From NCBI GenBank assembly GCA_000993205.1, contig LBVU01000003.1, positions 85,820 through 149,819 on the forward strand: DNA of 64,000 bases, read 5' to 3'. Numbering within the stretch: the first letter of the stretch is position 1; every line of letters begins with the position of its first letter. The DNA comes from Candidatus Woesebacteria bacterium GW2011_GWB1_39_10. GTDB taxonomy: Bacteria > Patescibacteriota > Microgenomatia > UBA8517. The notes beneath the pieces were generated by a model, which was given only the letters and a program-made list of their open reading frames with translations, did not search any database and was not told the origin of the DNA. The translations under genes and the position numbers were made by a program. This document shows positions 1-64,000 of the stretch, in pieces.

Positions 1-1860
1 GACTGTACCCGCCTTGGTCATAGTTGTGACTTCGTCGGTATATTGAGTTGGAATTCCCTGATTTTTAACAAATGCCACTAACGCTTCTATTTCTTTATCA
101 TTAACAAATGCGCCCTGAATTCTTAAAGGTTTTGCTTGTTCAGGGGGCAAATATAACATATCCCCTTTACCCAACAGTTTCTCTGCTCCTTGAGTGTCAA
201 GGATAACACGAGAATCTACTTGGGAGGCTACAGCAAAAGCAATACGGGAAGGAACATTAGCCTTAATTAAACCTGTAATGACATCAACCGAAGGCCTTTG
301 TGTGGCCAAAACCATGTGAATACCTGTAGCCCTACTCATTTGAGCAATTCGGGTAATTGCATCTTCAACTTCAACCGGAGAAAAAAGCATAATGTCCGCA
401 AGTTCGTCTATAAAAAGAATTATAAAAGGCAGGGCTTGGAACCCGCTCATTTCGTTATAACCATCGATATTCCTGGCACCCGCTTCCGCAAAAAGTTTAT
501 AACGCCTATCCATCTCCGCCATAACCCAACGGAGAGCACTTAAGACTTTTTCAGGTTCTACAATAACCGGGGACAAAAGATGTGGTATACCATTATATCC
601 TGTAAGTTCAACCCGTTTGGGATCAACCAAAATTAATTTCACTTCAGTCGGGGCCGCGCGGAAAAGAATTGATGCAAGAAATGCATTAATACAAACCGAT
701 TTACCGCTTCCGGTTTGCCCTGCTATAAGAACATGCGGCATTCTGGCTATATCGGCAACAACCGGTTTACCGGAAACGTCAAAGCCCAAAGAAACTGCCA
801 ATTTTGAACGAGTTCCCTGCATTTCCTCTGACTCCATCATTCTTTTGAGGGTTACAAATTCTGCTGCACGGTTGGGAAGCTCTATTCCAACAAGCGATCT
901 ACCGGGAATTGGGGCTTCAATCCTAATTGTACCGGTGGGGGCAGCCAACGCCAGAGCCAAGTCGCGTTCCAAAGCGGTAATTTTAGATAATTTGGTCCCG
1001 AGGGCAACTTCAATAGCGTATTGAGTTACGGCCGGACCAAGATTTACCTCAACCACCCTCGCTGTAATTCCAAAAGATTCCAGGGTCTTTTCAATAACTG
1101 CGGCATTGCCCTTTATATCTCCTCTGTCGGCTTTGCCCACGCCGGTATCGCTAAGAAGTTCAAAACTTGGATATTTCCATATCTTTTCCTCTCCGGGAAT
1201 ATTGCTCACAAGCTTTTGTTCCAAAGGCTCCTTGAGTGTATTTGCCGCAGTCGCCGTCTTTGCAGAATTTATAGCCACCTGAGACCTGATGTTGCTTCCG
1301 CCGGAAACTTTCATAGGTCCCTTGCTCATTTGATTACCGCTGATTTTTATCGGCGACTGGCCGTAAACATATCCTCCAACATACTTAAACATTTCCACTG
1401 TGAATTTAATAACTTGGTCAATCGAAGTATTGAAAAGGACAATCAAACCAACAAGGCTGGTTCCGATTAGAACTATTCCGGCTCCTATTCCTGTAATCAG
1501 AGCCTCTATTCCCTCCCAGGCAGAAGTTCCCAAAATCCCCGCCCTTGTTAAAGTAACCATAGAAATAAAGAAAAGGAGTCCCCCCACAATAACATTGGGT
1601 TGGGCAAGAGGAAACTTGGCCCTGGACATTAAGAATGCAAAAGCCAAAAAAAGAAAAGGTAAAAAGAAGGATGACCAAGAAAAGTAAGTTACAAGAAGAT
1701 CATTAAATTTGATTAAAATTGCCCCCTGCCGGGAAAAGGAAATAAAAACCAGCGCCGCTAACGCAAAAAAGAAAATTTTAGCAATGGAAAAAGAAGTATC
1801 TCTTTTAATTTTTAATTTAAATCCGCGTTTGTCTATCCTTCTTTTACGCTTTTTTAGCAT
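1..1860 (-). CDS. ftsK: DNA translocase FtsK/SpoIIIE (N-terminal TM region + motor; C-terminus beyond window edge)
   Basis: Minus-strand translation from ATG at 1860 is continuous to position 1. Polytopic N-terminus, then '...VADIARMPHVLIAGQTGSGKSVCINAFLASIL' Walker A at ~640-720, and downstream 'ILFIDELADIM' and 'TQRPSVDVITG' FtsK motifs. Absent from the ORF track because it runs off the edge. Confidence 0.9.
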   Translation of the reverse strand, partial: MLKKRKRRIDKRGFKLKIKRDTSFSIAKIFFFALAALVFISFSRQGAILIKFNDLLVTYFSWSSFFLPFLFLAFAFLMSRAKFPLAQPNVIVGGLLFFISMVTLTRAGILGTSAWEGIEALITGIGAGIVLIGTSLVGLIVLFNTSIDQVIKFTVEMFKYVGGYVYGQSPIKISGNQMSKGPMKVSGGSNIRSQVAINSAKTATAANTLKEPLEQKLVSNIPGEEKIWKYPSFELLSDTGVGKADRGDIKGNAAVIEKTLESFGITARVVEVNLGPAVTQYAIEVALGTKLSKITALERDLALALAAPTGTIRIEAPIPGRSLVGIELPNRAAEFVTLKRMMESEEMQGTRSKLAVSLGFDVSGKPVVADIARMPHVLIAGQTGSGKSVCINAFLASILFRAAPTEVKLILVDPKRVELTGYNGIPHLLSPVIVEPEKVLSALRWVMAEMDRRYKLFAEAGARNIDGYNEMSGFQALPFIILFIDELADIMLFSPVEVEDAITRIAQMSRATGIHMVLATQRPSVDVITGLIKANVPSRIAFAVASQVDSRVILDTQGAEKLLGKGDMLYLPPEQAKPLRIQGAFVNDKEIEALVAFVKNQGIPTQYTDEVTTMTKAGTV

Positions 1861-1941
1861 TGCCAATCATTGTATAACGAACTTAAGCTAAACCTCAACA
1901 GGAGATACGATGATATTCTTGAAACCTGTTAAAATTAGCAG

Positions 1942-3402
1942 GTGAAAAAGACAATCGCAAAATTTATCCTCAATCATCCTTTGACTATTCTCTCTCTAAT
2001 ATATTTTCTTTCAAGAATAATCAACTTAACCAAACTCCCTATTTTTAATGATGAAGCAATTTATCTGGACTGGGGTTGGAAATCTCTTCACACCAGTGCG
2101 GGTTTGTTTTATTCATTGTATGATGCCAAACCCCCTCTCCTTATTTGGATTTTCGGAATATTTGAAAGCGTTTTTAATTCACCACTTCTGGCGGGCAGGA
2201 TCGTATCCGTTATATTTGGATTTTTGACATTAGTCGGAATATTTAAAATCGCAAAAAACTTAGGAGACGAAAGGTTCGCGCGTTTATCTTCAATCATTTA
2301 TATTATTGTTCCTCTTTTCGCTTTTTTTGACCGCCAGGCTTTGATGGAATCAGCGGTCGGGGCCACTGGCATTTGGTCCTTTTATTTTTTACTAAAGGTT
2401 CTTGAAACCAAAAAAACTCAATACGCGATTTACCTGGGTTTGATTCAGGGGTTGGGCATCTTTACAAAACTTTCGGCACTTGTTTTTTTGATTCCGATCG
2501 GTTTAATTTTGATTTACAGAAAACGTTTTAAAGAAACTGTTGTATCTATCATAACCGGTCTTATTGTTCTCGCCCCACTCTTTTTTCAAAAAATATTTTG
2601 GACCTCATTTAACGCCAATAATCGTTTTATTTTGTCTGTTCCGGAAATTTTGGTCTTCCCACTTTCTTTGTGGATAAAAAATTTTTCAACCTCAATCGAT
2701 GTATCATTTTTCCACTTAACCCCCCTGATTTTTATATTAGGAATTTACGGACTATATTTATCTGTAAGAGATAAAATTGGGATTCTTCCCATATTTTTCT
2801 TGACAGGGTGCCTCCTTGTCATACTTCTCGGCAGATCTATCGGTCCAAGATATTTGACGGCTTTTCTTGTATTAACACCAATCTTCGCGTCACGGGCAAT
2901 TTTTAGTTTTAAAAAAACACCTGCAATTTTAATCGGAGGCACCTCAACTTTCACGGCAATCGCTGTAACTTCACTTTTAATTTTTTCTCCTATCGTCTAC
3001 TTCAATTCTATGGACAAAGTGACAACATTTTCGCAAAAATCTGAATATATAACAGGCTGGACATCGGGATATGGGATTTTGGAGACGGTAGATTATCTAA
3101 ACCAAAAAGCGAAGGATGAAAAAATAATCGCCGGTTTTAGAATTGATGCGGGTAATCCCGAAAGTGCGATGTTTGTATATTTTAACAACTCGGCTAGAGT
3201 AAAACCAATATATATAGATTCAAAGAATCTTGACAAATCCATCTTAAATCTAAATTGTGTGAAAAGCCCATTTCCTATATATTTCGTGGCCCGGGCTGGA
3301 AATTTAGCGGGGCTTGATAAACTCTTTATCGAAGAAAAGAGGTTTTATAAACCGGAGGCAAAAGACTTCGTTTCTATCCACAGGCTCAAGAAGTGTGATT
3401 AA
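1942..3402 (+). CDS. GT-C membrane glycosyltransferase, PMT/ArnT (GT39/GT83)-like
   Basis: 486 aa, GTG start. Multi-TM with a first-loop 'FNDEAIYLDWG' DE motif typical of dolichyl/undecaprenyl-phosphate sugar transferases. Confidence 0.7.
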   Translation: MKKTIAKFILNHPLTILSLIYFLSRIINLTKLPIFNDEAIYLDWGWKSLHTSAGLFYSLYDAKPPLLIWIFGIFESVFNSPLLAGRIVSVIFGFLTLVGIFKIAKNLGDERFARLSSIIYIIVPLFAFFDRQALMESAVGATGIWSFYFLLKVLETKKTQYAIYLGLIQGLGIFTKLSALVFLIPIGLILIYRKRFKETVVSIITGLIVLAPLFFQKIFWTSFNANNRFILSVPEILVFPLSLWIKNFSTSIDVSFFHLTPLIFILGIYGLYLSVRDKIGILPIFFLTGCLLVILLGRSIGPRYLTAFLVLTPIFASRAIFSFKKTPAILIGGTSTFTAIAVTSLLIFSPIVYFNSMDKVTTFSQKSEYITGWTSGYGILETVDYLNQKAKDEKIIAGFRIDAGNPESAMFVYFNNSARVKPIYIDSKNLDKSILNLNCVKSPFPIYFVARAGNLAGLDKLFIEEKRFYKPEAKDFVSIHRLKKCD

Positions 3403-5051
3403 ACTTCTACAACAACAGGAAGAATCATCGGGCGACGGCCTGTTTTTTGGGCAAAATATCTTTCCAGAAAGTCTATTGCAGTATTTCTGGCTAACGTTGA
3501 ATTAACCGATTTTTTCTTCTGAAGTTCGCGCGCCAGGTCGCGGGAAGCGTCGTCCAAAACTCTGCCGTATTTCTGTTCAAAAACAAAGCCACGGCTTATT
3601 ATTTCGGGCGGAGAAAGAAGGGTCCCGCGGTTTCTGTCAAAGTGGATAATGGTTATAACAATTCCTTCCTTGGAAAGTATATGCCGGTCCCTTAGCACAG
3701 TATTTCCCACGTCTCCAACCCCAAGTCCGTCAATTAAAACCTCTTTGACAGGAACTCTTCCCGCAATTCTTGCGTTCTGATTGTTATACTCCACAATTTG
3801 CCCGGGGGTAAGCTCCAGAACCTCTCTTTCCGACGCGCCCATCGATTGCGCGATAAGCCCGTATGCCCTCATGTGACGAATAGTTCCACCGATTGGGATG
3901 TAATATTTAGGTTTAACTAGCGCAAAAAGCATTTCAATATCTTTAATGCTTCCGTGTCCTGAGACATGAAGATCCTCCTGCATGTCGTAGTAATGTACAT
4001 CAATATCACTTTCGATAAATTTATCTACCAAAAAATTAATTCCACCGGCGCTTCCGGGTGGCCCCGGGTCTGCCGAAAAAATAACCATATCCCCTTTGTT
4101 TATCGTCAAAAAATCATGTTCACCTGTTGCCAACCGGTAAAGGGCGCTCCCGGACTGTCCGTAACAGCCGGATATAATATAGAGAACTTTATTCGGAGGA
4201 AGCTTAGCAGCCTGTTTTGAACGGATGACAACATCTTTGGGATAAAATATGTAACCTAATTGTCTTGCAATCTCTGCTTTCCTTTCAATTGATCGACCAA
4301 TCAACACTACTTTTCTTCCCAATTTTGCGGCGGCATTAATTGTCTGCTGCATCCTTGAAATGTTTGATGATATTGTTGTCAAATAAATTTTGCCCGTCGC
4401 CTCTCTTCCTGCTTGTTCAATTCTTCCCTCAATCGCCTTTTCGCTCTCGGTGTAACCCGGGGATGTTGCCCCCAACGAATCCGATGCTAAAGCAAGCGCT
4501 CCACCAGAAGCCAATGTTGCCACTTTTGCTACGTCGAATGGACGCCCGTCTACCGGGGTCCAGTCAAATTTATAATCTGGAACATGGAAAAGTTTCCCTT
4601 CCGGGGAATCAATGCAAAAACCAACCCCGTCTGGAACTGAATGGGCAACCCTAAACGGGGTTACTTTAAATACTCCGAGAGTCAGAACGTCATGATCCGG
4701 ATCAAAAACCTTAACATTTTTGGTATCCATCCCGGAATCTATTAATTTTTCTTGAATAAAACCGGCAACTAATTTGGTCGCGTAAACTGGGGTGTTGACC
4801 TCTTTAAGAAGAAATGGAATTGCCCCCAGGTGATCTTCGTGTCCATGAGAAATAAGAACCCCGCGAAGTTTATGTTTATTTTGAACTACGTAAGTAAAAT
4901 CGGGAATAACAAGATCCACACCAAACATTTCGCTATCGGGAAAGCCCACGCCGCAATCAACAACAATCATGTCGTTTCCGTATTCGTAAACGTAAAGATT
5001 TTCCGTTACGCCGGTAGTTCCCGAGAGGGCAATGAATTTGAGGGAGTTCAT
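3399..5051 (-). CDS. rnj: Ribonuclease J (metallo-beta-lactamase / beta-CASP)
   Basis: 550 aa. 'VVDCGVGFP...ISHGHEDHLGAIPFLL' HxHxDH motif, beta-CASP region and a C-terminal domain. Confidence 0.9.
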   Translation of the reverse strand: MNSLKFIALSGTTGVTENLYVYEYGNDMIVVDCGVGFPDSEMFGVDLVIPDFTYVVQNKHKLRGVLISHGHEDHLGAIPFLLKEVNTPVYATKLVAGFIQEKLIDSGMDTKNVKVFDPDHDVLTLGVFKVTPFRVAHSVPDGVGFCIDSPEGKLFHVPDYKFDWTPVDGRPFDVAKVATLASGGALALASDSLGATSPGYTESEKAIEGRIEQAGREATGKIYLTTISSNISRMQQTINAAAKLGRKVVLIGRSIERKAEIARQLGYIFYPKDVVIRSKQAAKLPPNKVLYIISGCYGQSGSALYRLATGEHDFLTINKGDMVIFSADPGPPGSAGGINFLVDKFIESDIDVHYYDMQEDLHVSGHGSIKDIEMLFALVKPKYYIPIGGTIRHMRAYGLIAQSMGASEREVLELTPGQIVEYNNQNARIAGRVPVKEVLIDGLGVGDVGNTVLRDRHILSKEGIVITIIHFDRNRGTLLSPPEIISRGFVFEQKYGRVLDDASRDLARELQKKKSVNSTLARNTAIDFLERYFAQKTGRRPMILPVVVEV

Positions 5052-5053
5052 TA

Positions 5054-5641
5054 TTACACTTTCATTTTACTCAATATTTCTCTCAATTGCACGAAATCGA
5101 CCTTTTCTGCTTCCAGTACTTTCCCATTCCTTAGAGATGCGGCAGGGTGATACATTGGGATAACTGTTAACTGTTGATTGTTTACTGTTAAATTGAACAC
5201 TTTTCCGTGGACTCCAGAGATGAAAACATCTGACAAAAATTTTGCCATAGAAAACCTACCCAATGTAATTACTATTTTTGGTTCGATAATTTCAATTATT
5301 TTGTCCAGATATTTCCCGTATGCCGATATTTCCTCAGGGAGCGGATCGCGGTTTTCAGGGGGTCTATGGTGAACGATATTTGTTATAAACACCTTTTTCC
5401 TTTCGAGGCCGGCAAGAAGTAAGAGCTTGTCTAAAAGTTTTCCCGCCTGCCCCACAAATGGCAGACCTTGTTCATCTTCGTTTCTCCCTGGCCCCTCCCC
5501 GATACAGAGAATTGAGGCCTCGGTATTTCCCGATCCGAAAACCAATTTGTTTGCTCCTTTTTTGAGAGGAAGCGAGTCGTCTTTCTCCATCTCATCTTTC
5601 AACTCGTGTAATTTCTTATATTTTGATTTCATATATTGCAT
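5054..5641 (-). CDS. Uracil-DNA glycosylase, family 4
   Basis: 'CIGEGPGRNEDEQGLPFVGQAGKLL' and 'MYHPAA' motifs of family-4 UDG. Confidence 0.85.
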   Translation of the reverse strand: MQYMKSKYKKLHELKDEMEKDDSLPLKKGANKLVFGSGNTEASILCIGEGPGRNEDEQGLPFVGQAGKLLDKLLLLAGLERKKVFITNIVHHRPPENRDPLPEEISAYGKYLDKIIEIIEPKIVITLGRFSMAKFLSDVFISGVHGKVFNLTVNNQQLTVIPMYHPAASLRNGKVLEAEKVDFVQLREILSKMKV

Positions 5642-5643
5642 TG

Positions 5644-5698
5644 ATTGACAGGGTCGGACCTTGTCAAACCGCTATCTATCCTGAAAAGGTCCGACCCT
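5644..5698. promoter_or_regulatory. Nested inverted repeats in the MPE–UDG intergenic spacer
   Basis: 'TTGACAGGGTCGGACCTTGTCAA' near-palindrome. An 11-bp arm AGGGTCGGACC (5650-5660) is repeated as its complement GGTCCGACCCT (5688-5698). Function unknown. Confidence 0.35.
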
Positions 5699-5699
5699 T

Positions 5700-6173
5700 T
5701 CAGTCCTCATTAAAAAATTCTATCTCATTTGTCACTGTCTCATACACTGCAAAATTTATACCGTTAATTATGGCTCCAGGGCGCACAAATTTAGTCCAAT
5801 TTATCGTTTTTTCCTCTTTTGAGTGGTAATGCCCGCTGAAGACGATACTAAGAGACTCGATACTAGATATTAAGTTTTGGGACATTCTGTGAACTATTCC
5901 GATTTCAAGTCCGTCGACGTTTAGTTTAAGAAGATGAGGATCAAACTTTTCGGCATTAAATTTTAAATATTCTTCAATTCCATCCTCTACATCCGCATTT
6001 CCCAAAACAGAATAAAGGGGAATTCCATATGATAAAACAGTTTCAATCGACGCGACGTTGTCCCAGTCACCGCAGTGGATAACGGCACCAATCTTGGCTT
6101 TTTTGCCAATCTCCATTACGGCTTTAAGGTTGGCAATATGGCCGTGAGAATCGGAAATAATTAAAATCTTCAC
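5700..6173 (-). CDS. Metallophosphoesterase, YfcE/MJ0936 family
   Basis: 'KILIISDSHGH', 'HCGDWD', 'GNAD' and 'GHYH' motifs. Confidence 0.8.
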   Translation of the reverse strand: MKILIISDSHGHIANLKAVMEIGKKAKIGAVIHCGDWDNVASIETVLSYGIPLYSVLGNADVEDGIEEYLKFNAEKFDPHLLKLNVDGLEIGIVHRMSQNLISSIESLSIVFSGHYHSKEEKTINWTKFVRPGAIINGINFAVYETVTNEIEFFNED

Positions 6174-6262
6174 CTGTAAATTATACCAAACTTGTGTTTT
6201 TGTGTCCTATAGGTTAGAATCCTCCATATAAATAGGCTACAAATCCCAGAAAGGAGTTAGTT

Positions 6263-6682
6263 ATGCCCGACCTATTTTTGATTGCATCCCAAGAGGACGC
6301 AGAAGTTTTGAAAAAGCACATTAAAACCGTCATTGGCCCAGCTCTCCGCCAGGCCACAGCAAACTCTTTCGAGGACCTCGAAAAAGACCCTAAAAAGGTG
6401 GCCTTATATATTTTGGCCCACCAAGGCGGAGACAACATTCCGCCCCTTCAAATCATTGGCATCGCGAGCTGGAATGCTGAAAGGGAAAGGGAGTTAGAAG
6501 GTTGGCGAAACAGGCTCGGAAGGGAGTGGGGGCTCATTCTGTCCGATAAAAAAATTGGCAAAGAGTTAACAGACAGATTCCCTTTTGACAAGGTCGAGAT
6601 CTGGCCGCTCCTGCCGAAAGGTTCATTCGCAACCGCTGCATTTGCCGCAAAGATGTTCTTGGCAGAGCAGGAATGGCGCTAG
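6263..6682 (+). CDS. Hypothetical protein (GC-rich, likely horizontally acquired)
   Basis: 139 aa ORF with strong RBS 'AAAGGAGTTAGTT-ATG'. GC content visibly higher than flanks. No recognisable domain. Confidence 0.55.
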   Translation: MPDLFLIASQEDAEVLKKHIKTVIGPALRQATANSFEDLEKDPKKVALYILAHQGGDNIPPLQIIGIASWNAERERELEGWRNRLGREWGLILSDKKIGKELTDRFPFDKVEIWPLLPKGSFATAAFAAKMFLAEQEWR

Positions 6683-6708
6683 ACAAATAGAAAACAAAAG
6701 GAGTTCCA

Positions 6709-7023
6709 ATGCAACACTTAGTTAAATTTTTTATGCCTGAGGCCATTGCCAAAGCTATCAATGCTCATTCTGAGCTTGTAACCTCGACTTTCGCCAGAAA
6801 GTTAAAAGTCCCAGAGAGCAGTGTAACCTGCATCGCCATGGCCATACCTGGAGGCAATCAGCGTATCATCGAGATCGCATTCCCCGTTATTCATACCACC
6901 GAAATGGAACGTGCGGCCCAGGATGCCTGGATCAACGCCGCCAGTATAATCACCGGCGATGTTGCAGAGCTTGTGTTCGACCGCGAATCGGATATCTGGT
7001 TTACTATTGGCTCTAAGGCTTGA
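6709..7023 (+). CDS. Hypothetical protein (GC-rich, likely horizontally acquired)
   Basis: 104 aa ORF with RBS 'AAAGGAGTTCCA-ATG', followed by an intrinsic terminator. No recognisable domain. Confidence 0.55.
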   Translation: MQHLVKFFMPEAIAKAINAHSELVTSTFARKLKVPESSVTCIAMAIPGGNQRIIEIAFPVIHTTEMERAAQDAWINAASIITGDVAELVFDRESDIWFTIGSKA

Positions 7024-7034
7024 TCGTTCGCAAG

Positions 7035-7076
7035 AAGGCGCTTTTCTTTTCAAAAAAGACTAGCGCCTTTTCTTTT
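7035..7076 (+). terminator. Rho-independent terminator after the GC-rich ORF pair
   Basis: Stem AAGGCGCT(7035-7042)/AGCGCCTT(7062-7069) followed by TTTCTTTTG. Confidence 0.7.
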
Positions 7077-7080
7077 GCAG

Positions 7081-7409
7081 TCATCCTGAATTCATTTCAG
7101 GATCTTCCTTGTCCTGAACTTGTTTCAGGATCTGCGTGAACAAATCCTTGAACTCCGGATTTTTTGTTTTAATCAAATCAATCTTCCATTCTCTATGCAA
7201 TTCTTGAGTTGTTTTTCTCTTTTGATCGCTTCCAATATTTCTTCAAAAACCTCGTAATAAAGAAGTTTGTAAGTCTTATATTTAGAGCTAAACATACTAC
7301 CAAACCCACTTCTATGCCGCGCAATTCTATTAATTAAATTAGAAGTCACCCCAATATACAAAACCGGTTTTTGATTTCCCAAAATGTAAACGAATCCTTG
7401 TTTAGACAT
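7081..7409 (-). pseudogene. GIY-YIG nuclease family protein, frameshifted near 7197
   Basis: 'FVYILGNQKPVLYIGVTSNLINRIARH' GIY-YIG motif. Frame 0 stops at 7173 ('...REKQLKNCIENGRLI*'). The +2 frame continues as the family-typical 'HREWKIDLIKTKNPEFKDL...' to 7081. A single missing G (TGG to TG) would restore '...QLKNWHREWKIDLI...'. Confidence 0.7.
7083..7131. repeat. Two tandem hairpins with YCCTGAA-N5-TTCAGGR stems
   Basis: ATCCTGAA-ttcat-TTCAGGAT (7083-7103) and TCCTGAA-cttgt-TTCAGGA (7112-7130). Related to the hairpins at 7420-7472 and to the infB/dnaK leader elements. Confidence 0.6.
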
Positions 7410-7419
7410 AATGACAAAG

Positions 7420-7472
7420 ATACTGAAACGAGTTCAGTATGACACACGCAGAAGCTGAACTGAATTCAGCTT
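7420..7472. repeat. Two hairpins, ATACTGAA-N5-TTCAGTAT and AAGCTGAA-N5-TTCAGCTT, between the Lon-like and GIY-YIG genes
   Basis: Perfect 8-bp stems at 7420-7440 and 7452-7472. Same CTGAA/TTCAG core as 7083-7131. Confidence 0.6.
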
Positions 7473-7486
7473 GACTCGGTGACTCA

Positions 7487-8533
7487 TCACTGTGGTATAA
7501 ATGTCTTTACGTTTTCGGAAGTTACCCGAACTTCTTTAGCTTTTCCTTCAACAATCATCCTGGCCACCTTACGCACAACTCCGTCGATATTCCGCTCAAG
7601 TGTACGGATTCCGGCGTCATAGCCCAAGGGTCTAACAATATTAGGCCAAACTTCGTCGGAAATAACAAGTGAGCCTTCAGGCAGCCCCGATGCTTTCATT
7701 GCGGCCGGCAAAATATATCTTTGAGCGATAACAGTCTTTTCCTGGTCGGAATAACTGGGCATGCTAATGGGCTCAAGCCTATCCATAACGGCAGTTGCGA
7801 TGCTTGTGGTGTTATTGGCTGTTGCAATAAACAGAGTCTCGGAAAGGTCGAAGGGGAAGTCGATATAATGGTCCACATAGGCATAATTCTGTTTGGGGTC
7901 CAAAAGCTCGACCAAAACTCCCATTATGCTGCTTCTGCCCTGTTCTGTAACCCTGTCGATTTCGTCCAAAAGTATAACCGGATTTCTGCACTGGGTATCC
8001 CTCAAGGCCTTAATAACTTTCCCAGGTTCTGCCTCAGGGTGCATTCGCGATTGACCGCGAAGGTCTAAAGGGTCTCCCATACCTCCAAAGGGAATACGGG
8101 CAATAGGCCTGCCCAGCGCTTCTGCAATCGAATAAGCAATCGTTGTTTTACCGGTACCAACAAGCCCCACAAAACATAGAATCGGGGCACGATACAAATC
8201 TTTCATTTCCCCTTTTTCGGTTTTTAGTTTCATAACACTCATGTACTCCAAAACACGGGTTTTAATATCATCAAGGCCATAGTGGTGAGCTTCAAGAATT
8301 TTCTTAGCATTTTCCAGGTCCAGAGTATCCTGGATTCTTTTGTTCCAGGGAAGGATTGTTATCCAATCAATATATTTTTCCATGCTGTCAAACTCGGGTA
8401 AAAATGAGGGGGAATTAGTAAGCTTGGCCAGTTGATTAAGACGAACCAGAACCATCTCGCGGAGTTTATCCGGTAAGCTGGCATTTTTAATTCTTTCTAT
8501 TAAAACAGTAATTTCCTGGGCAGCAGGTTCCAT
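7487..8533 (-). CDS. Lon-like AAA+ ATPase module, with no Lon N-domain and no S16 protease domain
   Basis: 348 aa. 'YIDWITILPWNKR...HYGLDDIKTRVLEYMSV...ILCFVGLVGTGKTT...VILLDEIDR...LLDPKQNYAYVDHY' aligns to the Lon ATPase core and alpha-helical subdomain. The ORF ends before any Ser-Lys protease domain. No SD upstream. Confidence 0.75.
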   Translation of the reverse strand: MEPAAQEITVLIERIKNASLPDKLREMVLVRLNQLAKLTNSPSFLPEFDSMEKYIDWITILPWNKRIQDTLDLENAKKILEAHHYGLDDIKTRVLEYMSVMKLKTEKGEMKDLYRAPILCFVGLVGTGKTTIAYSIAEALGRPIARIPFGGMGDPLDLRGQSRMHPEAEPGKVIKALRDTQCRNPVILLDEIDRVTEQGRSSIMGVLVELLDPKQNYAYVDHYIDFPFDLSETLFIATANNTTSIATAVMDRLEPISMPSYSDQEKTVIAQRYILPAAMKASGLPEGSLVISDEVWPNIVRPLGYDAGIRTLERNIDGVVRKVARMIVEGKAKEVRVTSENVKTFIPQ

Positions 8534-8559
8534 ACATTCATGATATCACGAAGTCTTTT

Positions 8560-9429
8560 TTAAATCCCAATTTTCCAAACACCATTCTCCCTAAATGCAG
8601 GTATTGCCTGTCTTTTAGCGGAGTTGAAAACCCCGGACCCTTCTAATCTATTTATTTTTACATATTCAGTCAGTGTTATTATTTTCAGACCTTTCAGATA
8701 GGTTATTCTTTTATTTAAAGACTCTATCAGGGCTTTGCTGATTATTTTAGTCATTAACTTTATGCTTTTGGTATCGTTAAACTCGTTAAAGGCTAAATAA
8801 TACTCAAGCTTTTCTTTATTTTTAACAATGATGTTTGGAAAACCAAGACTTAATAGTTGGAAGTTCAGTAAAACTCGACCGATTCTTCCGTTTCCGTCAT
8901 TAAAAGGGTGGATTGATTCAAACCCGAGGTGAAAACCAGAAATCTTATCCAAAAAATATTTTGTATTGTCGCTTGAATAACTTAACAACAAATCAGAAAT
9001 TAAACCTTCAATTTTTTCTGGTGGAGCGCCAATATGCGTCCCTACGCGAACATTTTCCGTCCCATTCCTAAATCTTCCCGAAATTTTGTCATTAATATTA
9101 TCTAAGAGCATTTTATGGAGAAACAAAATTACATGAATATCTAAATCAGTTCTTTCTTTATTTCTCAAATATTCAAAAATCCGGGCCAAATTTTTAGCCT
9201 CAAAAACCTCCCTTAAACTAACATCACGGGGAACCTCCATTTCCATGAGGATTTTTTCTGTCTCTTTCAAGGTAAGAGTCGAGTTTTCAATAGCATTGCT
9301 GTTATAGACACTCTCGGCGATTTCAGCCTCGTCTATTAAATTAAGCAAAGAGGATTTTCCTACCCTTCGTTGATCAAATTCCTTTTTGAGCTCATCGATT
9401 TTGGCTTTTGTAGAAGTTCCAACTGTCAT
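8560..9429 (-). CDS. Fic/Doc family protein (Fido AMP-transferase) with an N-terminal inhibitory motif
   Basis: Canonical Fic motif 'HPFNDGNGRIGR'. N-terminal 'SNAIEN' matches the (S/T)xxxE(G/N) auto-inhibitory helix motif (class II arrangement). Confidence 0.85.
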   Translation of the reverse strand: MTVGTSTKAKIDELKKEFDQRRVGKSSLLNLIDEAEIAESVYNSNAIENSTLTLKETEKILMEMEVPRDVSLREVFEAKNLARIFEYLRNKERTDLDIHVILFLHKMLLDNINDKISGRFRNGTENVRVGTHIGAPPEKIEGLISDLLLSYSSDNTKYFLDKISGFHLGFESIHPFNDGNGRIGRVLLNFQLLSLGFPNIIVKNKEKLEYYLAFNEFNDTKSIKLMTKIISKALIESLNKRITYLKGLKIITLTEYVKINRLEGSGVFNSAKRQAIPAFRENGVWKIGI

Positions 9430-9447
9430 ATAGTCATATTATACAAT

Positions 9448-9516
9448 ATTCACGCCTTTTTGTCAAATATGCGTGAATTTATGTCAAAAGTCGCCCAAAT
9501 TCACGCCAAATTCACC
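9448..9516. promoter_or_regulatory. TTCACGC repeat cluster (putative operator) in the Fic/DinD divergent promoter region
   Basis: ATTCACGCC (9448-9456), inverted GCGTGAAT (9471-9478), ATTCACGCC (9499-9507), AATTCACC (9509-9516). The spacer carries a TGTCAAA x2 direct repeat. Confidence 0.5.
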
Positions 9517-9534
9517 TTCCGAAGTCTTTCCTTG

Positions 9535-9563
9535 CCCTTCCGTAGCCTTGGCGAAGGAGGGTC
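9535..9563 (+). repeat. GC-rich ~29-bp repeat family, copy A (intergenic)
   Basis: 'CCCTTCCGTAGCCTTGGCGAAGGAGGGTC'. See copies at 29001, 29481, 49411 and 49945. Confidence 0.7.
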
Positions 9564-9695
9564 TCTAGCTTTTGTTATCAGTTCCTTGCAGGGTTTCTGC
9601 TTACAAGGAGTCATACTACTTGAAGGCGTTCCTTCCAAGGTGCACAAAAAAACCATATCTTGACTTCGGGTAATGTTTGGTTCTAAAGTGTATGT

Positions 9696-10523
9696 ATGGC
9701 CAAAACTTCTAAGATTGCATTATTTGAGGGGAATAAAATACGCAGGCATTGGGATAACAATAAAGAATTGTGGTATTTTTCTGTTGTCGACGTTGTCCAA
9801 ACACTAACAGATCAACCAGATTTTACCAGGGCCCGTAAATATTGGAATAAATTAGCAGAAAGACTTCGAAAAGAAGGAAGCGAGTCGGTGACAAAATGTC
9901 ACCAACTGAAAATGAAATCCTCTGATGGCAAATACTATCTTACTGATGTGGCGGACACTGAAACAATGTTACGTTTAATTCAGTCAATCCCCTCCCCAAA
10001 AGCCGAGCCTTTCAAATTATGGCTGGCCAGCGTAGGTTATGAACGATTGGAAGAAACTGCCGATCCGGAATTGGCTATTAATCGCGCTTTAAAAACATAT
10101 TTACAAAAAGGCTACAGCAGAGAATGGATCAACCAGCGTTTAAAAAGTATTGAAATTCGAAAAGAATTAACTGATGAATGGGAAAGCCGTGGGGTAAAAG
10201 AAGGGTTGGAATTTGCAATTTTAACCAATGAAATTACTGAAGCCTGGGCCGGGTTAACTACTAAACAATACAAAAATCTCAAAGGATTAAAGAAAGAGAA
10301 CTTAAGAGACAATATGACTAACTTGGAATTAGTTTTAAACATGTTGGCAGAAACAGCCACAACTGAAATTTCTCAAAAAAGAAAACCCAAAAACTTTCCT
10401 GAAAACAAAAAGGTTGCCAAAGAAGGAGGAACTGTGGCGGGGAACGCAAGACGCGAAATAGAATCAAAAACAGGTAAAAAAGTGATTACCGGAAAGAATG
10501 CTAAGAAATTGAAACTTATATGA
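9696..10523 (+). CDS. DNA-damage-inducible protein D (DinD)-like / Bro-N domain protein
   Basis: 'IALFEGNKIRRHWDNNKELWYFSVVDVVQTLTD...IQSIPSPKAEPFKLWLASVGYERLEE' matches the DinD/Bro-N antirepressor-type family from memory. Confidence 0.75.
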   Translation: MAKTSKIALFEGNKIRRHWDNNKELWYFSVVDVVQTLTDQPDFTRARKYWNKLAERLRKEGSESVTKCHQLKMKSSDGKYYLTDVADTETMLRLIQSIPSPKAEPFKLWLASVGYERLEETADPELAINRALKTYLQKGYSREWINQRLKSIEIRKELTDEWESRGVKEGLEFAILTNEITEAWAGLTTKQYKNLKGLKKENLRDNMTNLELVLNMLAETATTEISQKRKPKNFPENKKVAKEGGTVAGNARREIESKTGKKVITGKNAKKLKLI

Positions 10524-10552
10524 TCGTTGTGTTCACAACATCACTATCGATG

Positions 10553-12988
10553 TTACCTTCCAAAGTCTTTATTGCTATCATCTCCCATTAGTCTTGAAGT
10601 TGGGAAATGGGGACCGCCTGCTTCTCCCGGTCTGTCGCTATTTCCAAAATCACGTCTTGGTCCACCAAAACCCGTTCTTGGACCTCTCGAAAATCCACCA
10701 CTTCTTCCTCCACTAAAACCTCCTCTTGAGCCTCCTCCAAAACCACCCCGTCCTTCACCGAATCCACCTCGTGAACCTCCGCCGAACCCACCGCGTCCGC
10801 CGCCCCTTGGTCTTTCCTCTCTCGGTTTATCTTTTGCCGGGTCCATGTTCATAGAGAGATTAATTCTTCCCATTTCGTCAATTTTGACTACACGAACCTT
10901 TACTTTATCGCCGATTTTAACAACATCGTTGGCGTCGGCTACAAATTCCTCTCGGCCCATGTCGCTTACATGTACCATTCCGTCTTTTCCGGGAAGAATA
11001 TTCACGAATGCTCCAAAAGGCATAATTCTAACAACTTCTCCGTCATAAATTTCTCCTGCTTGGACTTCTTTTGCAAAACCTTCGACGTAGGAAATTGCTG
11101 ACTGCATCTTTTCAGGATCAACTCCGCTTACCGCAACGCTTCCGTCATCGCTAACATCCACCGTTACTCCAAAGTCTGCCATAACCTTCTTAATATTCTT
11201 CCCTCCGGGGCCAATAAACTCACCAATCTTATCGACCGGAATCTTAACAACTTGAATCTTGGGCGCATATTGCGAAACTGTCTTTCTGGGTTCGGCTAGA
11301 GTATCAACAATCGCTTTCATCACCTGTCCTCTGGCATCTTTTGATTGTTCTAATGCCTTTTCTAAAATTTCGGGTGTTAAATTTAAGGTTTTAACATCAA
11401 GCTGAAGCGCTGTAATCCCCTTTTCCGTTCCCGCGACCTTAAAGTCCATGTCACCGTTATAATCCTCGATTCCCATGATGTCGCTTAGGACCGCAAATTC
11501 TTTCTCACTACTTCCGAATATAAGTCCCATCGCAATTCCGGCAACCGGAGCTTTTATGGGAACTCCTGCGTCCATCAACGAAAGAGTAGACCCAACAACT
11601 GAAGCCATAGAAGTCGAGCCGTTTGAACTCATTACTTCGCTGACTACGCGGATAGCATATGGAAAGTCATCTTGAGATGGGATAACCGGCTCAAGAGCCC
11701 GCTCGGCCAAAGCTCCGTGTCCAATTTCACGCCTGCCGGGATTTCCAAATCTCCCAACCTCACCGCTGGCGTAAGGAGGCATGGAATATTGGTGCATATA
11801 GCGCTTTTCTGCTTCACCCTCGGCAGATTCCAAGAGTTGACCCATTGATTGGGCGCCAAGTGTGGCGACAGAAAGAACATGGGTTTGACCCCTCTTGAAC
11901 AATGCCGATCCATGGACTCGTGGTAAATATCCGACTTCTCCGGATAATTTTCTTACCTCCGTCAGTTTTCGTCCGTCGGGGCGAATTCCCTTTTTAAGAA
12001 TTTGCTCACGAATGAAATCTTTCTTCATGTGATCAACAATTTCCGGTACCCATTTTGCGTCTGTCTCAGTTACATTTTCCGTAACGGCGTCGATTAAATC
12101 AGCCAGTTCAGTAGATCTTCCATTTTCAACCTGAACCAAACTTGCTACAACGCCGGCAATTTTGTCTCCAACTAATTTTTTGACTTGATTTTCAAGTTCA
12201 GCTGATGGCTTTTCTTCTTTGTATGTTTCGCGGGTTCTGCCAACCTCTTTAGAAAGATCTTCTATTAATTTAAGAACTGCTTTGGATTCTTTGAATGCAA
12301 GTTCAACGCCTTTTACAATTTGTGCCTCAGTTACTTCATTTGCGCCGGCCTCGACCATCAAAACCGCCTCTTTTGTTGAAGAAACGGTAAGATTCATTAA
12401 AGAAGCCTTCATCTCAGATGCTATCGGATTAATTTTGTATTTATCTTCGATCAAACCAACTGTTAGGGGAGCCACTGGGCCTTTCCAGGGAAGAGTCGAG
12501 ACGTGAATTGCAGCGCTTGCGGCAATTGCGCCCAAAGTCTTTGGATCATTTTCCATGTCAACGGAAAGAACGGTAACTGTAACCTGAACTTCCATTTTGT
12601 AGGATTTGGGGAAAAGCGGACGGATTGAACGATCGATTAGGCGGGCGGAAAGAATCTCATCATCGGTTGGTCTACCTTCTTTTTTAACCCATTTGCTTCC
12701 TTTAATTCGTCCTCCTGCATAAAGCCTTTCAAGATAGTCGACGGAAAGAGGAAAATAATCCATTTCCATTTTCATGGGCGCCGAGGCGACGGTTGCAAGA
12801 ACAACAGTATCACCGTGTCTGGCTATAACTGCTCCCCCTGCCTGTTCAGCAAGTTCTCCTGTTGAAAGGGTAAGGGTTCTGCCTCCAAGTTCTATACTTT
12901 TTTCGATCTTTTTCATTATTTTGAGGTAAGTTTGAAGATTGAGTTCTGAGGTCTCACTACTATCGTGAGACACCATTTCCAATCTCAA
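10553..12988 (-). CDS. pnp: Polyribonucleotide nucleotidyltransferase (PNPase) with a C-terminal RGG/RG-rich tail
   Basis: Two RNase PH domains, KH and S1 ('GEIYDGEVVRIMPFGAFV'), then a ~95-aa 'RGGGRGGFGGGSRGGFGEGRGGFGGGSRGGF...' tail. The true start is probably M25 at 12916 ('MKKIEKSIELGGRTLTLSTGELA'). Confidence 0.9.
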   Translation of the reverse strand: MRLEMVSHDSSETSELNLQTYLKIMKKIEKSIELGGRTLTLSTGELAEQAGGAVIARHGDTVVLATVASAPMKMEMDYFPLSVDYLERLYAGGRIKGSKWVKKEGRPTDDEILSARLIDRSIRPLFPKSYKMEVQVTVTVLSVDMENDPKTLGAIAASAAIHVSTLPWKGPVAPLTVGLIEDKYKINPIASEMKASLMNLTVSSTKEAVLMVEAGANEVTEAQIVKGVELAFKESKAVLKLIEDLSKEVGRTRETYKEEKPSAELENQVKKLVGDKIAGVVASLVQVENGRSTELADLIDAVTENVTETDAKWVPEIVDHMKKDFIREQILKKGIRPDGRKLTEVRKLSGEVGYLPRVHGSALFKRGQTHVLSVATLGAQSMGQLLESAEGEAEKRYMHQYSMPPYASGEVGRFGNPGRREIGHGALAERALEPVIPSQDDFPYAIRVVSEVMSSNGSTSMASVVGSTLSLMDAGVPIKAPVAGIAMGLIFGSSEKEFAVLSDIMGIEDYNGDMDFKVAGTEKGITALQLDVKTLNLTPEILEKALEQSKDARGQVMKAIVDTLAEPRKTVSQYAPKIQVVKIPVDKIGEFIGPGGKNIKKVMADFGVTVDVSDDGSVAVSGVDPEKMQSAISYVEGFAKEVQAGEIYDGEVVRIMPFGAFVNILPGKDGMVHVSDMGREEFVADANDVVKIGDKVKVRVVKIDEMGRINLSMNMDPAKDKPREERPRGGGRGGFGGGSRGGFGEGRGGFGGGSRGGFSGGRSGGFSRGPRTGFGGPRRDFGNSDRPGEAGGPHFPTSRLMGDDSNKDFGR

Positions 12989-13002
12989 ACTTACTTATTA
13001 TA

Positions 13003-13272
13003 TTACTTCTCTATCTTTAAGTCACTGGCCAATTTCGCAAACCTCTCTTCATCGCGTCTTTTTAGATAGCTTAAAAGCCTTCGTCTTTTGGCTACCATTG
13101 AAAGGAGTCCGCGCCTACTGTGAACATCTTTTTTGTGTTCTTTTAGATGGGTGACAAGTTTGTCTATCTGATTAGAAAGAAGTGCAATTTGAACTTCAGG
13201 AGAACCTGTGTCACCTTTCTCGCGGGAAAACTTCTTAATTATGTCCTGTTTTGTATCTTTGGCTAGTGCCAT
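13003..13272 (-). CDS. rpsO: 30S ribosomal protein S15
   Basis: 89 aa '...SPEVQIALLSNQIDKLVTHLKEHKKDVHSRRGLLSMVAKRRRLLSYL'. Classic rpsO-pnp arrangement. Confidence 0.95.
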   Translation of the reverse strand: MALAKDTKQDIIKKFSREKGDTGSPEVQIALLSNQIDKLVTHLKEHKKDVHSRRGLLSMVAKRRRLLSYLKRRDEERFAKLASDLKIEK

Positions 13273-13405
13273 ATGTGTGTCATGAGAAGCAAAGTAGGTC
13301 TTGAGTCTGTCGAATGGACGAACCTAGCTTTCATCTTGTGAATGATATCACAGGCAAGGGAAAAAGTAAAAGGGAAAGTAAGAGCTTTTCACCATAGGCA
13401 TCGGC

Positions 13406-13798
13406 TTACCAAATAGTTTCTAGTGGGAAGGTCGACCTCAAGATTTTGTCTTTTGTAACAAGTTTTGATCCTGTCAAAATTGCTGTAGAAATAATAATTC
13501 GGTCGTGAATATTTATGTTTTTGGGTAATTCATAGCCGATCTTAAGAATTTCTTCATTTAGGGAAATAACAACAAATTCTGCGTGACTTAAAAAGCCTAT
13601 GAACTCCGAGAAGACAAAATCTTTTTCTTTCAAACTTATGTGAAATGCCTCAAAAAGAACAATCGAGGAAACAAACGCTACCGAGTTACCCAAAAAAGCA
13701 TCATCCAAAATTAGCCTAGCTTCTTTAGATAATGTTTCTGAATTCTTAAAATACCAAACCAAAGCATGGGTATCAAAAGAATATTTAGGTAAGCTCAT
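13406..13798 (-). CDS. PIN-domain toxin (VapC-like)
   Basis: Conserved acidic residues in 'FDTHALVWY', 'LFEAF', 'IHDRIII' and 'TKDK'. Overlaps the upstream antitoxin gene by 14 nt. Confidence 0.8.
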   Translation of the reverse strand: MSLPKYSFDTHALVWYFKNSETLSKEARLILDDAFLGNSVAFVSSIVLFEAFHISLKEKDFVFSEFIGFLSHAEFVVISLNEEILKIGYELPKNINIHDRIIISTAILTGSKLVTKDKILRSTFPLETIW

Positions 13799-14054
13799 CT
13801 ACAATTTTGTCCAAACTCGAAGTAACTTCGTCTATGTCTTTCTCAGTGATTTCAGGACCTTTAAATATGCCGAATGGGGTTTTGTATTTTGCCCACAACT
13901 TTTGACTTTTGGAAGCTGTGAAGGATTTTTCCTCTACAAACTTTTTTAGATGATTATTAATAACAGCGCTCAAAGTTAATCCCAGCTCAGCAGCTGTTTT
14001 CTGGGCCTTGGCCTTAAGTTTCGAGTCAGTTCTAATAATAATGGTGCTTGTCAT
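13785..14054 (-). CDS. RelB/DinJ-like ribbon-helix-helix antitoxin
   Basis: 'IIRTDSKLKAKAQKTAAELGLTLSAVINNHLKKFVEE' RHH pattern, placed upstream of the PIN toxin. Confidence 0.7.
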   Translation of the reverse strand: MTSTIIIRTDSKLKAKAQKTAAELGLTLSAVINNHLKKFVEEKSFTASKSQKLWAKYKTPFGIFKGPEITEKDIDEVTSSLDKIVDELT

Positions 14055-14082
14055 ATATACACAGTATATATGTTCACTGTGT
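14052..14082. promoter_or_regulatory. Overlapping palindromes (putative TA operator) at the antitoxin start
   Basis: CATATATAC-aca-GTATATATG (14052-14072) and ACACAGT-N10-ACTGTGT (14059-14082). The first overlaps the start codon. Confidence 0.55.
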
Positions 14083-14144
14083 GAATTGTCAAATCTGTCG
14101 GGTAGATAGGTACGGTTAAAGAAATAAGGAAAATGTTGCGCGGA

Positions 14145-14759
14145 CTATCTTTCAATATTTAATATCGCAGTTCCAGATTTTAATCTTACATCCCATTGAC
14201 CGACATTATAACCAAATGCTTTATATAATACCCGTCTGGCCGAAAGTCTAGCTTTTGAATCTTCGCTTAATTCACCCGGTTTATCCCCACCGATAAGTTG
14301 GACAAAGATATTGTCTCCTCTGGAAAGAGTTTCTTTCAAGGATGATTTCATCGCCTTAAAAAAGGCATCACGGTCTTTATCTTCAATCAGAAGTCTGATC
14401 GCGTAGTCTCTATCTTTTTCCGCGTGTACAACTTCTGGAATACTATCGTCCCCTTCGTAAACTAAGGCATGAGATATTTCTGTTTTGGGGTTAAACGAGA
14501 ATTGTTTTAAATCTATTCCGATCGCATTTCCCAACCTTCTGTATGCGGAGATTAACTCCTTCCCGTCTTCGGTCGCCGGATTGGCCACCAACGACAACAT
14601 TCCATTCTTAGCGCCAACCACAACCCCGTTCATCATATTTGCAAAATCTTCATAACCTCTGTCGGGCTTTTCCCAGTATTTACGGGCATATATCAAGTCT
14701 TTATCAGGTTTGTTAATGAGGGTCTCATGCTGCGGTATTACTGAGTCCAGTTTATCCAT
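14145..14759 (-). CDS. Hypothetical protein
   Basis: 204 aa ORF within the infB-rpsO cluster. No recognisable motifs. Confidence 0.5.
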   Translation of the reverse strand: MDKLDSVIPQHETLINKPDKDLIYARKYWEKPDRGYEDFANMMNGVVVGAKNGMLSLVANPATEDGKELISAYRRLGNAIGIDLKQFSFNPKTEISHALVYEGDDSIPEVVHAEKDRDYAIRLLIEDKDRDAFFKAMKSSLKETLSRGDNIFVQLIGGDKPGELSEDSKARLSARRVLYKAFGYNVGQWDVRLKSGTAILNIER

Positions 14760-14773
14760 CTACAAATTATATA

Positions 14774-15736
14774 TTATCCTTTATTCTCACTGTAGGTATC
14801 GGGTTGATTAGTAGAAGCGCCTTTGAATATTTTTGGCTGGAGCCAATCGTCGGGCGGGTTTACATCTTGTTCCGTCTCCTGAGTACCATTTATATCTTGG
14901 GCATCTAACTCCTGAGGCTGGGGAACTTGAGGTTGAGCATTCATAATTGGTCTTGAAAACGGCTGGGTTGGAATTGCGCCCGGCGGGAAACTGGCGGGGC
15001 TTAATCTGGTTTTTGGCAGTCGTTGTCCGCCGCTTCTTAAAAGATAGGCAAATGTTTCAAAAGTTTCGGCAGTTACGTCGCTTCCGGCAAAATTGCTGCT
15101 GCCTTCCTCAACTCCCATAATAAGGTTTGTGGCAATGTCGGGCTCCATATTTAAACTATTTTCTTTAATTAGGTTGGCAATCAGCTCACTGGTGGATGCT
15201 CCCGGTTTGGCAAACGACATAACTTCGCTATTTGATGCAAGAACTCTTGTTCCGATGTGTACAACTTTTGCCCCTGCAAAATCCCCGGAAGAAAGAATCG
15301 GGAAATGGGAATCGTTAGCCCCGCCAATCAATATGACCAAGTCAGACGCTACACCGGCATAACTTAAATCCAATTGTTCTTTTTGGGGCGCGACAAAACC
15401 CGTCTTTGGTACAACTATAAGTTTGAATTCACCCTGTTCAATGTCATAACTGACTTTTTCGATATTGTTCGCATCATACCCCTCAAATTTTATCGTCAAA
15501 TTTTTATTTCCAATCTCCCCGACAATTTTATCTATTCCTATCAAACGGTTAAAACCAACAAGCATGGGGGAGGAACTTGCTATCGTCACGTCTTTTCCCG
15601 ATCTCAAAGAGAGATATAACGAAAGACCTGCGGCTACCTGATCAAAATATGGTTTTGTAGGCAACAAAACAAGAATTGAGGTGGCAGAGTCAATTAATTG
15701 TGAGAAGCTGTCTTGCATTTTTGTATCCGTCTCCAA
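14774..15736 (-). CDS. DHH/NrnA-like protein with degenerate catalytic motifs
   Basis: 'LPTKPYFDQVAAGLSLYLSL' and 'LIGGANDSHF' resemble DHH motifs I and III, but the Asp/His residues are largely substituted. Q/P-rich C-terminal tail. Confidence 0.45.
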   Translation of the reverse strand: METDTKMQDSFSQLIDSATSILVLLPTKPYFDQVAAGLSLYLSLRSGKDVTIASSSPMLVGFNRLIGIDKIVGEIGNKNLTIKFEGYDANNIEKVSYDIEQGEFKLIVVPKTGFVAPQKEQLDLSYAGVASDLVILIGGANDSHFPILSSGDFAGAKVVHIGTRVLASNSEVMSFAKPGASTSELIANLIKENSLNMEPDIATNLIMGVEEGSSNFAGSDVTAETFETFAYLLRSGGQRLPKTRLSPASFPPGAIPTQPFSRPIMNAQPQVPQPQELDAQDINGTQETEQDVNPPDDWLQPKIFKGASTNQPDTYSENKG

Positions 15737-15766
15737 TTTGTAAATTGAAAATTGAAAATTCCGCTC

Positions 15767-17197
15767 CTAGCGGATGGATACTATCACGTCACCCACCCCG
15801 AAATCAAGCTGAGGTTCAAGTATCGCTCCGAATTCTTCGGAAGGTCCAACCGAGGCAACCTCATTTTTTTGTTTTCTGATTGAAACTATTTTTGCCTTTC
15901 CTATTGTTTTTTCGTTCCTTAAAAGAACGACTGTGTCACCTTTTGTGATTCTGCCGCTAACTACTTTTGCGCCGGCAACTTTTTTGTTATTAAAAGGAAA
16001 ACTCGCCAATATGTTTGCGCGTCCTATTTCCTGGATCTTACCTTTTTTAAGTATTTCTTCCAACCTCTGTATAAACTCATAAATTATTTCAAATCTTTCC
16101 AATCTCACATTCTCCGCTTCTGCCAGTTTGGTCACATCGCTTCCTATTTTGGACTCAAAAGAAAAGATATAAGCATTTCCGGTTTTGGCCGCAATTACAT
16201 CCGACGAATTTATTTCTCCGACTCCGTTATCAACAACAATAATTTTAGGCGGAATGGACGCGATAATTGCTTCCAGTGCCCCCGCATTACTAGCCTTAAT
16301 TATTATCGGGATCTCGTCTTCCCGAAGCCGCCTAAGATCAAAAGTTCCTCGAGCCTTCGGAGGCGCAGACCCCGAACTTGCTTCAGGGTTTTCGCCAACT
16401 CTGGCTCCAACCGGCGGAACCAGGCTAAAACCAATAACTTTCGCGGGGTACCCCGGCAAGACTTCGCGAATTGTTTTTCCTTTATCATCAAATAATCCGC
16501 GTACTTTGCAAAGAACTTCTTCGGCAAAAATTGTCTGACCCACCTTTATACTGCCGTTTCTGACAACTACTGAAGCCACCTGACCCATCTTTTCCTTGTT
16601 TGACTCAATAACGACACCTTCAAGATCTGCCGCCGGGTCCCCTTTTAAATCGGCGACTTCAGACATTAGAATAATCATTTCTAATAGTTCCTTTATCCCC
16701 GTCCCGATTTTTGCCGAAACCGAGAAAAAAGGAACATCTCCACCACGTCCTTCAAAAAAAACCTGCTCTTTTTCAAGCTGTCCTTTAAGCGCCTCAACAT
16801 TAACCCCGACAACGTCTGCCTTAGTTCCCGCAACAAGAAATGGGATTTTAGCATCCCGTATTATTTGTAAGGCTTCCTTGGTCTGGGGAGCAACTCCATC
16901 GTCTTGAGCAACCACAAGTACGGCAATATCGGCAATTTTAGCTCCGCGACTGCGCATCTTGGTAAATGCCGCATGTCCCGGAGTATCTATGAAGGTTATT
17001 TTTTTATTTATCCCGCCTGTGGACGGGACCTCAATTACACTGGCCCCTATTGCTTGTGTTATTCCTCCCGCCTCAGCACCAGCCACATTAGTTTTTCTTA
17101 TCGCGTCTAGCAACGTGGTTTTTCCATGATCGACATGGCCGAGCACCACAACAATTGGCGGGCGTGTTTGATTATTTTGATTTTTATTTTCTTCCAT
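15767..17197 (-). CDS. infB: Translation initiation factor IF-2 (short form lacking N-terminal domains)
   Basis: 'VVVLGHVDHGKTTLLDAIR...DTPGH...' G-domain, then domain II and the C-terminal domains. 476 aa. Confidence 0.9.
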   Translation of the reverse strand: MEENKNQNNQTRPPIVVVLGHVDHGKTTLLDAIRKTNVAGAEAGGITQAIGASVIEVPSTGGINKKITFIDTPGHAAFTKMRSRGAKIADIAVLVVAQDDGVAPQTKEALQIIRDAKIPFLVAGTKADVVGVNVEALKGQLEKEQVFFEGRGGDVPFFSVSAKIGTGIKELLEMIILMSEVADLKGDPAADLEGVVIESNKEKMGQVASVVVRNGSIKVGQTIFAEEVLCKVRGLFDDKGKTIREVLPGYPAKVIGFSLVPPVGARVGENPEASSGSAPPKARGTFDLRRLREDEIPIIIKASNAGALEAIIASIPPKIIVVDNGVGEINSSDVIAAKTGNAYIFSFESKIGSDVTKLAEAENVRLERFEIIYEFIQRLEEILKKGKIQEIGRANILASFPFNNKKVAGAKVVSGRITKGDTVVLLRNEKTIGKAKIVSIRKQKNEVASVGPSEEFGAILEPQLDFGVGDVIVSIR

Positions 17198-17245
17198 AAT
17201 GTCATCCTGGAGTCCCGCACTGCGGGACGATAGGATCTTATTCAG
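17198..17245 (-). promoter_or_regulatory. infB 5'-leader element, AATAAGATCCTATCG-[hairpin]-CTCCAGGATGACA, with the SD inside the outer stem
   Basis: On the mRNA strand: CTGAATAAGATCCTATC-GTCCCGCAGTGCGGGAC-TCCAGGATGACATT-ATG. The inner perfect hairpin is 17212-17228. ATCCT/AGGAT pairing would occlude the AGGA SD. Near-identical architecture upstream of dnaK. Confidence 0.6.
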
Positions 17246-17327
17246 AATTTAGAAAACGGAAGTTAGATTACGAAGACTGATGTTTGAAATTCGGCCACAA
17301 AGTGGTTCATAATTCGATCTTCAATGT

Positions 17328-18632
17328 TCATTTTTCGTTATCAGACTTCTCGCTTCCATCATCTGTCTTCTCCGGTTCAACACTTACAGGAAAAGATGGT
17401 TCTACGTTTTCCTGAGCACCACCTTCTCCGTCTTTCTTTTCGACTCCGTCTGTATCTGATTTTTCTGCCAGGGCTGATTTCGCCTTTTTAGCCAATTTCT
17501 TAGCTTTAGTCTTTGTAATCTTTTTAACAGGAGGAATCACAACTGCCGATTCCTCATTCTTAGTTATTAGCTCTTCGATTTTAGTTAATTCTCCGTTACC
17601 TTCCACCTCTATTCGATAACCTGTAAGTTTAGCCGTTAACCGAACATTCTGACCATCTTTTCCGATTGCCATAGAAAGTTGATCTTCAGGCGCGGACACC
17701 CTTGCAATCATTCTTTCTTTATCAAGTGTTACTATTAAGCTCTCCGCGGGGGAAAGAGAGGCCTTAATAAGTTCCGACACATCCTGGCTCCAGGGGATTA
17801 CGTCTACCCGCTCTCCACCAATTTCATTTGTAACAGCCTGAACCCTAACGCCTTTTTGGCCAACACAGGATCCAACCGGATCAACCCCGGTCTGGGATGA
17901 AAAGACTGCAACTTTTGTTCTTACTCCGGCTTCTCTGGCGATAGATTTGATTTCTACAGATTTAGATGAAATTTCGGGAACTTCTCTCGCAAAAAGTTTT
18001 TCAACAAATTCGGGAGCGGCCCGGGAAAGAAAAATTTCCTTGCCCCTGGGAGTTTCCGAAATAACTTTTATCAAAAATGTAAGCCTCTGATTCAGGTCAA
18101 GACGTTCATTGGGAATCCTGTCCTCGACCAAGAGTATCGCCTCAGTTCTACCTAAATCTACTCGAACATTTGGCCCGTCGAAGCGAAGGATCAAACCGGA
18201 TGCTAAAGAGCCGACTTTTTCTTCAAATTCTTCCATTATCGCCCCTTTTTCTGCCTCGCGAATTTTTTGATGAATAACCTGCTTTGCGGTTTGGGCCGCA
18301 ATTCTTCCAAATCCCGGAGGTGTCACATCGCGCTTTTCCTTTTTGGCTTTTGCCTTTTCCTTCTCTGTAGCATCTTCCGCAGGTAGCACCCAAGCAAAAA
18401 CGCGCGTTTCGCCGCTTACCGGGTCAAGTACCGCTTCGTAATCAAAAGTGTCAACATCTTCACCCTGTTCTTTTGCATCCCTCTTGTAAGCGGCAATTAT
18501 GGCTTGTTTAATCGTATCCAAAATCACGTCAGGATCAAGCCCCCGCTCCTGAGCGATGGCTTTTAAGGCCTGACTAAATTCTGTTCTTGCTGTTTGCATA
18601 TTACAAAAAAAGGCGGGCGTGTTAGTTCCCAC
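17328..18632 (-). CDS. nusA: Transcription termination/antitermination factor NusA (with K/E-rich C-terminal tail)
   Basis: S1 and tandem KH regions ('GVDPVGSCVGQKGVRVQAV', 'IGKDGQNVRLTAKLTGYRIEVE'). Confidence 0.9.
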   Translation of the reverse strand: MGTNTPAFFCNMQTARTEFSQALKAIAQERGLDPDVILDTIKQAIIAAYKRDAKEQGEDVDTFDYEAVLDPVSGETRVFAWVLPAEDATEKEKAKAKKEKRDVTPPGFGRIAAQTAKQVIHQKIREAEKGAIMEEFEEKVGSLASGLILRFDGPNVRVDLGRTEAILLVEDRIPNERLDLNQRLTFLIKVISETPRGKEIFLSRAAPEFVEKLFAREVPEISSKSVEIKSIAREAGVRTKVAVFSSQTGVDPVGSCVGQKGVRVQAVTNEIGGERVDVIPWSQDVSELIKASLSPAESLIVTLDKERMIARVSAPEDQLSMAIGKDGQNVRLTAKLTGYRIEVEGNGELTKIEELITKNEESAVVIPPVKKITKTKAKKLAKKAKSALAEKSDTDGVEKKDGEGGAQENVEPSFPVSVEPEKTDDGSEKSDNEK

Positions 18633-18681
18633 CTAATTTCCCGTACCCTGCGTAGATTTTACCTCAAGAAGCCTCATTAAG

Positions 18682-19398
18682 TCAAACATTTGGAACTGAG
18701 ATTATTGTTGGGAGCAAACCCTTCCTAGATTTCGAGCCTCCGAATTCCCCCACAGTGTAAACAACAGGCACTCCGAGAGCGCGAATTTTGGTTTCACCGG
18801 AATAACAACTTGCGAGTAATATTCCGGCATAGTTGACTGTATTGTCATATCTTTTTAGAATTCTATTCACCGCAACCTCATTTCCAAGCTTCTGAACCCT
18901 AGTCTCTTTTGTAAAATATGGCTGACGTGAACATTGTTCACCTATAGTCAAGGGTGCATCCCATCCGTGTCCGCTGACGATAACGATTTCTTTTCCGCGA
19001 TTTTTCTTAATCAACGAATTAAACTCATCTATTTGTTCATAATTCCTCCCGAACATAAGGTAAAAAAAATCGGCTATTATTTCTCTTCGAAAAGTATCTG
19101 TTCCCCGACCCGTGGTAGCAAGGTATCTTAGACTTGTGTCTTTATAATATTTCCAATCCGATTCAATATTTCGAAGTTCAATAGGAAGGGATTCTTGCGG
19201 ATTCAGATCGAGAAATCTTATTCCGAAAATTCTATCCGGTAAAATTACCCCGCTTAGTTTCCTAACAGCTTTCTTATCAAGAGAGCCTAAGGGAATTTCA
19301 ATTTCGATTCCCCATGCAAGAGGTCTATTTTTGGTAAAGTCAACACGCCTACCCACAATATTTATAGACCCAAGAATTCTTTCTGACATGGACGGCAT
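18682..19398 (-). CDS. Hypothetical protein with a His/Cys dyad suggestive of a caspase-like (C14/CHAT) fold
   Basis: 'EIVIVSGHGWD' and 'ILLASCYSGE' about 60 residues apart, resembling the caspase/metacaspase SHG...(Q/D)xCxG dyad. Speculative. Confidence 0.35.
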   Translation of the reverse strand: MPSMSERILGSINIVGRRVDFTKNRPLAWGIEIEIPLGSLDKKAVRKLSGVILPDRIFGIRFLDLNPQESLPIELRNIESDWKYYKDTSLRYLATTGRGTDTFRREIIADFFYLMFGRNYEQIDEFNSLIKKNRGKEIVIVSGHGWDAPLTIGEQCSRQPYFTKETRVQKLGNEVAVNRILKRYDNTVNYAGILLASCYSGETKIRALGVPVVYTVGEFGGSKSRKGLLPTIISVPNV

Positions 19399-19419
19399 TT
19401 TAACGTTTTGGAGTAAAAT

Positions 19420-21762
19420 ATGTCAAACATCTGCAATTTCATCAATCATAAAAATAATCACATACAATACTTGCAAACTATTATATGTAATGGCAAAATG
19501 AAGTACCCTGTCATGCAAGAACAAAATCCATATTTAATCAAAATTCCGGAAGTTCCGTATCAACCGCCTTCAAAGTCTCCATCTTTTCCTAAAAATAATA
19601 TTTCAAAAACGATTTTCGGCTTTCTTGGAATTATGATGCTTACAATCGGTGCCGGACTTGGTGTCCTTCTTGTCCAAAATCAACAAATATTTAGAGGAAA
19701 AGCAGCCGAAAATACCACAGCGCAAAAAATAGCCGAAATAGCTGAAAATCTTGGTCAGAATCAACCTTCAAATACCTCTGTATACACATCCAGTGACCTG
19801 GGTTATCAAATTACTTTCGATAAGAATTACTGGACACCCACGACCGATTTAAACCAATCTAATCTACAAACAATAAGCCTATCTCTTAACAATCAGGCTG
19901 GAAACGCTCAAATAACTTTTGCCTCTTTTGATCTGACAAAGAAACTTAAATCGGCAAAGGGAGTCGGCAATTCACTTGACTTACTCGCCCAAACTTATGC
20001 AACAGATACAAATTCCACTTCCAAAGAAAAAGTAAGAATGAACGGACGAGACTATTATAAATTGTCATATGACCTCAACTTCCTGAACCAAAGAAGTCAA
20101 TACTTTAAATATTTGACCATAAACGGAAATAACTACTATGTCATAACCGCCAAATACTCTACGTTTGGAAACGGGCAAGCATTTGCCAATCAATTCATCG
20201 ATTCGCTTTCGTTCTTACCTCAAAATCCATCGGTAAAGGCGGCAACAACCAATTCAATTCCCGCCACGGTCCTTGACGAATCAAAGATCGTGGAATTAAC
20301 TAAACCGTCTGTTTTTGAGATTGCGCATATCTACTGCAACAATATTGATATCCCCAACCTATCCGGGACCAAATATCTTAAAGCAAGTTACACTTTCTGC
20401 AATGGCGCTTTGGGATCCGGTTTTGCAATCAACAAAGACGGTTTTATCGCGACGAATGGTCACGTCGCCAAAAGTTACCCCGAGGAAGCAATGGTGCAGG
20501 CATTTTTGTATAAGAGCACCAGTATCAAACCGTTTGCAATTGACCTAATTCAAGAAATTGCCCTAATTCAAACAGGTCAGGAAATAAGCACGGATCAAGC
20601 CACAATTTTTCTTGCCCAAGCTGAAAATGATCCGAATGTGTTTCAGATACTCATGAATCTGATTTATAAAATGATGCAACAAAACCTGCTTGTTCTTAAG
20701 GAAAACCAGAACAGATATTTTGTGAAATTAAGTAATGATCCTCTCGTTATAGATACCAAAAAATCCGGACTCGATATTTTAAATTCAATCACATCGTCCG
20801 ACACGGTTAAGGAAGCAACTTACGTGGCATCAAATTATCCAAATGCTTACACCACAGATGCGATACTTAATAATAAGCCCCCAACTGGCTCCGATGTTGC
20901 CATTCTTAAGATTATAAACCCTGGTAAGCTAGTTTTTCCTTCAGTCAACCTCGGTACTTCCGATGGCTTAAAAGAGGGTTCTGATGTAATAGTAATCGGT
21001 TATCCGGGTTTGGTGTCGGGAAGCGCCTCGGCAGATTCTCTTATAAATCAAAAATCTTCTGCGACTGCCACTGTAACCAGGGGAATTATTTCCGCTATCA
21101 AAAATGATCAGGGCGGACTAAAGTTGATCCAAGTTGACGCCTCGATTGACCATGGGAATAGCGGTGGCCCGGCTTTCGATACAAATGGGAATGTAATTGG
21201 AATTGCAACTTACGGTATGGGGAGCACTAGCGGTAATTATAATTTTTTAAGGGATATAAACGATCTTAAAAAATTAGCGAGCGACAACTCAGTTTCAATT
21301 GGCACTTCTGCTACTTATGACCAGTGGGCACAGGGCTTGTCTTACTTTTGGATCGAACACTACAGACAAGCTGAAATTCCATTTGCCCAAGTACAAAAAG
21401 ACTATCCAATCCATCCAACAGTTATCGGTTATGTTTCGGATTCAAACACGGCAATTCAAAAAGGGCAGGACAAAAGTGGACTGTTGTTTCTTCTAACTCA
21501 CGATCTTAAAACACAGCTTATTTTTGCCGGAATAATCTTTGCTGTCATTGGCGGTGGAGTTGGAATAATTATTTTTATACATAGAAAAAAGACTCCAGGA
21601 ACGGGGATTACCCCTACTCAACAAACAGTGCAAACAACCCAAAGTATCCAACCCACCCCTCTGCCTTTACCACAACAACCGACTTTTGTTGGCCAAAACA
21701 CCACACCTGTAAGTCCTCCGAGAGTTTTTTCCACAAACGGGCCACTTGCTAACAATATCTAA
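19420..21762 (+). CDS. Membrane-anchored trypsin-like serine protease (S1/HtrA-like domain plus N-terminal unknown domain and Pro/Thr/Gln-rich tail)
   Basis: Catalytic triad context 'IATNGHVA', 'SDVAILKI', 'DHGNSGGPAF'. N- and C-terminal TM segments. Start may be the downstream ATG at 19498. Confidence 0.75.
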   Translation: MSNICNFINHKNNHIQYLQTIICNGKMKYPVMQEQNPYLIKIPEVPYQPPSKSPSFPKNNISKTIFGFLGIMMLTIGAGLGVLLVQNQQIFRGKAAENTTAQKIAEIAENLGQNQPSNTSVYTSSDLGYQITFDKNYWTPTTDLNQSNLQTISLSLNNQAGNAQITFASFDLTKKLKSAKGVGNSLDLLAQTYATDTNSTSKEKVRMNGRDYYKLSYDLNFLNQRSQYFKYLTINGNNYYVITAKYSTFGNGQAFANQFIDSLSFLPQNPSVKAATTNSIPATVLDESKIVELTKPSVFEIAHIYCNNIDIPNLSGTKYLKASYTFCNGALGSGFAINKDGFIATNGHVAKSYPEEAMVQAFLYKSTSIKPFAIDLIQEIALIQTGQEISTDQATIFLAQAENDPNVFQILMNLIYKMMQQNLLVLKENQNRYFVKLSNDPLVIDTKKSGLDILNSITSSDTVKEATYVASNYPNAYTTDAILNNKPPTGSDVAILKIINPGKLVFPSVNLGTSDGLKEGSDVIVIGYPGLVSGSASADSLINQKSSATATVTRGIISAIKNDQGGLKLIQVDASIDHGNSGGPAFDTNGNVIGIATYGMGSTSGNYNFLRDINDLKKLASDNSVSIGTSATYDQWAQGLSYFWIEHYRQAEIPFAQVQKDYPIHPTVIGYVSDSNTAIQKGQDKSGLLFLLTHDLKTQLIFAGIIFAVIGGGVGIIIFIHRKKTPGTGITPTQQTVQTTQSIQPTPLPLPQQPTFVGQNTTPVSPPRVFSTNGPLANNI

Positions 21763-22334
21763 GGAGTCTTGAAAGCGCTTATCAGGGCGTCATAGACGTC
21801 CTTATATACCACGCCATTCTTTATAAAGTTGGATACCGCACTCGAGACTAAATTGAATTCTAAAAATATGATAGCCGCCAAAACAACCACTCCCAAAAAT
21901 GCAAGTTTCTTATTACCGGTAACCACATAACTATCGACTATTTGATCGTGCCATGTGCGTCTTTCTTTGTCCACTAAAATCCATATGAATCCGAGCCACA
22001 AAAGAACTCCGGAAACTATATATGCAATCCTGTCGCGGAAAAAAGCTTTCCAGAAACTCAACAATTGACCGTCAGCAAGAACAACTTTTATTCCGGTCGC
22101 CAATTTACCCACAGTTCCCCCAAACCTTGAAACAAGGAACGAAGATAAAAAGATATAAACAATGGGGTAGACCATGATCAACAACACCACATACAAAGAT
22201 AGTCGGTTGAGCATGCTCACGGTATCGGTAGAAGTCGAAAAAATGGAGATTAAGAAAATTGGGAAAAGCCACAAAAACGCAACGTCTATGCTACGTGCTA
22301 AAAGTCTTTGCCAAGGGCTTGCAATATTATTCAT
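21759..22334 (-). CDS. RDD family membrane protein
   Basis: 'WQRLLARSIDVAFLW' and 'RTWHDQIVDSYVV' RDD signatures. Confidence 0.75.
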   Translation of the reverse strand: MNNIASPWQRLLARSIDVAFLWLFPIFLISIFSTSTDTVSMLNRLSLYVVLLIMVYPIVYIFLSSFLVSRFGGTVGKLATGIKVVLADGQLLSFWKAFFRDRIAYIVSGVLLWLGFIWILVDKERRTWHDQIVDSYVVTGNKKLAFLGVVVLAAIIFLEFNLVSSAVSNFIKNGVVYKDVYDALISAFKTP

Positions 22335-23370
22335 TTTTTACCTCCTCATTAAAAATTTCCTTGAACAACAAGTTCCAGTTCCCATAATTAAATACAATAA
22401 ACACCGCTTTGATTAATGAATTTATTGAAACAAAAATCAAAAACAAAATCGCAATACCAATTATCTGACCAATTCCCGGAAAATGAAACCCATTATCAAA
22501 AGATGGCGCAATCAAAAAGTAACCGGGGATTCCAAATACCAGACCCAAAAGTAAAAGCCCCACGCATCCCGAAGTGCAACCAATAACCGAATTAATAAGA
22601 CCCATAACAAAAGTGGGTATAAAGTTGCCTTTACTTAGGGACAAACCTTTTTTCCAAGCATTCCATGGTGAATAATTTTTAAGAACTATTAAACGCTCCG
22701 CGTATATCGAAAGCATAACAAAAAGAACCATGGAGATGATAAAACCCAATACTCCGACTATTCCAAAAAGAATAAGCCAGATAATTCCGAGCACGGGTAT
22801 TAATAGCTTGATTAGAAAACCAATTCCTATAATGAAAATTATTCCTAAAATTAAAACAGTAGTTATACCTGATGAAATCAAATTGAAAATAATTAAATCT
22901 TTGATTTTGGCGATTCCTTTTGGTGAAACATTTTTTAAGTCAACCGACTCGTCCATATCAGCCATATTAAGTCCCGCTATAAGCGCTCCTTTAGCCCAGG
23001 ACGTCAGCACCCAGATTACGGCAGTTGTAAAAACCGCAACTATTAAAATCAGAAGCCCCAGGAGAATCCACGTTCCGACTGGAATCCCCGTAACCCAATT
23101 TTTAAAAATATTTGTGGCCTCCCCCAAAACGTACGAAGTCTGTTGCCGAATGTTTTGGATATTTGTCGGGCCAGGGCTTAGAGAAGCATTGGGAAGATTT
23201 GTATTTGCACTACCGCCACCACCGGAACCTCCACCGCCTCCGGAACCTCCGCCAAAAGCCGCAAGCACCAATCCCATCACCCACAACCATTTATTTTTCC
23301 AGGTTAGTTCCCAGGAGCGTTTAATTATTTTCCCGTAATCAATATTTTGCATGAAGTTAGACTTTAACAA
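22327..23370 (-). CDS. Polytopic membrane protein with Gly/Ser linker (unknown function)
   Basis: 347 aa. 'GGGSGGGGGSGGGGS' after the first TM, then 6-8 predicted TM segments. Overlaps both flanking RDD genes (8 and 14 nt). Confidence 0.55.
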   Translation of the reverse strand: MLKSNFMQNIDYGKIIKRSWELTWKNKWLWVMGLVLAAFGGGSGGGGGSGGGGSANTNLPNASLSPGPTNIQNIRQQTSYVLGEATNIFKNWVTGIPVGTWILLGLLILIVAVFTTAVIWVLTSWAKGALIAGLNMADMDESVDLKNVSPKGIAKIKDLIIFNLISSGITTVLILGIIFIIGIGFLIKLLIPVLGIIWLILFGIVGVLGFIISMVLFVMLSIYAERLIVLKNYSPWNAWKKGLSLSKGNFIPTFVMGLINSVIGCTSGCVGLLLLGLVFGIPGYFLIAPSFDNGFHFPGIGQIIGIAILFLIFVSINSLIKAVFIVFNYGNWNLLFKEIFNEEVKNE

Positions 23371-23872
23371 CTACGGTACCTGCAATTTTGTCGTGCCATG
23401 TCTGCTTATTTTTATCCCAAAGCATCCACAAAAATCCGAGTAGGAACACAAAAGATGATATAAACTTTCCTACAACCTCTCTTAAAAAGGCCTTAAGATA
23501 TCCTGGAGCCTCGTTTGTCCCGGCTCTTACAACCTTAATCTTTAGGGCCATCTTGCCCAAGGTTTGCCCTTTTGCACCTATAAAATAGATGAAGTAGACA
23601 AGTTCAAGTACAAAAAATATTAAAGACACCACCATGGAAACCACCGCGACGACAGAAGAAGCTGAGCCACCTCCAGCAACCGTGGTAACAATCCCCATCA
23701 CGAGATTAATTACAAAAGAGACCACACCGATAATAAGCCCATCCAACACTGAAGCTCCAAGTCGGGCCCAAAAACCGGCGTAAACTACCGTTCCGGCAGC
23801 GGAAACAGCCTGAGGATCAACCTGGGGCTGTGGCTGACTAACAATTGGTGATGGTGTATTTTCCTGTGGCAT
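23357..23872 (-). CDS. RDD family membrane protein (paralog)
   Basis: 'YAGFWARLGASVLDGLII' and 'QTWHDKIAGTVVV'. Confidence 0.75.
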   Translation of the reverse strand: MPQENTPSPIVSQPQPQVDPQAVSAAGTVVYAGFWARLGASVLDGLIIGVVSFVINLVMGIVTTVAGGGSASSVVAVVSMVVSLIFFVLELVYFIYFIGAKGQTLGKMALKIKVVRAGTNEAPGYLKAFLREVVGKFISSFVFLLGFLWMLWDKNKQTWHDKIAGTVVVKV

Positions 23873-23925
23873 GTTTTAAGTTTATATTCAGATATTCTTA
23901 TATGTCAACTGACAACAGCATAAAT

Positions 23926-24483
23926 TTAATACCCTCTGTCTATTGCTTCAATTGCTTCGATTTTTTTATCAATTCTTTGTTTGGCCTTCACTAGGTTTTC
24001 GTTAGCCCAAGCAATAGCGGTTTCACCAGCAAAAATTTCGCTTCCCCGTCTTTTGGATATTTCCCCCACAACCGCTATCAGCAAATCTGGTTCGTTTAGC
24101 GATATGTTTTCGACAAATTTGACAGAACGGCCAAGCATTCTATTGATGTCTGCAAGGCTTTCTGTATCCTCAACAAACTGTTTTTTATAGGATTTTGCTT
24201 CAATTATTTGCAACGCCGCCTCCACAGATAATCCAAGCGACGCTTTTCTCGCTTCCTCTATCGATTCTGGTCCAATTTTTCCTTTGTAGTTCAAAGCGTC
24301 CACATATTCTCTGAAAAATTTCTCAGGTTCTAGAAAAAGTATATTGGGGCGGTCTTGCACTACTCTGAATTCGCTTCTGGCTCTCGCAGTATTTAAGATG
24401 TCTGCACCTATTCCTCTTGCACTTGCAAACTCAACCTCTAGGGTGGCCCCCATATCGTTTGCTCCAGGTGTACCAATCGCCAT
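23926..24483 (-). CDS. Hypothetical protein
   Basis: 185 aa ORF. No recognised motif. Confidence 0.45.
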   Translation of the reverse strand: MAIGTPGANDMGATLEVEFASARGIGADILNTARARSEFRVVQDRPNILFLEPEKFFREYVDALNYKGKIGPESIEEARKASLGLSVEAALQIIEAKSYKKQFVEDTESLADINRMLGRSVKFVENISLNEPDLLIAVVGEISKRRGSEIFAGETAIAWANENLVKAKQRIDKKIEAIEAIDRGY

Positions 24484-24534
24484 AATAAGTATATTATAAT
24501 CCTTCTTCCTTCATCTCTTCAATCAAACTTTTGG

Positions 24535-24732
24535 TTAATTTTGAGTATTCGCTTTTACAAAGGCCTCTTCAAGTTCTTTTTCGGTTGGGGATCTGCCCTC
24601 TTTTTCCGTCTTTTTCATTAATCTGCAAACAGGGCAGTCATCAAAAAATTCATCACTGCTGGAAATTAATTGGTATTCTGAATCGACTTCTTTTTTAACC
24701 TCTTTTTTAACCTTCGATTTTGCCTTCGACAT
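24535..24732 (-). CDS. Small hypothetical protein with CPVC motif
   Basis: 65 aa. 'EFFDDCPVCRL...SPTEKELEEAF' shares the EFFDD...SPTEK string with the divergent TrpR-like neighbour. Confidence 0.4.
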   Translation of the reverse strand: MSKAKSKVKKEVKKEVDSEYQLISSSDEFFDDCPVCRLMKKTEKEGRSPTEKELEEAFVKANTQN

Positions 24733-24794
24733 TATAAATACTTTAAATCAAAACAACTGGTATATTCAACCCCACCTACACATCTTGCAATCCA

Positions 24795-24822
24795 CACTTC
24801 ATTACTATATAGTAATGAAGTG
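24795..24822. promoter_or_regulatory. 28-bp perfect palindrome CACTTCATTACTAT|ATAGTAATGAAGTG in a divergent promoter region
   Basis: Core TTACTATATAGTAA is shared with the palindromes at 25273-25306 and 48103-48130. Sits 2 nt upstream of the TrpR-like start. Confidence 0.7.
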
Positions 24823-24824
24823 AT

Positions 24825-25274
24825 ATGACAAAAGTTTCAGGACTTCCACTTAGGCCAGATGTTTGGAATAGAGTATTGGAACTATTTGTTTCTACACTTG
24901 CCAACCAAACGAATAATAAAAAATTGTCGGAGTTTTTCGATGACTTTTTCTCCCCAACAGAAAAAATAATGTTTGCCAAACGGCTTGCGGCGGCAGTTTT
25001 ACTGGCCAAAAACCATGATTACCAAAGCATCCATGAAATTCTCAGAATCAGTCCTCCCACAATAGCAAAATTGAGTTTGAAAATTAAATACGGGGGAGAA
25101 GGACTAAAACCCGTGATAGAAGATATTTTTAAAAAGGAAGCAAATCAAATAGTTTGGAAGGAAATCGAGAGTCTGTTTGATCTGCCAACTAAAGGAAATA
25201 TAAAATCTCCTGAAAGATTTAAAAGAAACCTCAAACGCGAGCAAAAAATTCGAGAAATAAAATCCGAATTTTAA
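24825..25274 (+). CDS. TrpR/YerC-YecD-like DNA-binding protein
   Basis: 'LSEFFDDFFSPTEKIMFAKRLAAAVLLAKNHDYQSIHEILRISPPTIAKLS' matches the Trp-repressor-like YerC/YecD pattern. Confidence 0.65.
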   Translation: MTKVSGLPLRPDVWNRVLELFVSTLANQTNNKKLSEFFDDFFSPTEKIMFAKRLAAAVLLAKNHDYQSIHEILRISPPTIAKLSLKIKYGGEGLKPVIEDIFKKEANQIVWKEIESLFDLPTKGNIKSPERFKRNLKREQKIREIKSEF

Positions 25275-25306
25275 ATACTTAATTACTATATAGTAATTAA
25301 GTATTT
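25273..25306. repeat. 34-bp perfect palindrome AAATACTTAATTACTAT|ATAGTAATTAAGTATTT
   Basis: Located between the convergent TrpR-like and dnaJ genes. Second copy of the TTAATTACTATATAGTAATTAA core. Confidence 0.7.
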
Positions 25307-25324
25307 GGAGCTAAAATATTATAT

Positions 25325-26173
25325 TTACAATCCTTCTTCTTTCATTTCTTCAACCAAACTTTTTTGATTCCTATTCAATTTTTCCGGAATTGCAACATTT
25401 ATACGGATATACTCATCACCTTTTCCCCGCCCATGCAAATGTGGAACACCCTGCTCCCTAAGCCTCATCATTACTCCGCTTTGAGTCCCCTGGCGGATTC
25501 TGATCTTAATTTCATCTCCAATTGTCGGAACTTTTATCTCACCGCCGAGCACGGCGAGGGAGAAGGGGATTCCTACAGTTACATAAATGTCATCGTCCTG
25601 TCGCTCAAAAAGTTTATGGGGCTTAATATTGACTGAAAGCGTAAAGTCCTCGAAATTAATCCTTGCTCCTTCATAAATGCCGGCAGGAATCTTAATCTTT
25701 CTCTTTTTTCCACCCACATCAACCTCTTTTGAAACTCCGTGTACAGCCTCCATGAAATCAATCGTCATTGAGTATCTCGGTATTTGTTGGCGTTGGGTAC
25801 GCCCAAAAGGATTCCCGCCACCGAAAAAACTTTCAAAAATGTCAAAGGGGTCACCAAAGTCAACATTGCCAAAAGGGTTCTCTCCTCCGCTTGTATAGGT
25901 GTATGTAAAAGGAGAACCTCCACCAGCAAATGGATTCCCGGCAGGGCCATTTGTGCTGCCATACTGGTCAAACATTGATTTCTTTTTGGGATCGCTAAGC
26001 ACCTGATAGGCCTCATTTATCTCTTTGAATCTCTTTTCCGCCGCCTCTTTATCGTCTTTGTGTCTATCCGGATGCCACTCGAGAGCCTGCTTGCGGTAAG
26101 CCTTTTTGATTTCGTCGGCCGAAGCAGATTTCGAAACTCCGAGGATGTCGTAATAGTCCGTTTTTGTGACCAT
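25325..26173 (-). CDS. dnaJ: DnaJ-class co-chaperone, type II (J-domain + G/F + C-terminal domains, no Zn-finger)
   Basis: 'DYYDILGV...AYRKQALEWHPDR' J-domain with G/F-rich linker. No CxxCxGxG repeats. Confidence 0.85.
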   Translation of the reverse strand: MVTKTDYYDILGVSKSASADEIKKAYRKQALEWHPDRHKDDKEAAEKRFKEINEAYQVLSDPKKKSMFDQYGSTNGPAGNPFAGGGSPFTYTYTSGGENPFGNVDFGDPFDIFESFFGGGNPFGRTQRQQIPRYSMTIDFMEAVHGVSKEVDVGGKKRKIKIPAGIYEGARINFEDFTLSVNIKPHKLFERQDDDIYVTVGIPFSLAVLGGEIKVPTIGDEIKIRIRQGTQSGVMMRLREQGVPHLHGRGKGDEYIRINVAIPEKLNRNQKSLVEEMKEEGL

Positions 26174-26177
26174 GAAG

Positions 26178-28094
26178 CTATTCTACCACTTCACCCTCTT
26201 CAACTTTGGCGTCATCTTTCTTTCCATCCTCAGACTTCTTCCCTCCATTTTCACCCTCAGTCTTCTGGCTTCCGTCGTCTGTCTTCGCACCCTGATCCTT
26301 GTACATTGCTTCTCCAATTTTAGAAAGTTCTTCTGACAATTCTTTGGTCGCGGTTTCGATATCTTCCTTTGAAGAATCTTCTTTTCCTGCAACTTCTTTT
26401 ACTTTTTTGATTTTTTCTTCAACTTTTTCTTTTACGTCGGCCGGAACTTTGTCCCCGGCATCTTTAATAGATTTTTCAGCTGTGGCCACCATCGAATCAG
26501 CGGTATTTTTGGATTTGATAGTTTCAGCCTTCTTTTCATCTTCTTCTTTGTGTTTTTCCGCCTCTTCTTGCATGCGTTTAATTTCATCGTCGGATAAACC
26601 AACCGCGCCGGTAATTTTAATATTCTGGGTTTTCCCTGTCGCTTTATCTTTGGCTGTAACGGTTAGGATACCTGAGGCATCCATATCAAAAGTAACCTCA
26701 ACCTGCGGTACTCCACGTGGGGCCGGTGGAATTCCGTCCAATACAAAAGTCCCAAGAGTTTTGTTGTCTGCACTCATCGGCCTCTCGCCTTGAGTAACAA
26801 CTATTTGGACCTGCGTTTGGTTATCACTGGCTGTGGAAAATGTTTCGGTTTTACTTGTTGGAACTGTAGTATTTCTTGGAATCATGGGGGTGGCAATATT
26901 GCCCATTGTTTCAATTGCCAATGTTAACGGAGTAACGTCCAAAAGAAGAATGTCTTTAACCTCGCCTCCCAAAACTCCACCTTGAATTGCAGCTCCAATG
27001 GCCACGACCTCATCTGGATTAACTGATTGATTTAGATCTTTACCAAAAAAGTTTTTGACTGTTTCTACAACTTTAGGCATTCTGGTCATTCCTCCAACCA
27101 TAATTACCTCGTCTATATCGTGTGCATCAAGTTTGGCATCTTTCAAACAGGATTCAACCGGTTTAATTGTTTTTTGAATAAGGTCATCAACCAAGCTTTC
27201 CAATTTAGCGCGGGTTAATTTCATTGTTAAATGAAGCGGCGCGCCGTTATTCTGGGTTATATAAGGCTGATTAATTTCAACTTCATTCGCCGCGGAAAGC
27301 TCAATTTTTGCTTTTTCGGCGGCATCGCGAACTCTCTGAAGAGCTTGTGAGTCGGCTTTAAGGTCCACCGAATTTTCCTTTTTGAATTCAGAAACTATGT
27401 GGTCAACAATCACCGCATCAAAATCGTCCCCACCAAGATGGGTATCTCCATTTGTTGCTTTAACCTCAAAAACCCCGTCCCCAAGTTCCAAAACTGAAAT
27501 ATCAAAAGTTCCGCCTCCAAGGTCATAAACAGCAATTTTGTGAGCATTTTTTTTCTCCAGGCCGTAAGCAAGCGCAGCCGCTGTAGGTTCATTGATAATT
27601 CGCTCAACTTTTAGTCCCGCAATTTCACCGGCCTGTTTGGTGGCCTGACGTTGGGCATCGTCAAAATAGGCTGGAACTGTGATGACTGCTTTATCAACTT
27701 TTTCACCAAGATATTTTTCTGCATCAGCCTTAAGCTTCATCAAAATCCTGGCCGAAATTTCCTGAGGTGTGTAAGTTTTTCCTTCGACTTCAACGTCGGC
27801 CATGCCGCTTTTTCCCTCAATAATTTTATAAGGAACCATTTCTATAGTTCTTTTAACTTCTTTATCTTCAAATCTCCTACCCATAAGGCGCTTAACCGAA
27901 TAGATAGTATTTTTACCATTGAGGATCATCTGTCTCTTGGCAACGTCCCCAACTAAATTTTTAACCACCTCAACAATGGAGGGTGTAGTATTCCTCCCTG
28001 TATCGCCCGCGGAAATAACTTTTGGCCTGCCGCCTTCCATCACCGCAAGACAAGAGTTTGTCGTTCCTAAATCAATTCCGATTATTTTTGACAT
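26178..28094 (-). CDS. dnaK: Chaperone DnaK (Hsp70)
   Basis: '[15 protein letters not shown]', 'DLGGGTFD' and others. 638 aa. Confidence 0.95.
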
Positions 28095-28147
28095 ATTTCA
28101 TATTGTCATCCTGGAGCGAAGTATCTACTTCGCGATAGGATCTTATT
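28095..28147 (-). promoter_or_regulatory. dnaK 5'-leader element with the same architecture as the infB leader
   Basis: mRNA strand: GTTAATAAGATCCTATC-GCGAAGTAGATACTTCGC-TCCAGGATGACAATATGAAAT-ATG. Inner hairpin at 28116-28133. A further ATCCT...AGGAT element lies at 28161-28182. Confidence 0.6.
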
Positions 28148-28175
28148 AACTTTTGATATGATCCTTCAACTTCGT

Positions 28176-28655
28176 TCAGGATAATTGTTTGCTAACAATC
28201 ACCTTCGCATGTCTTACTACATTACCATCTTTAAACTTCCAACCCGTAACAAGAACCTCTGAGATCATATTATCCATCTTTCCGTCAATTACTTCAATAA
28301 CTTCTTGACTGTTTTCGTCAAATTCACTTCCAATTTTAGGATTTATTTCTTCCAAACCTTCTTCAATAAAAACTTTTTTAAATTCCAAAATCGATATCGC
28401 AAGTCCGGAATCTTTTAGATGCTCCTGAGCTTTTTCTAACATGTCCATTATTGGCAGCAGTCTTGAGATTATGCTTAAAGACGAAAATTTTGTCCAAGAA
28501 ATTTTCTCTTCCTCAGTCCTTCGCTTTAAATTATCATAATCCGCCAAAGTTCTTGCCAGTTGGCTTTTCAGCTGTTCCATCTCCAAACTATTCGCTACCA
28601 GGGCTTTGACTGGCCAAGCTTTGCTTATTCGCTTTTCGCTTTTCGCTTTTTTCAT
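28176..28655 (-). CDS. grpE: Nucleotide exchange factor GrpE
   Basis: 159 aa, positioned between hrcA and dnaK, with a GrpE C-terminal pattern. Confidence 0.85.
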   Translation of the reverse strand: MKKAKSEKRISKAWPVKALVANSLEMEQLKSQLARTLADYDNLKRRTEEEKISWTKFSSLSIISRLLPIMDMLEKAQEHLKDSGLAISILEFKKVFIEEGLEEINPKIGSEFDENSQEVIEVIDGKMDNMISEVLVTGWKFKDGNVVRHAKVIVSKQLS

Positions 28656-29413
28656 TGGTTTGCAACTTCCTCAATTAAATTACCAAAATATCTCAAAATC
28701 GGAATGACTGACGCATAGTCTGCTCTGGCGGGGCCAATCACTCCAAGGGCCCCAGGCTTTCCTTTTATACTAAAATGTGTCGAAATTATTCCCGACGTTG
28801 CCAGTTCCGGCATTCCTAATTCTTCACCAAACAAAACTTCCAAGGGTGAAGTAGACTGGAATCCAAAGAAAAGCCTGTCTAGTTTATCAAACTCATCAAA
28901 AATTGAAAATAGATTCTGACAAGCTGCCATTTCTGCAAACTCAGGATTATTAAAAACATAGGAATGTCCAGCCTGCCAAAAGCGGTCCCTCGCCCCGCGA
29001 AGCCCATTGGGTGAAGTGGGGTTTTTTAGTGCCGCTATCGCGAGGGAGCGTGTCCGACTTGCCAAGGCGTGTGTTGCCTCGTCCATGAGTTCGTCGATAT
29101 CGTCCCGAGAGTCCCAAACTTCCTCTTTAGCTTTGACTTCATCGACCAAGCTCATTTGTTTTTCTTCCATAAGTTGATTTATATAAAATTTCATCGCAAG
29201 CGGCGACGGAATTCTTCCTGCTGAGGTATGGGGTTGACGGAGGTAACCGGATTTTGTCAGCGCAACCATTTCGTTTCTGATTGTTGCCGGGGAAACTCCA
29301 AGATTATATTTTTTGTCGAGTGCGTCACTTCCCACAGGTTCGGCAGTTTCGATATATTCATCAATAATCGTCTTTAATATTTGGGTTTGACGGGAAGTAA
29401 GTGAATCAGTCAT
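28652..29413 (-). CDS. hrcA: Heat-inducible transcription repressor HrcA (short)
   Basis: 'LTSRQTQILKTIIDEYIETAEPVGSDAL' N-terminal wHTH. hrcA-grpE-dnaK-dnaJ order. Carries an in-frame GC-rich repeat insertion (29001-29032). Confidence 0.85.
   Translation of the reverse strand: MTDSLTSRQTQILKTIIDEYIETAEPVGSDALDKKYNLGVSPATIRNEMVALTKSGYLRQPHTSAGRIPSPLAMKFYINQLMEEKQMSLVDEVKAKEEVWDSRDDIDELMDEATHALASRTRSLAIAALKNPTSPNGLRGARDRFWQAGHSYVFNNPEFAEMAACQNLFSIFDEFDKLDRLFFGFQSTSPLEVLFGEELGMPELATSGIISTHFSIKGKPGALGVIGPARADYASVIPILRYFGNLIEEVANQ
29001..29032 (+). repeat. GC-rich repeat family, copy B (inside hrcA, translated in-frame as NPTSPNGLRGA)
   Basis: 'CGCCCCGCGAAGCCCATTGGGTGAAGTGGGGT'. Confidence 0.7.
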
Positions 29414-29440
29414 TTAGCAGTATCTTACCTCGAGTGCTAA
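29414..29440. promoter_or_regulatory. CIRCE-like operator TTAGCAGTA-N9-GAGTGCTAA abutting the hrcA start
   Basis: Right half is a perfect GAGTGCTAA; left half matches 7/9. The N9 spacer (GAGGTAAGA on the mRNA strand) carries the only SD-like sequence for hrcA. Confidence 0.75.
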
Positions 29441-29480
29441 CAGTTGTCAAGGGGTAGCACCAGTCGGCGCACCCCGCAGA

Positions 29481-29523
29481 CCCCGCGAAGCCCTGAGCGT
29501 AGTCGAAGGGGCGAAGTGGGGTC
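29481..29523 (+). repeat. GC-rich repeat family, copy C (expanded; intergenic upstream of hrcA)
   Basis: 'CCCCGCGAAGCCCTGAGCGTAGTCGAAGGGGCGAAGTGGGGTC', flanked by related 'CACCCCGCAGAC' and 'CCTCGCAGACC' fragments. Confidence 0.7.
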
Positions 29524-29652
29524 AAGAGCCGTTTAGCTCCTCGCAGACCTTGAACGAAACCGAAGGATAAAGCGCTGATTTAGACAATACCCAACAGAAA
29601 TCCACCCGACCTTGACAAACCTTAGATTAATCTATAGACTAATCTTACTACT

Positions 29653-29922
29653 ATGTTGATACCTACGACCAAAAACGTAAAAACCATTACAGACATGCGG
29701 GAGGACGCTTTAGGTCTTCTTGAGCTTGTGCAAAAAAATGGCCTTGCCTATATCTTCCACAGATCCCAACCAAAAGCGGTTTTGATGAACATAGAAGACT
29801 TTGTTGCCCTTCAAAATGCGGCGGAAGACTTAGAGGATTACATGGCAGTTCAGGAGTTAAAGAAAGAGCCCAGAGGCAAAGGAATTCCAATAGAGGAAAT
29901 TGCCAAAAAGTATGGCCTATAA
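29653..29922 (+). CDS. Phd/YefM family antitoxin
   Basis: 'TITDMREDALGLLELVQKNGLAYIFHRSQPKAVLMNIEDF' Phd/YefM fold pattern. Overlaps the toxin gene by 23 nt. Confidence 0.75.
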   Translation: MLIPTTKNVKTITDMREDALGLLELVQKNGLAYIFHRSQPKAVLMNIEDFVALQNAAEDLEDYMAVQELKKEPRGKGIPIEEIAKKYGL

Positions 29923-30175
29923 AGTCATTGTCACCAAAAAAACTGACAAACAGCTACAAAAACTTTCAAAAATTGACGTAAAAAGAATCGTCGAAAAAAT
30001 CCTTAGACTTAGTTATCCGTTTCCTTCAAATTACGATATCAGTAAAATGGCCGAAGCTCATGATTATTTTAGGTTAAGAGTCGGAACAATTAGAACAATA
30101 TTTGAAATTGACCATGATAGAAAAGAAATCTGGATCAGAAAAATTAAATACCGAGGCCAAGTCTATAAAAAATAG
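29900..30175 (+). CDS. RelE/ParE family toxin
   Basis: 91 aa basic protein immediately downstream of and overlapping the Phd/YefM antitoxin. Confidence 0.7.
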   Translation: MPKSMAYKVIVTKKTDKQLQKLSKIDVKRIVEKILRLSYPFPSNYDISKMAEAHDYFRLRVGTIRTIFEIDHDRKEIWIRKIKYRGQVYKK

Positions 30176-30176
30176 T

Positions 30177-31877
30177 TTATTGTTCCTGCGTATCTGTAGT
30201 TGTGGGGCTTACCGGCTCCTGCTCTTTATCGGAAATGCGCGGAAGCATTCGTCTGGTTATCAATCTCTTTACAATAGTTAAGAAATAGCCAGCCTCTGCT
30301 ACTTTTAGAATAAGCGAGACTCCGATATAAATTGCCATTCCGATTAAAAAGGTGACAACCGTTAAGATCAGCAAGTTTCCTGCGTAACGTGTATCGAGAA
30401 CAAATTTTTCAAATGGAATTGATGTAACCTGTTTTAGCCAATACCATCTGTCGAAAAATTTGATTAGGAAAAACATTGAAAATCCGGAAATTACAGTCGC
30501 TACAAAAATTTTGGAGAGATGTCCAAAAAATCTCAATCCGATTAACTCACCAACCTTCTTGTGAATAAGAACAGATAAAATTACGGCCTCAATTATAGTG
30601 CTAAAGGAAAAGGATGCGGCAAGCGCCCAAACAGGAAGTCCAAAACCCTTCACCAAAAGAAAATCCCCCGCGATTAAAAGACCAAGGCCTATAAAGGAAA
30701 TTTTAACCGGGGTTTTTGTATCATGAAGCGCAAAAAATGCGCGGGCTAAAATCGACATCAGGGTTTGCGATACAATCCCTACCGCATAAACCGAAAGGAC
30801 CATTCCGGTTTGTACCGTTGCCTCCCAATCGAAAATCTTTGTTCCATAGACAAGACGTACTATTGGAATCCTAAGTATAATGAGTGCTATAGAAAGAGGT
30901 AGTGTAAAAAATATTGCCTGGAAAATCGCAGTCAGAAGGATTCTTCTGTACTCCTTTAGGTTTCCGTCTGCGCGTGACAAAAGCGGTAAAACCGCCTTTG
31001 CAAGTGAGGTTCCAAAAAGAGTCACCGGCAAAAGCTGCAAGGTATTAGCAAATATGTAATATGTATAAGAGGCCTGAGAAATAAGAGACGAAAGAAAGAG
31101 TTCGGTGGTTTTGCCCACCTGATCAAAAGTTAAGTCTATTACACGGGGAAGGGCTAAGATTCCGACCTTTTTAACTCCTACGTCGGGCTTAAAATCCCAA
31201 ACAAACCGAAAACCGAGTTTGCGCGATAACGGGAACTGAACCATAAAATGGGCAAAGGCTCCGATTACAACTCCAACAGCCGGAGCTAAAAGCCCCAAAT
31301 AAGGTGTAAGCAGTACCGTTCCTAAAATTATGCCAATATTGTAGAAAAGCGGAGCCAGTGCCGGCACTAAAAATCTTCTTAAACTTTCCAAAACGCCAGT
31401 TAAAACATAACTTATGACAAAAAAACCCTGAGCGGCAAAAAGAATTCTGGCAAGATTCGCAATTTGGGCAGTTTCCCCGTTTTTATAACCTGGCGCTATA
31501 ACCGAATAAATTTGAGGCGCCCAAATGGCTAAAATGATTGCGGTAAAGCCAAACACCAATAGGCCTATCGTGACCACTCGTCCGGCAATTTCCCAAGCTC
31601 TTCTTTGGCCTTCCCTCAAGGCTTTTGTAAAAACCGGAATAAAGGCAGATGAAAATGTTCCAAAAACCAAAACCTCGAAAATCGCATCAGGTAAACGAAA
31701 GGCTGCGAAAAAGAGCGAAAGATCGCTTGGAGCAAAATAATTGGCCAGCACCCTCTGTCTGACCAATCCCAAAATCCTGCTTGCAATAATCATTGTCATT
31801 ATAAGAGTTGCTGCCGAAAGAACTGTATTTTGCTGAGAATTTAAAAGTTTTTTGCCCTTTGCGATTAAATCATTCAT
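30177..31877 (-). CDS. murJ: Lipid II flippase MurJ/MviN
   Basis: 'MNDLIAKG...TLIMTMIIASRILGLVRQRVLANYF...FRLPDAIFEVLVFGTFSSAFIPVF'. Start placed at 31877. The longer ORF to 32165 overlaps rpsT on the other strand and is rejected. Confidence 0.8.
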   Translation of the reverse strand: MNDLIAKGKKLLNSQQNTVLSAATLIMTMIIASRILGLVRQRVLANYFAPSDLSLFFAAFRLPDAIFEVLVFGTFSSAFIPVFTKALREGQRRAWEIAGRVVTIGLLVFGFTAIILAIWAPQIYSVIAPGYKNGETAQIANLARILFAAQGFFVISYVLTGVLESLRRFLVPALAPLFYNIGIILGTVLLTPYLGLLAPAVGVVIGAFAHFMVQFPLSRKLGFRFVWDFKPDVGVKKVGILALPRVIDLTFDQVGKTTELFLSSLISQASYTYYIFANTLQLLPVTLFGTSLAKAVLPLLSRADGNLKEYRRILLTAIFQAIFFTLPLSIALIILRIPIVRLVYGTKIFDWEATVQTGMVLSVYAVGIVSQTLMSILARAFFALHDTKTPVKISFIGLGLLIAGDFLLVKGFGLPVWALAASFSFSTIIEAVILSVLIHKKVGELIGLRFFGHLSKIFVATVISGFSMFFLIKFFDRWYWLKQVTSIPFEKFVLDTRYAGNLLILTVVTFLIGMAIYIGVSLILKVAEAGYFLTIVKRLITRRMLPRISDKEQEPVSPTTTDTQEQ

Positions 31878-31932
31878 ATCTGGTTGATATTCTAGCCTCT
31901 TTATCGTATACTCACAATCACAAAACAAAGAT

Positions 31933-32229
31933 ATGCCGGTAACAAAAACAGCCAAAAGGGCCCTAAGGGGAAGTAGGGTCAAAGAATCCATAAATAAGCT
32001 TATTATCAGTAAGCTTGAAATTGCTGTCCGCAAGGCAAAAAAATCCAAATTGGAAAAAGACGTCAGAGTGGCCTCGTTCTTGTCCGACCGCGCCGCCAAA
32101 AAGAGGGTGATCCACAAAAATAAGGCAGCCAGAATAAAGTCGCAGATGGCAAAACTTTTGGTCAAGAAAACGGAAAAGAAAGAAGTTAAACCTAAAGCCC
32201 AAAAATCTTCAAAGGCTCCAAAAATTTAA
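31933..32229 (+). CDS. rpsT: 30S ribosomal protein S20
   Basis: 'MPVTKTAKRALRGSRVKESINKL...IHKNKAARIKSQMAKLL'. Confidence 0.85.
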   Translation: MPVTKTAKRALRGSRVKESINKLIISKLEIAVRKAKKSKLEKDVRVASFLSDRAAKKRVIHKNKAARIKSQMAKLLVKKTEKKEVKPKAQKSSKAPKI

Positions 32230-32285
32230 CAGCTTCTTTCACTCCTTTTCATATGCTATATTGAATACAAGTAGATCTTGTTGTC

Positions 32286-32819
32286 ATGCCCAAAAATAAA
32301 TCAATCAATTTATTGCCTCAAGAAGAATTTGAAGCCTCTACTATCGGTCGTGTGTTAAAGTGGGCCACTGGAACTTTTAGAATTATTGTCATAATAACAG
32401 AGATGGTGGTTATGGCCGCATTTCTTTCGCGCTTTTGGCTGGATGCGCAAAATTCAGATTTGACCGATTCTATTAAGATTAGAAGCGCTCAAATATCCGC
32501 TCAGGGAGACTTGGAAAAACGCTTCAGGGAAATTCAAACCAAACTGGACATTTTCAAAGCCCTCGCCTTAATACCCAAGCCCGGTGACAGGGTGGAAAAT
32601 GTCACATCAAAAACCCCAACCGACGTTATTCTCTCCTCAATGGCGGTCCAGGAAAATTCCATGTCCATAAAAGGAACCGCTTCTAATGAACTGGCAATTG
32701 CGCAGTTTGCAAGCAATCTTAAAAATGAACCTTCTTTTAAAAAGGTCGAACTTAATTCAATTAACTCGTCTGAAGACAATTCAGGATCAACAATTTTTAT
32801 GATTAAAGTTTCGTACTAA
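32286..32819 (+). CDS. pilN: Type IV pilus assembly protein PilN-like
   Basis: 'INLLPQEEF' start, single TM, coiled region. 177 aa. Confidence 0.65.
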   Translation: MPKNKSINLLPQEEFEASTIGRVLKWATGTFRIIVIITEMVVMAAFLSRFWLDAQNSDLTDSIKIRSAQISAQGDLEKRFREIQTKLDIFKALALIPKPGDRVENVTSKTPTDVILSSMAVQENSMSIKGTASNELAIAQFASNLKNEPSFKKVELNSINSSEDNSGSTIFMIKVSY

Positions 32820-32824
32820 CAAAA

Positions 32825-33478
32825 ATGGCACTTGGCTGGAGGGGATCATACCTGCGTTATAGAGAATATTTCTTAAACATCATGTCTCTTTACAAAAAAA
32901 GGGCTGAGGTCCGCGCGTTTCTCGAAATTATACTTTCTCTCGTTACTATCACAATATTTCTTACCTTCGCGCTAAAGCCGACAGTATTAACAATTATAAG
33001 TCTGGTTCAACAAATTCAGGAAAAAAAGACCACGGTTGCCGCCCTTGATCAAAAAATAAAAAATTTGAAGACGGCTGTGGCGGTTCTTGCACAAAATGAG
33101 GCGGCCGCGGGGGATGTTGATTTTGCAATATCGTCACAGGCAAACTTTGATGCTGTCTCAAAACAAATTCAGGGGTTGGCGATTAAAGATTCTGTAACCA
33201 TTTTGGGACTTTCTATTGGCCAAACGATATTGGTCGGGGTTGACGCATCCGTAAAGAAAAGCTCCGATTACAAGCCAATACCGGGGAACCCGGGAGAAAT
33301 GCCCATCTCCTTAAGCATCAAGGGGACTTATTTCGATATTCTGTCCTTTGTTAAAGATTTCGGCAACTTGAGAATTGCAATTAAAATTGATAGTTTAGGA
33401 ATTAATTCTTCCCAAACCGACTCCGGACAAGTTATAGTGGCAGTGGTCGCAGGCAGAGTTCCTTATTTGAAAAATTAA
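32825..33478 (+). CDS. pilO: Type IV pilus assembly protein PilO-like
   Basis: 217 aa. N-terminal TM then coiled-coil. Immediately follows pilN. Confidence 0.55.
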   Translation: MALGWRGSYLRYREYFLNIMSLYKKRAEVRAFLEIILSLVTITIFLTFALKPTVLTIISLVQQIQEKKTTVAALDQKIKNLKTAVAVLAQNEAAAGDVDFAISSQANFDAVSKQIQGLAIKDSVTILGLSIGQTILVGVDASVKKSSDYKPIPGNPGEMPISLSIKGTYFDILSFVKDFGNLRIAIKIDSLGINSSQTDSGQVIVAVVAGRVPYLKN

Positions 33479-33479
33479 T

Positions 33480-33770
33480 ATGAAAACACAGAAGATTCCG
33501 AATATCGTAATCATACTTGTATTAACACTCATTACTGTAATTATGTGGATATCGCTAACTATTTACGGAGCCTTAACATCAAAGCCACCCATTGTCGTTC
33601 CGAAAGAAGTATCTCAACCCATTACCCCGGTTTTAGACAAAGATACTTTAAATCAAATAGAATCGCGGATCTTTTTTAATGATTCCGAAATTCCGGATAA
33701 TGTAATTGCCACCAAAATTACGTCTTTACCCAATCCAGATTCGTCGCCATCTGCCACACCATTACCTTAA
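33480..33770 (+). CDS. Small membrane-anchored protein (pilus-cluster associated)
   Basis: 96 aa, N-terminal TM, Pro-rich tail. Function unknown. Confidence 0.45.
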   Translation: MKTQKIPNIVIILVLTLITVIMWISLTIYGALTSKPPIVVPKEVSQPITPVLDKDTLNQIESRIFFNDSEIPDNVIATKITSLPNPDSSPSATPLP

Positions 33771-33779
33771 TTATTAAAA

Positions 33780-35081
33780 ATGATCAAAAAAAATAAAATA
33801 CCAACAATTTTAGGCATTATTATACTTCTTGCCGGAATTTTTGCCGGGGTCTTCTTTTTGGGCATGAATCAAGTTTTTAAAATTGGGGCAGATAGTTCCA
33901 TCGCTCCAAAAGATATTCGTATAAGTAATATTGACAACAGTTCCGCAACTATATCGTGGATCACAGATAAAGAAACTTTTAGTTTTGTTTCTTGGGGAGA
34001 GGGTCAAACGTCGTTAAACAAAATTGAAAGGGAGGGAAACGAAAAACTCTCAATTCATACCATTTCACTCACGGGGCTCAAACCCGGCACTAAATATTTC
34101 TACAAAATAAATTCCGGCGGAACGATGTTCGATAATAAAGGAATTCCGTGGCAGTTTTCTACCGGACCGGATTTGGGAATTAATCAGAAAGGTTTTCTTA
34201 TATCGGGCTCTGTCATAAACGCTTCCGGAGAACCGGAAAGGGAAGTCCTTGTCTATATAAATATCGACGGATATCTTCTTTCTACACTAACATCAAACAC
34301 GGGAAACTTTGTTTTTCAATTAGGGTCGGTCAGAACTCAAGATCTGGCCGACTATGCGCAAATTGACAAAGCCCAAACACTGCTACAGATTTCGGTTCAA
34401 GCGGGAGACCACGGGGTCGCTTCTGCGCAGATTTTTCCCCAATCTGCCAACCCCGTTCCACCCATGGTCCTGGGGCAGGTCTATGATCTAAGGAGTCTTC
34501 AGCCTTCCGAAAGTGGCCAAATTCCAACTGCAAACTTAAGCCTCCCGGAAGATGCAACAAAAGAATCAAAATTTTTTATCCCCATAGCAACGGGTTCTCC
34601 TACCCCGACCAGTGTAATACTGGAAAGCCTCAATGAAGGAGAAATTGTAACGAATTCCCGACCGGAATTTTTTGGCCGTGGCCCGGGAGGAGAAAAAATC
34701 ACCATTACAATTCAATCAGATCCGATTTCGCAAGATATGTTTATCGCCAGTGACGGCACTTGGACGTTTAGCGCACCAGTCGATTTAGGGGCAGGCGCTC
34801 ACTCAATTACAATTTCTTGGATTGATTCAAACGGAATAACCAGAACCCTTACCAGAAACTTCATTGTCCAAGCCAGTGAAAATCCTGCTTTTACTGCATC
34901 TGATTCAGGAATATTCCCCTCACCCAGCGCTTCTCCGGGGGCAACACCCACCACAACACCAACCGCCTCCCCTAAACCAATTCCGGTTACTGGTGAAACA
35001 GCGCCCACTCTTATATTGTTTGCGATAGGTGTAGCAATAATGATTTTCGGCACCTTTATCTGGAAAATGTCTGAAAATTAA
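33780..35081 (+). CDS. Surface protein with Fn3-like and Ig-like domains and an LPXTG-like C-terminal sorting signal
   Basis: 'ISNIDNSSATISWIT...LKPGTKYFYKI' Fn3/PAP-N-like. C-terminus 'IPVTGETAPTLILFAIGVAIMIFGTFIWKMSEN' reads as sortase motif + hydrophobic segment + charged tail. Confidence 0.6.
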   Translation: MIKKNKIPTILGIIILLAGIFAGVFFLGMNQVFKIGADSSIAPKDIRISNIDNSSATISWITDKETFSFVSWGEGQTSLNKIEREGNEKLSIHTISLTGLKPGTKYFYKINSGGTMFDNKGIPWQFSTGPDLGINQKGFLISGSVINASGEPEREVLVYINIDGYLLSTLTSNTGNFVFQLGSVRTQDLADYAQIDKAQTLLQISVQAGDHGVASAQIFPQSANPVPPMVLGQVYDLRSLQPSESGQIPTANLSLPEDATKESKFFIPIATGSPTPTSVILESLNEGEIVTNSRPEFFGRGPGGEKITITIQSDPISQDMFIASDGTWTFSAPVDLGAGAHSITISWIDSNGITRTLTRNFIVQASENPAFTASDSGIFPSPSASPGATPTTTPTASPKPIPVTGETAPTLILFAIGVAIMIFGTFIWKMSEN

Positions 35082-35084
35082 TCT

Positions 35085-36062
35085 ATGACTACTAAGCAGT
35101 ATGTTTTTGTCGTTGCCATCTTCGTGTTAAGTGTCCTTGCCTCGTTTTATTCAGGATATTTTTTGAAGGATTTGCTTATAAAAGCTAATGTTGGCACTGA
35201 CACAAGCCAGTCAAATTTAAAGCCTTATTTTAGCGATGAAATAATTCTCATTTCTAAAAACAAACCCCACTATACTTTAATTGCTTATTCCTCGAGATCT
35301 TCAAAAAAAAATCTGTTATTTTCTCAGACGCAAAGGGTGTTTTTTTTCGACGGTAACCGGTGGCAAAAAAAATTTTTTAACACAGACTCCAAGGAATCTG
35401 AGATCGCAAAAACACCAATAATCCCAAGCTGGAACATCGAGGTTGATCCAACCCTTGTATTAAAAGAGAGAGTTGGTGGCGAAATACAAATAGATAGTAA
35501 CAAAATCGGGTTTGACGTCCCGGAGATTGATAATGAGCTGGGAATTAGGAGTCAGGAGGACTATACAATTTTTAGATCAGAAGCTACAGGAAAATTAATT
35601 GTTAATGGTAAAGAGTATGAAAGCTACGTCTTGTATAGCAGAACATATTCCTACTCTGTTTCAATTGATCTGGTTAGAATAACCGATCCACTTGGAATAA
35701 ATACAGATTGGGTTGCTTTTTGGGACAACGAAGGCAATTTTTACAACGTCGATAAAACATCAGTAGACGATAACTACAAAGGCGTATATAAATCACATTC
35801 AATTGCCGTCTTAAAAGACAATCTCGGAAGAGTGCAAAAGTCCTTTTCTTTGGCCATCAAGAAGAAATCAACCACGGGTTACATTGTTGATATTACGGAT
35901 GGAATCAATAGGTCAATTGATGTCAACATTTTGAATTCCACGGACAAGAATGAGGTATCTTCACCATATATTTGGGCGACAGGACAAGTCGAAGGGGAAG
36001 TTGTTGCCAATAATGGGAAACGGATAAAAGGATTTGGTATTTACGAACAGCTGTATCAATAA
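35085..36062 (+). CDS. Hypothetical membrane-anchored protein
   Basis: 325 aa, single N-terminal TM. Confidence 0.5.
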   Translation: MTTKQYVFVVAIFVLSVLASFYSGYFLKDLLIKANVGTDTSQSNLKPYFSDEIILISKNKPHYTLIAYSSRSSKKNLLFSQTQRVFFFDGNRWQKKFFNTDSKESEIAKTPIIPSWNIEVDPTLVLKERVGGEIQIDSNKIGFDVPEIDNELGIRSQEDYTIFRSEATGKLIVNGKEYESYVLYSRTYSYSVSIDLVRITDPLGINTDWVAFWDNEGNFYNVDKTSVDDNYKGVYKSHSIAVLKDNLGRVQKSFSLAIKKKSTTGYIVDITDGINRSIDVNILNSTDKNEVSSPYIWATGQVEGEVVANNGKRIKGFGIYEQLYQ

Positions 36063-36349
36063 ATTGGCCTTTGGGGACTAATTATCTTAAATACAATTGT
36101 AATTATAATCCCCAAAAGAACCAGTAGGCCCATCCCAAAAAGTATCCCCACAGCCGGTGATTTCTTTTTTATTTTGAAATAAAGAGCGCTTAACCCTAAA
36201 ACCGGTGTAGCAACTGCACCAATAATCCAAGCCGCAATATGAACTATTGGGATAATAATAGTTGGTACAACAACAATGATAGCCTTCGCCTCTCGAGTCG
36301 AAAAAATAAAAAGCAATAAAAGAATTAAAAAAGAAAACAATAATTTCAT
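36056..36349 (-). CDS. Small hydrophobic membrane protein
   Basis: 97 aa, three predicted TM segments. Confidence 0.4.
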   Translation of the reverse strand: MKLLFSFLILLLLFIFSTREAKAIIVVVPTIIIPIVHIAAWIIGAVATPVLGLSALYFKIKKKSPAVGILFGMGLLVLLGIIITIVFKIISPQRPIY

Positions 36350-36364
36350 TTATAATTAGTATAT

Positions 36365-37000
36365 ATGAATTTATTTAGGCTTATATATTGGGTATTAGAT
36401 CCTCAAAAAGCAGTTGACTATGCCAACGGTTTACTAACTGATATTAAAAATAATAAAGGAGACCGGATTAAAAAAACAAAATCTATTGGTTATCTGAATG
36501 AGTTTTTTTCGAAATATTTAGCTTATGGAAAATCAAATCAAGAAATCGTTTTAGTTAATCAGGATATTGATAAAAAGAAAAAAACTAATGACAAAATAGC
36601 TAACGCTTTAATAGAATTGAGGAAAATTCGGTTAGAAATAAAAAAAATGAGCAATGACCAAAATGATCAGATTATAAAAACCGTCAAAACGTTTGGAGTG
36701 TCAAGCGGGATTGTTAGAGGAACAGCTCTAAATATCACTTCCGAAAAGCAAGCAATTCCAAAAGGTTGTATCGGAATTTTTCCAACATCCGGAACTAAAC
36801 ACACAAGGCAATTTTCAAAATGTGCCGGCATCATTTTCGCCAATGGCGGAATGACATCTCACGGGGCAATTATCACCAGAGAATTTAACATTCCGGCAGC
36901 AGTCTCCCCAAGATTAAAAATCCCCGATGGAACAAATGTTTTAATTGACGGAAGTACTGGAAAAATCATAATTTCTGGTACATTTGACCGATCTTCTTGA
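36365..37000 (+). CDS. Stand-alone PEP-utilizing enzyme mobile (phosphohistidine swivel) domain protein
   Basis: 'FANGGMTSHGAIITREFNIPAAV...IDGSTGKII' matches the PEPS/PPDK mobile domain. N-terminal ~110 aa unknown. Confidence 0.65.
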   Translation: MNLFRLIYWVLDPQKAVDYANGLLTDIKNNKGDRIKKTKSIGYLNEFFSKYLAYGKSNQEIVLVNQDIDKKKKTNDKIANALIELRKIRLEIKKMSNDQNDQIIKTVKTFGVSSGIVRGTALNITSEKQAIPKGCIGIFPTSGTKHTRQFSKCAGIIFANGGMTSHGAIITREFNIPAAVSPRLKIPDGTNVLIDGSTGKIIISGTFDRSS

Positions 37001-37053
37001 CTATAACTATTCTTTTCTCTATTCTGAGTATAGATGCCGTTTGACATCGTCTT

Positions 37054-37893
37054 TTGTTACCTACAAATATGCCCAACCAAAACGACCAAAATCAAAACAA
37101 CAACCAAACATCTGGAACTATCCCCGTTGTTTTTCCTCAGACCGACCTTCCACCCCTTCCTCCCGATTTCCAAACAGTTCAAAATGTTCCACCCGATTCA
37201 TCGGTGACTGCAACCTCTACTACAACAGCAACTAATGTCATATCGAATGTACAAACAGGATCGGCGGCGCCCGCCGATCTCCCGCCAATAATAGTATCTA
37301 CCCCAAAAAAGAAATTTGGCGGCGGAAAAATCATCGCGACAATTTTGGGATTATTTTTGTTGGTAGGTGGAATATCTGGTGGAGTGATTTTAACAAGACA
37401 AGGACCAGGTTTTACCAATAAAGCGGGAGGTAGTGGGGATACCTGCGATTTTGGCACCACTCCCGGACAGTGTGAAGCAAATTGTGAAGCCATTGTAAAA
37501 AGCACCCCGGGTTGCCATCCAAATACTGGCATTGGCTGTGGGTCGGAATACAACGCTGATTGTCTCGATCGACCAAGAAACGTCACAATTAATTGTGGAG
37601 GGGCTGAAGCGTATTCAATCACCTGGACTTTGCTGAATTCGTCAGATTTAACTAACCTAAAAGCCGGCGATCAAGTTAACTTCTGTGTAACCGGGGAGAC
37701 AAATCAGAACATCGTTCCTTTTACAGCGGCCAGGTTTACGATCAATGGTGTCCTACGACCTGAAACATCAAATAAAAGGCCCGGAGACCATCCCAACGAA
37801 TTCTGCGATCAATATACCATCCCTGATGAAGTAACAACCTTTAATGTCACAGCTGAAGTAAAAATAGGGCGTAACCACTGGATTGGTTCATAA
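37054..37893 (+). CDS. Cys-rich, N-terminally anchored secreted protein (unknown function)
   Basis: 279 aa. Q/N/P-rich N-terminus, TM, then a domain with 10+ Cys. Confidence 0.5.
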   Translation: MLPTNMPNQNDQNQNNNQTSGTIPVVFPQTDLPPLPPDFQTVQNVPPDSSVTATSTTTATNVISNVQTGSAAPADLPPIIVSTPKKKFGGGKIIATILGLFLLVGGISGGVILTRQGPGFTNKAGGSGDTCDFGTTPGQCEANCEAIVKSTPGCHPNTGIGCGSEYNADCLDRPRNVTINCGGAEAYSITWTLLNSSDLTNLKAGDQVNFCVTGETNQNIVPFTAARFTINGVLRPETSNKRPGDHPNEFCDQYTIPDEVTTFNVTAEVKIGRNHWIGS

Positions 37894-37895
37894 CT

Positions 37896-38453
37896 ATGAA
37901 AAAATCTAAATTTGTAACTGGTTTAATAATAATTATTACCCTGATCTTGGCGGGTGTTGCCATTTTTACCGCTATCAGGCTGTATCAACTTCGACAAACA
38001 TCCGTGGCTCCAAATGTTCCGGAAAGTAATCCCAAAGCCGCCGGTAGTTGCAGTCTTTCTTTCACCTTAACAACATCCACCGCTTCCCCAACTGCAACAG
38101 CTACACCAACCGCTACCGCAACGGCCACAGCCACAGCAACTGCCACGGCAACCGCTACAGCTACCGCGACTGCTACCGCAACCGCAACTGCAACAGCTAC
38201 ACCAACCGCTCCACCGAACTCATGCGGCGGAACTTGCGGAAGCAATTTTAACTGTGGAAGCGAATTGGTTTGCTACAACGGTTACTGTAGAAACCCGTCT
38301 TGTACAGCTGAAAATGACTGTGTTTGTAACGGTACACCGGGTCCAACCGCAACACCACCGACTCTTCCACAATCAGGAACGGATTGGCCGACTATGGTAG
38401 GAGCCGGACTTGGAATATTGGTTATCTTGGGGTCAATCTTACTGGCACTTTGA
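37896..38453 (+). CDS. Membrane-anchored protein with (Ala-Thr)n repeat, Cys-rich module and C-terminal TM
   Basis: 'TATATPTATATATATATATATATATATATATATATATPTAPP', then 'CGGTCGSNFNCGSELVCYNGYCRNPSCTAENDCVCNG', then 'LPQSGTD'+TM. Confidence 0.6.
   Translation: MKKSKFVTGLIIIITLILAGVAIFTAIRLYQLRQTSVAPNVPESNPKAAGSCSLSFTLTTSTASPTATATPTATATATATATATATATATATATATATATATPTAPPNSCGGTCGSNFNCGSELVCYNGYCRNPSCTAENDCVCNGTPGPTATPPTLPQSGTDWPTMVGAGLGILVILGSILLAL
38089..38215 (+). repeat. In-frame (GCN-ACN)n hexanucleotide-type repeat encoding (AT)n
   Basis: About 21 tandem Ala-Thr codon pairs. GC-rich relative to the surroundings. Confidence 0.7.
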
Positions 38454-38728
38454 TCACACTTCTAAACACATTGTTGGATTTTTTTAAAAACAATTATGTT
38501 TTCATTATTGTTATCCTCGTTACAGCTATTGTTGTATATCTTGCTTTTTATTTAACAACGTCTTCCCTCAAAAAACTTAAGACTTCAATCTTTACGTCAT
38601 ACCCATTTGATCTTTTCTTCCCACACGAAGGAACTTGGTCTGTCGGATATTTCCTCATAATAGTTTTGTTCTTGGGACTGCTCATATATTTTCTGGGGAA
38701 GGGAAATTTTGTCCTTGGTCCTGCTTAA
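38450..38728 (+). CDS. Small membrane protein (possible TTG start overlapping upstream stop)
   Basis: Hydrophobic 92-aa ORF. A TTGA start/stop overlap with the preceding gene suggests coupling. Low confidence. Confidence 0.3.
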   Translation: MITLLNTLLDFFKNNYVFIIVILVTAIVVYLAFYLTTSSLKKLKTSIFTSYPFDLFFPHEGTWSVGYFLIIVLFLGLLIYFLGKGNFVLGPA

Positions 38729-38749
38729 CCTATTGTCAAACTTCGTTTT

Positions 38750-41218
38750 TTATCTCCAAGAATTCACCCAGTAATAGCTCCTGTCCAACCATAACGGGAT
38801 TTGAAGACCAATCCAGTGGGGATAAAAATAAATAAAGAATAATAAGCAAATAAGCAAACAGGCAAATGTTAATTTGGGATTTCTGCGGAGGACGTACCCC
38901 GTTGCAATCGCCAAAAAAGGAACCGACGGCAAATAGTGATATAAAAACATTATTCTGGGGGAGGCGGCCCAAGGCACGAAGAATATCAAATAAGCAAATA
39001 CTACAAATGCTAAATTTTTGTTTCGTTCTAAATAGGAATAGATAGCGGAAGTCGCAATCGATACAAACCCGAACCAAAAAATAAACGGGTTCCCCATTGC
39101 ATAGATTCTTGCAACCCATCCGCCTACCTCGTCAGAGGTATAAAGGTAAATCGGGCGGATCAAGAAGGGCCAGGTCCACCAGGAAGAAGAATAGGCGTGG
39201 GTCGCGACAAGTCCGGTGTGATACCACCACATTTGTTTCTGCATTCCCCACCAGATCCCAAGATCGTGGCCAGTCAAAAACATCGGGATGTAAGATGAAA
39301 GGTATATGATAAACGGAACAACTAAAAAAAACGCAAAAGTAGAAAGTCTAAATTTATTCTTCCGCCTGAGCCATAAAACAAAAAATATTGGGGTTGCCCA
39401 AATAGCGGACCACTTGGAAGAAATTGCCAAACCAAAAGAAATTGCAGACCAAAAATCCCATCGGGCCGTACGGCCCTTTGGGCCGGAGGCTTCTCCTTTC
39501 ATGAATAGATATATTGATAGCAACACAAAAAACAATAAGTAAATATCATTCATTCCTATACGGCTCATCACAAGCGCTAGTCCGTCAAGCGAGAAAATGG
39601 CTGCCGATAAAAGCCCGGTTAATTCATCTTTAAACAATAATTTTGCTAAAAGATAAACCATTAGCACCGACCCTACACCAAGAAGAACTCCCGGAATCCT
39701 GTAACCAAAAGAATTTTCGCCGAATATTTTCATTCCCATTACCATCCCCAATTTTGCCAAAGGCGGGTGCGTCCATTCATATGCAAACCCTTCCGGTGGG
39801 GTATTCCACCATTCCCAAGCTTTATTGGCGTCGGCATGCATCATTACTTTTGCCGTAAAGGCGTGATAAACTTCATCAAAATATTCGTTTTTAGGAGAAT
39901 TTAAATTATATATTCTGGTAATAAAAGCAAATGTCAAAATTCCAATTAGAATATATTTAGATTTGTTTTTAGAGAGATTAATATTAGGCAACTTGTATTC
40001 GGTAATCAATCGTTTCTTGTTTCCGATTAATCGATTAATCGGATATTTGAACCATGACCATGTTTTATTTATTTTTTTAGCGATGACGGTAAACATAAAA
40101 AAAACTGATCCAATATTTGCTACCTCTATTGCTTTGATTACAAAATCAGAAAAGATTTCTTTAAAGTTAGAGGAAATCCAAACATAGGCATAATAAAGAT
40201 TAGCAATATAAGTTAAAGAGAAACCGACGTATGGAATTAACAGAATCGGGCTTTCTATAGTTGCTATGGCAAGAGGCGCAAAAAGCGGCAAAAGATGTCT
40301 CTCGTGCATTCTGGTAAAAAAGACAAAACTTGAGGCAAAAATTAAAGCTGCCAAAAAATATTTCGTATTTTTTTGCTCTCTGTTCCTTCGTATAGCTATT
40401 ACAATTGTTATAATTAAAACCAAAAGATATCCACCAACCTGCATAAACACGTTGTCAGGTTTCCAGATCCCGATAAGCCCCCAGAAATTAAAGGCATTTA
40501 TCGAAGTATAAGGGTATTGATTTAAAGATATCCCCAACCTTTCCAAAATAAAAGATGCCAGATTTCCATGATTCCAGAAGGGGATAAATGAACCAATAAA
40601 TACAAATAAACCAACGGACAAATAAGCAAATATTTTTTGCAACTTCCATCTTTCCTTAAACACCATGAACACGATTACCGGAAATATAAACGCTGTTTGT
40701 GGTTTGACAAGAGTCCCAATCGCCAAAGAAATAGCGGATAGCAAATAATTGATAGGTAATAGATAAATCGACAAAACCGAAAAAAGTGAAGTCAAAGAAT
40801 CCACTTGACCCCATAAAGCAGAGTTGGATAAAATCGCAGGATTAAAAATATAGATTGCCGCACCAATCAAGCCCCATTTAACTCCCTTAGATTTCCTTAA
40901 AATCCTGTAAATCAAATAGCCGGTGGCAATGTCAGACAAGATGGCTGGAAGTTTATATAGAATCGTAGTCGGAATCACTCCTGCCAAATTTATTTTTCCC
41001 AAAAGCCATAGAACATAAAGGTATCCGGGTAAATAGTCGCTCCACCCATTATAGAAATTTTTAAACCCGTCACGGGTGAGATTGGCACTCCAGGCAACAA
41101 AAGTTCCCTGGTCCAAGTTCAACGTCCCAAAAAAAGATAGGATAATTCTTAAAAACAAACCAAACAAAAGCAGTAAAAAAATCTTACTGCTTGATATTCT
41201 TTTGATGAATGTGAACAT
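38750..41218 (-). CDS. Fused double GT-C glycosyltransferase (N-terminal DUF2029/GT87-like module + C-terminal PMT/GT39-like module)
   Basis: 822 aa. The second half begins 'NEYFDEVYHAFTAKVMM' (PMT loop-1 DE motif). The N-terminal half is a separate multi-TM GT-C-like module. Confidence 0.6.
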   Translation of the reverse strand: MFTFIKRISSSKIFLLLLFGLFLRIILSFFGTLNLDQGTFVAWSANLTRDGFKNFYNGWSDYLPGYLYVLWLLGKINLAGVIPTTILYKLPAILSDIATGYLIYRILRKSKGVKWGLIGAAIYIFNPAILSNSALWGQVDSLTSLFSVLSIYLLPINYLLSAISLAIGTLVKPQTAFIFPVIVFMVFKERWKLQKIFAYLSVGLFVFIGSFIPFWNHGNLASFILERLGISLNQYPYTSINAFNFWGLIGIWKPDNVFMQVGGYLLVLIITIVIAIRRNREQKNTKYFLAALIFASSFVFFTRMHERHLLPLFAPLAIATIESPILLIPYVGFSLTYIANLYYAYVWISSNFKEIFSDFVIKAIEVANIGSVFFMFTVIAKKINKTWSWFKYPINRLIGNKKRLITEYKLPNINLSKNKSKYILIGILTFAFITRIYNLNSPKNEYFDEVYHAFTAKVMMHADANKAWEWWNTPPEGFAYEWTHPPLAKLGMVMGMKIFGENSFGYRIPGVLLGVGSVLMVYLLAKLLFKDELTGLLSAAIFSLDGLALVMSRIGMNDIYLLFFVLLSIYLFMKGEASGPKGRTARWDFWSAISFGLAISSKWSAIWATPIFFVLWLRRKNKFRLSTFAFFLVVPFIIYLSSYIPMFLTGHDLGIWWGMQKQMWWYHTGLVATHAYSSSWWTWPFLIRPIYLYTSDEVGGWVARIYAMGNPFIFWFGFVSIATSAIYSYLERNKNLAFVVFAYLIFFVPWAASPRIMFLYHYLPSVPFLAIATGYVLRRNPKLTFACLLICLLFFIYFYPHWIGLQIPLWLDRSYYWVNSWR

Positions 41219-41220
41219 TG

Positions 41221-42879
41221 TTATTTAGAGTCGCATTTTACAGAATAAATCCTGTAATTTGTAGTAGCTTTAACAAGACAGAAATTTTCTATAAAAAATC
41301 TTTCGTTTGCTTTTAAAACATCCCTTTCTCCCGGACCTATCACAACATAATTAACATCATATTTATACAACAAACTTTTTGCATTGGCGGTGCCGGAATA
41401 TATAACCTTTATATCCCGTTCCCTGTCCCCATACTTTATTCCGTGAACCCAAAGACTACCCTGATAACCCATTAATATTTTTCTACCTCCCAAGTTGCTT
41501 GCAAAACTTCTGTGAGTAAATTCAGTTAAAAATAACGAATCAAACTGTGTATTTTTCCTAACCCACAACCCTAAATCAACTTCTTCTTTAGAAAATAGTT
41601 GATAACTAACATTTATTTCGCGGTATATAGAAAGTAACGAAGACAAAGTCAGCGAAGCAATAAGAATTCCAGTTAATATTTTTCCAAAAAAAATTTTACT
41701 TTGCCATAGTTTTACCAAAAGAAAGGCGACGGCCGCATAGGCAAAAATCGCGAACCAGAAAAGAAATTTGATGTTATCCCAATCAAACGGCTGAAAAATA
41801 AACAGGTTGATAATCACGAAAATAAAAGATGAAAACAAAATCAATCTAGTCAACAGTTTGTAGGGTTTGATAAAAAATATAGACAAAATTAACGATGGAA
41901 TAAGTATGCCGGTGTTTTTCCACCAAAATATTATAAATTCAAGTATTCCGGGATCGCTCATCCAACCCAAATGGAATCTAAAAAAAGAGGAGCTGGTATT
42001 CAGATGAAAAAAGATTAATTTTAACTGGGGGGCCGCGATTAATAGGACTATGGTTCCAAAAATCGACCATTTTTTTAACCATTCTACCCAATTATTTTTG
42101 CGCAACTCAAAAACGGCTAAAAACGGAATTAGAAGACTAAAAACAATGAAGGTGTGAGTATGTGATAATGGCAAAAAGCCAGTTAACACCGCCGCAAAAA
42201 TATACCACCAATTTAGATTCTTTTCATCTTTTTTCTCCTTCAAAAAAAGTATATATAAAATAGCTATCCCCATCGGAATTCCCAAGAGGACGCTCCGCTC
42301 AGGAATTAATATTCTGGACAAAAAATTACACCACTGGATATTTTGTCCGAATAAATGGCTGTAATCCGGAAAGGCGCCGGGGCCAGTTATAAAATTTTGA
42401 AGTTTGCCGTTAAAAACCACATCTTTAAAAAAATAATAAAAACCAAGACCACCGTTAAGAAAAAATAAGAGTGTACCCAAAAAGGCAACTGATTTAAGTC
42501 CTGTCAATTTTTTGTAAAAAAAGTATAACGACACAATCATGAGGATGGAAAAAAACATTCCCGGTAAAATTATCGAAGCTCTAAGACCAAACCCCCAAAT
42601 AACCATTGCTGCCGACAAAACATTTATAAAAAATGGGTAAACCAGTGGGATATCGGAAAACAAAGGGTTTTCCGGGGGAAAAGTTCCCGTATATGCCATT
42701 CGAGAAATTGTCGCCAAATGAAATGGCAAATCCCCATAAGTGCTTTCTCCTGTTGTTAAATTTCCGTTTAAATCCTGTTTGATTATGTGACTATTAAAAA
42801 TAGCGTAAATAAAAAAACTAAGCGCTAGCACAAGTATCCAAACAGGTTCTTTGCGTATTTTTTTAAATAGATCTCGCAT
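41221..42879 (-). CDS. Large polytopic membrane protein, GT-C/YfhO-like (unknown)
   Basis: 552 aa with more than 10 TM segments. Adjacent to other GT-C genes and LCP. Confidence 0.45.
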   Translation of the reverse strand: MRDLFKKIRKEPVWILVLALSFFIYAIFNSHIIKQDLNGNLTTGESTYGDLPFHLATISRMAYTGTFPPENPLFSDIPLVYPFFINVLSAAMVIWGFGLRASIILPGMFFSILMIVSLYFFYKKLTGLKSVAFLGTLLFFLNGGLGFYYFFKDVVFNGKLQNFITGPGAFPDYSHLFGQNIQWCNFLSRILIPERSVLLGIPMGIAILYILFLKEKKDEKNLNWWYIFAAVLTGFLPLSHTHTFIVFSLLIPFLAVFELRKNNWVEWLKKWSIFGTIVLLIAAPQLKLIFFHLNTSSSFFRFHLGWMSDPGILEFIIFWWKNTGILIPSLILSIFFIKPYKLLTRLILFSSFIFVIINLFIFQPFDWDNIKFLFWFAIFAYAAVAFLLVKLWQSKIFFGKILTGILIASLTLSSLLSIYREINVSYQLFSKEEVDLGLWVRKNTQFDSLFLTEFTHRSFASNLGGRKILMGYQGSLWVHGIKYGDRERDIKVIYSGTANAKSLLYKYDVNYVVIGPGERDVLKANERFFIENFCLVKATTNYRIYSVKCDSK

Positions 42880-42881
42880 TT

Positions 42882-43850
42882 TTACTTAAAAAGTTCACTG
42901 ACCCATTTTTGAATTTCCCCCCATTTCCCATTGCCTTCTTTTGGTATGAGGACATACTGATTGTCGTAATTGTTTGTAATCGGAGGATTAACCAAAAATC
43001 CGTCCGGAATTAAATATTTATTTATTGAATTCCTGGAATCAAAAACTTTTCTGGCGACAGTTGCCGCAGTTTTATCGTCCACGTTCGTTTCGATAGAAAC
43101 TCTTAGCACCTTAAAGATCGCTTTATCTGTCCTCATTGAAAGATAAATCTGCGGGGAAAGTAATTTATTCTTGATAGCATCAATGATTTTTTGTTGCCTG
43201 GCCTCACGCGCCTGATCCGTCCCCTCGGATCCTTCGGCATGCCGTGAACGGACAAACTTTAAAGCCGTGTCCCCATTCATCAATTGAAGACCCGATACAA
43301 AAGTTACTGTCTCATAACGGCAGGCGAACGCTCTATCTCCATCGCAAGTATCATTCTCCCGCTCCGCAATTGGATACAATTTGTCGGAAAAACCTGTTTC
43401 AACATTCACCAGGATTCCTCCGAGCGCATCCACCATGTCTTTAAAGGCTGAGAAATCCACTATAGCTGAATATTGTATTTTTATCCCCGTAACCTTTTCT
43501 ACTGCAGCCTTCGCCAAATCCGTGCCTCCGTAATGATAGGCGCTATTAATTTTGGCGCGGATTTCAGGAATCCATAAGTCCCTTGGAACTGAAACAATAT
43601 CTACTCCGGGACCTTCCAGATTTATGGAAACAAGCATTATAGTATCAGTTAAATCTCCACCAGTATGGTCCTTTCCCCCAATTCCCAGAACCAGGAAGTT
43701 TGCGCGACCTTTGTCTGATTTAATCTGTGACGTGTCCGGAAACAGAAACTTCGAAGCTAGAGAAACTTGAGATCTAAAAATATATAAAAGGGCAAAAAAA
43801 AGTACAAAAACAACACCCAATATCAAGAGGGTAATTTTTTTAATACTCAT
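42882..43850 (-). CDS. LytR-CpsA-Psr (LCP) family cell-envelope phosphotransferase
   Basis: 'NFLVLGIGGKDHTGGDLTDTIMLVSIN...VSVPRDLWIP...RHAEGSEGTDQAREARQQKII'. Confidence 0.85.
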   Translation of the reverse strand: MSIKKITLLILGVVFVLFFALLYIFRSQVSLASKFLFPDTSQIKSDKGRANFLVLGIGGKDHTGGDLTDTIMLVSINLEGPGVDIVSVPRDLWIPEIRAKINSAYHYGGTDLAKAAVEKVTGIKIQYSAIVDFSAFKDMVDALGGILVNVETGFSDKLYPIAERENDTCDGDRAFACRYETVTFVSGLQLMNGDTALKFVRSRHAEGSEGTDQAREARQQKIIDAIKNKLLSPQIYLSMRTDKAIFKVLRVSIETNVDDKTAATVARKVFDSRNSINKYLIPDGFLVNPPITNNYDNQYVLIPKEGNGKWGEIQKWVSELFK

Positions 43851-43868
43851 GTTACTATTGTATTTGGA

Positions 43869-45803
43869 ATGAATGACGTAGACAAGCTAACAAACGATTT
43901 AAACAAAGACCAGTTCGCTGCCGTAATTTATACCGCAGGACCCCTTCTGGTTTTGGCCGGAGCGGGATCGGGAAAGACAAAAGTTTTAACACACCGTGTG
44001 GCCTATTTTATCCAACAAGGCCTAATTAAACCTGAAAACGCGCTTCTTTTAACATTCACCAACAAAGCAGCCACAGAGATGCGGCAAAGAATTAACGACC
44101 TACTCGGTCAGTCATCAGCCAACAGTAAACAGTCAACGGTTTTCTCCGGAACATTTCATAGTTTTTGTGCCAAAGTTCTCAGAATTGACGGAAAACATAT
44201 TGGAATTCCAATAAACTTCATTATTTACGATGATCAAGACCAAAAAGACGCCGTTAAACAAATTTTGGAGAGTATCAACATTTCAACTGATCAGTTTGCC
44301 CCGGCTTCAATTTTAAACGGAATCGGAGAAGCAAAGAATCAAATGTTGACTCCGGCCGAGTACAAGAATTTTGTCAGAGGTGAGTGGCAAGAGGTGGTTG
44401 CCAAGGTCTACGAGCAGTACGAAAAAATGCTCAAGGATATTGGGGCTCTGGATTTTGATGACCTGATGATCAAAACAGTCCAACTTTTCAAGGAGGTTCC
44501 GGAAATTCTTACAAAATGGCAAACAACTCTAACACATATTTTCGTTGACGAATGGCAAGATACAAATAAAATCCAGTACACCCTAACAAAACTTTTAGTC
44601 GGAAAAAATCGCAACATTACAGCGGTGGGGGATGCTTCCCAATCGATTTATTCATGGCGAGGAGCTGACTATCGAAATATAACACTACTTACGAGGGACT
44701 ACCCGGATATTAAAATCGTTAATTTAGAACAAAATTACAGATCGACTCAAAACATTCTTGATGCCGCCAACCTGGTCATTTCAAAAAATACAAATCATCC
44801 TATTTTGAAACTTTGGACAGATAAACACGCTGGATCTAAAATCAAGCTCTACTCTGCCAGAAATGGTTTTGATGAGGCAGATTTTGTTGTTTCTGAAATT
44901 CAATCCCGAGATTCAAAGTATGGCGACTTCGCCATACTTTATCGCACCAATGCCCAATCCCGTGTTTTAGAGGAGGCCTTCTTACATGCCGGCATTCCTT
45001 ATTCCTTAGTTGGAGGGACAAGATTTTACGACCGTAAAGAAGTCAAGGATATCATTAGCTACTTAAAATATTTAGTTAATCCAAAAGATTCAGTTTCCCG
45101 AAAGAGGATTGAGAAAATCGGAATTCGTCGTTTTGAAAAATTAGAAGAATTTCGCAACTCCCAAAATTCCCTAAATTCCCTAACCACCTTGGAAATGCTT
45201 GATGCTGTTATACAAAAAACCGATTATCTTTCTTTGTTTCAAAAGGAATCGGAAGAAAATTTGGCCCGTCTGGAAAACATAAAGGAATTAAGAAGCGTCG
45301 CCACAGAATTCCCCGCTATCAGTGATTTTTTGGAAAATGTTGCGCTTGTGGAATCAACCCAAAAACCTGCTAATTCCGCCTCAATTGCTAAAGATTCCGT
45401 GACCCTTATGACCCTGCATGCGGCCAAGGGATTGGAATTCCCGATCGTTTTTATAGTTGGCATGGAGGAGGGACTTTTCCCCCACAGTAGAAGCTTAATG
45501 GACGGAAATCAGCTGGAGGAGGAACGTCGTTTGGCATATGTGGGTATCACCCGTGCCAAAGATGTTCTTTATTTAACTTATGCCAGTTCCCGTCTTTACT
45601 TCGGAGAAAGAATCAGTAACCCCCCGAGTAGGTTTATAATGGACATTCCAGAGGACTTGATCGAGAATATAGATGCTAATATATGGAAGGATGACTTGTC
45701 CTCCAAAGCCTTGGCGTCGGAGGATCTAAAATTGGATTCTGTAGAAGATATCAAGGGAACTTTTGACGATATAATTGAGAAATATTTACCACATGACGAC
45801 TAA
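43869..45803 (+). CDS. UvrD/PcrA/Rep-family DNA helicase
   Basis: 'LVLAGAGSGKTKVLTHRVAYF', 'IFVDEWQDTN', 'GTFHSF', 'VGITRAK'. Confidence 0.9.
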   Translation: MNDVDKLTNDLNKDQFAAVIYTAGPLLVLAGAGSGKTKVLTHRVAYFIQQGLIKPENALLLTFTNKAATEMRQRINDLLGQSSANSKQSTVFSGTFHSFCAKVLRIDGKHIGIPINFIIYDDQDQKDAVKQILESINISTDQFAPASILNGIGEAKNQMLTPAEYKNFVRGEWQEVVAKVYEQYEKMLKDIGALDFDDLMIKTVQLFKEVPEILTKWQTTLTHIFVDEWQDTNKIQYTLTKLLVGKNRNITAVGDASQSIYSWRGADYRNITLLTRDYPDIKIVNLEQNYRSTQNILDAANLVISKNTNHPILKLWTDKHAGSKIKLYSARNGFDEADFVVSEIQSRDSKYGDFAILYRTNAQSRVLEEAFLHAGIPYSLVGGTRFYDRKEVKDIISYLKYLVNPKDSVSRKRIEKIGIRRFEKLEEFRNSQNSLNSLTTLEMLDAVIQKTDYLSLFQKESEENLARLENIKELRSVATEFPAISDFLENVALVESTQKPANSASIAKDSVTLMTLHAAKGLEFPIVFIVGMEEGLFPHSRSLMDGNQLEEERRLAYVGITRAKDVLYLTYASSRLYFGERISNPPSRFIMDIPEDLIENIDANIWKDDLSSKALASEDLKLDSVEDIKGTFDDIIEKYLPHDD

Positions 45804-46743
45804 CAGCTTAGATAAAATTGCCACACACCCTCTTCAAACTTCCGCTTGGGCAGACTTTCGCCGCAAATGGGGGAATGAAGTTCTGGAGACAAAATGGGGA
45901 CTGCTTACTGTTCACAGATTACCGTTTACTGACTACAAACTAGCAATATTTGAAAAAGGCCCAACTCCAACTAGGGATATGCTAAATGCTTTATGCCGAA
46001 TGGGGAAAGAACAAAAACTAATTTTTATCAAACTAGAATCCAATTGCCTCAAATCAGACAAATTGGCCAAATTGCTCCAATCTTTTGGTGCTGTTCCCGG
46101 TAAAACCGTTTTTACCCCTACCACTTTTTGGATTGATTTAATTCCAAGTGAAGAAAATTTAATGAAAGGCTTTTCTTCAAAGACCAGATATAACATCCGC
46201 TTAGCTATCAAAAATGGCGTTACAGTTAAAGAGAATAATCGTGACCAAGCTTTCGAGAGATACCTCGAATTAACACGCGAAACCGTTAACAGACAAGGCT
46301 TTTACGCACACACAGAAAAATACCACCAACTGATGTGGAAAATTTTAAGGAAAGCTGGAATTGCCCACCTACTAACTGCCACCTATCAAAAACAAATTAT
46401 CACAACATGGATCTTATTCGTCTGGAAAGACTTTTTGTACTACCCATATGGAGCTTCAACCGAAGAACATAAAAATGTTATGGCCAACAACTTAATGATG
46501 TGGGAGGCTATAAAGTTTGGAAAGAAGTTGGGACTTAAAACATTCGATCTCTGGGGGAGGGAGGAGGGCAAGGGGTTTACAAAATTTAAGGAAGGATATA
46601 ACCCTCACGTTGTAGAATTTTTTGGAACTTGGGACCTGGTTATAAATAAACCGATGTATTTAATATATAAAATCGGCGAATGGATCAGGTGGCCCTCACT
46701 TAAGCTCGCCGCTAAATTTGGATTACCCAAGCATCGTTTTTAG
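45793..46743 (+). CDS. FemAB-family peptidoglycan interpeptide-bridge aminoacyltransferase
   Basis: 'SKTRYNIRLAIKNGVTV', 'YYPYGAS'. Start ATG at 45793 overlaps the helicase stop by 8 nt. Confidence 0.75.
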   Translation: MTTNSLDKIATHPLQTSAWADFRRKWGNEVLETKWGLLTVHRLPFTDYKLAIFEKGPTPTRDMLNALCRMGKEQKLIFIKLESNCLKSDKLAKLLQSFGAVPGKTVFTPTTFWIDLIPSEENLMKGFSSKTRYNIRLAIKNGVTVKENNRDQAFERYLELTRETVNRQGFYAHTEKYHQLMWKILRKAGIAHLLTATYQKQIITTWILFVWKDFLYYPYGASTEEHKNVMANNLMMWEAIKFGKKLGLKTFDLWGREEGKGFTKFKEGYNPHVVEFFGTWDLVINKPMYLIYKIGEWIRWPSLKLAAKFGLPKHRF

Positions 46744-46756
46744 ACCACAACCCCTT

Positions 46757-46784
46757 CACTACCATAATTCGAATTATGGTAGTG
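46757..46784. promoter_or_regulatory. 28-bp perfect palindrome CACTACCATAATTC|GAATTATGGTAGTG between the femAB paralogs
   Basis: 14-bp arms with no U-tract. Ends 8 nt before the next start codon. Confidence 0.6.
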
Positions 46785-46791
46785 TCCAAAC

Positions 46792-47769
46792 ATGATCGAC
46801 ATCAGACAAACTAAAAATTACGCCGATTACTTAAGACGTGAGGCTTGGGTTGTGGAAAGAGTTGACGAAACGAACTACTTTATTCGTAAATTTCCACTCA
46901 TTGGATCTGTTTTAAAACTCCAAAGGCCGGAAAAGATTAATTTTGGAATAATAGATAAACTAGCCCGAAAATATCGCGTATTTCAGATTATAATAGAACC
47001 CGATTTAGGTTCCGGTCCCGTCACCGTATTTGACCATAAATTATTATTACACAACGGCTTCAAGTTGTCAAAAAGCCCGTATTTACCGTCTAAAACCCTC
47101 CAAATTGATCTAACCCAGCCAAAAGAAAAGATTTACACAAATTTTACGAAGGAGTGTAGATATACAATTCGAAAAGCTGCCGTCGCTAAGACTATGGCCG
47201 GCAAGGGAGTAGGGGGGTTTTATAATTCGTCTTGTTCAACCCCCGCAGAAATAATAAAGTGGCGCGAAGCATGGAAAAATTCTGTTAAATTTAATAGATA
47301 TGTCCCAAGCGCCAAGCAACTTTTAAATATAAAAAAAAGTTTTCCACAAAACCACTCTCTTTTCCTTGCGTCGCACAATATTTCTGGCAGAATTACAGGT
47401 GGAGCGCTTTTCACGGTTTCTTCACACGATGTATCAAACCATATCACATATTATTGGTATGGATTTACAAATAAGGAAGGCCGCGCTTCCCTCTCCCAGT
47501 ACTCTCTCCTCTATCAAGGTATACTATGGGCTAAAAAGATGGGTTGTAAAGTTTTTGACTTCGAAGGTGTTTACGATTCAAGATTTCCTAATAAATCCTG
47601 GCTCGGTTTCACTCATTTCAAGCGCTCTTTCGGTGGACGCGAAGTTCTCTACCCCGGGGCCTATACTAAAAATGTGCTATCATTTGGGCTGTGGAACAAC
47701 AAGAGACAACGGCTAGCGACACAGAAAAAGCGAAAAGATTGGCCAGAAAAACATTCGGGAGGATCTTAA
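46792..47769 (+). CDS. FemAB-family aminoacyltransferase (paralog)
   Basis: 'CRYTIRKAAVAKT...', 'HITYYWYGFT'. Same family as the upstream gene. Confidence 0.7.
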   Translation: MIDIRQTKNYADYLRREAWVVERVDETNYFIRKFPLIGSVLKLQRPEKINFGIIDKLARKYRVFQIIIEPDLGSGPVTVFDHKLLLHNGFKLSKSPYLPSKTLQIDLTQPKEKIYTNFTKECRYTIRKAAVAKTMAGKGVGGFYNSSCSTPAEIIKWREAWKNSVKFNRYVPSAKQLLNIKKSFPQNHSLFLASHNISGRITGGALFTVSSHDVSNHITYYWYGFTNKEGRASLSQYSLLYQGILWAKKMGCKVFDFEGVYDSRFPNKSWLGFTHFKRSFGGREVLYPGAYTKNVLSFGLWNNKRQRLATQKKRKDWPEKHSGGS

Positions 47770-48053
47770 ATGAATCCCATTGGATGAGAGACCCAGATGG
47801 CGAGGATCATTGTGCAAAATGTTGGGAAGAATATCTGATAATTTTTGACGAAAATATACGCCAAATAGTTATCGGAGATTCGAAAAGGACAGCCCAGATG
47901 TTAACCGATGCCATCGACACATTGAGAACAAGAGATGGTTGGTATGCTTCGTGTCAAGGCTCCGGGCACAAAAGATCTTGCTCAGACAAAGCAAGTATTA
48001 TTGTTTCCGACGACTTATTGACATTTAAAATTAATGGAGCAGATCAAGAATAA
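47691..48053 (+). CDS. Hypothetical small Cys/His-containing protein (start uncertain; possibly ATG 47784)
   Basis: 'DPDGEDHCAKCWEEY...CQGSGHKRSC'. GC-richer than the flanks. Confidence 0.4.
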   Translation: MEQQETTASDTEKAKRLARKTFGRILNESHWMRDPDGEDHCAKCWEEYLIIFDENIRQIVIGDSKRTAQMLTDAIDTLRTRDGWYASCQGSGHKRSCSDKASIIVSDDLLTFKINGADQE

Positions 48054-48102
48054 TGTCGTTTTTGGAATGAGTCGATTCGGTTTTATCTATTTGATTGAAC
48101 TC

Positions 48103-48130
48103 AACTTAATTACTATATAGTAATTAAGTT
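48103..48130 (+). terminator. Third copy of the AT-rich palindrome (AACTTAATTACTAT|ATAGTAATTAAGTT) followed by TTTTTAG
   Basis: Lies in the convergent intergenic region. A hairpin plus T-run on the + strand fits a terminator. The shared core with 24795 and 25273 suggests it is also a regulator site. Confidence 0.55.
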
Positions 48131-48131
48131 T

Positions 48132-51092
48132 TTAGCTTCTGGATTTGCAAAACATTGAGAACTCACATTTTCCCTGACAAAAAAAGTTGTTGTTGCATTT
48201 GAAATCCGAATTTTCGATTTCGTCACGGATCTTTAAAATTTCTTCTTTTACTTTTTCCAGATCTTTCTCTGTCCTGGTTGTAGAAATTTTTTCCTGAGTA
48301 TCCAAATAATAAAGTGAAAGTTTTATATCTTCCGGTTTTATCTTTCTTATATTGCTCATCGCTAATGCATAAAAAGATAATTGAAGATCTTTATTAACTT
48401 CTTTTTGAGTAGGAATCGTTGCCCCGGTCTTATAGTCAATAATTTCTATTCTGCTTCCACCCAAATCATCAACCCTGTCGATTGTGCCGCCGATCCGCAA
48501 GGATCGTCCTGAACTCGTTTCAGGACCTAACGGTAGAACAAATTTTCCCTCAAGCAAAATAGTTCTTATCTTTGGATCATACCCATTCTTTATAAATCCC
48601 TGAAGATAAAGCTCGCCTTTCTTGTAGAATTCCTGTTTATGTTTTTTGTTTAAATATCCATCTTCGAGGAAAGATTCTTTATATATTTCAATCAATCTTT
48701 CCGAAAAACCCCGTAAAGCCGCAGGCGTTGTGGGGTTCAATGAAATTTCTTGATAGAATTTTTTAAGCGTCTCATGAATCGAAATTCCGAAACTACTCGA
48801 TGCAAAAGCTTTTGTCGGAAGTTTGTAAACATATTTAAGTTTGTAATGTAGCGGACATGTTTGGAATGTTTCGATTTGACTCACCGAAAGGTATTCTACC
48901 TTTCGTGGCTCTATGCTATATGGTTTATGCTTTATGGGTTCGCTACCATATTGCTTATGGCTTAAAGCATATGGCTTTTCATTGGCATAAGGCATACGGC
49001 TTGTGGCATCTTCCCCAAGCGTTTCATACACGAACGGGCTAATTTTCTTCTTTCTCTTTGCCTCACCATAGAAATCCGCCGCGCTAAAGTACAATTTTTC
49101 CTTTGCTCTGGTCATTCCAACATAAAAAAGCCTTCGCTCTTCCTGCAAATGAAAATCCCCTTCCGGTAAAACTTCTTTTATTAATTCTTGTGGAATTGGA
49201 ATTTGTTCATGACGTTCGCGTCCAGGAAATCTCTCCCCCACCAGGTTAACCAAAAACACGATCGGAAATTCAAGGCCTTTCGAAGAATGAACTGTCAAAA
49301 TATTTACGGCGTTATTTTCCTGCCAGTCGCCATCTGTAACATTGGGGCTCTCCCCCACCTCAAGCAAAAGATCTATATAGTCCACAACCTCAGCAACCCA
49401 ATTTTTGCTTGCCCCGCGAAGCCTTGGCGAAGTGGGGTCGTCTTCATAGGATTTAATCTTTTCAAAAAACTTGGCAATGTTTTTGGCTTTGGTGTCCTCC
49501 GAATTTTCTATCAACTTTTGCAACAACCCAATCTCCCGAATACAATCGTATAAAATTTCCCCGGCTGTCTGAGACTTAATTACTTTTAAATGCTTATCGA
49601 TAATCAACAAAAGTTTTTTGATTTGTTCATTTCCTGATTCTGCCGCGATTTCAAAAACCGACAAGCTTCTCTTTTTTGCTGCAGATGAAATTTTAATAAG
49701 CTCCAATGGAGATATATCAAAAATGTCAGATGATAATAGTCTGTAAAAAGATTCTGAATCTTCCGGGTTATATAAAATTTTGAGATATGAAATCAAATCA
49801 ACAATTTCCTCTTTTTCAAATAAATTACTTGGTCCCAAAAATTGATTTGGTATCCCCCGTCTTTCTAGTTCTCTTACAAATGGATCTGCATGGTTGTTCG
49901 CACGTATTAAAATAGCCATGTCTTTAAAATCATATCGTGCGAACCTTCCCGAAGCCTTGTGCGAAGGAGGGTTGGTTGTCAATTTGAGGATCTCCTTCAC
50001 AACAGAGTGCGCCTCATCCCCAACATTGGCGGCATGAACAAATTTTATTTCCGACTTCCCGCCCCTAACTTCCGACTTCAATCGCTTGTCTATCCCCTCC
50101 ACAACTTCCAACCTGTCCGGGTTGTTGTGTTGAATTAAATCATATGCCCTATCCAGAATTTCTTGAATAGAACGGTAGTTTTTTGTAAGAACTATTATTT
50201 TTGTTTTTGGAAACGTTTTTCTAAATTGAATAATGTTAGAAACCGCCGCTCCGCGGAAACGGTAAATTGATTGATCATCGTCCCCCACCACTGTAATATT
50301 TTGAGATTTGCCAGCCAAAAGAATGGCGAGTTGATTTTGCGCAAAATTTGTATCCTGAAACTCATCTATTAAAATATATTTAAATTTCTCTTGATAAATT
50401 TTAAGAATATTAGGACGTTCTTTGAAAAGTTTTATCGTATTTGTGATGAGGTCACCGAAATCCATTACGTTTTCTTTTATTTTTAGATCACTATATTTTT
50501 TATAAGCATTGGCCAACTCCACATTTTTCTTGGCTTCTAGTTTTTCCTCATCACTCAATTTTAAATTTTTAATTTTAAATTTTAAATTCACCCATGCGAC
50601 ATAGTCGCTGGGTGCTACGCATTCATCCTGCAGTCTATTAAAGTGTTGCAAAAGTCCATCAATAAACTTATTCGGGTTCCCCAAGGGTCTAAAATAATCT
50701 AGATCGAGGTCAAATAGGTTTTTTCTGACTAGATCAATTGCTTGCGCTTCTGTCATTAATTTATAACTCGGAGATAGACCAATGTGTATCGCATTATCCC
50801 GGAGAATTTGATCGCAAAAAGAATGAAATGTCATAACCCACATTTGTGTATAACCATATGGGAGTGCCACATCAATTCTTTCTTCCATTTCCTTTGCCCC
50901 TTTTTCTGTAAAAGTCAGCGCCAATATCTCTTCGGGTTTGGCCAGTCCACTCATTATTAAGTGTTTAACCCGCTCGGAAATTACTGTGGTTTTGCCAGTC
51001 CCCGCGCCGGCGATAATGAGAAGCGGTCCATCGCCAAACTTGACGGCTGCGATTTGCTCTTTGTTGAGTTTTAAATTTGAAGTTTCTATCAT
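48132..51092 (-). CDS. UvrD-family helicase fused to a C-terminal Cas4/AddB-type PD-(D/E)xK nuclease with Cys cluster
   Basis: N-terminus 'LIIAGAGTGKTTV', 'ILIDEFQDTN'. C-terminus 'TCPLHYKLKY...RIEIIDYKTG...CNNNFFCQGKCEFSMFC'. Contains a KPY-type low-complexity linker and two in-frame GC-rich repeat copies. Confidence 0.8.
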   Translation of the reverse strand: MIETSNLKLNKEQIAAVKFGDGPLLIIAGAGTGKTTVISERVKHLIMSGLAKPEEILALTFTEKGAKEMEERIDVALPYGYTQMWVMTFHSFCDQILRDNAIHIGLSPSYKLMTEAQAIDLVRKNLFDLDLDYFRPLGNPNKFIDGLLQHFNRLQDECVAPSDYVAWVNLKFKIKNLKLSDEEKLEAKKNVELANAYKKYSDLKIKENVMDFGDLITNTIKLFKERPNILKIYQEKFKYILIDEFQDTNFAQNQLAILLAGKSQNITVVGDDDQSIYRFRGAAVSNIIQFRKTFPKTKIIVLTKNYRSIQEILDRAYDLIQHNNPDRLEVVEGIDKRLKSEVRGGKSEIKFVHAANVGDEAHSVVKEILKLTTNPPSHKASGRFARYDFKDMAILIRANNHADPFVRELERRGIPNQFLGPSNLFEKEEIVDLISYLKILYNPEDSESFYRLLSSDIFDISPLELIKISSAAKKRSLSVFEIAAESGNEQIKKLLLIIDKHLKVIKSQTAGEILYDCIREIGLLQKLIENSEDTKAKNIAKFFEKIKSYEDDPTSPRLRGASKNWVAEVVDYIDLLLEVGESPNVTDGDWQENNAVNILTVHSSKGLEFPIVFLVNLVGERFPGRERHEQIPIPQELIKEVLPEGDFHLQEERRLFYVGMTRAKEKLYFSAADFYGEAKRKKKISPFVYETLGEDATSRMPYANEKPYALSHKQYGSEPIKHKPYSIEPRKVEYLSVSQIETFQTCPLHYKLKYVYKLPTKAFASSSFGISIHETLKKFYQEISLNPTTPAALRGFSERLIEIYKESFLEDGYLNKKHKQEFYKKGELYLQGFIKNGYDPKIRTILLEGKFVLPLGPETSSGRSLRIGGTIDRVDDLGGSRIEIIDYKTGATIPTQKEVNKDLQLSFYALAMSNIRKIKPEDIKLSLYYLDTQEKISTTRTEKDLEKVKEEILKIRDEIENSDFKCNNNFFCQGKCEFSMFCKSRS
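49411..49439 (+). repeat. GC-rich repeat family, copy D (in-frame in helicase-nuclease; encodes DDPTSPRLRGA)
   Basis: 'GCCCCGCGAAGCCTTGGCGAAGTGGGGTC'. Confidence 0.7.
49945..49973 (+). repeat. GC-rich repeat family, copy E (in-frame in helicase-nuclease; encodes NPPSHKASGR)
   Basis: 'CTTCCCGAAGCCTTGTGCGAAGGAGGGTT'. One extra base relative to copy D, so it is translated partly in a different frame. Confidence 0.7.
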
Positions 51093-51191
51093 GTAGCAAT
51101 TTTAGCAGAAAAATCTATTCTGATATTGTATAATTCCCCCACTAAGTGTCAATTGGGACGCTTTTGCACGTATTACAAAAAGGAGTCAGAA

Positions 51192-51638
51192 ATGTCCGAC
51201 AAAATAGTTCTACAGCTGTTTAAGGAAATGGGCCAAAGAGAAGTTCATACGATTTCCGAAGACGCAACCGCACTCGATGCAGCGAGAATGATGAGAGCTA
51301 AAAATATCGGGGCGCTTGCTGTTGTGAACGAAAAAGTGGACCTCGTTGGAATCGTATCCGAAAGAGACGTCAACAACAAGGTTGCAGCTCTCAACAAACT
51401 GTCCGTAGAAGTTCAGGTTTCAGAGATTATGACCAAAAAAGTTGCCGTCGTATTTTTGACAACGAATCTCAAGGAATGTGAAGAGACAATGAAGGATCTT
51501 CATGTTCGCCATCTCATTGTAATGGACAAAGGAAAACTTGTTGGGATCGTATCAATTCGAGACCTACTTGTTTCAACAAGAGAAGAATTGGAAGACATTG
51601 TTCGGCACCTAAAACACTATATTGGTATCCCAGGGTAA
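51192..51638 (+). CDS. CBS-domain pair protein
   Basis: Two CBS motifs ('...GALAVVNEKVDLVGIVSERDV...', '...HLIVMDKGKLVGIVSIRDLL'). RBS AAAAAGGAGTCAGAA-ATG. The track ORF starting at 51126 is probably too long. Confidence 0.75.
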   Translation: MSDKIVLQLFKEMGQREVHTISEDATALDAARMMRAKNIGALAVVNEKVDLVGIVSERDVNNKVAALNKLSVEVQVSEIMTKKVAVVFLTTNLKECEETMKDLHVRHLIVMDKGKLVGIVSIRDLLVSTREELEDIVRHLKHYIGIPG

Positions 51639-51644
51639 TTTCAC

Positions 51645-51700
51645 AACCAGCCTCTTTCATTTTTGAAAGTTAAAAAAATGAAATGCTGGTTATTTTTTTG
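51645..51700. terminator. Long-stem hairpin + T-tract between convergent genes (bidirectional intrinsic terminator)
   Basis: AACCAGCCTCTTTCATTTTT...AAAAATGAAATGCTGGTT imperfect ~19-bp stem followed by ATTTTTTTG. Confidence 0.7.
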
Positions 51701-51733
51701 CATTTTGCCGGCGAGGGTCAAATATTTAACCTT

Positions 51734-52258
51734 TCAACCTTTGATTGCTGATTCGATTAAATCTTTTGGAAGAGAGGCTGTTGCCTTCAAGGCCTCTCTA
51801 ACAGATTTCCCAGCTTCCGATCCAATACCATCAGCAGCTTTCACCGCAGAAGTAACCGCTTCTTTGGTGGCTTCACCCGTATCTTTTCCAACCTTGCCAA
51901 CGGCTTCAATTGCTCCTTCGACTGCAGAAACTGCAACCTTACCGACGTCTTCTCCAACTTCAGAGGCAGCCATAACTGCTCCGGAAACTGCTTTTCCGGA
52001 AGCTGAAATCACATCTCCTCCGGTTTCCGAAACGGCCGTTACTGCTGTTGATACCGTATCGCGGGTTGCATCAATAAATACTACCCCCATATCTTTTGCT
52101 GAAAGAATTCCGGCGGCAACAACATCGGAAACGTCTTTGGCACTCCCCACAATTTGGGTTTTTACACCATCACGAAGGGCGGATAAAACATCAGATGCAC
52201 CCTTAAGGGTGGCGACCATCACGCCTTTTAATTCGTTAATTATAGAACTTAATGCCAT
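51734..52258 (-). CDS. Ala/Val/Gly/Ser-rich amphipathic-repeat protein (phasin/LEA/YtxH-like; unknown)
   Basis: Strong RBS GGAGGTG 9 nt upstream. Repetitive 'G.DV..A..A' units. The antisense ORF 51663..52325 is its low-complexity shadow. Confidence 0.6.
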   Translation of the reverse strand: MALSSIINELKGVMVATLKGASDVLSALRDGVKTQIVGSAKDVSDVVAAGILSAKDMGVVFIDATRDTVSTAVTAVSETGGDVISASGKAVSGAVMAASEVGEDVGKVAVSAVEGAIEAVGKVGKDTGEATKEAVTSAVKAADGIGSEAGKSVREALKATASLPKDLIESAIKG

Positions 52259-52372
52259 AAATATTTCACCTCCAATCTATCTTGTTACTAACTTGTTACT
52301 GTTTTGTGACGCTATATTAATTTAATATATTGGTAACCATGAAGTCAACTGGTTTATTTTTTTTGTCACGGT

Positions 52373-52402
52373 CCACTTAAATACTGTACAGTATTTAAGT
52401 GG
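52373..52402. promoter_or_regulatory. 30-bp perfect palindrome CCACTTAAATACTGT|ACAGTATTTAAGTGG
   Basis: Overlaps the 3' end of the MBL gene, upstream of the repeat-protein gene. No U-tract in the transcribed direction. Confidence 0.55.
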
Positions 52403-52982
52403 CAACTTTAAACATTTTCCCGTGTCCTGGAATTATAATGTGCGCTTTGGATAAAACTAATTTTCTTGATGCAAGAAGCGCTTCTTTGTCATTAGCAAAC
52501 GGATCTTCTAAATTTAATAAATCTTCTACATTATCCGATTTTTGTTTTCCATCCTCCCACCAGAAAACATCTGGACAAATACAAACCACCCCATCCTCTG
52601 TTTCTATCAGAAGCGACGTGTCTTCAGTTGCATGGCCAGGAGTTTTTAATATTTCTACATCTACATCCGGCAATTTACCTTGATGAAAAATTTCCCGATC
52701 ACCACTCCAACAAATTTCTCCATCATAAATATCTAAATTTGGAAAAAGCCTGGTATTTAGCCAATGATCCGGGTGATAGTGACTTAAATAAATAAAGGAT
52801 AAATCGCTTTCATTTATGTTTTCTTTCTTTAGTGCTTCTAGAAGTTTTTCCCTACTTGTTCCCGGATCGACCAAAAACTTTTTTCCATTCGACTCTACCA
52901 AAGTGCATGTGGGGCTGGCGGTATAACTTCCATCCTCATTTGGGTGTGCATACCCTTCCACCAATACTTTTGCTTTATTCAT
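52395..52982 (-). CDS. MBL-fold metallohydrolase
   Basis: 'LSHYHPDH' and a second 'TPGHATED' motif. Confidence 0.75.
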   Translation of the reverse strand: MNKAKVLVEGYAHPNEDGSYTASPTCTLVESNGKKFLVDPGTSREKLLEALKKENINESDLSFIYLSHYHPDHWLNTRLFPNLDIYDGEICWSGDREIFHQGKLPDVDVEILKTPGHATEDTSLLIETEDGVVCICPDVFWWEDGKQKSDNVEDLLNLEDPFANDKEALLASRKLVLSKAHIIIPGHGKMFKVAT

Positions 52983-52986
52983 CTCT

Positions 52987-53301
52987 TTATTTTTTGTTAG
53001 GTTCCAGTGGCTTCACCAGAGATGCAAATTGTTTCCAAATGGCATCAACTTTTATACTGTTCCACCTGCCTTGAGTTGAATCTGCGACAAACTTCTGGAT
53101 AACTTTACGGCTTATCAGTCCGTCTTCCGAAAACCTGACTAAGGATTCTAAAACCCTAGCAAGCTGTTCGCGATCCGACAGGTAGTCTGCCTTTCCCCAA
53201 ACCACACCTTCAATTTTATTATGTGTAGCCAAAACGTTCCGTGCTTCGTGTATAAACCAGTCGGTCAAATTTTTAGAACGCAAATCATCAAACTTTTCCA
53301 T
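52987..53301 (-). CDS. Hypothetical protein
   Basis: 104 aa, no recognised motif. Confidence 0.4.
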   Translation of the reverse strand: MEKFDDLRSKNLTDWFIHEARNVLATHNKIEGVVWGKADYLSDREQLARVLESLVRFSEDGLISRKVIQKFVADSTQGRWNSIKVDAIWKQFASLVKPLEPNKK

Positions 53302-53304
53302 ATT

Positions 53305-53901
53305 TCAGTCAGACAACAACTTCCGAACTTTTGGGCCAATTTTTGAAACTATCAAAAAGGACATCGCAGCATTCGCAATTAATAAATAAATCGGAAACGC
53401 GTAATTTTGGAAATTCCATTCCTTGATTACCAAAAGAGCAATTCCGGCATTTACGACCCCCATTGTAAAAATCAAGTGACTTTCTGATTCCGGTTCTATA
53501 TAAGATTTGTAAACCGTAAGGTATGTGGCAAGTGCATCAGTCGCCAAACTAAAAATGATTGCTATATTTCCAACTCTTGTAAACATCCACAGAACCAAAC
53601 CCAATACGGACAGTCCCCCGCAAATATAATCCAATTTGGTTATTTCCCAATACGCCTTTTTGTTTACAAATGAAGCAAAGAAAACCAACAAAGGCATGAA
53701 GCCAACAATGAAAGTTGCCCAGGCTTCGGGCCCAACTCCTTGTTTAATCATGGCGAAAAATGCAATGAGGGGAGCAACAGACCATAGAAGCCAACTGACT
53801 TTATTGGGTTTAACCTTTCCCTTTAGGGTGTCTATTAAATATCCAACGCCACCGATAGCCTGAATAATTACCCCAACATAAATCCAGTTTTGATTAATCA
53901 T
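53305..53901 (-). CDS. Hypothetical 6-TM membrane protein
   Basis: Hydrophobic profile. Overlaps the ALDH gene by 4 nt. Confidence 0.5.
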   Translation of the reverse strand: MINQNWIYVGVIIQAIGGVGYLIDTLKGKVKPNKVSWLLWSVAPLIAFFAMIKQGVGPEAWATFIVGFMPLLVFFASFVNKKAYWEITKLDYICGGLSVLGLVLWMFTRVGNIAIIFSLATDALATYLTVYKSYIEPESESHLIFTMGVVNAGIALLVIKEWNFQNYAFPIYLLIANAAMSFLIVSKIGPKVRKLLSD

Positions 53902-55271
53902 TTTTCTTCCGCCACAACTTTTACTTGAGTTAGATCGTAAAAACCAAATTTACCATGTTCTCTGCCGATTCCGGATTCTTTAAATCCTCCAAAAGGACTG
54001 CTTGGCTGTAAATATCCGGCATTATTGGTTTGAACCATACCCGTTTTTAATTCTGCAGCAACCCTTTCTGCCTTTTCTCTGTCTTCCGTAAAAATATAAC
54101 CTCCCAAACCATATTTTGTGTCATTCGCAAGATCGATGGCTTCTTTTTCAGTTTTAAAAGTTACTATTGGTAGAACCGGGCCAAACACTTCCTCGCACCA
54201 TACTCTCATATTTGGATTTATATTTGTTAAAACTGTTGGTTTGTAAAAATAGCCTCCATTTAAATTTAATTTCTCGCCGCCGACTTCGACTTTGGCTCCT
54301 TTTTGGACGGCGTCCTCAACCTGTTCTTCTAAAGTAATAAGTTGTTTCTCGGAGACCAATGGGCCGATCTCGGTTTTGTCATCAAGCGGGTCGCCTACTT
54401 TAGTATTACCTATTTTTTCAACAAGCTTATTTAGAACCTCGTCAAATTTATTTTCATGTACGATTAAGCGTTTCAGCCCGTCACAAACCTGGCCGGAATA
54501 TAAAAATCTGTTTCCAAAAAATGAATCTATCGTCCGTTCAATATCCGCGTCTTCAAAAATAACTCCGGGGGCCGATCCACCCAACTCCAAAAATATTTTT
54601 ATAAATTTTTCAGCGGCAACTTTGTATAAATATTTACCGATTGAGGTACTTCCCGTAAAACAAATTAAATCGATATCACCATTCACTAAAATATTACCAA
54701 CTTCACCGTCACCATAAATTTCTGAAAACACTCCATCTGGTAACCCTGATAAGTTAATTATCTCTTCAATCAATCTCCCGCTTAGGGGCACTTCTTCAGA
54801 GGTTTTATAAACGACCACATTTCCAGAAACCAACGATTGAGCAACCGACCAAACAAAATTTGAGGTTGTGAAGTTCCACGGTGTTATGTTTGCAGAAACT
54901 CCAATTGGTTCCCTGAATGCTACATGTTTCGTTTTATCGTCTTCATATACAACCTCCGGAGATAAATATTCTTTTGCATTATCAATATACCAACTAAAAT
55001 AATGCATAGAATCGTCCACGTCACTCCTGCTCATGGTGATCGGCATACCCATTTCTTTAGATGAAATTTGGGCAAGTTCTTCTTTGTGTTCTAAGAAATT
55101 TTCTACAACTTTTCGTAAATATTCGTTTCTTCCGGAAATTCCCAACTTATTCCAGCTTTCTTGGGCTTTTCTGGCTTTGGCGATCTTTTCATTGATTTCT
55201 TTCTCAGAAGAAATATCCACCTCTCCAAGAAGGTTGCCGTTCGACGGATTGGTTGATTTTAGTGTTGCCAT
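53898..55271 (-). CDS. NAD(P)-dependent aldehyde dehydrogenase
   Basis: 'LELGGSAPGVIFEDAD...FLYSGQVCDGLKRLIV' (ELGG and catalytic-Cys contexts). 457 aa. Confidence 0.85.
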   Translation of the reverse strand: MATLKSTNPSNGNLLGEVDISSEKEINEKIAKARKAQESWNKLGISGRNEYLRKVVENFLEHKEELAQISSKEMGMPITMSRSDVDDSMHYFSWYIDNAKEYLSPEVVYEDDKTKHVAFREPIGVSANITPWNFTTSNFVWSVAQSLVSGNVVVYKTSEEVPLSGRLIEEIINLSGLPDGVFSEIYGDGEVGNILVNGDIDLICFTGSTSIGKYLYKVAAEKFIKIFLELGGSAPGVIFEDADIERTIDSFFGNRFLYSGQVCDGLKRLIVHENKFDEVLNKLVEKIGNTKVGDPLDDKTEIGPLVSEKQLITLEEQVEDAVQKGAKVEVGGEKLNLNGGYFYKPTVLTNINPNMRVWCEEVFGPVLPIVTFKTEKEAIDLANDTKYGLGGYIFTEDREKAERVAAELKTGMVQTNNAGYLQPSSPFGGFKESGIGREHGKFGFYDLTQVKVVAEEK

Positions 55272-55276
55272 TGAAG

Positions 55277-56209
55277 TTATTCTAACCGACCCTCCTCTTT
55301 TTTGCCATCTCCCAATCTTTGAGTGCTGCTGATCTTTTGTCCCAACTGGTTGAACGAGGAAAACACATTACCCATCATGTTATAAGCGTTATTCAAATGT
55401 TTTTGTAACGTACTTAGGTTTTCTTCGACCTTTCCATAATCTGTCTGAATCGCCCGCAATATTCTAAAAACTTCTTTGGATTTTGCTTCCAAATCTTTCC
55501 CCTCAAAAGAAAGAAGTAGAACTTGAAGATGGGCATATAAAGTGTTTGGAGACACCGGATAAACTCTCAGTCTGCGCGCAAAAGTGGAAAGTTCGGGAAT
55601 GTTTACCGCCTCGTAATAAACCGCCTCTGACGGAATATACATCAAGGCAAAATCCATCGTTCCCTCATCCGGTAAAATGTATTTTCTTGAAATATCCTCT
55701 ATGTGTGTCTTGACGTCGTTAATAAACTGTTTTCTTGCCGAGTCCCGAGCAGCTTCCGTTTGGGCTTTATGCATCAAATTAAAGTTTTCCATTGGAAACT
55801 TGGAGTCAATACACAAAAGCCCCGCGTCAGTTTTAAGAACCGCATCCACTTTTACTCCGGATTTGAAAGGATATTGGAGATGAAATGCGTTTTTGGGAAA
55901 AGTCTGGCCTATCATTTCTTTTAAAACCTCCTCCCCCAACCCCCCGCGAAGTTTTGGTGATTGCAGAAAATCCTGAAGAGTTCTAATTCCTTTTCCGATC
56001 TCACTCATCTCCCCCAAACTTCTTTGAAGCGCGCTCATTACGTGTGCCGCGTTATCCAAACGGTCGTTAAAAGATTTGCTTTGACCTTCCATCCTTTGGT
56101 GGGTAGACTTTAACCATTCAACAATTTCCCCGGATGGTTTTTTGTTTATGTTCAAATAGATGAGAATAACGAGAGCTATTGATATTATAATGAGTAATGA
56201 GAGTTCCAC
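55277..56209 (-). CDS. rmuC: DNA recombination protein RmuC
   Basis: N-terminal TM, coiled-coil and RmuC nuclease-like C-terminal pattern ('LMYIPSEAVYYEAV'). Confidence 0.7.
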   Translation of the reverse strand: MELSLLIIISIALVILIYLNINKKPSGEIVEWLKSTHQRMEGQSKSFNDRLDNAAHVMSALQRSLGEMSEIGKGIRTLQDFLQSPKLRGGLGEEVLKEMIGQTFPKNAFHLQYPFKSGVKVDAVLKTDAGLLCIDSKFPMENFNLMHKAQTEAARDSARKQFINDVKTHIEDISRKYILPDEGTMDFALMYIPSEAVYYEAVNIPELSTFARRLRVYPVSPNTLYAHLQVLLLSFEGKDLEAKSKEVFRILRAIQTDYGKVEENLSTLQKHLNNAYNMMGNVFSSFNQLGQKISSTQRLGDGKKEEGRLE

Positions 56210-56547
56210 GACATAAGTATATCAGGCGTACAGAGCAAAAACTAAAGCGTAAAAATTTCTTACCCACTCTTTTGGTCACAATTTTATTGTGGCTGGCGAC
56301 TTTCGGAATTGTTTACTTCGTGGATCCCGGAACTTTTGGCGCAATACCTCTTTTTTTTATTGTAGTTTTTTTGAGTTTCCTTTTTACTTTTTCACTCTTG
56401 TTTGCCGATAGCCGGCGTGGAATGGTTGCAACCATCGCATCAACCCTATTCCTTACACTTCTCTACTTGGGTGTTGGAAATATATTAAATTTAATTTTGA
56501 TTGTTGCAATTGCAGTTAGTATCGAGATATATTTCAGCTTGAAGTGA
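56197..56547 (+). CDS. Small hydrophobic membrane protein
   Basis: 116 aa with 3 TM segments. Confidence 0.4.
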   Translation: MRVPRHKYIRRTEQKLKRKNFLPTLLVTILLWLATFGIVYFVDPGTFGAIPLFFIVVFLSFLFTFSLLFADSRRGMVATIASTLFLTLLYLGVGNILNLILIVAIAVSIEIYFSLK

Positions 56548-56873
56548 ATCCATCTCTTAAAAAACAATTGCTCCGAACTTTCTCTCAGATGATTGATGAC
56601 CTTAAGGACCCAAAAGAGATCGAAATCTTTTTGACAGACTTTTTTGACGAGGCCGAGCTTGAAAAATATGTTAAAAGAATATCTATTGCCTATTGGTTAA
56701 AAAAGGGACGGGACTCGGAAAATATCAAAAGGAACTTATTGGCTACTTCAAAAGAGATAACAGAGGCCGAAAAATCTTTAAAAAAAGGGGGGGTCAGGCT
56801 CGCCCTCAAAAAAATCGAGGCAGAAGAGTGGGCGAATGTGTGGAGTGAAAAAATCAAGAAATTTAAAAAATAG
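56544..56873 (+). CDS. TrpR/YerC-YecD-like DNA-binding protein (second paralog)
   Basis: 'IEIFLTDFFDEAELEKYVKRISIAYWLKKGRDSENIKRNLLATSKEI' follows the same pattern as 24825..25274. Confidence 0.55.
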   Translation: MNPSLKKQLLRTFSQMIDDLKDPKEIEIFLTDFFDEAELEKYVKRISIAYWLKKGRDSENIKRNLLATSKEITEAEKSLKKGGVRLALKKIEAEEWANVWSEKIKKFKK

Positions 56874-56935
56874 TAGCTTCAAATACCCTTCACGAATGAT
56901 ATTTCCAATCTAGATTGTAGTGCTCACATTATTAG

Positions 56936-56964
56936 TTGACATATTGTTATTGTTGATTAATAAT
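56936..56964 (+). promoter_or_regulatory. Sigma70-like promoter (TTGACA-N17-AATAAT) giving a near-leaderless LAGLIDADG transcript
   Basis: TTGACA at 56936-56941 and AATAAT at 56959-56964. The ATG at 56971 is 7 nt downstream of the -10 element. Confidence 0.45.
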
Positions 56965-56970
56965 TTATTA

Positions 56971-57993
56971 ATGCCTCACACCAGAAAAAATATTAATTGT
57001 AACAAGTTGAAGGATCTGTATATCAAAAGAAAACTCTCACTTTTAAAAGTTGGTAAAATTCTAGGCTATTCTTCAAGAACAATTGAGATCAAAACCAAAG
57101 AATGTAAAATACCCATTAGAAAACCAGGTTCGATCCCTCCAAAGATAAGCGATAAAACATTAAAACATTTATATATTCAAAAAAAAATGTCTAGCAGAAA
57201 AATAGCAAAGATATATAAATGTGCCTATTCATATATTGACACTCGAATAAAATCAATGAATATCCCCAGAAGGAATCTTTCTATTGCTCATATTGTCTCG
57301 AAAAGAATTAACTTTTCTGGTGACGTAAATGAAAAAGCATATCTAATTGGTTTTAGAATTGGAGATCTAAGAGTTAGAAAGATGTACAAAAATAGCGAGT
57401 CTATTTTAGTTGACTGCGGTTCAACCAAGCTAGAACAAATAAGACTAATAAAAAGATTGTTTGAAAAATACGGAAGAATCTGGATTAGCAGACCTAAAAC
57501 TAATGGGAAAACTCAAATTGAGATTGGCGTCAATGAATCGTTTTCTTTTTTACTTCCTAAATACCAAATATTCCCTCATTGGACAATGAAAATGAAAAAA
57601 ACATTCTTGAACATTCTTGCTGGCTTTGTCGATGCTGAGGGAAGCTTTTTCATATCTAACAACAAAAAATCTGCTACTTTTTCACTCGGTAATTATAACA
57701 AATCGATTCTCGAACAAACAAAACAAAAGCTATATGGATACAATTTTCACGCAAACCTATTTCAAGGTGTTAAAAAAGGATATACAGGAAAAGACGGTTA
57801 TTCACACAGACAGGATTATTGGATATTGTCTATTTCAAGGAAAAAAGATTTACAATTATTTATCGAAACAATATCTTCTTATTTGAAACACAAGGACAGA
57901 ATAAAACAAACACAAAAAGTACTGGAAAATATAGAAATGAGAAACAAAAAACATGGCTTTATAGGCATGCAACGTGATAAACTTCAACCATGA
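56971..57993 (+). CDS. Free-standing LAGLIDADG homing endonuclease (two-motif, single-chain) with duplicated N-terminal HTH-like segments
   Basis: 'KAYLIGFRIGDLRVRK' and 'FLNILAGFVDAEGSFFIS' LAGLIDADG motifs. Stop overlaps the metG ATG (ATGA). The ORF extension to 56920 runs through its own promoter and is likely spurious. Confidence 0.8.
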   Translation: MPHTRKNINCNKLKDLYIKRKLSLLKVGKILGYSSRTIEIKTKECKIPIRKPGSIPPKISDKTLKHLYIQKKMSSRKIAKIYKCAYSYIDTRIKSMNIPRRNLSIAHIVSKRINFSGDVNEKAYLIGFRIGDLRVRKMYKNSESILVDCGSTKLEQIRLIKRLFEKYGRIWISRPKTNGKTQIEIGVNESFSFLLPKYQIFPHWTMKMKKTFLNILAGFVDAEGSFFISNNKKSATFSLGNYNKSILEQTKQKLYGYNFHANLFQGVKKGYTGKDGYSHRQDYWILSISRKKDLQLFIETISSYLKHKDRIKQTQKVLENIEMRNKKHGFIGMQRDKLQP

Positions 57994-59420
57994 TTGATAA
58001 AAAGTCTGTTTATATAACAACAACGCTCCCATATGTGAACTCTGACCCACATCTGGGATTTGCGCTGGAAATAACGCAAGCCGATACTGTTGCCAGATTT
58101 AAAAGGCAAGAAGGATTTGATGTCTTTTTTAATTTTGGCACCGACGAACATGGTTTAAAAATATACCAAAAAGCTCTCGAACAAGGAAAAGAAACTCAAA
58201 CATACGTTGATGAGTATGCTGAAAAATTTGATGCCCTTAAGAAAGCTTTAAACTTAAGCTATAACAATTTTATAAGAACCACAGACCCCCACCACATAAT
58301 GGCGGCTCGGGGGTTTTGGGAAAGATGTGATAAAAATGGAGATATTTACAAGAAAAATTATAAACAAAAATATTGTGTAGGTTGCGAGCTAGAGAAAACA
58401 GATTCTGAACTTATTGAAAACAAGTGTCCTCTGCATCCGAATCGGGATATAGAAATTATTGAAGAAGAAAACTACTTTTTTAAATTTAGTAAATATCAAC
58501 AGCCACTCCTAGAATTCTACAAAAAAAATCCAGATTTTGTAGTTCCAGATGGGAAATTTAGTGAGATAAGATCATTTGTTGAAGGTGGCCTTCAAGATTT
58601 TTCCATTTCTAGAATTAAGAACAAAATGCCTTGGGGAATTCCTGTTCCAAACGACCCAGAACATGTCATGTTCGTGTGGTTCGATGCTTTAGTAAATTAT
58701 GTATCTGCAATCGGATGGCCCGATGACATGAAGAAGTTTGATAAGTGGTGGCCCGTGGTTCAGTTTGCCGGAAAAGACAATTTAAGACAGCAAACTGCTA
58801 CATGGCAAGCAATGCTCATGAGCGCAGGAATTTCGAATTCAAAACAAATTTTTATACACGGATTTATTACAGTAAATGGTCAAAAAATTAGCAAAAGCCT
58901 AGGAAACACGATCAATCCAATAGATGTTGTAAAAAAATATGGGACTGACCCTGTTCGATACTATTTATTGTCTAAAATAAATCCATATGACGATTCAGAT
59001 TTTACTTTTGAAAAATTTGAAGATGTTTATAATGGTGACCTGGCAAACGGACTTGGAAATTTGGTTTCCAGATGCGCTAAGCTTTGCGAGAATTCCAGTT
59101 TCGATTTCCCGTATGATATATCGATATATCATATTCTTGATAAAAAAATTGAGGTATCTCTAAATGATTATAGATTTGACGAGGCGCTGAAAATAGTTTG
59201 GACCAAAGTCGCTGAAACAGATAAATATATCAACGAAAACGAACCATGGAAGTTGGAGGGAGACAAACTCAAGGGGGTCCTTAGCAGCTCAGTTGAATCC
59301 ATAAGACATATTGCATATAACTTGAAGTCATTCCTCCCTGAAACTGCAGAAAAAATTGAAGCTCAATTTAAGGGCCCAAAAATAAAATCCGACAGATCGT
59401 TATTCCCCCGTTTGCCATAG
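57990..59420 (+). CDS. metG: Methionyl-tRNA synthetase (short form) with an HLGF variant of the HIGH motif
   Basis: 'YITTTLPYVNSDPHLGFALE', 'KISKSLGN' (KMSKS), 'CVGCELE...CPLH' knuckle. Confidence 0.85.
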   Translation: MIDKKSVYITTTLPYVNSDPHLGFALEITQADTVARFKRQEGFDVFFNFGTDEHGLKIYQKALEQGKETQTYVDEYAEKFDALKKALNLSYNNFIRTTDPHHIMAARGFWERCDKNGDIYKKNYKQKYCVGCELEKTDSELIENKCPLHPNRDIEIIEEENYFFKFSKYQQPLLEFYKKNPDFVVPDGKFSEIRSFVEGGLQDFSISRIKNKMPWGIPVPNDPEHVMFVWFDALVNYVSAIGWPDDMKKFDKWWPVVQFAGKDNLRQQTATWQAMLMSAGISNSKQIFIHGFITVNGQKISKSLGNTINPIDVVKKYGTDPVRYYLLSKINPYDDSDFTFEKFEDVYNGDLANGLGNLVSRCAKLCENSSFDFPYDISIYHILDKKIEVSLNDYRFDEALKIVWTKVAETDKYINENEPWKLEGDKLKGVLSSSVESIRHIAYNLKSFLPETAEKIEAQFKGPKIKSDRSLFPRLP

Positions 59421-59453
59421 CTCTTTACGGTTTAAACCGTTAAACAATTTAAA

Positions 59454-60944
59454 ATGAGGAACTACATCATCAAACACGAAAAAGGTATCTTACGGGCCTT
59501 GGAAATTTTACCAGGGTTAGTCTCCTGGAACCTCATTCTCTTCCCCTATTGGGGAATTCTGGTTATCCCCGTTGTTGTTGCCTATTTCATACTTTTTTTC
59601 AATATTTACTGGTTTTATCAATCACTCCAAATTGCAATTTCCTCAATCGTCTCGCACCTTAAAATTCAGTCGGCTAAGATTTACGACTGGATGGGAGATG
59701 TTAGAGGATTCTCCGATTGGGAAAGAGTCAGACACATTGTAATTATTCCAACATACAACGAACCGATTCATATTTTGGAAAGAACCCTCAGGTCCCTCGC
59801 CGATCAGGAATTCCCAACTAAACACATAATTCCAGTAGTGGCTATGGAAGGAAAGGAAACACGCGAAGCGCGAAATGACAAATTTCAAATACTAAATAAT
59901 AAATTTGGGGAAAAATTTAGTCACTTATACATGACTGTCCACGAACTGGAAATGGGGGAAGTGACCGGAAAAGCTTCTAATGAGAGATTCGCAGCTGTCT
60001 GGATCAAAAAAAACTATATTGACTTAAATAAAATCGATATTAATTATGTAACAGTGACCAGTTGCGACGCGGACCATAAATTCCATCCTAAGCATTTCGC
60101 AAATTTAACTTACAAATTTCTGGACAATCCAAAAAGATATAAAACTTTTTGGCAACCGGCTGTTATGTTTTATAATAATATTTGGGAAATTCCCGCAATT
60201 ACACGAGTTCCAAATACTCTTATGACAATTTGGAATCTTTCACTCCTCCCCAGACACGACAGGCTTATTAACGCTCAGAATTACTCTCTTTCTTTTAAAC
60301 TTCTAGATTCTGTGGGCTATTGGGATCCGGATAAAATTCCGGAAGATTGGGGATTATTCTTTAAGGCGTTTTATAAGAGTGGCGGCGGGATCGAGGTGGA
60401 ACCTATTTATCTACCCCTAATGGCCGATGCTGCCCAATCTTCTTCATTTTGGAAAACTTTGCAAAATCAATATCAACAAATTCAAAGGTGGGCGTGGGGA
60501 GTAAGCGACGATCCTTGGATTATAAAAAGTTATTTGCTTGCTAGAGACGTTCCTTTTTGGGATAAAACCACCCGCCTGTTCCAAGTGATTTGGGCCCATT
60601 TCCTCTGGCCCGTTAACTGGTTTATCATCACAATAGGCTTAACACTGCCAACACTTCTAAATCCAGCCTTTGGTAGAACAGCACTGGGTTATACCATTCC
60701 CAAACTTTCCTCTTTTATTCTAACCGTTTCGTTGATTTTTCTGGTCGTTGTACTTGTAATCGACAACATCCAAAAACCGGTAAGACCTAAGGAGGTTTCT
60801 GTGTGGAAACAAATTCTCGCACCATTTGAATTTGTTTTAATGCCCATTGCCGGGTTTTTCTTTTCCGCTCTGCCCGGCCTCGATGCGCACACGAGGCTTA
60901 TGCTAGGCAAGTACATCGAGTACAGGGTGACAGAGAAAATGTAG
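59454..60944 (+). CDS. Processive GT2 membrane glycosyltransferase (cellulose/chitin/hyaluronan-synthase-like)
   Basis: 'TSCDADH' (DxD) and 'QQIQRWAWG' (QxxRW). N- and C-terminal TM segments. Confidence 0.8.
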   Translation: MRNYIIKHEKGILRALEILPGLVSWNLILFPYWGILVIPVVVAYFILFFNIYWFYQSLQIAISSIVSHLKIQSAKIYDWMGDVRGFSDWERVRHIVIIPTYNEPIHILERTLRSLADQEFPTKHIIPVVAMEGKETREARNDKFQILNNKFGEKFSHLYMTVHELEMGEVTGKASNERFAAVWIKKNYIDLNKIDINYVTVTSCDADHKFHPKHFANLTYKFLDNPKRYKTFWQPAVMFYNNIWEIPAITRVPNTLMTIWNLSLLPRHDRLINAQNYSLSFKLLDSVGYWDPDKIPEDWGLFFKAFYKSGGGIEVEPIYLPLMADAAQSSSFWKTLQNQYQQIQRWAWGVSDDPWIIKSYLLARDVPFWDKTTRLFQVIWAHFLWPVNWFIITIGLTLPTLLNPAFGRTALGYTIPKLSSFILTVSLIFLVVVLVIDNIQKPVRPKEVSVWKQILAPFEFVLMPIAGFFFSALPGLDAHTRLMLGKYIEYRVTEKM

Positions 60945-60967
60945 CCCCAATTTTTAATTCTAAATTC

Positions 60968-61912
60968 TTAATTATTAATTGATTTGTAATATTCAATCGT
61001 CTTTAGAAGGCCTTTGTCTACACTCACCACAGGTTTCCAGTTTAAAAATCTTTCGGTTTTGCTTATATCCGGCCGTCTTTGTTTTGGATCGTCCGGTGGA
61101 AGTTCTTTATTTATAATATCGGACGCAGAATCTGTCATTTCCCTGATCTTTTTGGCCAAATCATTCATTGAATATTCCTCCGGGTTTCCCAAATTAAAAA
61201 CTTCCCCGGTTGTTCCCTCAGTAAACATCACTTTTGTTAGACCCTCAACCAAATCGCTTACAAAACAAAAAGAGCGCGTTTGTGTTCCATCGCCATAAAT
61301 GGTGATCGGTTCATTTGTTAAGGCCGCATTGATAAAATTACTTACTACCCGTCCATCGTTTACCTGCATTCTGGGACCGTAGGTGTTAAAAATTCTTACA
61401 ACACTCGCATCTAAATTATATTTATGTAGATAAACGTATGTTGCCGATTCTGCAAATCTTTTACTCTCATCGTAACAAGAACGAGGACCAAAGGTGTTAA
61501 CGTTCCCCCAATATGTTTCTTTTTGAGGATGTTCCAGAGGGTCCCCGTAGACTTCTGACGTCGAAGCAATCAATATCTTGGCACTCATTTTTTTTGCCAA
61601 TTCCAACATATTAATTGTACCCATGGAATTGGTCAAAAGTGTTTCTTCTGGGTAATTTTGATAATCAACAGGAGACGCCGGGGAGGCCAAGTGAAATATA
61701 TAGCTAATATCTAAAAGCGAAGAACTAAGAGGTTTGGTAACGTCGGACTCTACAAATTCAAAGTTGGGGTTATCCAGAAGGTGTTCTATATTCTTTTTTG
61801 AACCAGTAAGAAAGTTATCCAGACAAATTACTTCATAATCTTTTCCGATAAGAAAATCGCAAAGGTGAGAACCAATAAACCCCGCCCCGCCTGTTACCAA
61901 GACTTTTTGCAT
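60968..61912 (-). CDS. UDP-glucuronate decarboxylase / UDP-xylose synthase (SDR)
   Basis: 'VLVTGGAGFIGSHL', 'YDESKRFAE' (YxxxK), 314 aa. Confidence 0.85.
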   Translation of the reverse strand: MQKVLVTGGAGFIGSHLCDFLIGKDYEVICLDNFLTGSKKNIEHLLDNPNFEFVESDVTKPLSSSLLDISYIFHLASPASPVDYQNYPEETLLTNSMGTINMLELAKKMSAKILIASTSEVYGDPLEHPQKETYWGNVNTFGPRSCYDESKRFAESATYVYLHKYNLDASVVRIFNTYGPRMQVNDGRVVSNFINAALTNEPITIYGDGTQTRSFCFVSDLVEGLTKVMFTEGTTGEVFNLGNPEEYSMNDLAKKIREMTDSASDIINKELPPDDPKQRRPDISKTERFLNWKPVVSVDKGLLKTIEYYKSINN

Positions 61913-61953
61913 ATGGGCAAATTATACATTAAACTGATTTAAGATAACATTCT

Positions 61954-61973
61954 TCGCAAACAAAAGTTTGCGA
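61954..61973. promoter_or_regulatory. Hairpin TCGCAAAC-aaaa-GTTTGCGA in a divergent intergenic region
   Basis: Perfect 8-bp inverted repeat between the UXS and GT-C gene starts. Confidence 0.45.
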
Positions 61974-61989
61974 TTCCCCTTGAGGGAGA

Positions 61990-63546
61990 ATGATATATCA
62001 GGTTCAATTCCTCCCTGAATTAAAATTCAGGGTATCCTTGAAATCTGTTATGAAATCTCTTTGGCAAAAATTTCACAAAATTGGCGACACCTTACGTCTC
62101 CCAAATATTCCAAATTGGCTCTGTGGACTTTTATTTTTAGTGTTAATTCTTAGAATTCCATCCTTTTTCGAACCATATTATTACGGTGATGAGATGGTAT
62201 ATATGACACTGGGACAAGGGGTTCGCCAGGGATTGTCCTTATATAGAGATGTTTATGACAATAAGCCCCCCCTCCTATATTTGGCCGCTGCTACCGCCGA
62301 CAATCTCTTCTGGTTTAAAGTAATACTTGCCTTTTGGATGCTTATTTCCTCTATTTGGTTTTACAAGCTGTCAAAAACTCTTTTTGGCCAGAATGAAGGA
62401 GCGCAAAAAATTTCGACAATTGTTTTTGCCATTCTTACCACTCTTCCACTGCTCGAGGGCAACACTGTAAACTCCGAACTTTTTATGATTGGTTTTACGA
62501 TCCTCGCTCTGTTGACTCTACTTAAACACAGACTTACATCAAAGAGAGTCTTATTTGCCGGAATCCTTTTGGGGCTTGGCACACTCTTCAAAGTTCCCGC
62601 AGCTTTCGATGCCCCGATAATCGTCGTCTACTGGTTAATAACGGGCGACCTTAAAAAAGAATGGAAAGAAATAATTAAGAATACATTTGTCCTAATTCTT
62701 GGATTTACACTACCAATTGTTTTAACTTTTATCTGGTACTATTTTGCCGGCGCCTTGCCTGAATATATCAAGGCTGCATTTTTACAGAACATAGGATACC
62801 TAAGTAGTTTTAGGCCCAGTGATATCCAAAAACCATTTATCATTAGAAATGCTCCGTTATTGACCAGGGCTCTGATTGTTCTTATTGGATCAATTGTCAT
62901 ATGGTTTTTTAGAAAAAAACTTTCAAAGAGATTTATTTTATTTGCGGTTTGGACTCTTTTTGCGCTTTTTGCGATAACGCTTTCGGAAAGGCCATATCCG
63001 CATTATTTTATACAGGTAGTAGCCCCGATCTCATTTCTTCTAACTATGTTTTTTACCAGCAAAAATATTGAACAATCACTTGCCGTAATTCCCTTGGCAA
63101 TAGCCTTTACTGTCCCCGTCCTTTATAAATTTTATCTTTACCCCACTACCAGTTACTATTTGCGTTTTGTAAATTTTGCCACCCATAAAATTAACAAGAG
63201 TGTATATTTTGACGGCTTTTCCTCAACAACAAACAGAAATTATCAAATTGCCCTGTTTTTGTCGCAATCAAGCCGCAAAACTGATCGAGTATTTATGTGG
63301 GATCCAGATTCAGCAGCGGTCTATTCCCTGGCCAAAAGACTTCCTCCAATCAAATACGTAGTACCTTACCACGTAAACGATTTTTCGTCCCGCATCATAA
63401 TTGCCAAACAGATTGAAGCAAATCCTCCTAGATTTATTATTCTTACATCCGGAAATCCTTACCCGGAATTGACTGTACTAATTGCCAATAAATATATTCT
63501 ATTGCAACAGATAGACGGAGCAAATATATACTCCTCACTTCCTTAA
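61990..63546 (+). CDS. GT-C membrane glycosyltransferase (ArnT/PMT-like)
   Basis: 'YYYGDEMVYM' DE motif and multiple TM segments. Start may be the downstream ATG at about 62050. Confidence 0.65.
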   Translation: MIYQVQFLPELKFRVSLKSVMKSLWQKFHKIGDTLRLPNIPNWLCGLLFLVLILRIPSFFEPYYYGDEMVYMTLGQGVRQGLSLYRDVYDNKPPLLYLAAATADNLFWFKVILAFWMLISSIWFYKLSKTLFGQNEGAQKISTIVFAILTTLPLLEGNTVNSELFMIGFTILALLTLLKHRLTSKRVLFAGILLGLGTLFKVPAAFDAPIIVVYWLITGDLKKEWKEIIKNTFVLILGFTLPIVLTFIWYYFAGALPEYIKAAFLQNIGYLSSFRPSDIQKPFIIRNAPLLTRALIVLIGSIVIWFFRKKLSKRFILFAVWTLFALFAITLSERPYPHYFIQVVAPISFLLTMFFTSKNIEQSLAVIPLAIAFTVPVLYKFYLYPTTSYYLRFVNFATHKINKSVYFDGFSSTTNRNYQIALFLSQSSRKTDRVFMWDPDSAAVYSLAKRLPPIKYVVPYHVNDFSSRIIIAKQIEANPPRFIILTSGNPYPELTVLIANKYILLQQIDGANIYSSLP

Positions 63547-63567
63547 CTGTGGTAAAATCTCCATATC

Positions 63568-63927
63568 GTGTCTACTAAAACAGAAATCATTTCCTCGTGG
63601 CAAAGAACGCCTTTCAAGGAGTATTTTTATGCATCTCTCTGTCTCGGCATTTTTTCGATTTTATCAATATTTGTATTTAAAGGATCTCTTCCTCCGATTG
63701 TCCCTCTTTTTTATGGCCGTCCTTCCGGAGAATCACAATTGGTTCCTGTTCTAAACTTGTTTTTCGCTCCATTTGTCTCAATTGTTGTGACTTTGGTAAA
63801 TTCCGGCCTTGCGCTTTTAACGGAAAGCGCTTTTTCCAAAAGGATCCTAATTGCGGCAGCATTTCTTTTTTCCCTTTTGACAACAATTACTGTTTTAAAA
63901 ATAATTTTTTTGGTAGGCTTTTTTTAA
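63568..63927 (+). CDS. Small membrane protein
   Basis: 119 aa with 3 TM segments. Confidence 0.4.
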   Translation: MSTKTEIISSWQRTPFKEYFYASLCLGIFSILSIFVFKGSLPPIVPLFYGRPSGESQLVPVLNLFFAPFVSIVVTLVNSGLALLTESAFSKRILIAAAFLFSLLTTITVLKIIFLVGFF

Positions 63928-64000
63928 CTATACAATCAATGAATATTAATAACCTTTTTTTCCTACCCTGGACCATCGCAGGAATTTTGTCTTTTTTAAT

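Follow-up and report, generated by a model that had tools for sequence, protein, structure and literature searches.

In the window, by which we mean the whole 64-kb stretch of DNA analysed, a gene for a small TrpR-family protein is bracketed by two long palindromes, and two further members of the same palindrome family stand alone at a distance from it:

24535..24732, minus strand: 65-aa ORF, divergent from the regulator gene, first of a run of minus-strand ORFs
24795..24822, no strand: palindrome 1, upstream bracket site, 28 bp, perfect (core 24796-24821, ACTTCATTACTATATAGTAATGAAGT)
24825..25274, plus strand: TrpR-family protein, YerC/HisR branch, 149 aa, with a C-terminal extension of ~45 aa
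25273..25306, no strand: palindrome 2, downstream bracket site, 34 bp, perfect (core 25277-25302)
48103..48130, no strand: palindrome 3, solo, 28 bp, perfect (core 48104-48129)
52373..52402, no strand: palindrome 4, solo (core 52375-52400, ACTTAAATACTGTACAGTATTTAAGT)

The first three palindromes had been described in a first-pass annotation of this DNA, and their lengths, perfect symmetry and gene positions were confirmed; the fourth had been missed. Only 2 nt separate palindrome 1 from the ATG at 24825. The TAA that ends the TrpR-like gene overlaps palindrome 2, which lies in the spacer where this gene converges with dnaJ, whose stop is 19 nt away. Palindrome 3 lies in a convergent spacer and has a T-run (TTTTT) behind it, both as first described; it begins 2 nt past the stop of a UvrD/PD-(D/E)XK helicase-nuclease gene. 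Palindrome 4 overlaps the stop of a metallo-beta-lactamase-fold gene, also in a convergent spacer, and 3 of the 4 window sites are found between convergent genes.

The core first thought to be common to the palindromes, TTAATTACTATATAGTAATTAA, is present in copies 2 and 3 only. Copy 1 reads TCATTACTATATAGTAATGA, with a symmetric A>C / T>G change, and what it has in common with the others is the 16-mer ATTACTATATAGTAAT together with the outer ACTT/AAGT ends. Palindrome 4 (CCACTTAAATACTGT|ACAGTATTTAAGTGG) carries two symmetric changes in each arm. All four copies share a 26-bp unit, ACTTnAnTACTnTAnAGTAnTnAAGT, with 0 mismatches at its 20 fixed positions, and no match with 1 to 4 mismatches to this unit was found across the window: the motif is all-or-none. 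These palindromes are real and far above chance expectation. The 16-mer has exactly 3 occurrences in the window, and 4 matches at up to 3 mismatches for 0.40 expected; perfect zero-spacer palindromes of at least 28 bp number 5, for 0.01 expected. A second type of palindrome, at 46757, had no match in any locus compared.

The 149-aa protein is recognised by the Pfam profile PF01371 (39.2 bits for a cutoff of 27, E 7.6e-10, residues 18-99), and scores under the cutoff of the NCBIfam equivalog TIGR02531 (YerC/YecD; 28.9 bits for 42.2). Against the PDB, the family profile retrieves 3FRW (1.8e-18), 3G1C (1.1e-16) and 3KOR (9.7e-16) well ahead of E. coli TrpR (0.06). The AF2 model shows an all-helical TrpR fold with a HTH (pLDDT 85-91 over residues 11-100), the C-terminal extension being modelled with low confidence as one predicted helix. 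Using this model, Foldseek gives target-normalised TM-scores of 0.70-0.80 for 3FRW, 3KOR and 3G1C, and of ~0.7 for E. coli TrpR. As judged from its sequence, the protein is nearer to HisR-type proteins than to TrpR proper. No Y1 HUH (IS200-like) transposase or nuclease domain was detected in it, the only matches being Trp_repressor and a weak HTH_23, and no catalytic-type invariant residues were found outside the HTH region of the family. In homologues whose motifs have drifted, the recognition helix SPPTIAK is identical and the preceding helix differs (HE to RY), a change whose tie to the drifted motifs is suggestive only.

Two promoter-like sites are found around the start of the regulator gene:

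24785..24813, plus strand: promoter-like site of the regulator gene (TTGCAA 24785-24790, 17-nt spacer, TATAGT 24808-24813)
24804..24831, minus strand: divergent promoter-like site (TTGTCA 24831-24826, 16-nt spacer, TATAGT 24809-24804)

The divergent one has 10/12 matches and points at the 65-aa ORF. The two -10 elements are mirror images of each other within the centre of palindrome 1, which covers both hexamers and lies in the promoter, mainly upstream of the likely start site. The regulator ATG comes 11 nt past the -10 element, giving a nearly leaderless gene devoid of a Shine-Dalgarno sequence. TTGCAA or TTGAAT is present at the equivalent position in four other loci (L054, L059, L002 and L043).

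The 65-aa ORF is a candidate for co-regulation with the regulator. It has no match in Pfam or NCBIfam, and a homologue is present at the same position in the related genome CAZBTH01 (L043). Its product and the regulator both contain EFFDD and SPTEK strings, from which a partial duplication of the regulator had been proposed; the similarity is not significant (BLASTP E 0.059), and we do not retain this proposal. On the other side of the regulator, the proximity of dnaJ led us to consider a CIRCE/HrcA heat-shock operator. CIRCE is expected upstream of hrcA/groES, and the real one is at 29414-29440, just upstream of hrcA; palindrome 2 is at the 3' end of the heat-shock operon, and its sequence is unlike CIRCE (TTAGCACTC-N9-GAGTGCTAA).

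A closer counterpart of the palindromes is the operator of HisR (B. subtilis YerC), a histidine repressor of the TrpR family with a 20-bp HisR box, cacTTTAnnnnnnTAAAgtg, of consensus cacTTTA-N6-TAAAgtg (PMC9413887). Binding was demonstrated in vitro for one predicted HisR site, and hisR often has a site of its own in front (PMC9413887). Positions 0-19 of the window site read cACTTnA-N6-TAnAGTa, so that the half-sites match the box invariably at 11/14 specified positions, and at 13/14 in some variants; position 5/15 is T/A in some variants only. The two proteins belong to the same Pfam family, and the nearest solved structures (3G1C, 3FRW, 3KOR) are HisR-type. They differ in that the window protein is longer (149 aa versus ~100 aa) and under the TIGR02531 cutoff, that the operator here is doubled into a perfect palindrome of 26-28 bp, that the gene is flanked by a site on each side, and that no his genes or histidine transporters were found among the site neighbours covered. 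With E. coli TrpR, to whose operator the half sites had first been compared, the likeness extends to the fold, to half-sites that do contain ACT/AGT, and presumably to autoregulation via an operator over its own promoter. Sequence similarity is however marginal (E 0.06), the ACT...AGT spacings are 12 and 4 bp rather than 8 bp, and no trp or aro genes are involved; the motif fits the YerC/HisR operator better (PMC9413887).

The palindromes are thus very probably the binding sites of the adjacent TrpR-like protein, the upstream one being autoregulatory, as the first-pass annotation had suggested; bracketing in ~17 lineages (see below), the match to the HisR box and the coverage of two -10 elements all point this way, so that operator function and autoregulation, as predictions, are well supported. 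More precisely, we consider it probable that they are high-affinity composite operators of a bracketed, CPR-specific TrpR-family protein of the YerC/HisR branch. Each 26-bp site can be read as a pair of overlapping HisR-type boxes (ACTTnA-N6-TAnAGT), one over positions 1-18 and the other over 9-26, offset by 8 bp. It would then accommodate a pair of dimers lying next to each other, like those of E. coli TrpR on their operator, 8 bp apart (PDB 1TRR). The upstream site covers the spacer, -10 and start region of TTGCAA-N17-TATAGT as well as the mirror-image divergent -10, and protein bound there would shut off both promoters. The downstream site, at the stop, would most plausibly, if more tentatively, serve in looping with the upstream site or in insulation from neighbouring transcription. 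A hidden window regulon of single HisR-type boxes was also considered and rejected, as no isolated box was found in the window beyond the four double sites.

A search for the motif, which had been proposed as a means to define the regulon, was conducted on one genome per species with a strict match to ACTTnAnTACTnTAnAGTAnTnAAGT. It returned 69 places in 62 loci, and all record titles naming a lineage are from CPR, except for likely mislabelled "Gammaproteobacteria" records. A homologue of the regulator adjoins a strict site at 18 ORFs, two contig-end fragments included. When counted by assembly accession, from a relaxed scan and drifted relatives, bracketing at both start and stop is seen in every examined lineage with a homologue by a site, i.e. 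~17; titles of the MAGs concerned name Woese-, Doudna-, Sung- and Saccharibacteria, besides untyped MAGs. No lineage examined lacks the 3' bracket site, whatever gene lies beyond. The same 20 fixed positions recur across title-named CPR lineages whose proteins are 21-32% identical to that of the window. Around homologues at 46-65% identity, the bracketing palindromes are related but altered. In one variant of the site, ACTTTAATACTTTAAAGTATTAAAGT (L026, L050, L055), two perfect ACTTTA-N6-TAAAGT boxes stand 8 bp apart. In L045, site-like ACTTTA arrays are found ~85 bp upstream of strong repeated promoters. A phage-borne element was ruled out, since the motif had 0 matches in 2.9 million viral contigs.

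Our literature search found neither a description of this motif nor a TrpR-family protein linked to CPR regulation. Transcription control in CPR/Patescibacteria is almost unexplored, and the pair described here is a testable candidate regulator and operator conserved across many CPR lineages, in an unusual layout combining a doubled HisR-type box with a gene bracketed by its own predicted sites. The predicted operator could serve as a tool in the few genetically manipulable Saccharibacteria.

We then compared the window with CAZBTH01, which is ~81% identical to it over the one flanking region compared. No change was found at the 80 fixed positions of the four sites, in spite of diverged flanks. 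Palindrome 1 forms, with the -35 element (CTTGCAA), a conserved island in otherwise diverged DNA; all 34 bp of palindrome 2 are identical, with a different downstream neighbour gene; and palindrome 4 is identical at 26/26 positions, next to a left flank that could not be aligned. That orthologous solo sites are unchanged between relatives argues for function rather than drift. Under the operator reading, the two distant copies would be further binding sites, kept by selection at gene ends away from promoters.

The spacer of palindrome 3 is organised differently in CAZBTH01, where a site, a gene for a 166-aa protein (L018) and a second site replace the single site of the window. This gene was considered as a copy of the regulator and rejected, being unrelated to TrpR and devoid of a Pfam match. 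Such an arrangement might evoke recombination or cassette sites of the Xer/pdif or attC kind, between which genes would come and go by insertion and excision; a host tyrosine recombinase would do the catalysis, and the TrpR-like protein would assist it by binding DNA. The regulator itself is always found as site-gene-site, in neighbourhoods as varied as dnaJ, scpA/scpB (L010), gyrA/gyrB and nusA, and an 11-4/6-11 layout akin to dif can be drawn on the site. One hybrid site combines arms of different types (L018 3233), but these arm types are not those that simple integration at the window's site would leave. In L086-L088 only, a gene for an Xer-like integrase is found upstream, at a distance of one or two called genes, no recombinase being consistently adjacent. 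Furthermore, a single non-regulator cassette was found, perfect palindromes cannot impose a direction, the central TA never varies where a free spacer would be expected, and many identical sites per chromosome would invite deletions. We regard this explanation as very improbable.

The symmetry of the sites deserves a separate examination. Copies are nearly always perfectly symmetric, and mirror positions covary: the 5/22 pair is complementary in 71/73 sites (29 expected) and the 12/15 pair in 62/73 (24 expected). A symmetric dimer-binding site does not, alone, predict covariation of mirror positions within one site, which counts against the operator reading. The pattern is what RNA hairpins would give, acting as bidirectional intrinsic terminators or as 3'/intercistronic mRNA stabilisers, with the protein irrelevant. 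The window hairpins are indeed more stable than their composition would predict (-12 to -17 kcal/mol, with z-scores of -2.3 to -5.1), three of the copies are at 3' ends, and copy 3 precedes its T-run, from which a double duty as a terminator had been envisaged. Zero sites, though, pass the criteria for an intrinsic terminator, a G+C-rich stem with a U-tract behind it; among 25 stop-adjacent oriented sites no T enrichment was found downstream (mean 3.0 T in 10 nt), and the sense strand shows no bias of G-U over A-C (5 versus 6). Loop-closing and central positions are self-complementary as well, sequence is conserved across lineages beyond structure, and copy 1 sits in a promoter. A known RNA family was rejected, as no Rfam family matched anywhere in the window. 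An RNA-level role is therefore very improbable, and the proposed terminator activity was abandoned. GC-rich inverted repeats that look, by their appearance, like conventional terminator stems are found elsewhere in the window, at 5643-5705 and 7035-7069. For the operators, near-perfect symmetry would be best explained by hairpin-templated correction of quasi-palindromes at replication, on top of selection for binding.

Of the solo sites across loci, 26 were located in tandem spacers, 6 in convergent spacers and 10 inside ORFs; none was in any of the 62 divergent spacers available, whereas promoter operators should have shown the reverse pattern. They are more often stop-adjacent than expected (14 versus 9.0, p 0.0065), and no such enrichment is seen at starts. 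Their neighbours are mixed (Mur ligases, NUDIX, glycosyltransferases, ScpB, ABC ATPases, GatA, UDG), and neither BLAST clustering nor Pfam analysis of 81 neighbours revealed a coherent regulon beyond the regulator's own gene, only heterogeneous housekeeping genes. No his gene or histidine transporter was found beside sites, either in the window or among the tabulated Pfam matches of the 81 neighbours elsewhere (the 25 commonest of 90 families); the nearest to his-related are two class-II aaRS and two ABC ATPases, which are only remotely related. The lack of a coherent regulon, and of the his regulon of HisR, counts against the operator reading, as does the convergent setting of three of the four window sites. 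In more distant Woesebacteria, 240 kb of helicase loci (54-69% identity) contain zero sites, so that most of any "regulon" would be lineage-specific.

Placement away from promoters, near stops and within genes, together with symmetry and conservation, suggests roadblock, architectural or REP-like behaviour. REP sequences are extragenic, lie between co-directional genes or at 3' ends and not between divergent genes, are species-specific in sequence and present in hundreds of copies, and the associated RAYT gene, a Y1 HUH (IS200-like) transposase, is flanked by such dispersed palindromes. REP/RAYT and the Rickettsia palindromic elements thus resemble the present case by a single-copy gene flanked by a palindrome that is also dispersed in the genome, and by copies at gene ends rather than in divergent spacers, some of them in frame in genes. 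Here, in-frame copies are found within MurD, PMT-type glycosyltransferases and a Sua5-like protein; of 60 MurD homologues, 3-4 have a copy, always in the same hypervariable loop, and it is missing from the closest one. Expansion is lineage-specific: this 64 kb has 4 sites and CAZBTH01 has 13 strict ones, compared to none in the 240 kb above. CAZBTH01 has two bracketed gene copies, the bracketed unit stands between scpA and scpB in L010, and relatives differ by site-gene-site versus single site. The palindrome might then be self-propagating or passively copied, having reached intercistronic spacers, gene ends and protein loops tolerant of it, with the TrpR-like gene playing the part of RAYT, and regulation would be secondary.

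Against this, the flanked gene belongs to a HTH repressor family and has no nuclease or transposase domain, copies amount to tens per genome rather than hundreds, and the fixed positions are common to the whole radiation, in lineages with distant proteins. Solo sites are unchanged between relatives, the motif is absent from viral contigs, and no target-site duplication could be defined. In 23 metagenomic relatives searched for gains or losses of sites 3 and 4, synteny was lost and no sites were present, so that insertion boundaries are not definable; homologues in L041 and L047 gave no clean boundaries either, their loops being too variable, and one site "absent" in this comparison is a decayed copy whose centre has been replaced while its outer arms are intact. 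Dozens of copies scattered irrespective of promoters had been named in the first-pass annotation as the mark of a generic REP-like repeat: extra copies in relatives are indeed not at promoters, but they are neither numerous nor species-specific. On balance, a REP-like element is unlikely.

The puzzle is that copies at gene ends and within genes are as conserved as the others. Roadblock operators inside transcription units are known for PurR (at purB and purR), CcpA and CodY, and ParB/parS, Tus/TerB and RTP/Ter are architectural systems with a gene beside its own site. The present sites resemble them as high-affinity palindromes placed irrespective of promoters, some in coding sequence; the gene adjoins its own sites as in the latter three, and RTP Ter sites also take two dimers. 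Elongation block, fork arrest and segregation are known from the named systems rather than from the present sites. None of PurR, CcpA, CodY, ParB, Tus and RTP belongs to the TrpR family, and the perfect symmetry argues against a polar fork trap. For the composite operators favoured here, the distant copies could, speculatively, act as protein roadblocks or insulators, or be architectural, rather than ensure classical promoter repression.

A bolder possibility, which we hold to be doubtful, is that the HisR-like protein is not a pathway repressor but a CPR-wide, site-specific "clamp", possibly metabolite-gated, with ~15-30 perfectly conserved palindromic sites per genome. Sites within transcription units, at stops and at both ends of the protein's own gene would then be roadblocks, insulators or chromosome-organising anchors, and new sites would arise by palindrome copying, including in frame into essential genes. 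In one lineage, it is between scpA and scpB that the gene is found. Should the copies at gene ends and within genes have such roles, a classic amino-acid repressor fold would be serving a new purpose, in bacterial genomes that are the most reduced of all.

The palindromes described in the first-pass annotation are real, with some corrections. All three were confirmed at the positions that it gave, and a fourth member of the family had been overlooked. The 22-bp core ascribed to the three does not hold for copy 1, which has a symmetric A>C / T>G change. The four copies are:

24795-24822: copy 1, CACTTCATTACTAT/ATAGTAATGAAGTG, between a 65-aa ORF (-) and the gene of a 149-aa TrpR-like protein (24825-25274, +; hereafter the regulator)
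25273-25306: copy 2, AAATACTTAATTACTAT/ATAGTAATTAAGTATTT, overlapping the stop of the regulator gene and facing the 3' end of the hrcA-grpE-dnaK-dnaJ operon
48103-48130: copy 3, AACTTAATTACTAT/ATAGTAATTAAGTT, 2 nt past the stop of a UvrD/PD-(D/E)XK helicase-nuclease gene
52373-52402: copy 4, CCACTTAAATACTGT/ACAGTATTTAAGTGG, in the spacer of two convergent genes, overlapping the stop of a metallo-beta-lactamase-fold gene

All four match the pattern ACTTnAnTACTnTAnAGTAnTnAAGT with 0 mismatches at its 20 fixed bases, and no near-match (1-4 mismatches) was found within the window. The 16-mer ATTACTATATAGTAAT occurs exactly 3 times there, for 0.40 occurrences expected even at ≤3 mismatches, and the window holds 5 perfect zero-spacer palindromes of at least 28 bp, for 0.01 expected.

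We scanned GTDB, at one genome per species (596 Gb), with the 20-base pattern. About 0.5 matches would be expected by chance (our own arithmetic, for even base composition); 69 sites were found, in 62 loci and some 30 assemblies. Every record title naming a lineage belonged to the candidate phyla radiation (CPR: Woese-, Levy-, Gottesman-, Davies-, Doudna-, Berkel-, Sung-, Moran- and Niyogibacteria, Saccharibacteria), except for TPA MAGs titled 'Gammaproteobacteria', two of which carry genes 73-89% identical to window genes. Since it is found under many CPR lineage names, the motif is not a species-specific repeat. Nor is it present in every CPR genome: in more distant Woesebacteria, the 240 kb surrounding the helicase homologues lacked the site and had hardly any long palindromes. 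None was found among 2.9 million viral contigs.

There are 18 ORFs for regulator homologues that directly adjoin a strict site (all 20 fixed positions matched); two of these are fragments, at contig ends, of a single gene of the close-relative assembly CAZBTH01. A relaxed scan, allowing 1-4 mismatches, revealed a second site: in about 14 lineages (the window and loci L002, L004, L010, L016, L020, L033, L034, L037, L042, L046, L054, L059 and L061) two sites bracket the gene, the upstream one 0-37 nt from the start codon and the downstream one at the stop or just past it. Homologues of 46-65% identity (L086/87, L088/89, L090) are likewise bracketed, by drifted, imperfect palindromes in which an inner TAAT replaces TACT. 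The 3' site stays beside the regulator gene irrespective of the next gene, which is dnaJ in the window and scpB in L010, L016 and L034. In CAZBTH01, which carries two bracketed regulator genes, the 34-bp downstream palindrome is identical to that of the window, yet a different gene lies beyond. The units next to genes for condensin subunits, which in one lineage (L010) lie on both sides of the regulator, are:

L010 1480-3525: order scpA - site - gene - site - scpB
L016 233-1324: regulator unit followed by scpB
L034 6620-7734: regulator unit followed by scpB

Neighbours in other lineages are gyrB (L026), gyrA (L086) and nusA (L002, L090). Upstream of the regulator, a gene for a Xer-like tyrosine recombinase lies one called gene away (L086, L087) or two (L088), in conserved synteny with yebC among Woesebacteria relatives:

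L086 8410-9360: Xer-like tyrosine recombinase
L087 6494-7444: Xer-like tyrosine recombinase
L088 7442-8488: Xer-like tyrosine recombinase

The database protein nearest to the regulator (99% identity) comes from Candidatus Woesebacteria GW2011_GWA2_40_7. The regulator itself passes the cutoff of Pfam Trp_repressor and scores under that of the NCBIfam YerC/YecD model. Against structures, the family profile gives E values of 1e-18 to 1e-15 for HisR-type 3FRW, 3G1C and 3KOR; that for E. coli TrpR is a marginal 0.06. In the AlphaFold model, residues 11-100 are confidently predicted and superpose on the same structures; residues 110-149 are an additional low-confidence tail with one predicted helix. 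A second TrpR-family gene of the window (56544-56873, +, 109 aa, PF01371 E 1.4e-6), with an orthologue in CAZBTH01 (L038 4993-5322), has no flanking palindromes; the ORF that follows (56920-57993, +) encodes LAGLIDADG endonuclease domains.

The YerC protein of B. subtilis is HisR, the histidine repressor, and one predicted HisR site, 5' of the Ruminococcus gnavus his operon, was bound in vitro by purified HisR, histidine being needed (PMC9413887). Positions 0-19 of the CPR site read cACTTnA-N6-TAnAGTa, and positions 8-27 likewise by symmetry; the 26-mer can therefore be read as two HisR-type boxes overlapping at an 8-bp offset. A natural variant, ACTTTAATACTTTAAAGTATTAAAGT (L026, L050, L055), consists of two perfect ACTTTA-N6-TAAAGT boxes. 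The offset between TrpR dimers is also 8 bp, in keeping with the half-site description in the HisR paper. E. coli TrpR binds as side-by-side dimers, as titled in PDB 1TRR. The likeness to the trp operator proposed earlier thus pointed to the right family, the HisR box being the better match. On a Saccharibacteria RGIG9952 contig (L045 457-2600), four repeated modules of ~190 bp lie between small ORFs, each with an array of ACTTTA/TAAAGT half-sites, then TTGACGTCAGAC, and a near-consensus promoter (TTGACT-N17-TATAAT) with a ribosome-binding site ~85 bp downstream. They look like the regulatory region of a mobile element employing the same half-site.

A consensus scan called two promoter-like sites on copy 1:

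TTGCAA(24785)-17-TATAGT(24813): regulator gene
TTGTCA(24831)-16-TATAGT(24804): divergent, 65-aa ORF

Their -10 hexamers are mirror images within the centre of copy 1. The regulator ATG lies 11 nt past its -10, without Shine-Dalgarno. Intergenic DNA has diverged between the window and CAZBTH01 save for CTTGCAA and the site, and the -35 element recurs in L054, L059, L002 and L043. A protein on copy 1 would presumably occlude both promoters. The proposal that the palindrome is an autoregulatory operator of the adjacent regulator is well supported, as a predicted binding site, by comparative evidence and the published operator of the family; that the 65-aa ORF is a partial duplication of the regulator is not. 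We regard the system as a clade of HisR-like proteins in CPR whose predicted operator is a doubled palindrome; no description of it was found in the searchable literature. It is further marked by the invariable pair of sites around the gene and by extra copies that are lineage-specific and placed like REP sequences.

Between the four window sites and their CAZBTH01 orthologues, 0 of 80 fixed positions have changed; identity is ~81% in the flank compared (around site 3 only), and most of the spacer sequence cannot be aligned. Such selection on the fixed bases fits protein binding. Mirror positions 5/22 pair in 71 of 73 sites (29 expected) and 12/15 in 62 of 73 (24 expected); 0/27 and -1/28 covary as well, and mirror covariation is also seen within a single genome (CAZBTH01). 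Two orthologous MurD sites are both palindromic over 36 bp, and their flanks differ (GCGAT...ATCGC and CGAAT...ATTCG). Action at the RNA level, which such pairing might suggest, fares badly: conservation covers sequence as well as pairing, G-U and A-C on the sense strand are balanced (5 versus 6, at low power), and the window has no Rfam match. The additional role as terminator, suggested for copy 3, is not supported either, as no site passes a terminator scan and the sequence past 25 oriented stop-adjacent sites shows no enrichment in T. We therefore place the symmetry at the level of DNA. Its simplest source would be hairpin-templated correction of quasi-palindromes in replication, a documented mutational process. 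This would transfer a tolerated change between arms, could lengthen the palindrome into its flanks, and would be least efficient beside the centre, where asymmetric sites mostly differ (12/15). Elsewhere, G+C-rich imperfect inverted repeats with a conventional terminator look occur at gene ends (5643-5705, 7035-7069), so the genome may use ordinary hairpin terminators there.

At the place of the window's lone copy 3, CAZBTH01 has a cassette:

L018 2648-3258 (CAZBTH010000004.1): site - 166-aa gene (family unassigned) - site, at the position equivalent to 48103-48130

On the right, the site is a hybrid that combines two arm types. This one difference and the variable gene neighbourhoods would suit recombination sites, a reading that lacks a recombinase.

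Solo sites, i.e. those away from the regulator gene, were placed with crude ORF calls (≥90 aa). Tandem spacers (313 available) account for 26 of them, convergent ones (64) for 6 and divergent ones (62) for 0; 10 lie inside ORFs. Stop codons have more of them within 11 nt than expected (14 versus 9.0, p 0.0065); near start codons there is no such excess. Their neighbours are heterogeneous, and some of the sites split conserved operons, such as gatC|gatA and murC/B|murD. In-frame sites code for YLNTVQYLS or TSILYSIEV:

L016 6129, L044 1859: YLNTVQYLS in MurD
L040 5114, L041 713, L047 4102: YLNTVQYLS in PMT-type glycosyltransferases
L029 524: YLNTVQYLS in a Sua5-like protein
L005 7962, L011 899: further in-frame sites

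Host genes also include one for a membrane protein. For the six in-frame copies with a GTAC/GTAA centre two frames are open, and all six are read in the same one. Among 60 MurD homologues, 3-4 have the site, all in one hypervariable loop, and the nearest homologue (71% identity) is without it. The placement of solo sites is that of REP sequences; it is also expected if copies landing in promoters were purged for silencing genes. Conservation between relatives argues that solo sites are used. Most likely, though this is speculation by analogy, they serve as a protein roadblock or insulator where genes end and inside operons, intragenic operators being known for PurR, CcpA and CodY; an architectural role is a speculative alternative.

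The window has other repeats as well. Immediately upstream of hrcA, the first gene of the minus-strand hrcA-grpE-dnaK-dnaJ operon, lies a CIRCE-like element (29414-29440, TTAGCAGTATCTTACCTCGAGTGCTAA, 2 mismatches). Two perfect 22-bp palindromes unrelated in sequence to the main family occur in long ORFs (40022-40043, TCCGATTAATCGATTAATCGGA; 59112-59133, TATGATATATCGATATATCATA). The fifth perfect palindrome, 28 bp and unlike the main family in sequence (46757-46784, CACTACCATAATTC/GAATTATGGTAGTG), has no further copy among the fetched loci. It is found between two co-directional ORFs, 7 nt upstream of the ATG at 46792. Its CACT...AGTG ends are shared, and its inner ATAAT is reminiscent of the drifted sites that bracket more distant regulator homologues (L086, L088). 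A paralogous regulator encoded beyond the window may bind there.

Follow-up and report, generated by a model that had tools for sequence, protein, structure and literature searches.

The grpE-dnaK doublet: probably a dispersed DNA hairpin repeat of the SRM/CGTC-tagged REP superfamily rather than a dnaK-specific RNA regulator

The closest described relatives of the hairpins discussed here are NTS (CGTCATTCCCGCG..GCGGGAATCYRG) and the Ssn-related motifs, which flank ssnA, a gene whose product is a GIY-YIG nuclease of 94 aa with a single domain (Chenal et al., Nat Commun 2025, PMC11893778). The arms of the variant NTSvar read CGTCATACT...AGTATC. SsnA binds the hairpin as forward-strand single-stranded DNA (ssDNA) only, to the exclusion of dsDNA, RNA, and the reverse strand, and its cut falls a few nucleotides upstream of the GTC tag. 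Cutting is governed by the three bases before the palindrome and binding by the C after it; the hairpin loop is dispensable and tolerates replacement or extension. In N. meningitidis, SsnA restricts the integration of transforming DNA bearing the NTS (PMC11893778). The repeat mechanism is known from published work on the Ssn of Neisseria and Wolbachia.

A second group of relatives, the CGTC-tagged REPs, is characterized by a CGTC, TGTC, or CCTC tag, AT-initiated stems, and a short tail, and its members mostly occur as dimers (Di Nocera et al., BMC Genomics 2013, PMC3733652). The group includes Neisseria dRS3 and Rickettsia RPE-4/RPE-6, and a dedicated transposase has been reported to be lacking (PMC3733652).

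Here, we discuss a pair of inverted repeats in the heat-shock operon of a 64-kb stretch of DNA, the whole of which was analyzed and is called the window. The operon and its operator are laid out as follows.

29414-29440: CIRCE operator TTAGCAGTATCTTACCTCGAGTGCTAA, with 2 mismatches, just upstream of hrcA
28652-29413, minus strand: hrcA, Pfam-confirmed
28176-28655, minus strand: grpE, Pfam-confirmed, with its stop codon TGA at 28178-28176
26178-28094, minus strand: dnaK, Pfam-confirmed, with its ATG at 28092-28094
25325-26173, minus strand: dnaJ, Pfam-confirmed

The source of the window is a CPR bacterium whose GrpE shows 100% identity to the GrpE of Microgenomates group bacterium GW2011_GWC1_39_7b. 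The CIRCE operator, which an earlier note on this DNA had already placed at hrcA, overlaps a TTGACA-17-TAAGAT promoter upstream of that gene and likely exerts the heat-shock control of the hrcA-grpE-dnaK-dnaJ operon.

The 81-nt spacer between grpE and dnaK is nearly filled by two ATCCT...AGGAT inverted repeats. In the mRNA sense, the junction reads caaTTATCCTGAacgaagtTGAAGGATCatatcaaaagttaataaGATCCTATC-GCGAAGTAgaTACTTCGC-TCCAGGATGACaatatgaaatATG, or, more fully, ...caaTTATCCTGAacgaagtTGAAGGATC-atatcaaaagttaataa-GATCCTATC-GCGAAGTAgaTACTTCGC-TCCAGGATGAC-aatatgaaatATG. The earlier note had described two such elements stacked before dnaK, the second overlapping the 3' end of grpE, and this description holds: the pairs lie at 28108-28141 and 28161-28182, and the latter contains the grpE stop codon (28176-28178). 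Bare 5-mer pairing is nevertheless weak evidence because ATCCT-N(3-40)-AGGAT pairs occur six times in the window against about 2.7 by chance, an expectation obtained by arithmetic from its 66 ATCCT and 70 AGGAT sites (an approximately 2-fold excess). The following parts can be distinguished.

28105-28142, plus strand (tagged strand, antisense to dnaK): unit A, an intact hairpin repeat, from the covariance model and the DNA fold
28143-28159: 17-nt spacer between the inverted units A and B, within the 2-25 nt usual for the family and 10/16 identical to the spacer of the relative L003
28160-28184, minus strand (its forward strand): unit B, TTATCCTGAacgaagtTGAAGGATC, read as a decayed partner from its position, its orientation, and the copy of a relative

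Unit A belongs to a family of hairpin repeats: a covariance model trained solely on copies from other genomes matches it with 36.6 bits (E=5e-6). It consists of a (T)GTC tag (TGTC at 28104-28107), ATCCT, G, GA, the distal hairpin GCGAAGTAtcTACTTCGC, GA, T, AGGAT, and C, and it folds as DNA to -9.4 kcal/mol (z=-4.1). Unit B is less well preserved. It includes the last grpE codons together with the stop (28176-28178), carries TTA in place of the GTC tag, and encodes ...QLS*; the covariance model gave no match to it, and on its own it folds weakly (-2.9 kcal/mol, z=-1.5). Its identity is argued from its inverted-partner position and its conservation in a relative: both position and orientation agree with those of the partner unit in 49 exact doublets among the matches listed. 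We therefore read it as the putative decayed partner of unit A, whose tag seems to have been overwritten by the end of grpE. A blastn-short search of the window for further B-like copies returned noise only.

A second intact unit, scoring almost as high, precedes infB, and two is the total number of intact units in the 64-kb window.

17201-17237, plus strand (antisense to infB): second intact unit, 36.4 bits, E=5.7e-6 in the covariance model

This unit lies in the nusA-infB spacer (...aataaGATCCTATC-GTCCCGCagTGCGGGAC-TCCAGGATGACattATG), ends 3 nt upstream of the infB ATG (17195-17197), and has its own TGTC tag at 17200-17203. Its arms are identical to those of unit A over 27 nt, and its distal stem, GTCCCGCacTGCGGGAC, is wholly different yet still pairs. 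Because the infB copy shares these arms, the hairpin unit is not peculiar to the heat-shock operon. In both intact units the tagged strand is the plus strand of the window and is thus antisense to the adjoining genes.

Relatives of the locus were gathered via GrpE homologs and exact-protein look-ups. Both units are kept in L003-L006 (87% GrpE identity), which read tcATCCTGAgttttacGAAGGATCC...caaGATCCTATC-GTCCGCCttGGGCGGAC-TCCAGGATGACAAT and have TCATCCTGAgttttacGAAGGATCC as the unit B ortholog. Between L003 and the window, the arms are identical at 27/27 positions and the spacer at 10/16, and the distal hairpins are unrelated. The Woesebacteria genome L001/L002 (88% GrpE identity) retains a degenerate remnant only, and no recognizable unit is found at the grpE-dnaK junction of L007 (72% GrpE identity).

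These data bear first of all on chance, i.e., on fortuitous inverted repeats in an AT-rich spacer. The modest excess of bare ATCCT...AGGAT pairs and the insignificance of unit B alone would fit it, but it is already refuted for unit A: two copies reach model E-values of about 5e-6, the 27-nt arms recur without change in a relative, and hundreds of related copies show covariation (see below). We regard the probability that chance produced the doublet as negligible.

The earlier note had further claimed that dnaK has a separate control element at the level of RNA structure. Such a cis-acting leader RNA might be a thermometer, or it might couple translation, with the ribosome that terminates at the grpE UGA opening an AUCCUG/CAGGAU helix. 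The mRNA does fold well: the 116-nt segment holding the doublet reaches -28.6 kcal/mol (z=-4.0), and in this fold the grpE stop codon and AGGA share one long-range helix, the stop region pairing with CAGGAU. The doublet, with its perfectly conserved arms, is also kept in L003. On the other hand, the dnaK AUG lies outside the hairpin structure, and AGGA is 14 nt away from the ATG at dnaK, 16 nt in L003, and 7 nt at infB, in a window where only 8/51 ORFs have an SD-like motif. It is the strand antisense to dnaK that folds better, and the unit occurs not only before infB but also in over 100 unrelated settings, facing either way relative to the neighboring genes. It is moreover degenerate in L001/L002 and absent in L007, and heat-shock control is already explained by CIRCE. 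Rfam gave no match either: nothing was found in the window at the gathering threshold, in the locus at E<=10, or in six repeat-rich loci at E<=1. The claim of a separate RNA control element thus finds no support here, and we deem a leader RNA of this kind quite improbable.

A few other functional candidates were set aside. An internal dnaK promoter or terminator was rejected, as the spacer has no T-run, the site scan listed no terminator-like site in it, and the only promoter-like site listed there (28109-28081) ends within dnaK. The core motifs of hammerhead, twister, and other ribozymes, of the K-turn and C/D-box, and of integron attC are absent.

A subtler version of the RNA reading would accept an Ssn-type origin and have the host adopt the doublet as an mRNA processing or stability element, which would set the GrpE:DnaK ratio in the hrcA-grpE-dnaK-dnaJ transcript. 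REPs in E. coli operons stabilize upstream mRNA, and near stop codons they can affect translation. The doublet lies inside a polycistronic operon, overlaps a stop codon, and has a stable RNA fold, and the match of 27/27 in the arms versus 10/16 in the spacer at an orthologous site shows some constraint, which leaves room for a possible local host function. Nuclease recognition, or else gene conversion between copies, accounts for the same conserved arms just as well, however, the element is not retained in other relatives, and none of the measurements made here calls for such a role. We therefore consider an adoption of this kind unlikely, and for the remainder we return to the dispersed DNA repeat, which is the preferred reading.

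The family is widespread. An exact-pattern scan (GATCCTATC-N10-30-TCCAGGATGA, one genome per species) yielded at least 136 matches, distributed over 119 or more loci of many phyla. Taking the host taxa as labeled in the database records, the matches listed include the CPR groups Levy-, Woese-, Roizman-, Davies-, Curtiss-, and Komeilibacteria, WWE3, Saccharibacteria, and Paceibacterota, as well as many Fibrobacter, Bacteroidales, Gammaproteobacteria-labeled metagenome-assembled genomes (MAGs), and a few archaeal MAGs. Occurrence in archaea is doubtful because the flanks of contig L064 (Methanomethylophilaceae) recur in Bacteroidales contigs that come from the same study. A phage-borne element was ruled out, since blastn of the consensus doublet against phage GenBank gave no match and the pattern matched only twice among 2.9 million viral contigs (IMG/VR). 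Among the matches listed, and with crude ORF calling, 100/139 copies are intergenic, and the orientation relative to the downstream gene (52 same, 36 opposite) shows no clear bias; co-directional, divergent, and convergent spacers are all occupied among these matches. The idea that the units are 23S-rRNA intervening sequences flanking four-helix-bundle genes (PF05635) was abandoned, as such an ORF occurs in 5/119 loci listed and none of those checked adjoins a unit.

On the tagged strand, the consensus of the unit is (Y)GTCAT[C/T]CTGGA-variable hairpin-GATAG[G/A]ATC. The palindrome both opens and closes with AT and has a C directly after it, and these A, T, and C positions do not vary in alignment A1. 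An outer stem of 5 bp plus a G.T pair leads into a tandem G.A/A.G internal loop and then into the variable distal hairpin, whose triloops are mostly GNA (GAA 31, GTA 12, GCA 5, and GGA 3 among the matches listed). The structure covaries. The variable arm base Y and its partner R form C/G in 147, T/A in 71, and a mixed pair in 1 of the 219 units among the matches listed, and in an alignment of 37 equal-length units 90.3% of the cells are paired and both sides change in 7/12 pairs, a covariation score that was reached by 0/500 shuffles. The distal part pairs as well: among the matches listed, 115/136 gaps close with at least two Watson-Crick pairs, and 59/136 close with at least three, against 3.1 expected after shuffling.

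The two strands are not equivalent. Among the matches listed, 161/166 units are more stable on the tagged strand with RNA parameters and 147/166 with DNA parameters. A structure that is strand-specific and rich in triloops points to a single-stranded nucleic acid, with DNA being more likely.

About 42% of the units among the matches listed have an inverted partner 2-25 nt away, in the form GTCATTCTGGA[hp]GATAGAATC-spacer-GATCCTATC[hp]TCCAGGATGAC. These doublets almost always pair an ATTCT/AGAAT-type unit with an opposite ATCCT/AGGAT-type unit (among the matches listed). The ends of the 49 exact inverted doublets among the matches listed are sharp (YGTCAT...ATGACR): GT precedes 48/48 scorable doublets, and Y (T or C) precedes this GT in 45/48, and no target-site duplication was seen at the ends of the 49. 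Alternating arrays occur in L060 and L096, and copies inside one genome bear differing distal hairpins.

Such inverted doublets, alternating arrays, and the intergenic location resemble REPINs and BIMEs, and one could imagine a classical REP/REPIN moved by a Y1 (RAYT) transposase, or an IS-derived MITE, without any link to GIY-YIG. The units have no GTAG tag, though, and show no target-site duplication; their distal hairpins differ within one genome, unlike those of recent copy-paste elements; and the sole gene that they bracket encodes a GIY-YIG protein (in five loci among the matches listed and in five independent homologs). An origin of this sort is, in our view, highly improbable.

The association with GIY-YIG deserves a closer look. 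A GIY-YIG ORF lies exactly between two inverted units in five loci among the matches listed (L087, L052, L110, L041, and L062), and no other gene was found bracketed by units among these matches. The bracketed gene encodes about 95 aa, has its ATG a few nucleotides past GATAGRATC, and stops just before GATCCTATC. As an independent test, five homologs were picked by protein sequence alone, namely from Sulfurihydrogenibium, Deinococcus, Dehalococcoidia, a Firmicutes-labeled MAG, and Anaerolineales, and each of the five has sister hairpins with a GTCAT tag on either side (GTCATTCTGAG...GAAGGATC, GTCATGCTGAGC...GAAGCATC, GTCATTGCGAG...GCAATC); around two of them, the covariance model finds 10-11 units. 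The homologs measure 93-103 aa, and PF01541 is the single domain found in them. In their alignment (A2), Y7/Y18/E65 are invariant, in parallel to Y6/Y17/E64 of Nm SsnA. A PDB profile search with the GIY-YIG proteins returned UPF0213 proteins only (1zg2, E=1.3e-7).

The window contains a cassette of this type as well, with a gene and hairpins on both sides.

7419-7443, minus strand: 5' cassette hairpin GTCATACTGAActcgTTTCAGTATC, a weak model match of 9.8 bits
7173-7409, minus strand: ssnA-like single-domain GIY-YIG ORF, 78 aa, Pfam PF01541, E=1.5e-12
7110-7132, plus strand: 3' cassette hairpin TGTCCTGAActtgtTTCAGGATC
7080-7104, plus strand: 3' cassette hairpin GTCATCCTGAAttcaTTTCAGGATC, 17.8 bits, E=0.06 in the covariance model

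The 5' hairpin shares its arm type with the published NTSvar. The 3' hairpins, both being forward on the plus strand, are inverted relative to the 5' unit, and 7080-7104 reads GTCATCCT...AGGATC. The kinship that the earlier note had seen between the dnaK doublet and hairpins at 7083-7131 is supported by the model score of this last unit. The GIY-YIG ORF itself seems to be truncated by a frameshift, as the conserved C-terminal ...NPEFKDLF resumes in another frame, and the Ssn system may therefore be inactive in this genome.

How do these units relate to the motifs already published? The SRM pattern (HGTCWYN(0-2)YYVSBRHN(0-5)WNVSBRGN(0-2)RNCYNB), which as a control matches NTS and NTSvar, has 0 matches in the window, including units A and B, the infB unit, and the hairpins at 7080 and 7443, and 0 matches in 10 GIY-YIG loci. 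The variant discussed here thus escapes the published search pattern altogether, and we count it as a form of a known, Ssn-related kind. A search of the literature for the printed unit sequences and for translated repeat peptides returned primers and noise only.

Taken together, the grpE-dnaK doublet is best explained, and probably correctly so, as a dispersed DNA hairpin repeat of the SRM/CGTC-tagged REP superfamily, not as an RNA regulator dedicated to dnaK. Points that speak against this explanation are the absence of matches to the published SRM pattern, the seemingly frameshifted nuclease gene of the window, the presence of just two intact units in 64 kb, and the retention of the doublet at the orthologous site of L003. 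In the mechanism we propose, the repeats flank the small single-domain GIY-YIG nuclease (Ssn) gene and probably spread with it, and one doublet would have landed in the intergenic gap between grpE and dnaK and been kept there. By analogy with the published Ssn, the predicted target is the plus strand at unit A (antisense to dnaK), where cleavage would be expected at about 28095-28103. The ssDNA hairpin on the tagged strand would be the target of Ssn, and the doublet would therefore be a DNA-level element. Extending the same analogy, the CPR nuclease presumably recognizes this repeat variant, and we infer that an effect on the grpE-dnaK mRNA, if there is any, would be incidental.

A bolder proposal, which we find possible but rather doubtful, is that the CTGGA/GATAG unit forms a distinct, uncatalogued class of Ssn repeat, in which the stem is bipartite, the distal hairpin is free, and ATTCT/ATCCT heterodimers are obligate. 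Such a class might have its own Ssn clade and a REPIN-like replication across CPR, Fibrobacter, Bacteroidales, and other phyla. In this CPR lineage, the dnaK copy could perhaps be kept by selection, given arms identical at 27/27 positions against 10/16 in the spacer, either for shielding a highly conserved gene against replacement by transforming ssDNA or for coupling the expression of grpE and dnaK.

For genome annotation, the message is that a dispersed Ssn-type DNA repeat before a chaperone gene should not be labeled a regulatory RNA. The diversity and host range of Ssn, including CPR bacteria with their tiny genomes, are probably underestimated because the published SRM pattern misses units that bracket ssnA-like genes in several phyla. 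In addition, the CGTC-tagged REPs gain a candidate enzyme through the link to GIY-YIG.

Finally, the units can be placed among the systems they resemble. With RNA thermometers (ROSE, fourU) and CIRCE-HrcA control, they share an AGGA-containing hairpin before a chaperone gene, and CIRCE is indeed present at hrcA. Unlike thermometers, however, the units are not specific to heat shock, leave the start codon unsequestered, have their better strand antisense, and match nothing in Rfam.

The likeness to the REP/BIME/REPIN-RAYT systems is broader. Both comprise dispersed, intergenic, imperfect palindromes in inverted doublets and alternating arrays, with one associated nuclease gene flanked by repeats and recognition of an ssDNA hairpin (here a prediction). 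The tag is GTC instead of GTAG, the enzyme is GIY-YIG instead of HUH-Y1, and the distal stems vary between copies. The CGTC-tagged REPs come closer, with their unpaired CGTC/TGTC tag, AT stem start, C-initial tail, frequent (hetero)dimers, and lack of a RAYT link. Their stems are continuous over 8-9 bp and their loops measure 4-5 nt, whereas in the units here an outer stem of 5 bp is followed by an internal loop and then by a distal stem that varies and mostly ends in a triloop, and the taxa differ.

The closest likeness is to the SRMs. Here too, a (C/T)GTC tag stands 5' of an AT-initiated palindrome that is followed by C, the hairpin is strand-oriented, and inverted repeats lie on both sides of a gene that encodes a single-domain GIY-YIG protein measuring about 94 aa. 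Copies are intergenic and number in the hundreds, with a loop that is free to vary, and the 5' cassette hairpin of the window is of the NTSvar arm type (GTCATACT...AGTATC). In contrast to the SRMs, the units have a bipartite stem whose internal loop (GA/AG) is rich in purines and whose distal hairpin is hypervariable and frequently capped by a GNA triloop, and their doublets pair an ATTCT-type with an ATCCT-type unit. Their hosts are CPR/Patescibacteria, Fibrobacter, Bacteroidales, and others that are unmentioned in PMC11893778, and in these hosts the activity is a predicted one. The free distal hairpin nonetheless fits well with the published system, in which cleavage persists despite replacement of the loop (PMC11893778).

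The single-domain, ssnA-like GIY-YIG ORF lying between the sister hairpins (window 7173-7409, minus strand) stops after ...KREKQLKNCIENGRLI, and its conserved C-terminal portion, EWKIDLIKTKNPEFKDLF, comparable to ...RRKKIALI..NP.W.DLY in homologues, is found in a different frame (both window 7173-7240, minus strand). A frameshift is likely here, which would mean that the gene is a pseudogene or that the assembly is in error at this point. Considering all window ORFs of at least 120 aa, an SD-like motif is located 3-12 nt 5' of the start in only 8 of 51, and the organism thus seems to depend little on Shine-Dalgarno pairing. In other genomes, the ATG within the terminal ...GGATGAC of the GTC-tagged hairpin repeat (hereafter, the unit) begins the longest downstream ORF (loci L009, L010, L028, L045, L069, L109, and L117), which could be an ORF-calling artefact or may mean that the unit donates the start codon.

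Upstream of the hrcA promoter, the following features can be found in a genome of 40% GC:

29441-29570: GC-rich block
within this block, plus strand: CCCTGAGCGTAGTCGAAGGG, with a stem, tandem GA, and a GTA mini-hairpin, and without the GTCAT tag
29570-29546, minus strand, same block: TTATCCTTCGGTTTCGTTCAAGGTC, similar to unit B, the decayed partner in the grpE-dnaK spacer

Together, CCCTGAGCGTAGTCGAAGGG and TTATCCTTCGGTTTCGTTCAAGGTC may represent additional decayed units, so that repeats would occur on both sides of hrcA-grpE.

The archaeal-labelled L064 (a Methanomethylophilaceae MAG) shares its flank (ctgtttatcgtacaag.ctttgca...) with the Bacteroidales MAGs L042, L083, and L103 from the same source study and is therefore probably a case of mis-binning rather than a genuine archaeal occurrence. 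In genomes whose labels name different phyla (L013, L027, L033, and L058; also L019 and L045), units carry the same distal hairpins (GTGGTCGTTGCCAC; GGTCACTTCGTTCCC), which could point to horizontal transfer, to wrong MAG labels, or to convergence on preferred hairpins.

In Komeilibacteria (L025, 5589-5636; L035, 71-118), a terminator-like hairpin (aaggccttgccc...gggcaaggcttttttt) holds an entire doublet, i.e., two inverted units, in its loop, which suggests that doublets were inserted into, or grew from, hairpins already present; similar inverted flanks are seen in L116, L075, and L051. Elsewhere (L017, L021, L022, L042, L085, L096, L100, and L104), the 3' half is partly duplicated in tandem downstream of the unit, with ...[half stem]TCCAGGATGAC appearing again 7-25 nt further on. 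Finally, in L060 (Alistipes; 3683-4129, periodicity 142-143 nt), L096 (3835-4304), L127, and L132 (around a GIY-YIG gene), units alternate in orientation, forming arrays that resemble BIMEs.

Follow-up and report, generated by a model that had tools for sequence, protein, structure and literature searches.

How does a short GC-rich hairpin come to lie inside the reading frame of hrcA, and what kind of element is it? The question arose from a first-pass annotation of the window (the whole 64-kb stretch of DNA analyzed here), which had listed five copies of a repeat in one orientation and had compared the translated copy in hrcA to the Rickettsia palindromic elements (RPEs). Genomes of CPR/Patescibacteria are about 1 Mb in size, streamlined and largely uncultured, and very little is known of the forces that reshape them. 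The hairpin described here is very probably a mobile or selfish in-frame insertion element.

Copies in the window and anatomy of the hairpin

Six firm copies and one weak copy were identified in the window, every one on the + strand (Table 1). The single orientation reported earlier was therefore retained, while the count was not, since the copy at 48709-48735 and the weak one at 45700-45723 had been omitted. The common plan, CCCCGC-GAA-(stem-loop)-GAA-GTGGGG, is GC-rich, and the 12-mer CCCCGCGAAGCC occurred exactly three times, compared with about 0.008 occurrences expected (128 kb, both strands counted). A covariance model was built from copies in other genomes, its training alignment also taking in five of the seven window sites; with it, the seven sites obtained E values from 1e-12 to 0.05 on the + strand, and the - strand gave no match. 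The two sites outside the training alignment were 29471-29531 (E = 9e-7) and 45689-45734 (E = 0.05).

Five of the seven copies are intragenic, with one in hrcA, three in a helicase-nuclease gene and one, the weak copy, in a gene for a PcrA-like helicase, where it lies in sense orientation close to the 3' end and encodes the peptide SSKALASED. The hrcA copy, placed earlier at 29001-29032, is present with its core shifted to the position given in Table 1. The intergenic copy at 9531..9561 is flanked by a Fic gene (-) and a Bro-N gene (+), and near-identical copies were found at loci L140 and L141. GC skew was uniformly negative over the window that carries all seven copies on the + strand.

Table 1. 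Hairpin copies, host genes and neighboring features, with coordinates in the window.
Feature	Coordinates	Strand	Description
Intergenic variant copy	9531..9561 (core 9535-9561)	+	CTTG tag + CCCTTCCGTAGCCTTGGCGAAGGAGGG; E = 8e-8
hrcA host gene, 253 aa	28652..29413	-	followed by grpE, dnaK, dnaJ
Hairpin in hrcA	28989..29021 (core 28993-29021)	+	tag CTCG + 29-nt core CCCCGC-GAA-GCCC-ATT-GGGT-GAA-GTGGGG; E = 1e-8
CIRCE-like operator (from the CIRCE consensus)	29414-29440	-	within hrcA upstream context 29414..29450
hrcA promoter, predicted from sequence	-35 TTGACA at 29445-29450, -10 TAAGAT	-	
Separate neighboring hairpin GGGGTAGCACCAGTCGGCGCACCCC	29451-29475	+	not part of the element
Intergenic long-loop copy	29481..29521	+	41-nt core, extended apical stem-loop GCCC-TGAGCGTAGTCGAA-GGGGC; E = 9e-7
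Possible degenerate copy, weak	45700..45723	+	CCTCC-AAA-GCC-TT-GGC-GTC-GGAGG; E = 0.05
UvrD-family helicase fused to PD-(D/E)XK nuclease, 986 aa	48132..51092	-	host gene
Variant copy in helicase-nuclease ORF	48709..48735	+	CCCCGTAAAGCCGCAGGCGTTGTGGGG; peptide NPTTPAALRGF; E = 1e-4
Canonical copy in helicase-nuclease ORF	49408..49437 (core 49412-49437)	+	CTTG tag + 26-nt core CCCCGCGAAGCCTTGGCGAAGTGGGG; E = 1e-12
Variant copy in helicase-nuclease ORF	49944..49971	+	CCTTCC-CGAA-GCC-TTGT-GC-GAA-GGAGGG; peptide NPPSHKASGRFA; E = 3e-5

Across the family, the unit measures 30-45 nt and consists of a 4-nt tag (consensus CTTG) followed by the hairpin, with cores of 26-41 nt. The outer stem CCCCGC/GTGGGG, with its G.T(U) wobble, and the symmetric GAA/GAA internal loop are conserved; the inner stem-loop is free in sequence, and its pairing is always kept. 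The 5' flank consensus G-C-T-T-G was matched by G in 53, C in 71, T in 55, T in 71 and G in 86 of 103 copies. The internal complementarity noticed earlier proved to be real, as the inner-stem pair covaries (CG 46, UA 29, AU 3, UG 3, GC 2) and none of 500 shuffles matched the observed score. In the copy at 49944..49971, both sides of the outer stem are altered and pairing is preserved. Outer-stem types distinguished among the hairpins were CCCCGC/GTGGGG, CACCGC/GTGGTG, CCTTCC/GGAGGG and TCCTGAA/TTCAGGA.

The suggestion that the element could fold in RNA applied to the + strand (-15 to -19 kcal/mol, z -2.5 to -3.6), not to the strand found in host mRNA. The hrcA and helicase mRNAs contain the complementary strand, which folds weakly (-10 kcal/mol, z about -0.5), the stable strand being antisense. 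Fold energies of the copies as single-stranded DNA were unremarkable; the DNA fold of the 48709..48735 copy was -8.5 kcal/mol (z -2.4).

Insertion into hrcA and the helicase-nuclease gene

The hairpin in hrcA is antisense to its host gene, whose ORF reads ...ALKNPTSPNGLRGARDRFW..., and the peptide N-PTSPNGLRG-A is translated in frame, as first proposed. An empty site, KD^KKDR, was present in about 47 of 120 HrcA orthologues at 77-94% identity, including the closest one (94%). The empty form reads ALKD^KKDRFW, and some orthologues hold other inserts at the same spot. The insertions are therefore lineage-specific and in-frame, and the comparison with RPEs, albeit with a different sequence family, was borne out by intact in-frame ORFs and by the absence of the insert from orthologues. 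Insert states were dispersed across the tree of HrcA (33 changes by the Fitch method on 120 leaves), with the same site occupied by different hairpins and by both 26-nt and 29-nt cores. Several projects yielded the identical HrcA protein, on 20 independent contigs in all.

One really clean insertion boundary was obtained, that of hrcA, where the empty allele GTTTTTTTTG^TCTTT is matched by the filled allele GTTTTTTTTG(CTTG + 29-nt core)TCTTT; other sites were ambiguous. By this pair, the inserted unit is CTTG plus hairpin, 33 nt in all, and no target-site duplication was found at the junction beyond a 1-nt ambiguity. A second clean junction was sought in the L140 and L141 matches and abandoned, as the region is too variable and the alignment ambiguous. 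Copying of the outer stem from the target (inverted target duplication) was also rejected, since the T-rich target in hrcA bears no relation to the stem. The AlphaFold model of HrcA was unusable (mean pLDDT 50; insert region coil, pLDDT 31-43), and the alignment with PDB 1STZ was confined to the N-terminal wHTH, which made structural placing of the insert impossible.

Besides its three copies of the element, the helicase-nuclease gene holds one hairpin from a second family. The peptides encoded by the three copies (NPPSHKASGRFA, DPTSPRLRGAS and NPTTPAALRGFS) share one frame, and all three sites showed presence/absence polymorphism among close orthologues. At 49408..49437, where the copy yields DPTSPRLRGAS, orthologues read EDENKNAGV with no insert, and the empty allele at helicase site 2 is ATTTTTG^TTTTC. 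A target made of a T-run plus G was thus seen at two sites (hrcA and helicase); no general target was evident, TTTTG preceding only 8 of 104 copies.

The spacer upstream of hrcA had been regarded as a source locus for the repeat, which was not upheld: it holds only one further copy, of a long-loop variant also present at L040 and L057. This copy sits amid the divergent hrcA and phd/yefM promoters. It lies upstream of the hrcA -35 box and hence outside the hrcA transcript, and it is outside both divergent transcription units. In a relative, the corresponding position is occupied by the plain 26-nt form. The sequence CACCCCGCAGA, previously taken for a related fragment, is the 3' arm of the separate hairpin GGGGTAGCACCAGTCGGCGCACCCC that adjoins the copy; in the relative L126, a close variant of that hairpin lies upstream of hrcA, and the element has no copy there.

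Distribution across genomes and the GIY-YIG cassette

A scan in which each species was represented by a single genome returned at least 118 matches in other genomes, so that the motif is not confined to the five sites first listed. Nearly all matches came from many CPR lineages and classes, with a covarying inner stem, and none of the five matches with non-CPR names has this stem. The repeat is dispersed at the DNA level and is not a protein motif, as the same nucleotide sequence was found outside coding DNA as well as in each of the three frames and in either orientation. Among 104 scan copies, 62 lay within stop-free spans of at least 600 nt and 42 were non-coding. Orientation within CDSs was 48 antisense versus 14 sense. 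A core length of 2 mod 3 was found in 48/48 antisense-CDS and 13/14 sense-CDS copies, compared with only 29/42 non-coding ones.

Only one match was found in 2.9 million viral contigs, so the element is not phage-borne. Many MAGs with matches are labeled 'uncultured Gammaproteobacteria/Pseudomonadales'. These labels were distrusted, and spread beyond CPR was not inferred, because the helicase-nuclease of one of the matching loci (L038) closely resembles, by eye, the Woesebacteria protein of the window. Two candidate partners were discarded. At L088, two inverted copies flank a 155-aa ORF and a tRNA, and a transposase was suspected, but Pfam gave only a weak DUF5673 match; a larger palindrome, GTCATTGCGAG...CTCGCAATGAC, encloses both copies. 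The 23S_rRNA_IVP four-helix-bundle genes (7 loci) vary in distance and orientation and were judged to reflect background abundance. In the literature, no prior description was found of the sequence, nor of REP/RAYT/palindromic elements in CPR.

At eight loci, four of them picked solely by protein homology, an inverted hairpin pair lies upstream of a gene for a 79-aa GIY-YIG nuclease. These loci are situated at the ends of tRNA-Ala, -Glu, -Leu or tmRNA genes and have unrelated downstream flanks, apart from L109, which has no tRNA beside the gene. At L027, L033, L077 and L109, the hairpin is in sense orientation 3-75 nt upstream of the GIY-YIG ATG, and the module tRNA-hairpinA(inverted)-spacer-hairpinB-ATG was found in 4/4 of the loci chosen by protein homology alone (L210-L213). 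In 15-17 of 22 N-terminally over-called GIY-YIG homologues, the hairpin peptide directly precedes the true Met. When tRNA/tmRNA genes with a hairpin at the 3' end were considered, 8/11 were followed by a GIY-YIG gene (L213 and L214 being the same place).

The cassette spans ~400 bp and, in many CPR genomes, sits at the 3' end of a tRNA, with the hairpin pair immediately upstream of the start codon. Its protein contains ...EKYLKSSSGYAF.. and has no evident DNA-binding domain. Named homologues were of the Parcubacteria or Peribacteria type, none of those named belonging to Woesebacteria/Microgenomates, and the cognate GIY-YIG subfamily is absent from the window. At L068, an A-spacer-B hairpin doublet occupies a tRNA end without the GIY-YIG gene, so tRNA flanks may be merely a shared safe haven; at L123, two tRNA ends each bear a single hairpin, also without the gene. 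The GIY-YIG protein may tentatively be proposed as the mobilizing enzyme, by a link that is positional and associative only.

Nature of the element

We read the hairpin as a new REP/RPE-like family. On balance, it is probably a selfish, non-autonomous mini-element of REP/RPE type, possibly mobilized by GIY-YIG. Copies join new sites without target-site duplication, and the same sites are struck repeatedly, including surface-tolerant, Lys-codon-rich stretches in essential genes. The observed pattern suggests that genic copies survive only when the length of the unit is divisible by three, and that survival favors the orientation placing the weakly folding complement, rather than the stable hairpin, in the mRNA; this orientation would yield peptides such as (D/N)PTSPxxLRGA(S). 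Judging by the association, movement may involve a structure-specific nuclease recognizing the folded single strand. The 79-aa GIY-YIG protein would be the best candidate, solo copies relating to the cassette as REPs do to the RAYT gene. A bolder proposal, which we hold with somewhat less assurance than the enzyme assignment itself, is that hairpins and tRNA-anchored 79-aa GIY-YIG genes might form a previously unrecognized CPR-wide mobile system. In it, a minimal structure-specific GIY-YIG nuclease, not an HUH/DDE transposase, would move 30-nt hairpins and REPIN-like inverted doublets, which would invade essential genes in-frame and change the same protein loops time and again.

REPs are GTAG- and CGTC-tagged repetitive extragenic palindromes with RAYT transposases (Di Nocera et al. 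2013, PMC3733652). It is unlikely that the hairpin is a classical REP, moved by a Y1 HUH transposase (RAYT or IS200/IS605-type TnpA) acting on single-stranded hairpins, with the GIY-YIG neighborhood incidental. Its architecture is REP-like, a GC-rich imperfect palindrome of 20-40 nt whose foot bears four conserved unpaired nucleotides (PMC3733652), and it likewise has sub-families with different stems, occasional in-frame genic insertions, notably in replication and repair genes, and an inverted hairpin pair beside a small nuclease gene (GIY-YIG here, RAYT for REPs). Small in-frame palindromes inside genes, repair genes included, have been documented for REPs and RPEs (PMC3733652), so this behavior is itself not new. 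The lack of target duplication, the T-rich/G target adjoining the insert at both sites examined and the placing of all seven window copies on one strand are also compatible with HUH transposition, and IS200/IS605 single-strand transposition (IS608, ISDra2) combines hairpin-dependent recognition, a short specific target, no duplication and strand asymmetry, a combination that the present element may share. However, the tag is CTTG, with no GTAG or CGTC in 103 flanks, and the GAA/GAA loop and G.T wobble set the hairpin apart. REPs are predominantly extragenic and downstream of ORFs, whereas the copies found here are mostly intragenic and, when solo, singletons rather than head-to-head dimers. 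A REP family normally belongs to one species; the present consensus is common to whole CPR classes. The neighbor is a GIY-YIG nuclease in a cassette at tRNA 3' ends, no Y1 transposase or TnpA being found among the protein families recurring near the 118 copies (a shallow screen of top clusters), and no paper linking RAYTs/REPINs with CPR was found. IS200/IS605 elements insert 3' of a fixed 4-5 nt target, in an orientation tied to replication-fork direction. The unit described here is a single 30-nt hairpin whose target preference was seen at two sites only, and any bias toward one replication strand was confounded with gene strand.

Slightly less likely still is a host-selected structured RNA/DNA signal, such as a hairpin acting in tRNA-leader/trailer processing or stability, a site for protein binding or a terminator, with genic copies as by-products. 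The near-identical consensus across classes is unusual for REP-like elements and could instead reflect a conserved host function; compensatory changes, the G.U pair and the GAA/GAA loop are typical RNA features, and the transcribed strand is the stable one in GIY-YIG cassettes and at two tRNA 5' ends (L086, L110). The hrcA copy with its T6 fits an intrinsic-terminator pattern (GC-rich hairpin plus T-run) on the + strand, as does L009, but a T-run 3' of the hairpin is not general across the family. Genic copies are mostly antisense to the host gene, the copy upstream of hrcA belongs to neither flanking transcription unit, and presence or absence varies among orthologues 80-94% identical, which means that position is not conserved. 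No Rfam match was obtained in the window at the gathering threshold, and a permissive scan (E up to 10) of 28900-29650, covering two copies, gave one chance match (E = 1.4) beside the element. A DNA-uptake or chromosome-level signal (USS/DUS-, Chi- or KOPS-like), accumulating genome-wide and within genes in tolerated frames, is improbable. CPR lineages depend on DNA uptake, uptake sequences are known in variable protein parts, and the hairpin is common to many CPR lineages, in coding and non-coding DNA, with a single orientation in the 64-kb window. Conservation, however, applies to a single-strand structure whose inner stem varies freely, rather than to a fixed word in duplex DNA. Its density is low and very uneven among close relatives (the 64-kb window has 7 copies, and 826 kb of its relatives has 6 under default filters), and non-coding copies show no orientation bias relative to locus GC skew (20/42), skew in other loci being confounded with gene strand. 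Finally, a convergently selected protein motif (Pro/Ser/Gly-rich linker, PTSP..LRG) or an assembly artefact is hardly credible. The peptide is flexible, hydrophilic and found at length-variable positions, but the occurrence of the same nucleotides outside coding DNA, in every frame and orientation, contradicts this reading, and the recovery of one HrcA protein on independent contigs also speaks against it.

As a probable selfish REP/RPE-like element, the hairpin resembles RPEs in being palindromic DNA in-frame in still-functional genes, lineage-specific among orthologues and present in small reduced genomes (Ogata et al. 2000, as summarised in PMC3733652, PMC1779305). RPEs are confined to Rickettsia, whereas the present family spans a superphylum. 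RPE-1 is ~100-150 bp long, whereas the hairpin unit is 30-45 nt and unrelated in sequence; RPE-4 and RPE-6 are CGTC-type REPs. MITEs, with the terminal inverted repeats of ISs, 70-300 bp and a target-site duplication, differ from the 33-nt unit, which made no duplication at hrcA. Yeast mitochondrial mobile GC clusters are short GC-rich hairpins that spread in an AT-rich genome, sometimes in-frame in genes; they are organellar and unrelated in sequence to the CPR hairpin, and are not known to have a nuclease partner. Phage T4 segB is a free-standing GIY-YIG homing endonuclease gene in a tRNA cluster. The cassette shares with such genes its small size, its variable positions beside highly conserved RNA genes and its mobile behavior. 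Homing, however, copies the gene into the cognate empty allele, which leaves the scattered 30-nt solo hairpins in unrelated genes unexplained. GIY-YIG ORFs are also present in CPR rRNA insertions (PMC11270868).

In housekeeping proteins (HrcA, repair helicases, IF-2), the same loops have repeatedly gained the hairpin, had it replaced and lost it. The hairpin thus generates variation in protein length, confounds gene calling, alignments and phylogenies, and may serve to mark strains. Were the GIY-YIG association causal, CGTC-like "orphan" REPs would gain a precedent for a mobilizing enzyme other than HUH, and a minimal nuclease-hairpin pair testable in vitro would be defined. The GIY-YIG gene of the window itself is flanked by a second hairpin family, which hints at a separate cognate hairpin for every nuclease subfamily.

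Hairpin copies in the window and their anatomy

The window derives from a groundwater member of Candidatus Woesebacteria, within the Candidate Phyla Radiation (CPR), and has a G+C content of about 40% with a negative GC skew over its whole length. The recurrent GC-rich motif listed five times in the first-pass annotation was real, but its copy in hrcA had been placed 8 nt off and two copies had been overlooked. A covariance model trained mainly on element copies from other genomes recovered seven sites on the + strand (E = 1e-12 to 0.05), and no match of comparable score was found on the - strand of the window. The exact 12-mer CCCCGCGAAGCC occurred three times in the window.

Features of the window (an empty cell means that no value was recorded)
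Feature	Position	Strand	Remark
Element core	9535-9561	+	altered outer stem or internal loop, fold retained
Element core in hrcA	28993-29021	+	
Element core, hrcA-upstream spacer	29481-29521	+	41 nt
Element core, weak seventh copy	45700-45723	+	altered outer stem or internal loop, fold retained
Element core in helicase-nuclease	48709-48735	+	altered outer stem or internal loop, fold retained
Element core in helicase-nuclease	49412-49437	+	
Element core in helicase-nuclease	49944-49971	+	altered outer stem or internal loop, fold retained
hrcA	28652-29413	-	
CIRCE-like operator	29414-29440		TTAGCACTC-N9-TACTGCTAA; overlaps hrcA promoter
hrcA promoter	29450-29422		
Separate hairpin, not the element	29451-29475		contains CACCCCGCAGA
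phd/yefM promoter	29612-29640		divergent from hrcA promoter
Helicase-nuclease gene	48132-51092	-	UvrD/PD-(D/E)XK, 986 aa
GIY-YIG gene of the window	7186-7409	-	Pfam PF01541, E = 1.5e-12
TCCTGAA-N4/5-TTCAGGA hairpins	7084-7102, 7112-7130, 7422-7438, 16370-16388, 48507-48525		
Palindrome ACTTMATTACTATATAGTAATKAAGT	24796-24821, 25277-25302, 48104-48129, 52375-52400		26 nt, perfect
Trp-repressor-family gene	24825-25274		PF01371

Every copy followed the plan CCCCGC-GAA-[GC-N...N-GC]-GAA-GTGGGG, with a conserved G.T wobble in the outer stem, a symmetric GAA/GAA internal loop between the outer and inner stems, and an inner stem-loop of 3-9 bp, free in sequence and length, in which pairing was always kept. 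An unpaired conserved tag (consensus gCTTG) lay 5' of the core. Across 84 aligned copies, the first free pair of the inner stem was CG in 46, UA in 29, AU in 3, UG in 3, GC in 2 and a non-pair in 1. The inner-stem covariation score was reached by none of 500 shuffles, and pairing was lost when the partner column was slid as a control.

Values of -15.1 and -19.4 kcal/mol (z -2.5 and -3.6) showed strong folding of the + strand as RNA. The hrcA and helicase mRNAs contain the complement, for which the energy was about -10 kcal/mol (z values -0.8 and -0.4), so that the RNA fold proposed earlier applies to the + strand but not to these mRNAs. With DNA parameters, neither element strand was exceptional.

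Beside the copy at 9535, the flanks of a Fic/DOC gene (gene 8560-9429; flanks 8463-8553 and 9516-9562) aligned 8 nt apart in another genome (L141, ~16165-16585), which makes the Fic gene an insertion/deletion polymorphism.

In-frame insertion into genes

The hrcA product reads ...ALK-NPTSPNGLRGA-RDRFW.... Among 120 HrcA orthologues (77-94% identity), about 47 had the empty site ALKD^KKDRFW, among them the most similar sequence (94%, from the complete genome CP066686), confirming the in-frame, lineage-specific insertion suspected from the window. About 11 carried a PTSP..LRG-type insert, and in the remainder the identical position was occupied by short inserts of other kinds. Empty-site DNA, in motif orientation, was GTY TTT TTT G^TC TTT in about 38 related loci, and filled sites (L133, L127, L194) read GTTTTTTTTG[CTTG + 29-nt core]TCTTT. 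Comparison of the two showed that 33 nt had been inserted, made up of the tag and the hairpin, and that the target was not duplicated, apart from an ambiguity of 1 nt. Judged against related loci, two codons (6 nt) of flank were later lost at the window copy. A 26-nt-core version occupied the site in one orthologue (P0024), and unrelated GC-rich hairpins did so in L128/L129/L144 and L183.

The insert state was scattered on the HrcA neighbour-joining tree, with 33 Fitch changes over 120 leaves, an upper bound because the tree is poorly resolved. The filled window allele was sister to one empty and one 'other' allele. The simplest reading of these sequences is that inserts at a single hotspot were gained, replaced and lost repeatedly. 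HrcA itself was short in the window and its relatives (243-265 aa vs 338 aa in Thermotoga maritima, PDB 1STZ), and its alignment to that structure was limited to the N-terminal winged helix.

The three copies in the helicase-nuclease gene shared one frame and encoded NPPSHKASGRFA, DPTSPRLRGAS and NPTTPAALRGFS; most orthologues were without any of these inserts. The empty allele of site 2, ATTTTTG^TTTTC, consisted of a T-run and then G, as in the hrcA target. Insertion is in-frame, without duplication and at recurrently used sites.

The spacer copy upstream of hrcA was a long-loop variant that recurred at two other loci (L040, L057); in CP066686 the corresponding position held the plain 26-nt form. 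It sits between the -35 boxes of the divergent promoters and thus outside both transcripts. The first-pass annotation had taken this spacer for a likely source locus with related fragments. No distinguishing mark was found, the long-loop form being present elsewhere, and the 'fragment' CACCCCGCAGA belonged to the separate hairpin, which has a close variant in L126, a locus that lacks the element.

Copies were counted as genic when located within a stop-free span of at least 600 nt. Among the matches listed, 48 genic copies were antisense to the ORF and 14 sense, and core length was 2 mod 3 in 48/48 antisense, 13/14 sense and 29/42 other copies. Together with the 4-nt tag, this gives a unit length that is a multiple of three in genes. 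All three antisense frames were in use among these matches (PTSP..LRGA 25, PHFA..ASRG 15, PLR..FAGQ 8). Genic copies survive under frame and orientation filters, and purifying selection probably acts on their reading frame. The orientation bias may come from selection against a stable hairpin within mRNA, and a target preference for A-rich (Lys-codon) coding strands is also possible.

Distribution and the GIY-YIG cassette at tRNA ends

A pattern scan of one genome per species (CCCCGCGAAGC-N(2-26)-GAAGTGGGG) matched at least 118 loci, far from confined to the five sites first reported. About 104/120 of the matches listed formed at least 3 bp of inner stem. Stem-bearing matches came from the CPR (Saccharibacteria, Peregrinibacteria/Peribacteria, Paceibacterota, Woese-, Roizman-, Gottesman-, Davies-, Beckwith-, Shapiro-, Levy-, Nomura-, Kaiser-, Staskawicz-, Zambryski-, Andersen-, Berkel- and Woykebacteria) and, among those listed, from one Nanoarchaeia MAG. 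The element is a dispersed, structure-constrained hairpin, CPR-wide. Density was uneven, with 7 copies in the 64-kb window vs 6 in 826 kb of relatives' hrcA-linked DNA searched with default filters; 2.9 million viral contigs gave one match.

Five listed matches bore names from outside the CPR (Laspinema, Pontibacter, an actinomycete, Thermoanaerobaculia, Gemmatimonadaceae). All five belonged to the small minority that lack an inner stem and were therefore treated as chance. Many matching TPA MAGs were titled 'uncultured Gammaproteobacteria/Pseudomonadales bacterium' (L006, L008, L024, L028, L031, L038 and ~20 more loci). These labels were distrusted because the helicase-nuclease of L038, compared by eye, was much like that of the window; the titles are probably wrong taxon mappings. 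The Nanoarchaeia copy (L009 2507-2532, on a 3.9-kb contig binned as DPANN) was well formed and followed by a T-run, terminator-like; it reflects either cross-domain spread or mis-binning.

When ORFs surrounding the 118 loci listed were clustered, a small GIY-YIG nuclease (79 aa, C-terminal ...EKYLKSSSGFAFRNKHLI) was the standout recurrent neighbour. At L027, L033, L077 and L109, a sense-oriented hairpin lay 3-75 nt upstream of its ATG, with fewer than 0.1 such cases expected by chance (our estimate). The prediction was tested on 447 homologues picked solely by protein similarity; all named ones were CPR, with no Woesebacteria among them. A hairpin-encoded peptide (..APRSLSEVG.. or ..VPREALAKWG..) directly preceded the true Met in 15-17 of 22 N-terminally over-called homologues.

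A tRNA-hairpin-GIY-YIG module was present in 4/4 fetched homologue loci (L210-L213). From the tRNA/tmRNA ...CCA end it runs into an inverted-type hairpin (CACCAC-TTC-GC..GC-TAC-GCGGTG). Next come an AT-rich spacer of 50-70 nt, then GCGAAGTGGTG, which perfectly complements the first arm, and finally a direct-type hairpin ahead of the ATG. In each locus, the covariance model detected the two hairpins, one per strand. The tRNAs varied (Ala with three anticodons, Glu, Leu, tmRNA) and downstream flanks were unrelated, so the ~400-bp cassette has occupied different tRNA ends. The hairpin pair is physically linked to this mobile, tRNA-anchored cassette, and the link with the nuclease is an association by position only. 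The gene followed 8/11 tRNA/tmRNA genes with a 3'-end hairpin in the loci examined, a non-random sample in which L213 and L214 are the same place. L068 had a hairpin doublet at a tRNA end and L123 single hairpins at two, without a GIY-YIG gene. Neither the 79-aa subfamily nor any tRNA gene was found in the window.

Some solo hairpins overlapped the first 1-2 nt of a tRNA 5' end and others began right past the 3' end, abutting to the nucleotide in L086 (1930-1962; tRNA 1961-2034), L110 (7633-7658; tRNA 7562-7633) and L123 (tRNA-Val 3203-3276). In sequence, the ...CACCA terminus of the tRNA resembles the CCCCA end of the element.

Relation to known systems and other repeats

The closest known systems are repetitive extragenic palindromes (REPs) with their RAYT transposases and Rickettsia palindromic elements (RPEs). 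REPs within genes, often repair genes, are already documented, and CGTC-type REPs have no known transposase (Di Nocera et al., PMC3733652). In contrast to REPs, the element lacks the defining GTAG/CGTC tag, occurs mainly as single copies inside genes, contains a GAA/GAA loop of its own, is common to several CPR classes, and neighbours a GIY-YIG rather than an HUH gene. No published description was found in the open-access literature; GIY-YIG ORFs are on record from rRNA insertions of CPR genomes, with no mention of hairpins (PMC11270868).

We regard the element as a REP/RPE-like in-frame mini-palindrome; the initial interpretation is partly supported, in its dispersed repeat and in-frame insertion and, for the + strand only, in its RNA fold; the source locus is not supported. 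The element would move as a folded single strand, and the enzyme that mobilises or recognises it may be the GIY-YIG nuclease. The idea that the two make up a new nuclease-hairpin mobile system is speculative and rather unlikely.

A second mini-hairpin family (TCCTGAA-N4/5-TTCAGGA) bordered the GIY-YIG gene of the window, with a single copy upstream at a distance of 12 nt and two close by on the downstream side. The gene carries an apparent frameshift (missing G between ...KQLKN and W...). The helicase and IF-2 genes also have solo copies, both in-frame. The IF-2 peptide is ENPEASSGS; that of the helicase, GPETSSGRS, is missing in most orthologues, and its site can hold other inserts instead. 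The parallel with the main element hints at cognate nuclease-hairpin pairs.

Two copies of ACTTMATTACTATATAGTAATKAAGT exactly flanked the Trp-repressor-family gene; the others lay just beyond the helicase gene 3' end and adjoining a metallo-beta-lactamase-fold gene. The palindrome resembles an operator shared by a small regulon. The ORF at 37896-38453 contained 6/12/18-nt periodic ACNGCN repeats (38073-38228), a Thr/Ala-rich low-complexity stretch; a further run was at 34920-34979.

In L088 (1860-1975 and 2665-2790; also L028, L090), the element was nested in a larger compound palindrome, GTCATTGCGAG...CTCGCAATGAC, with a second hairpin, CGTGGCAATC...GATTGCCACG; two inverted copies there flanked a 155-aa ORF and a tRNA. 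In L211 (2941-3000), hairpins were nested in the loops of other hairpins.
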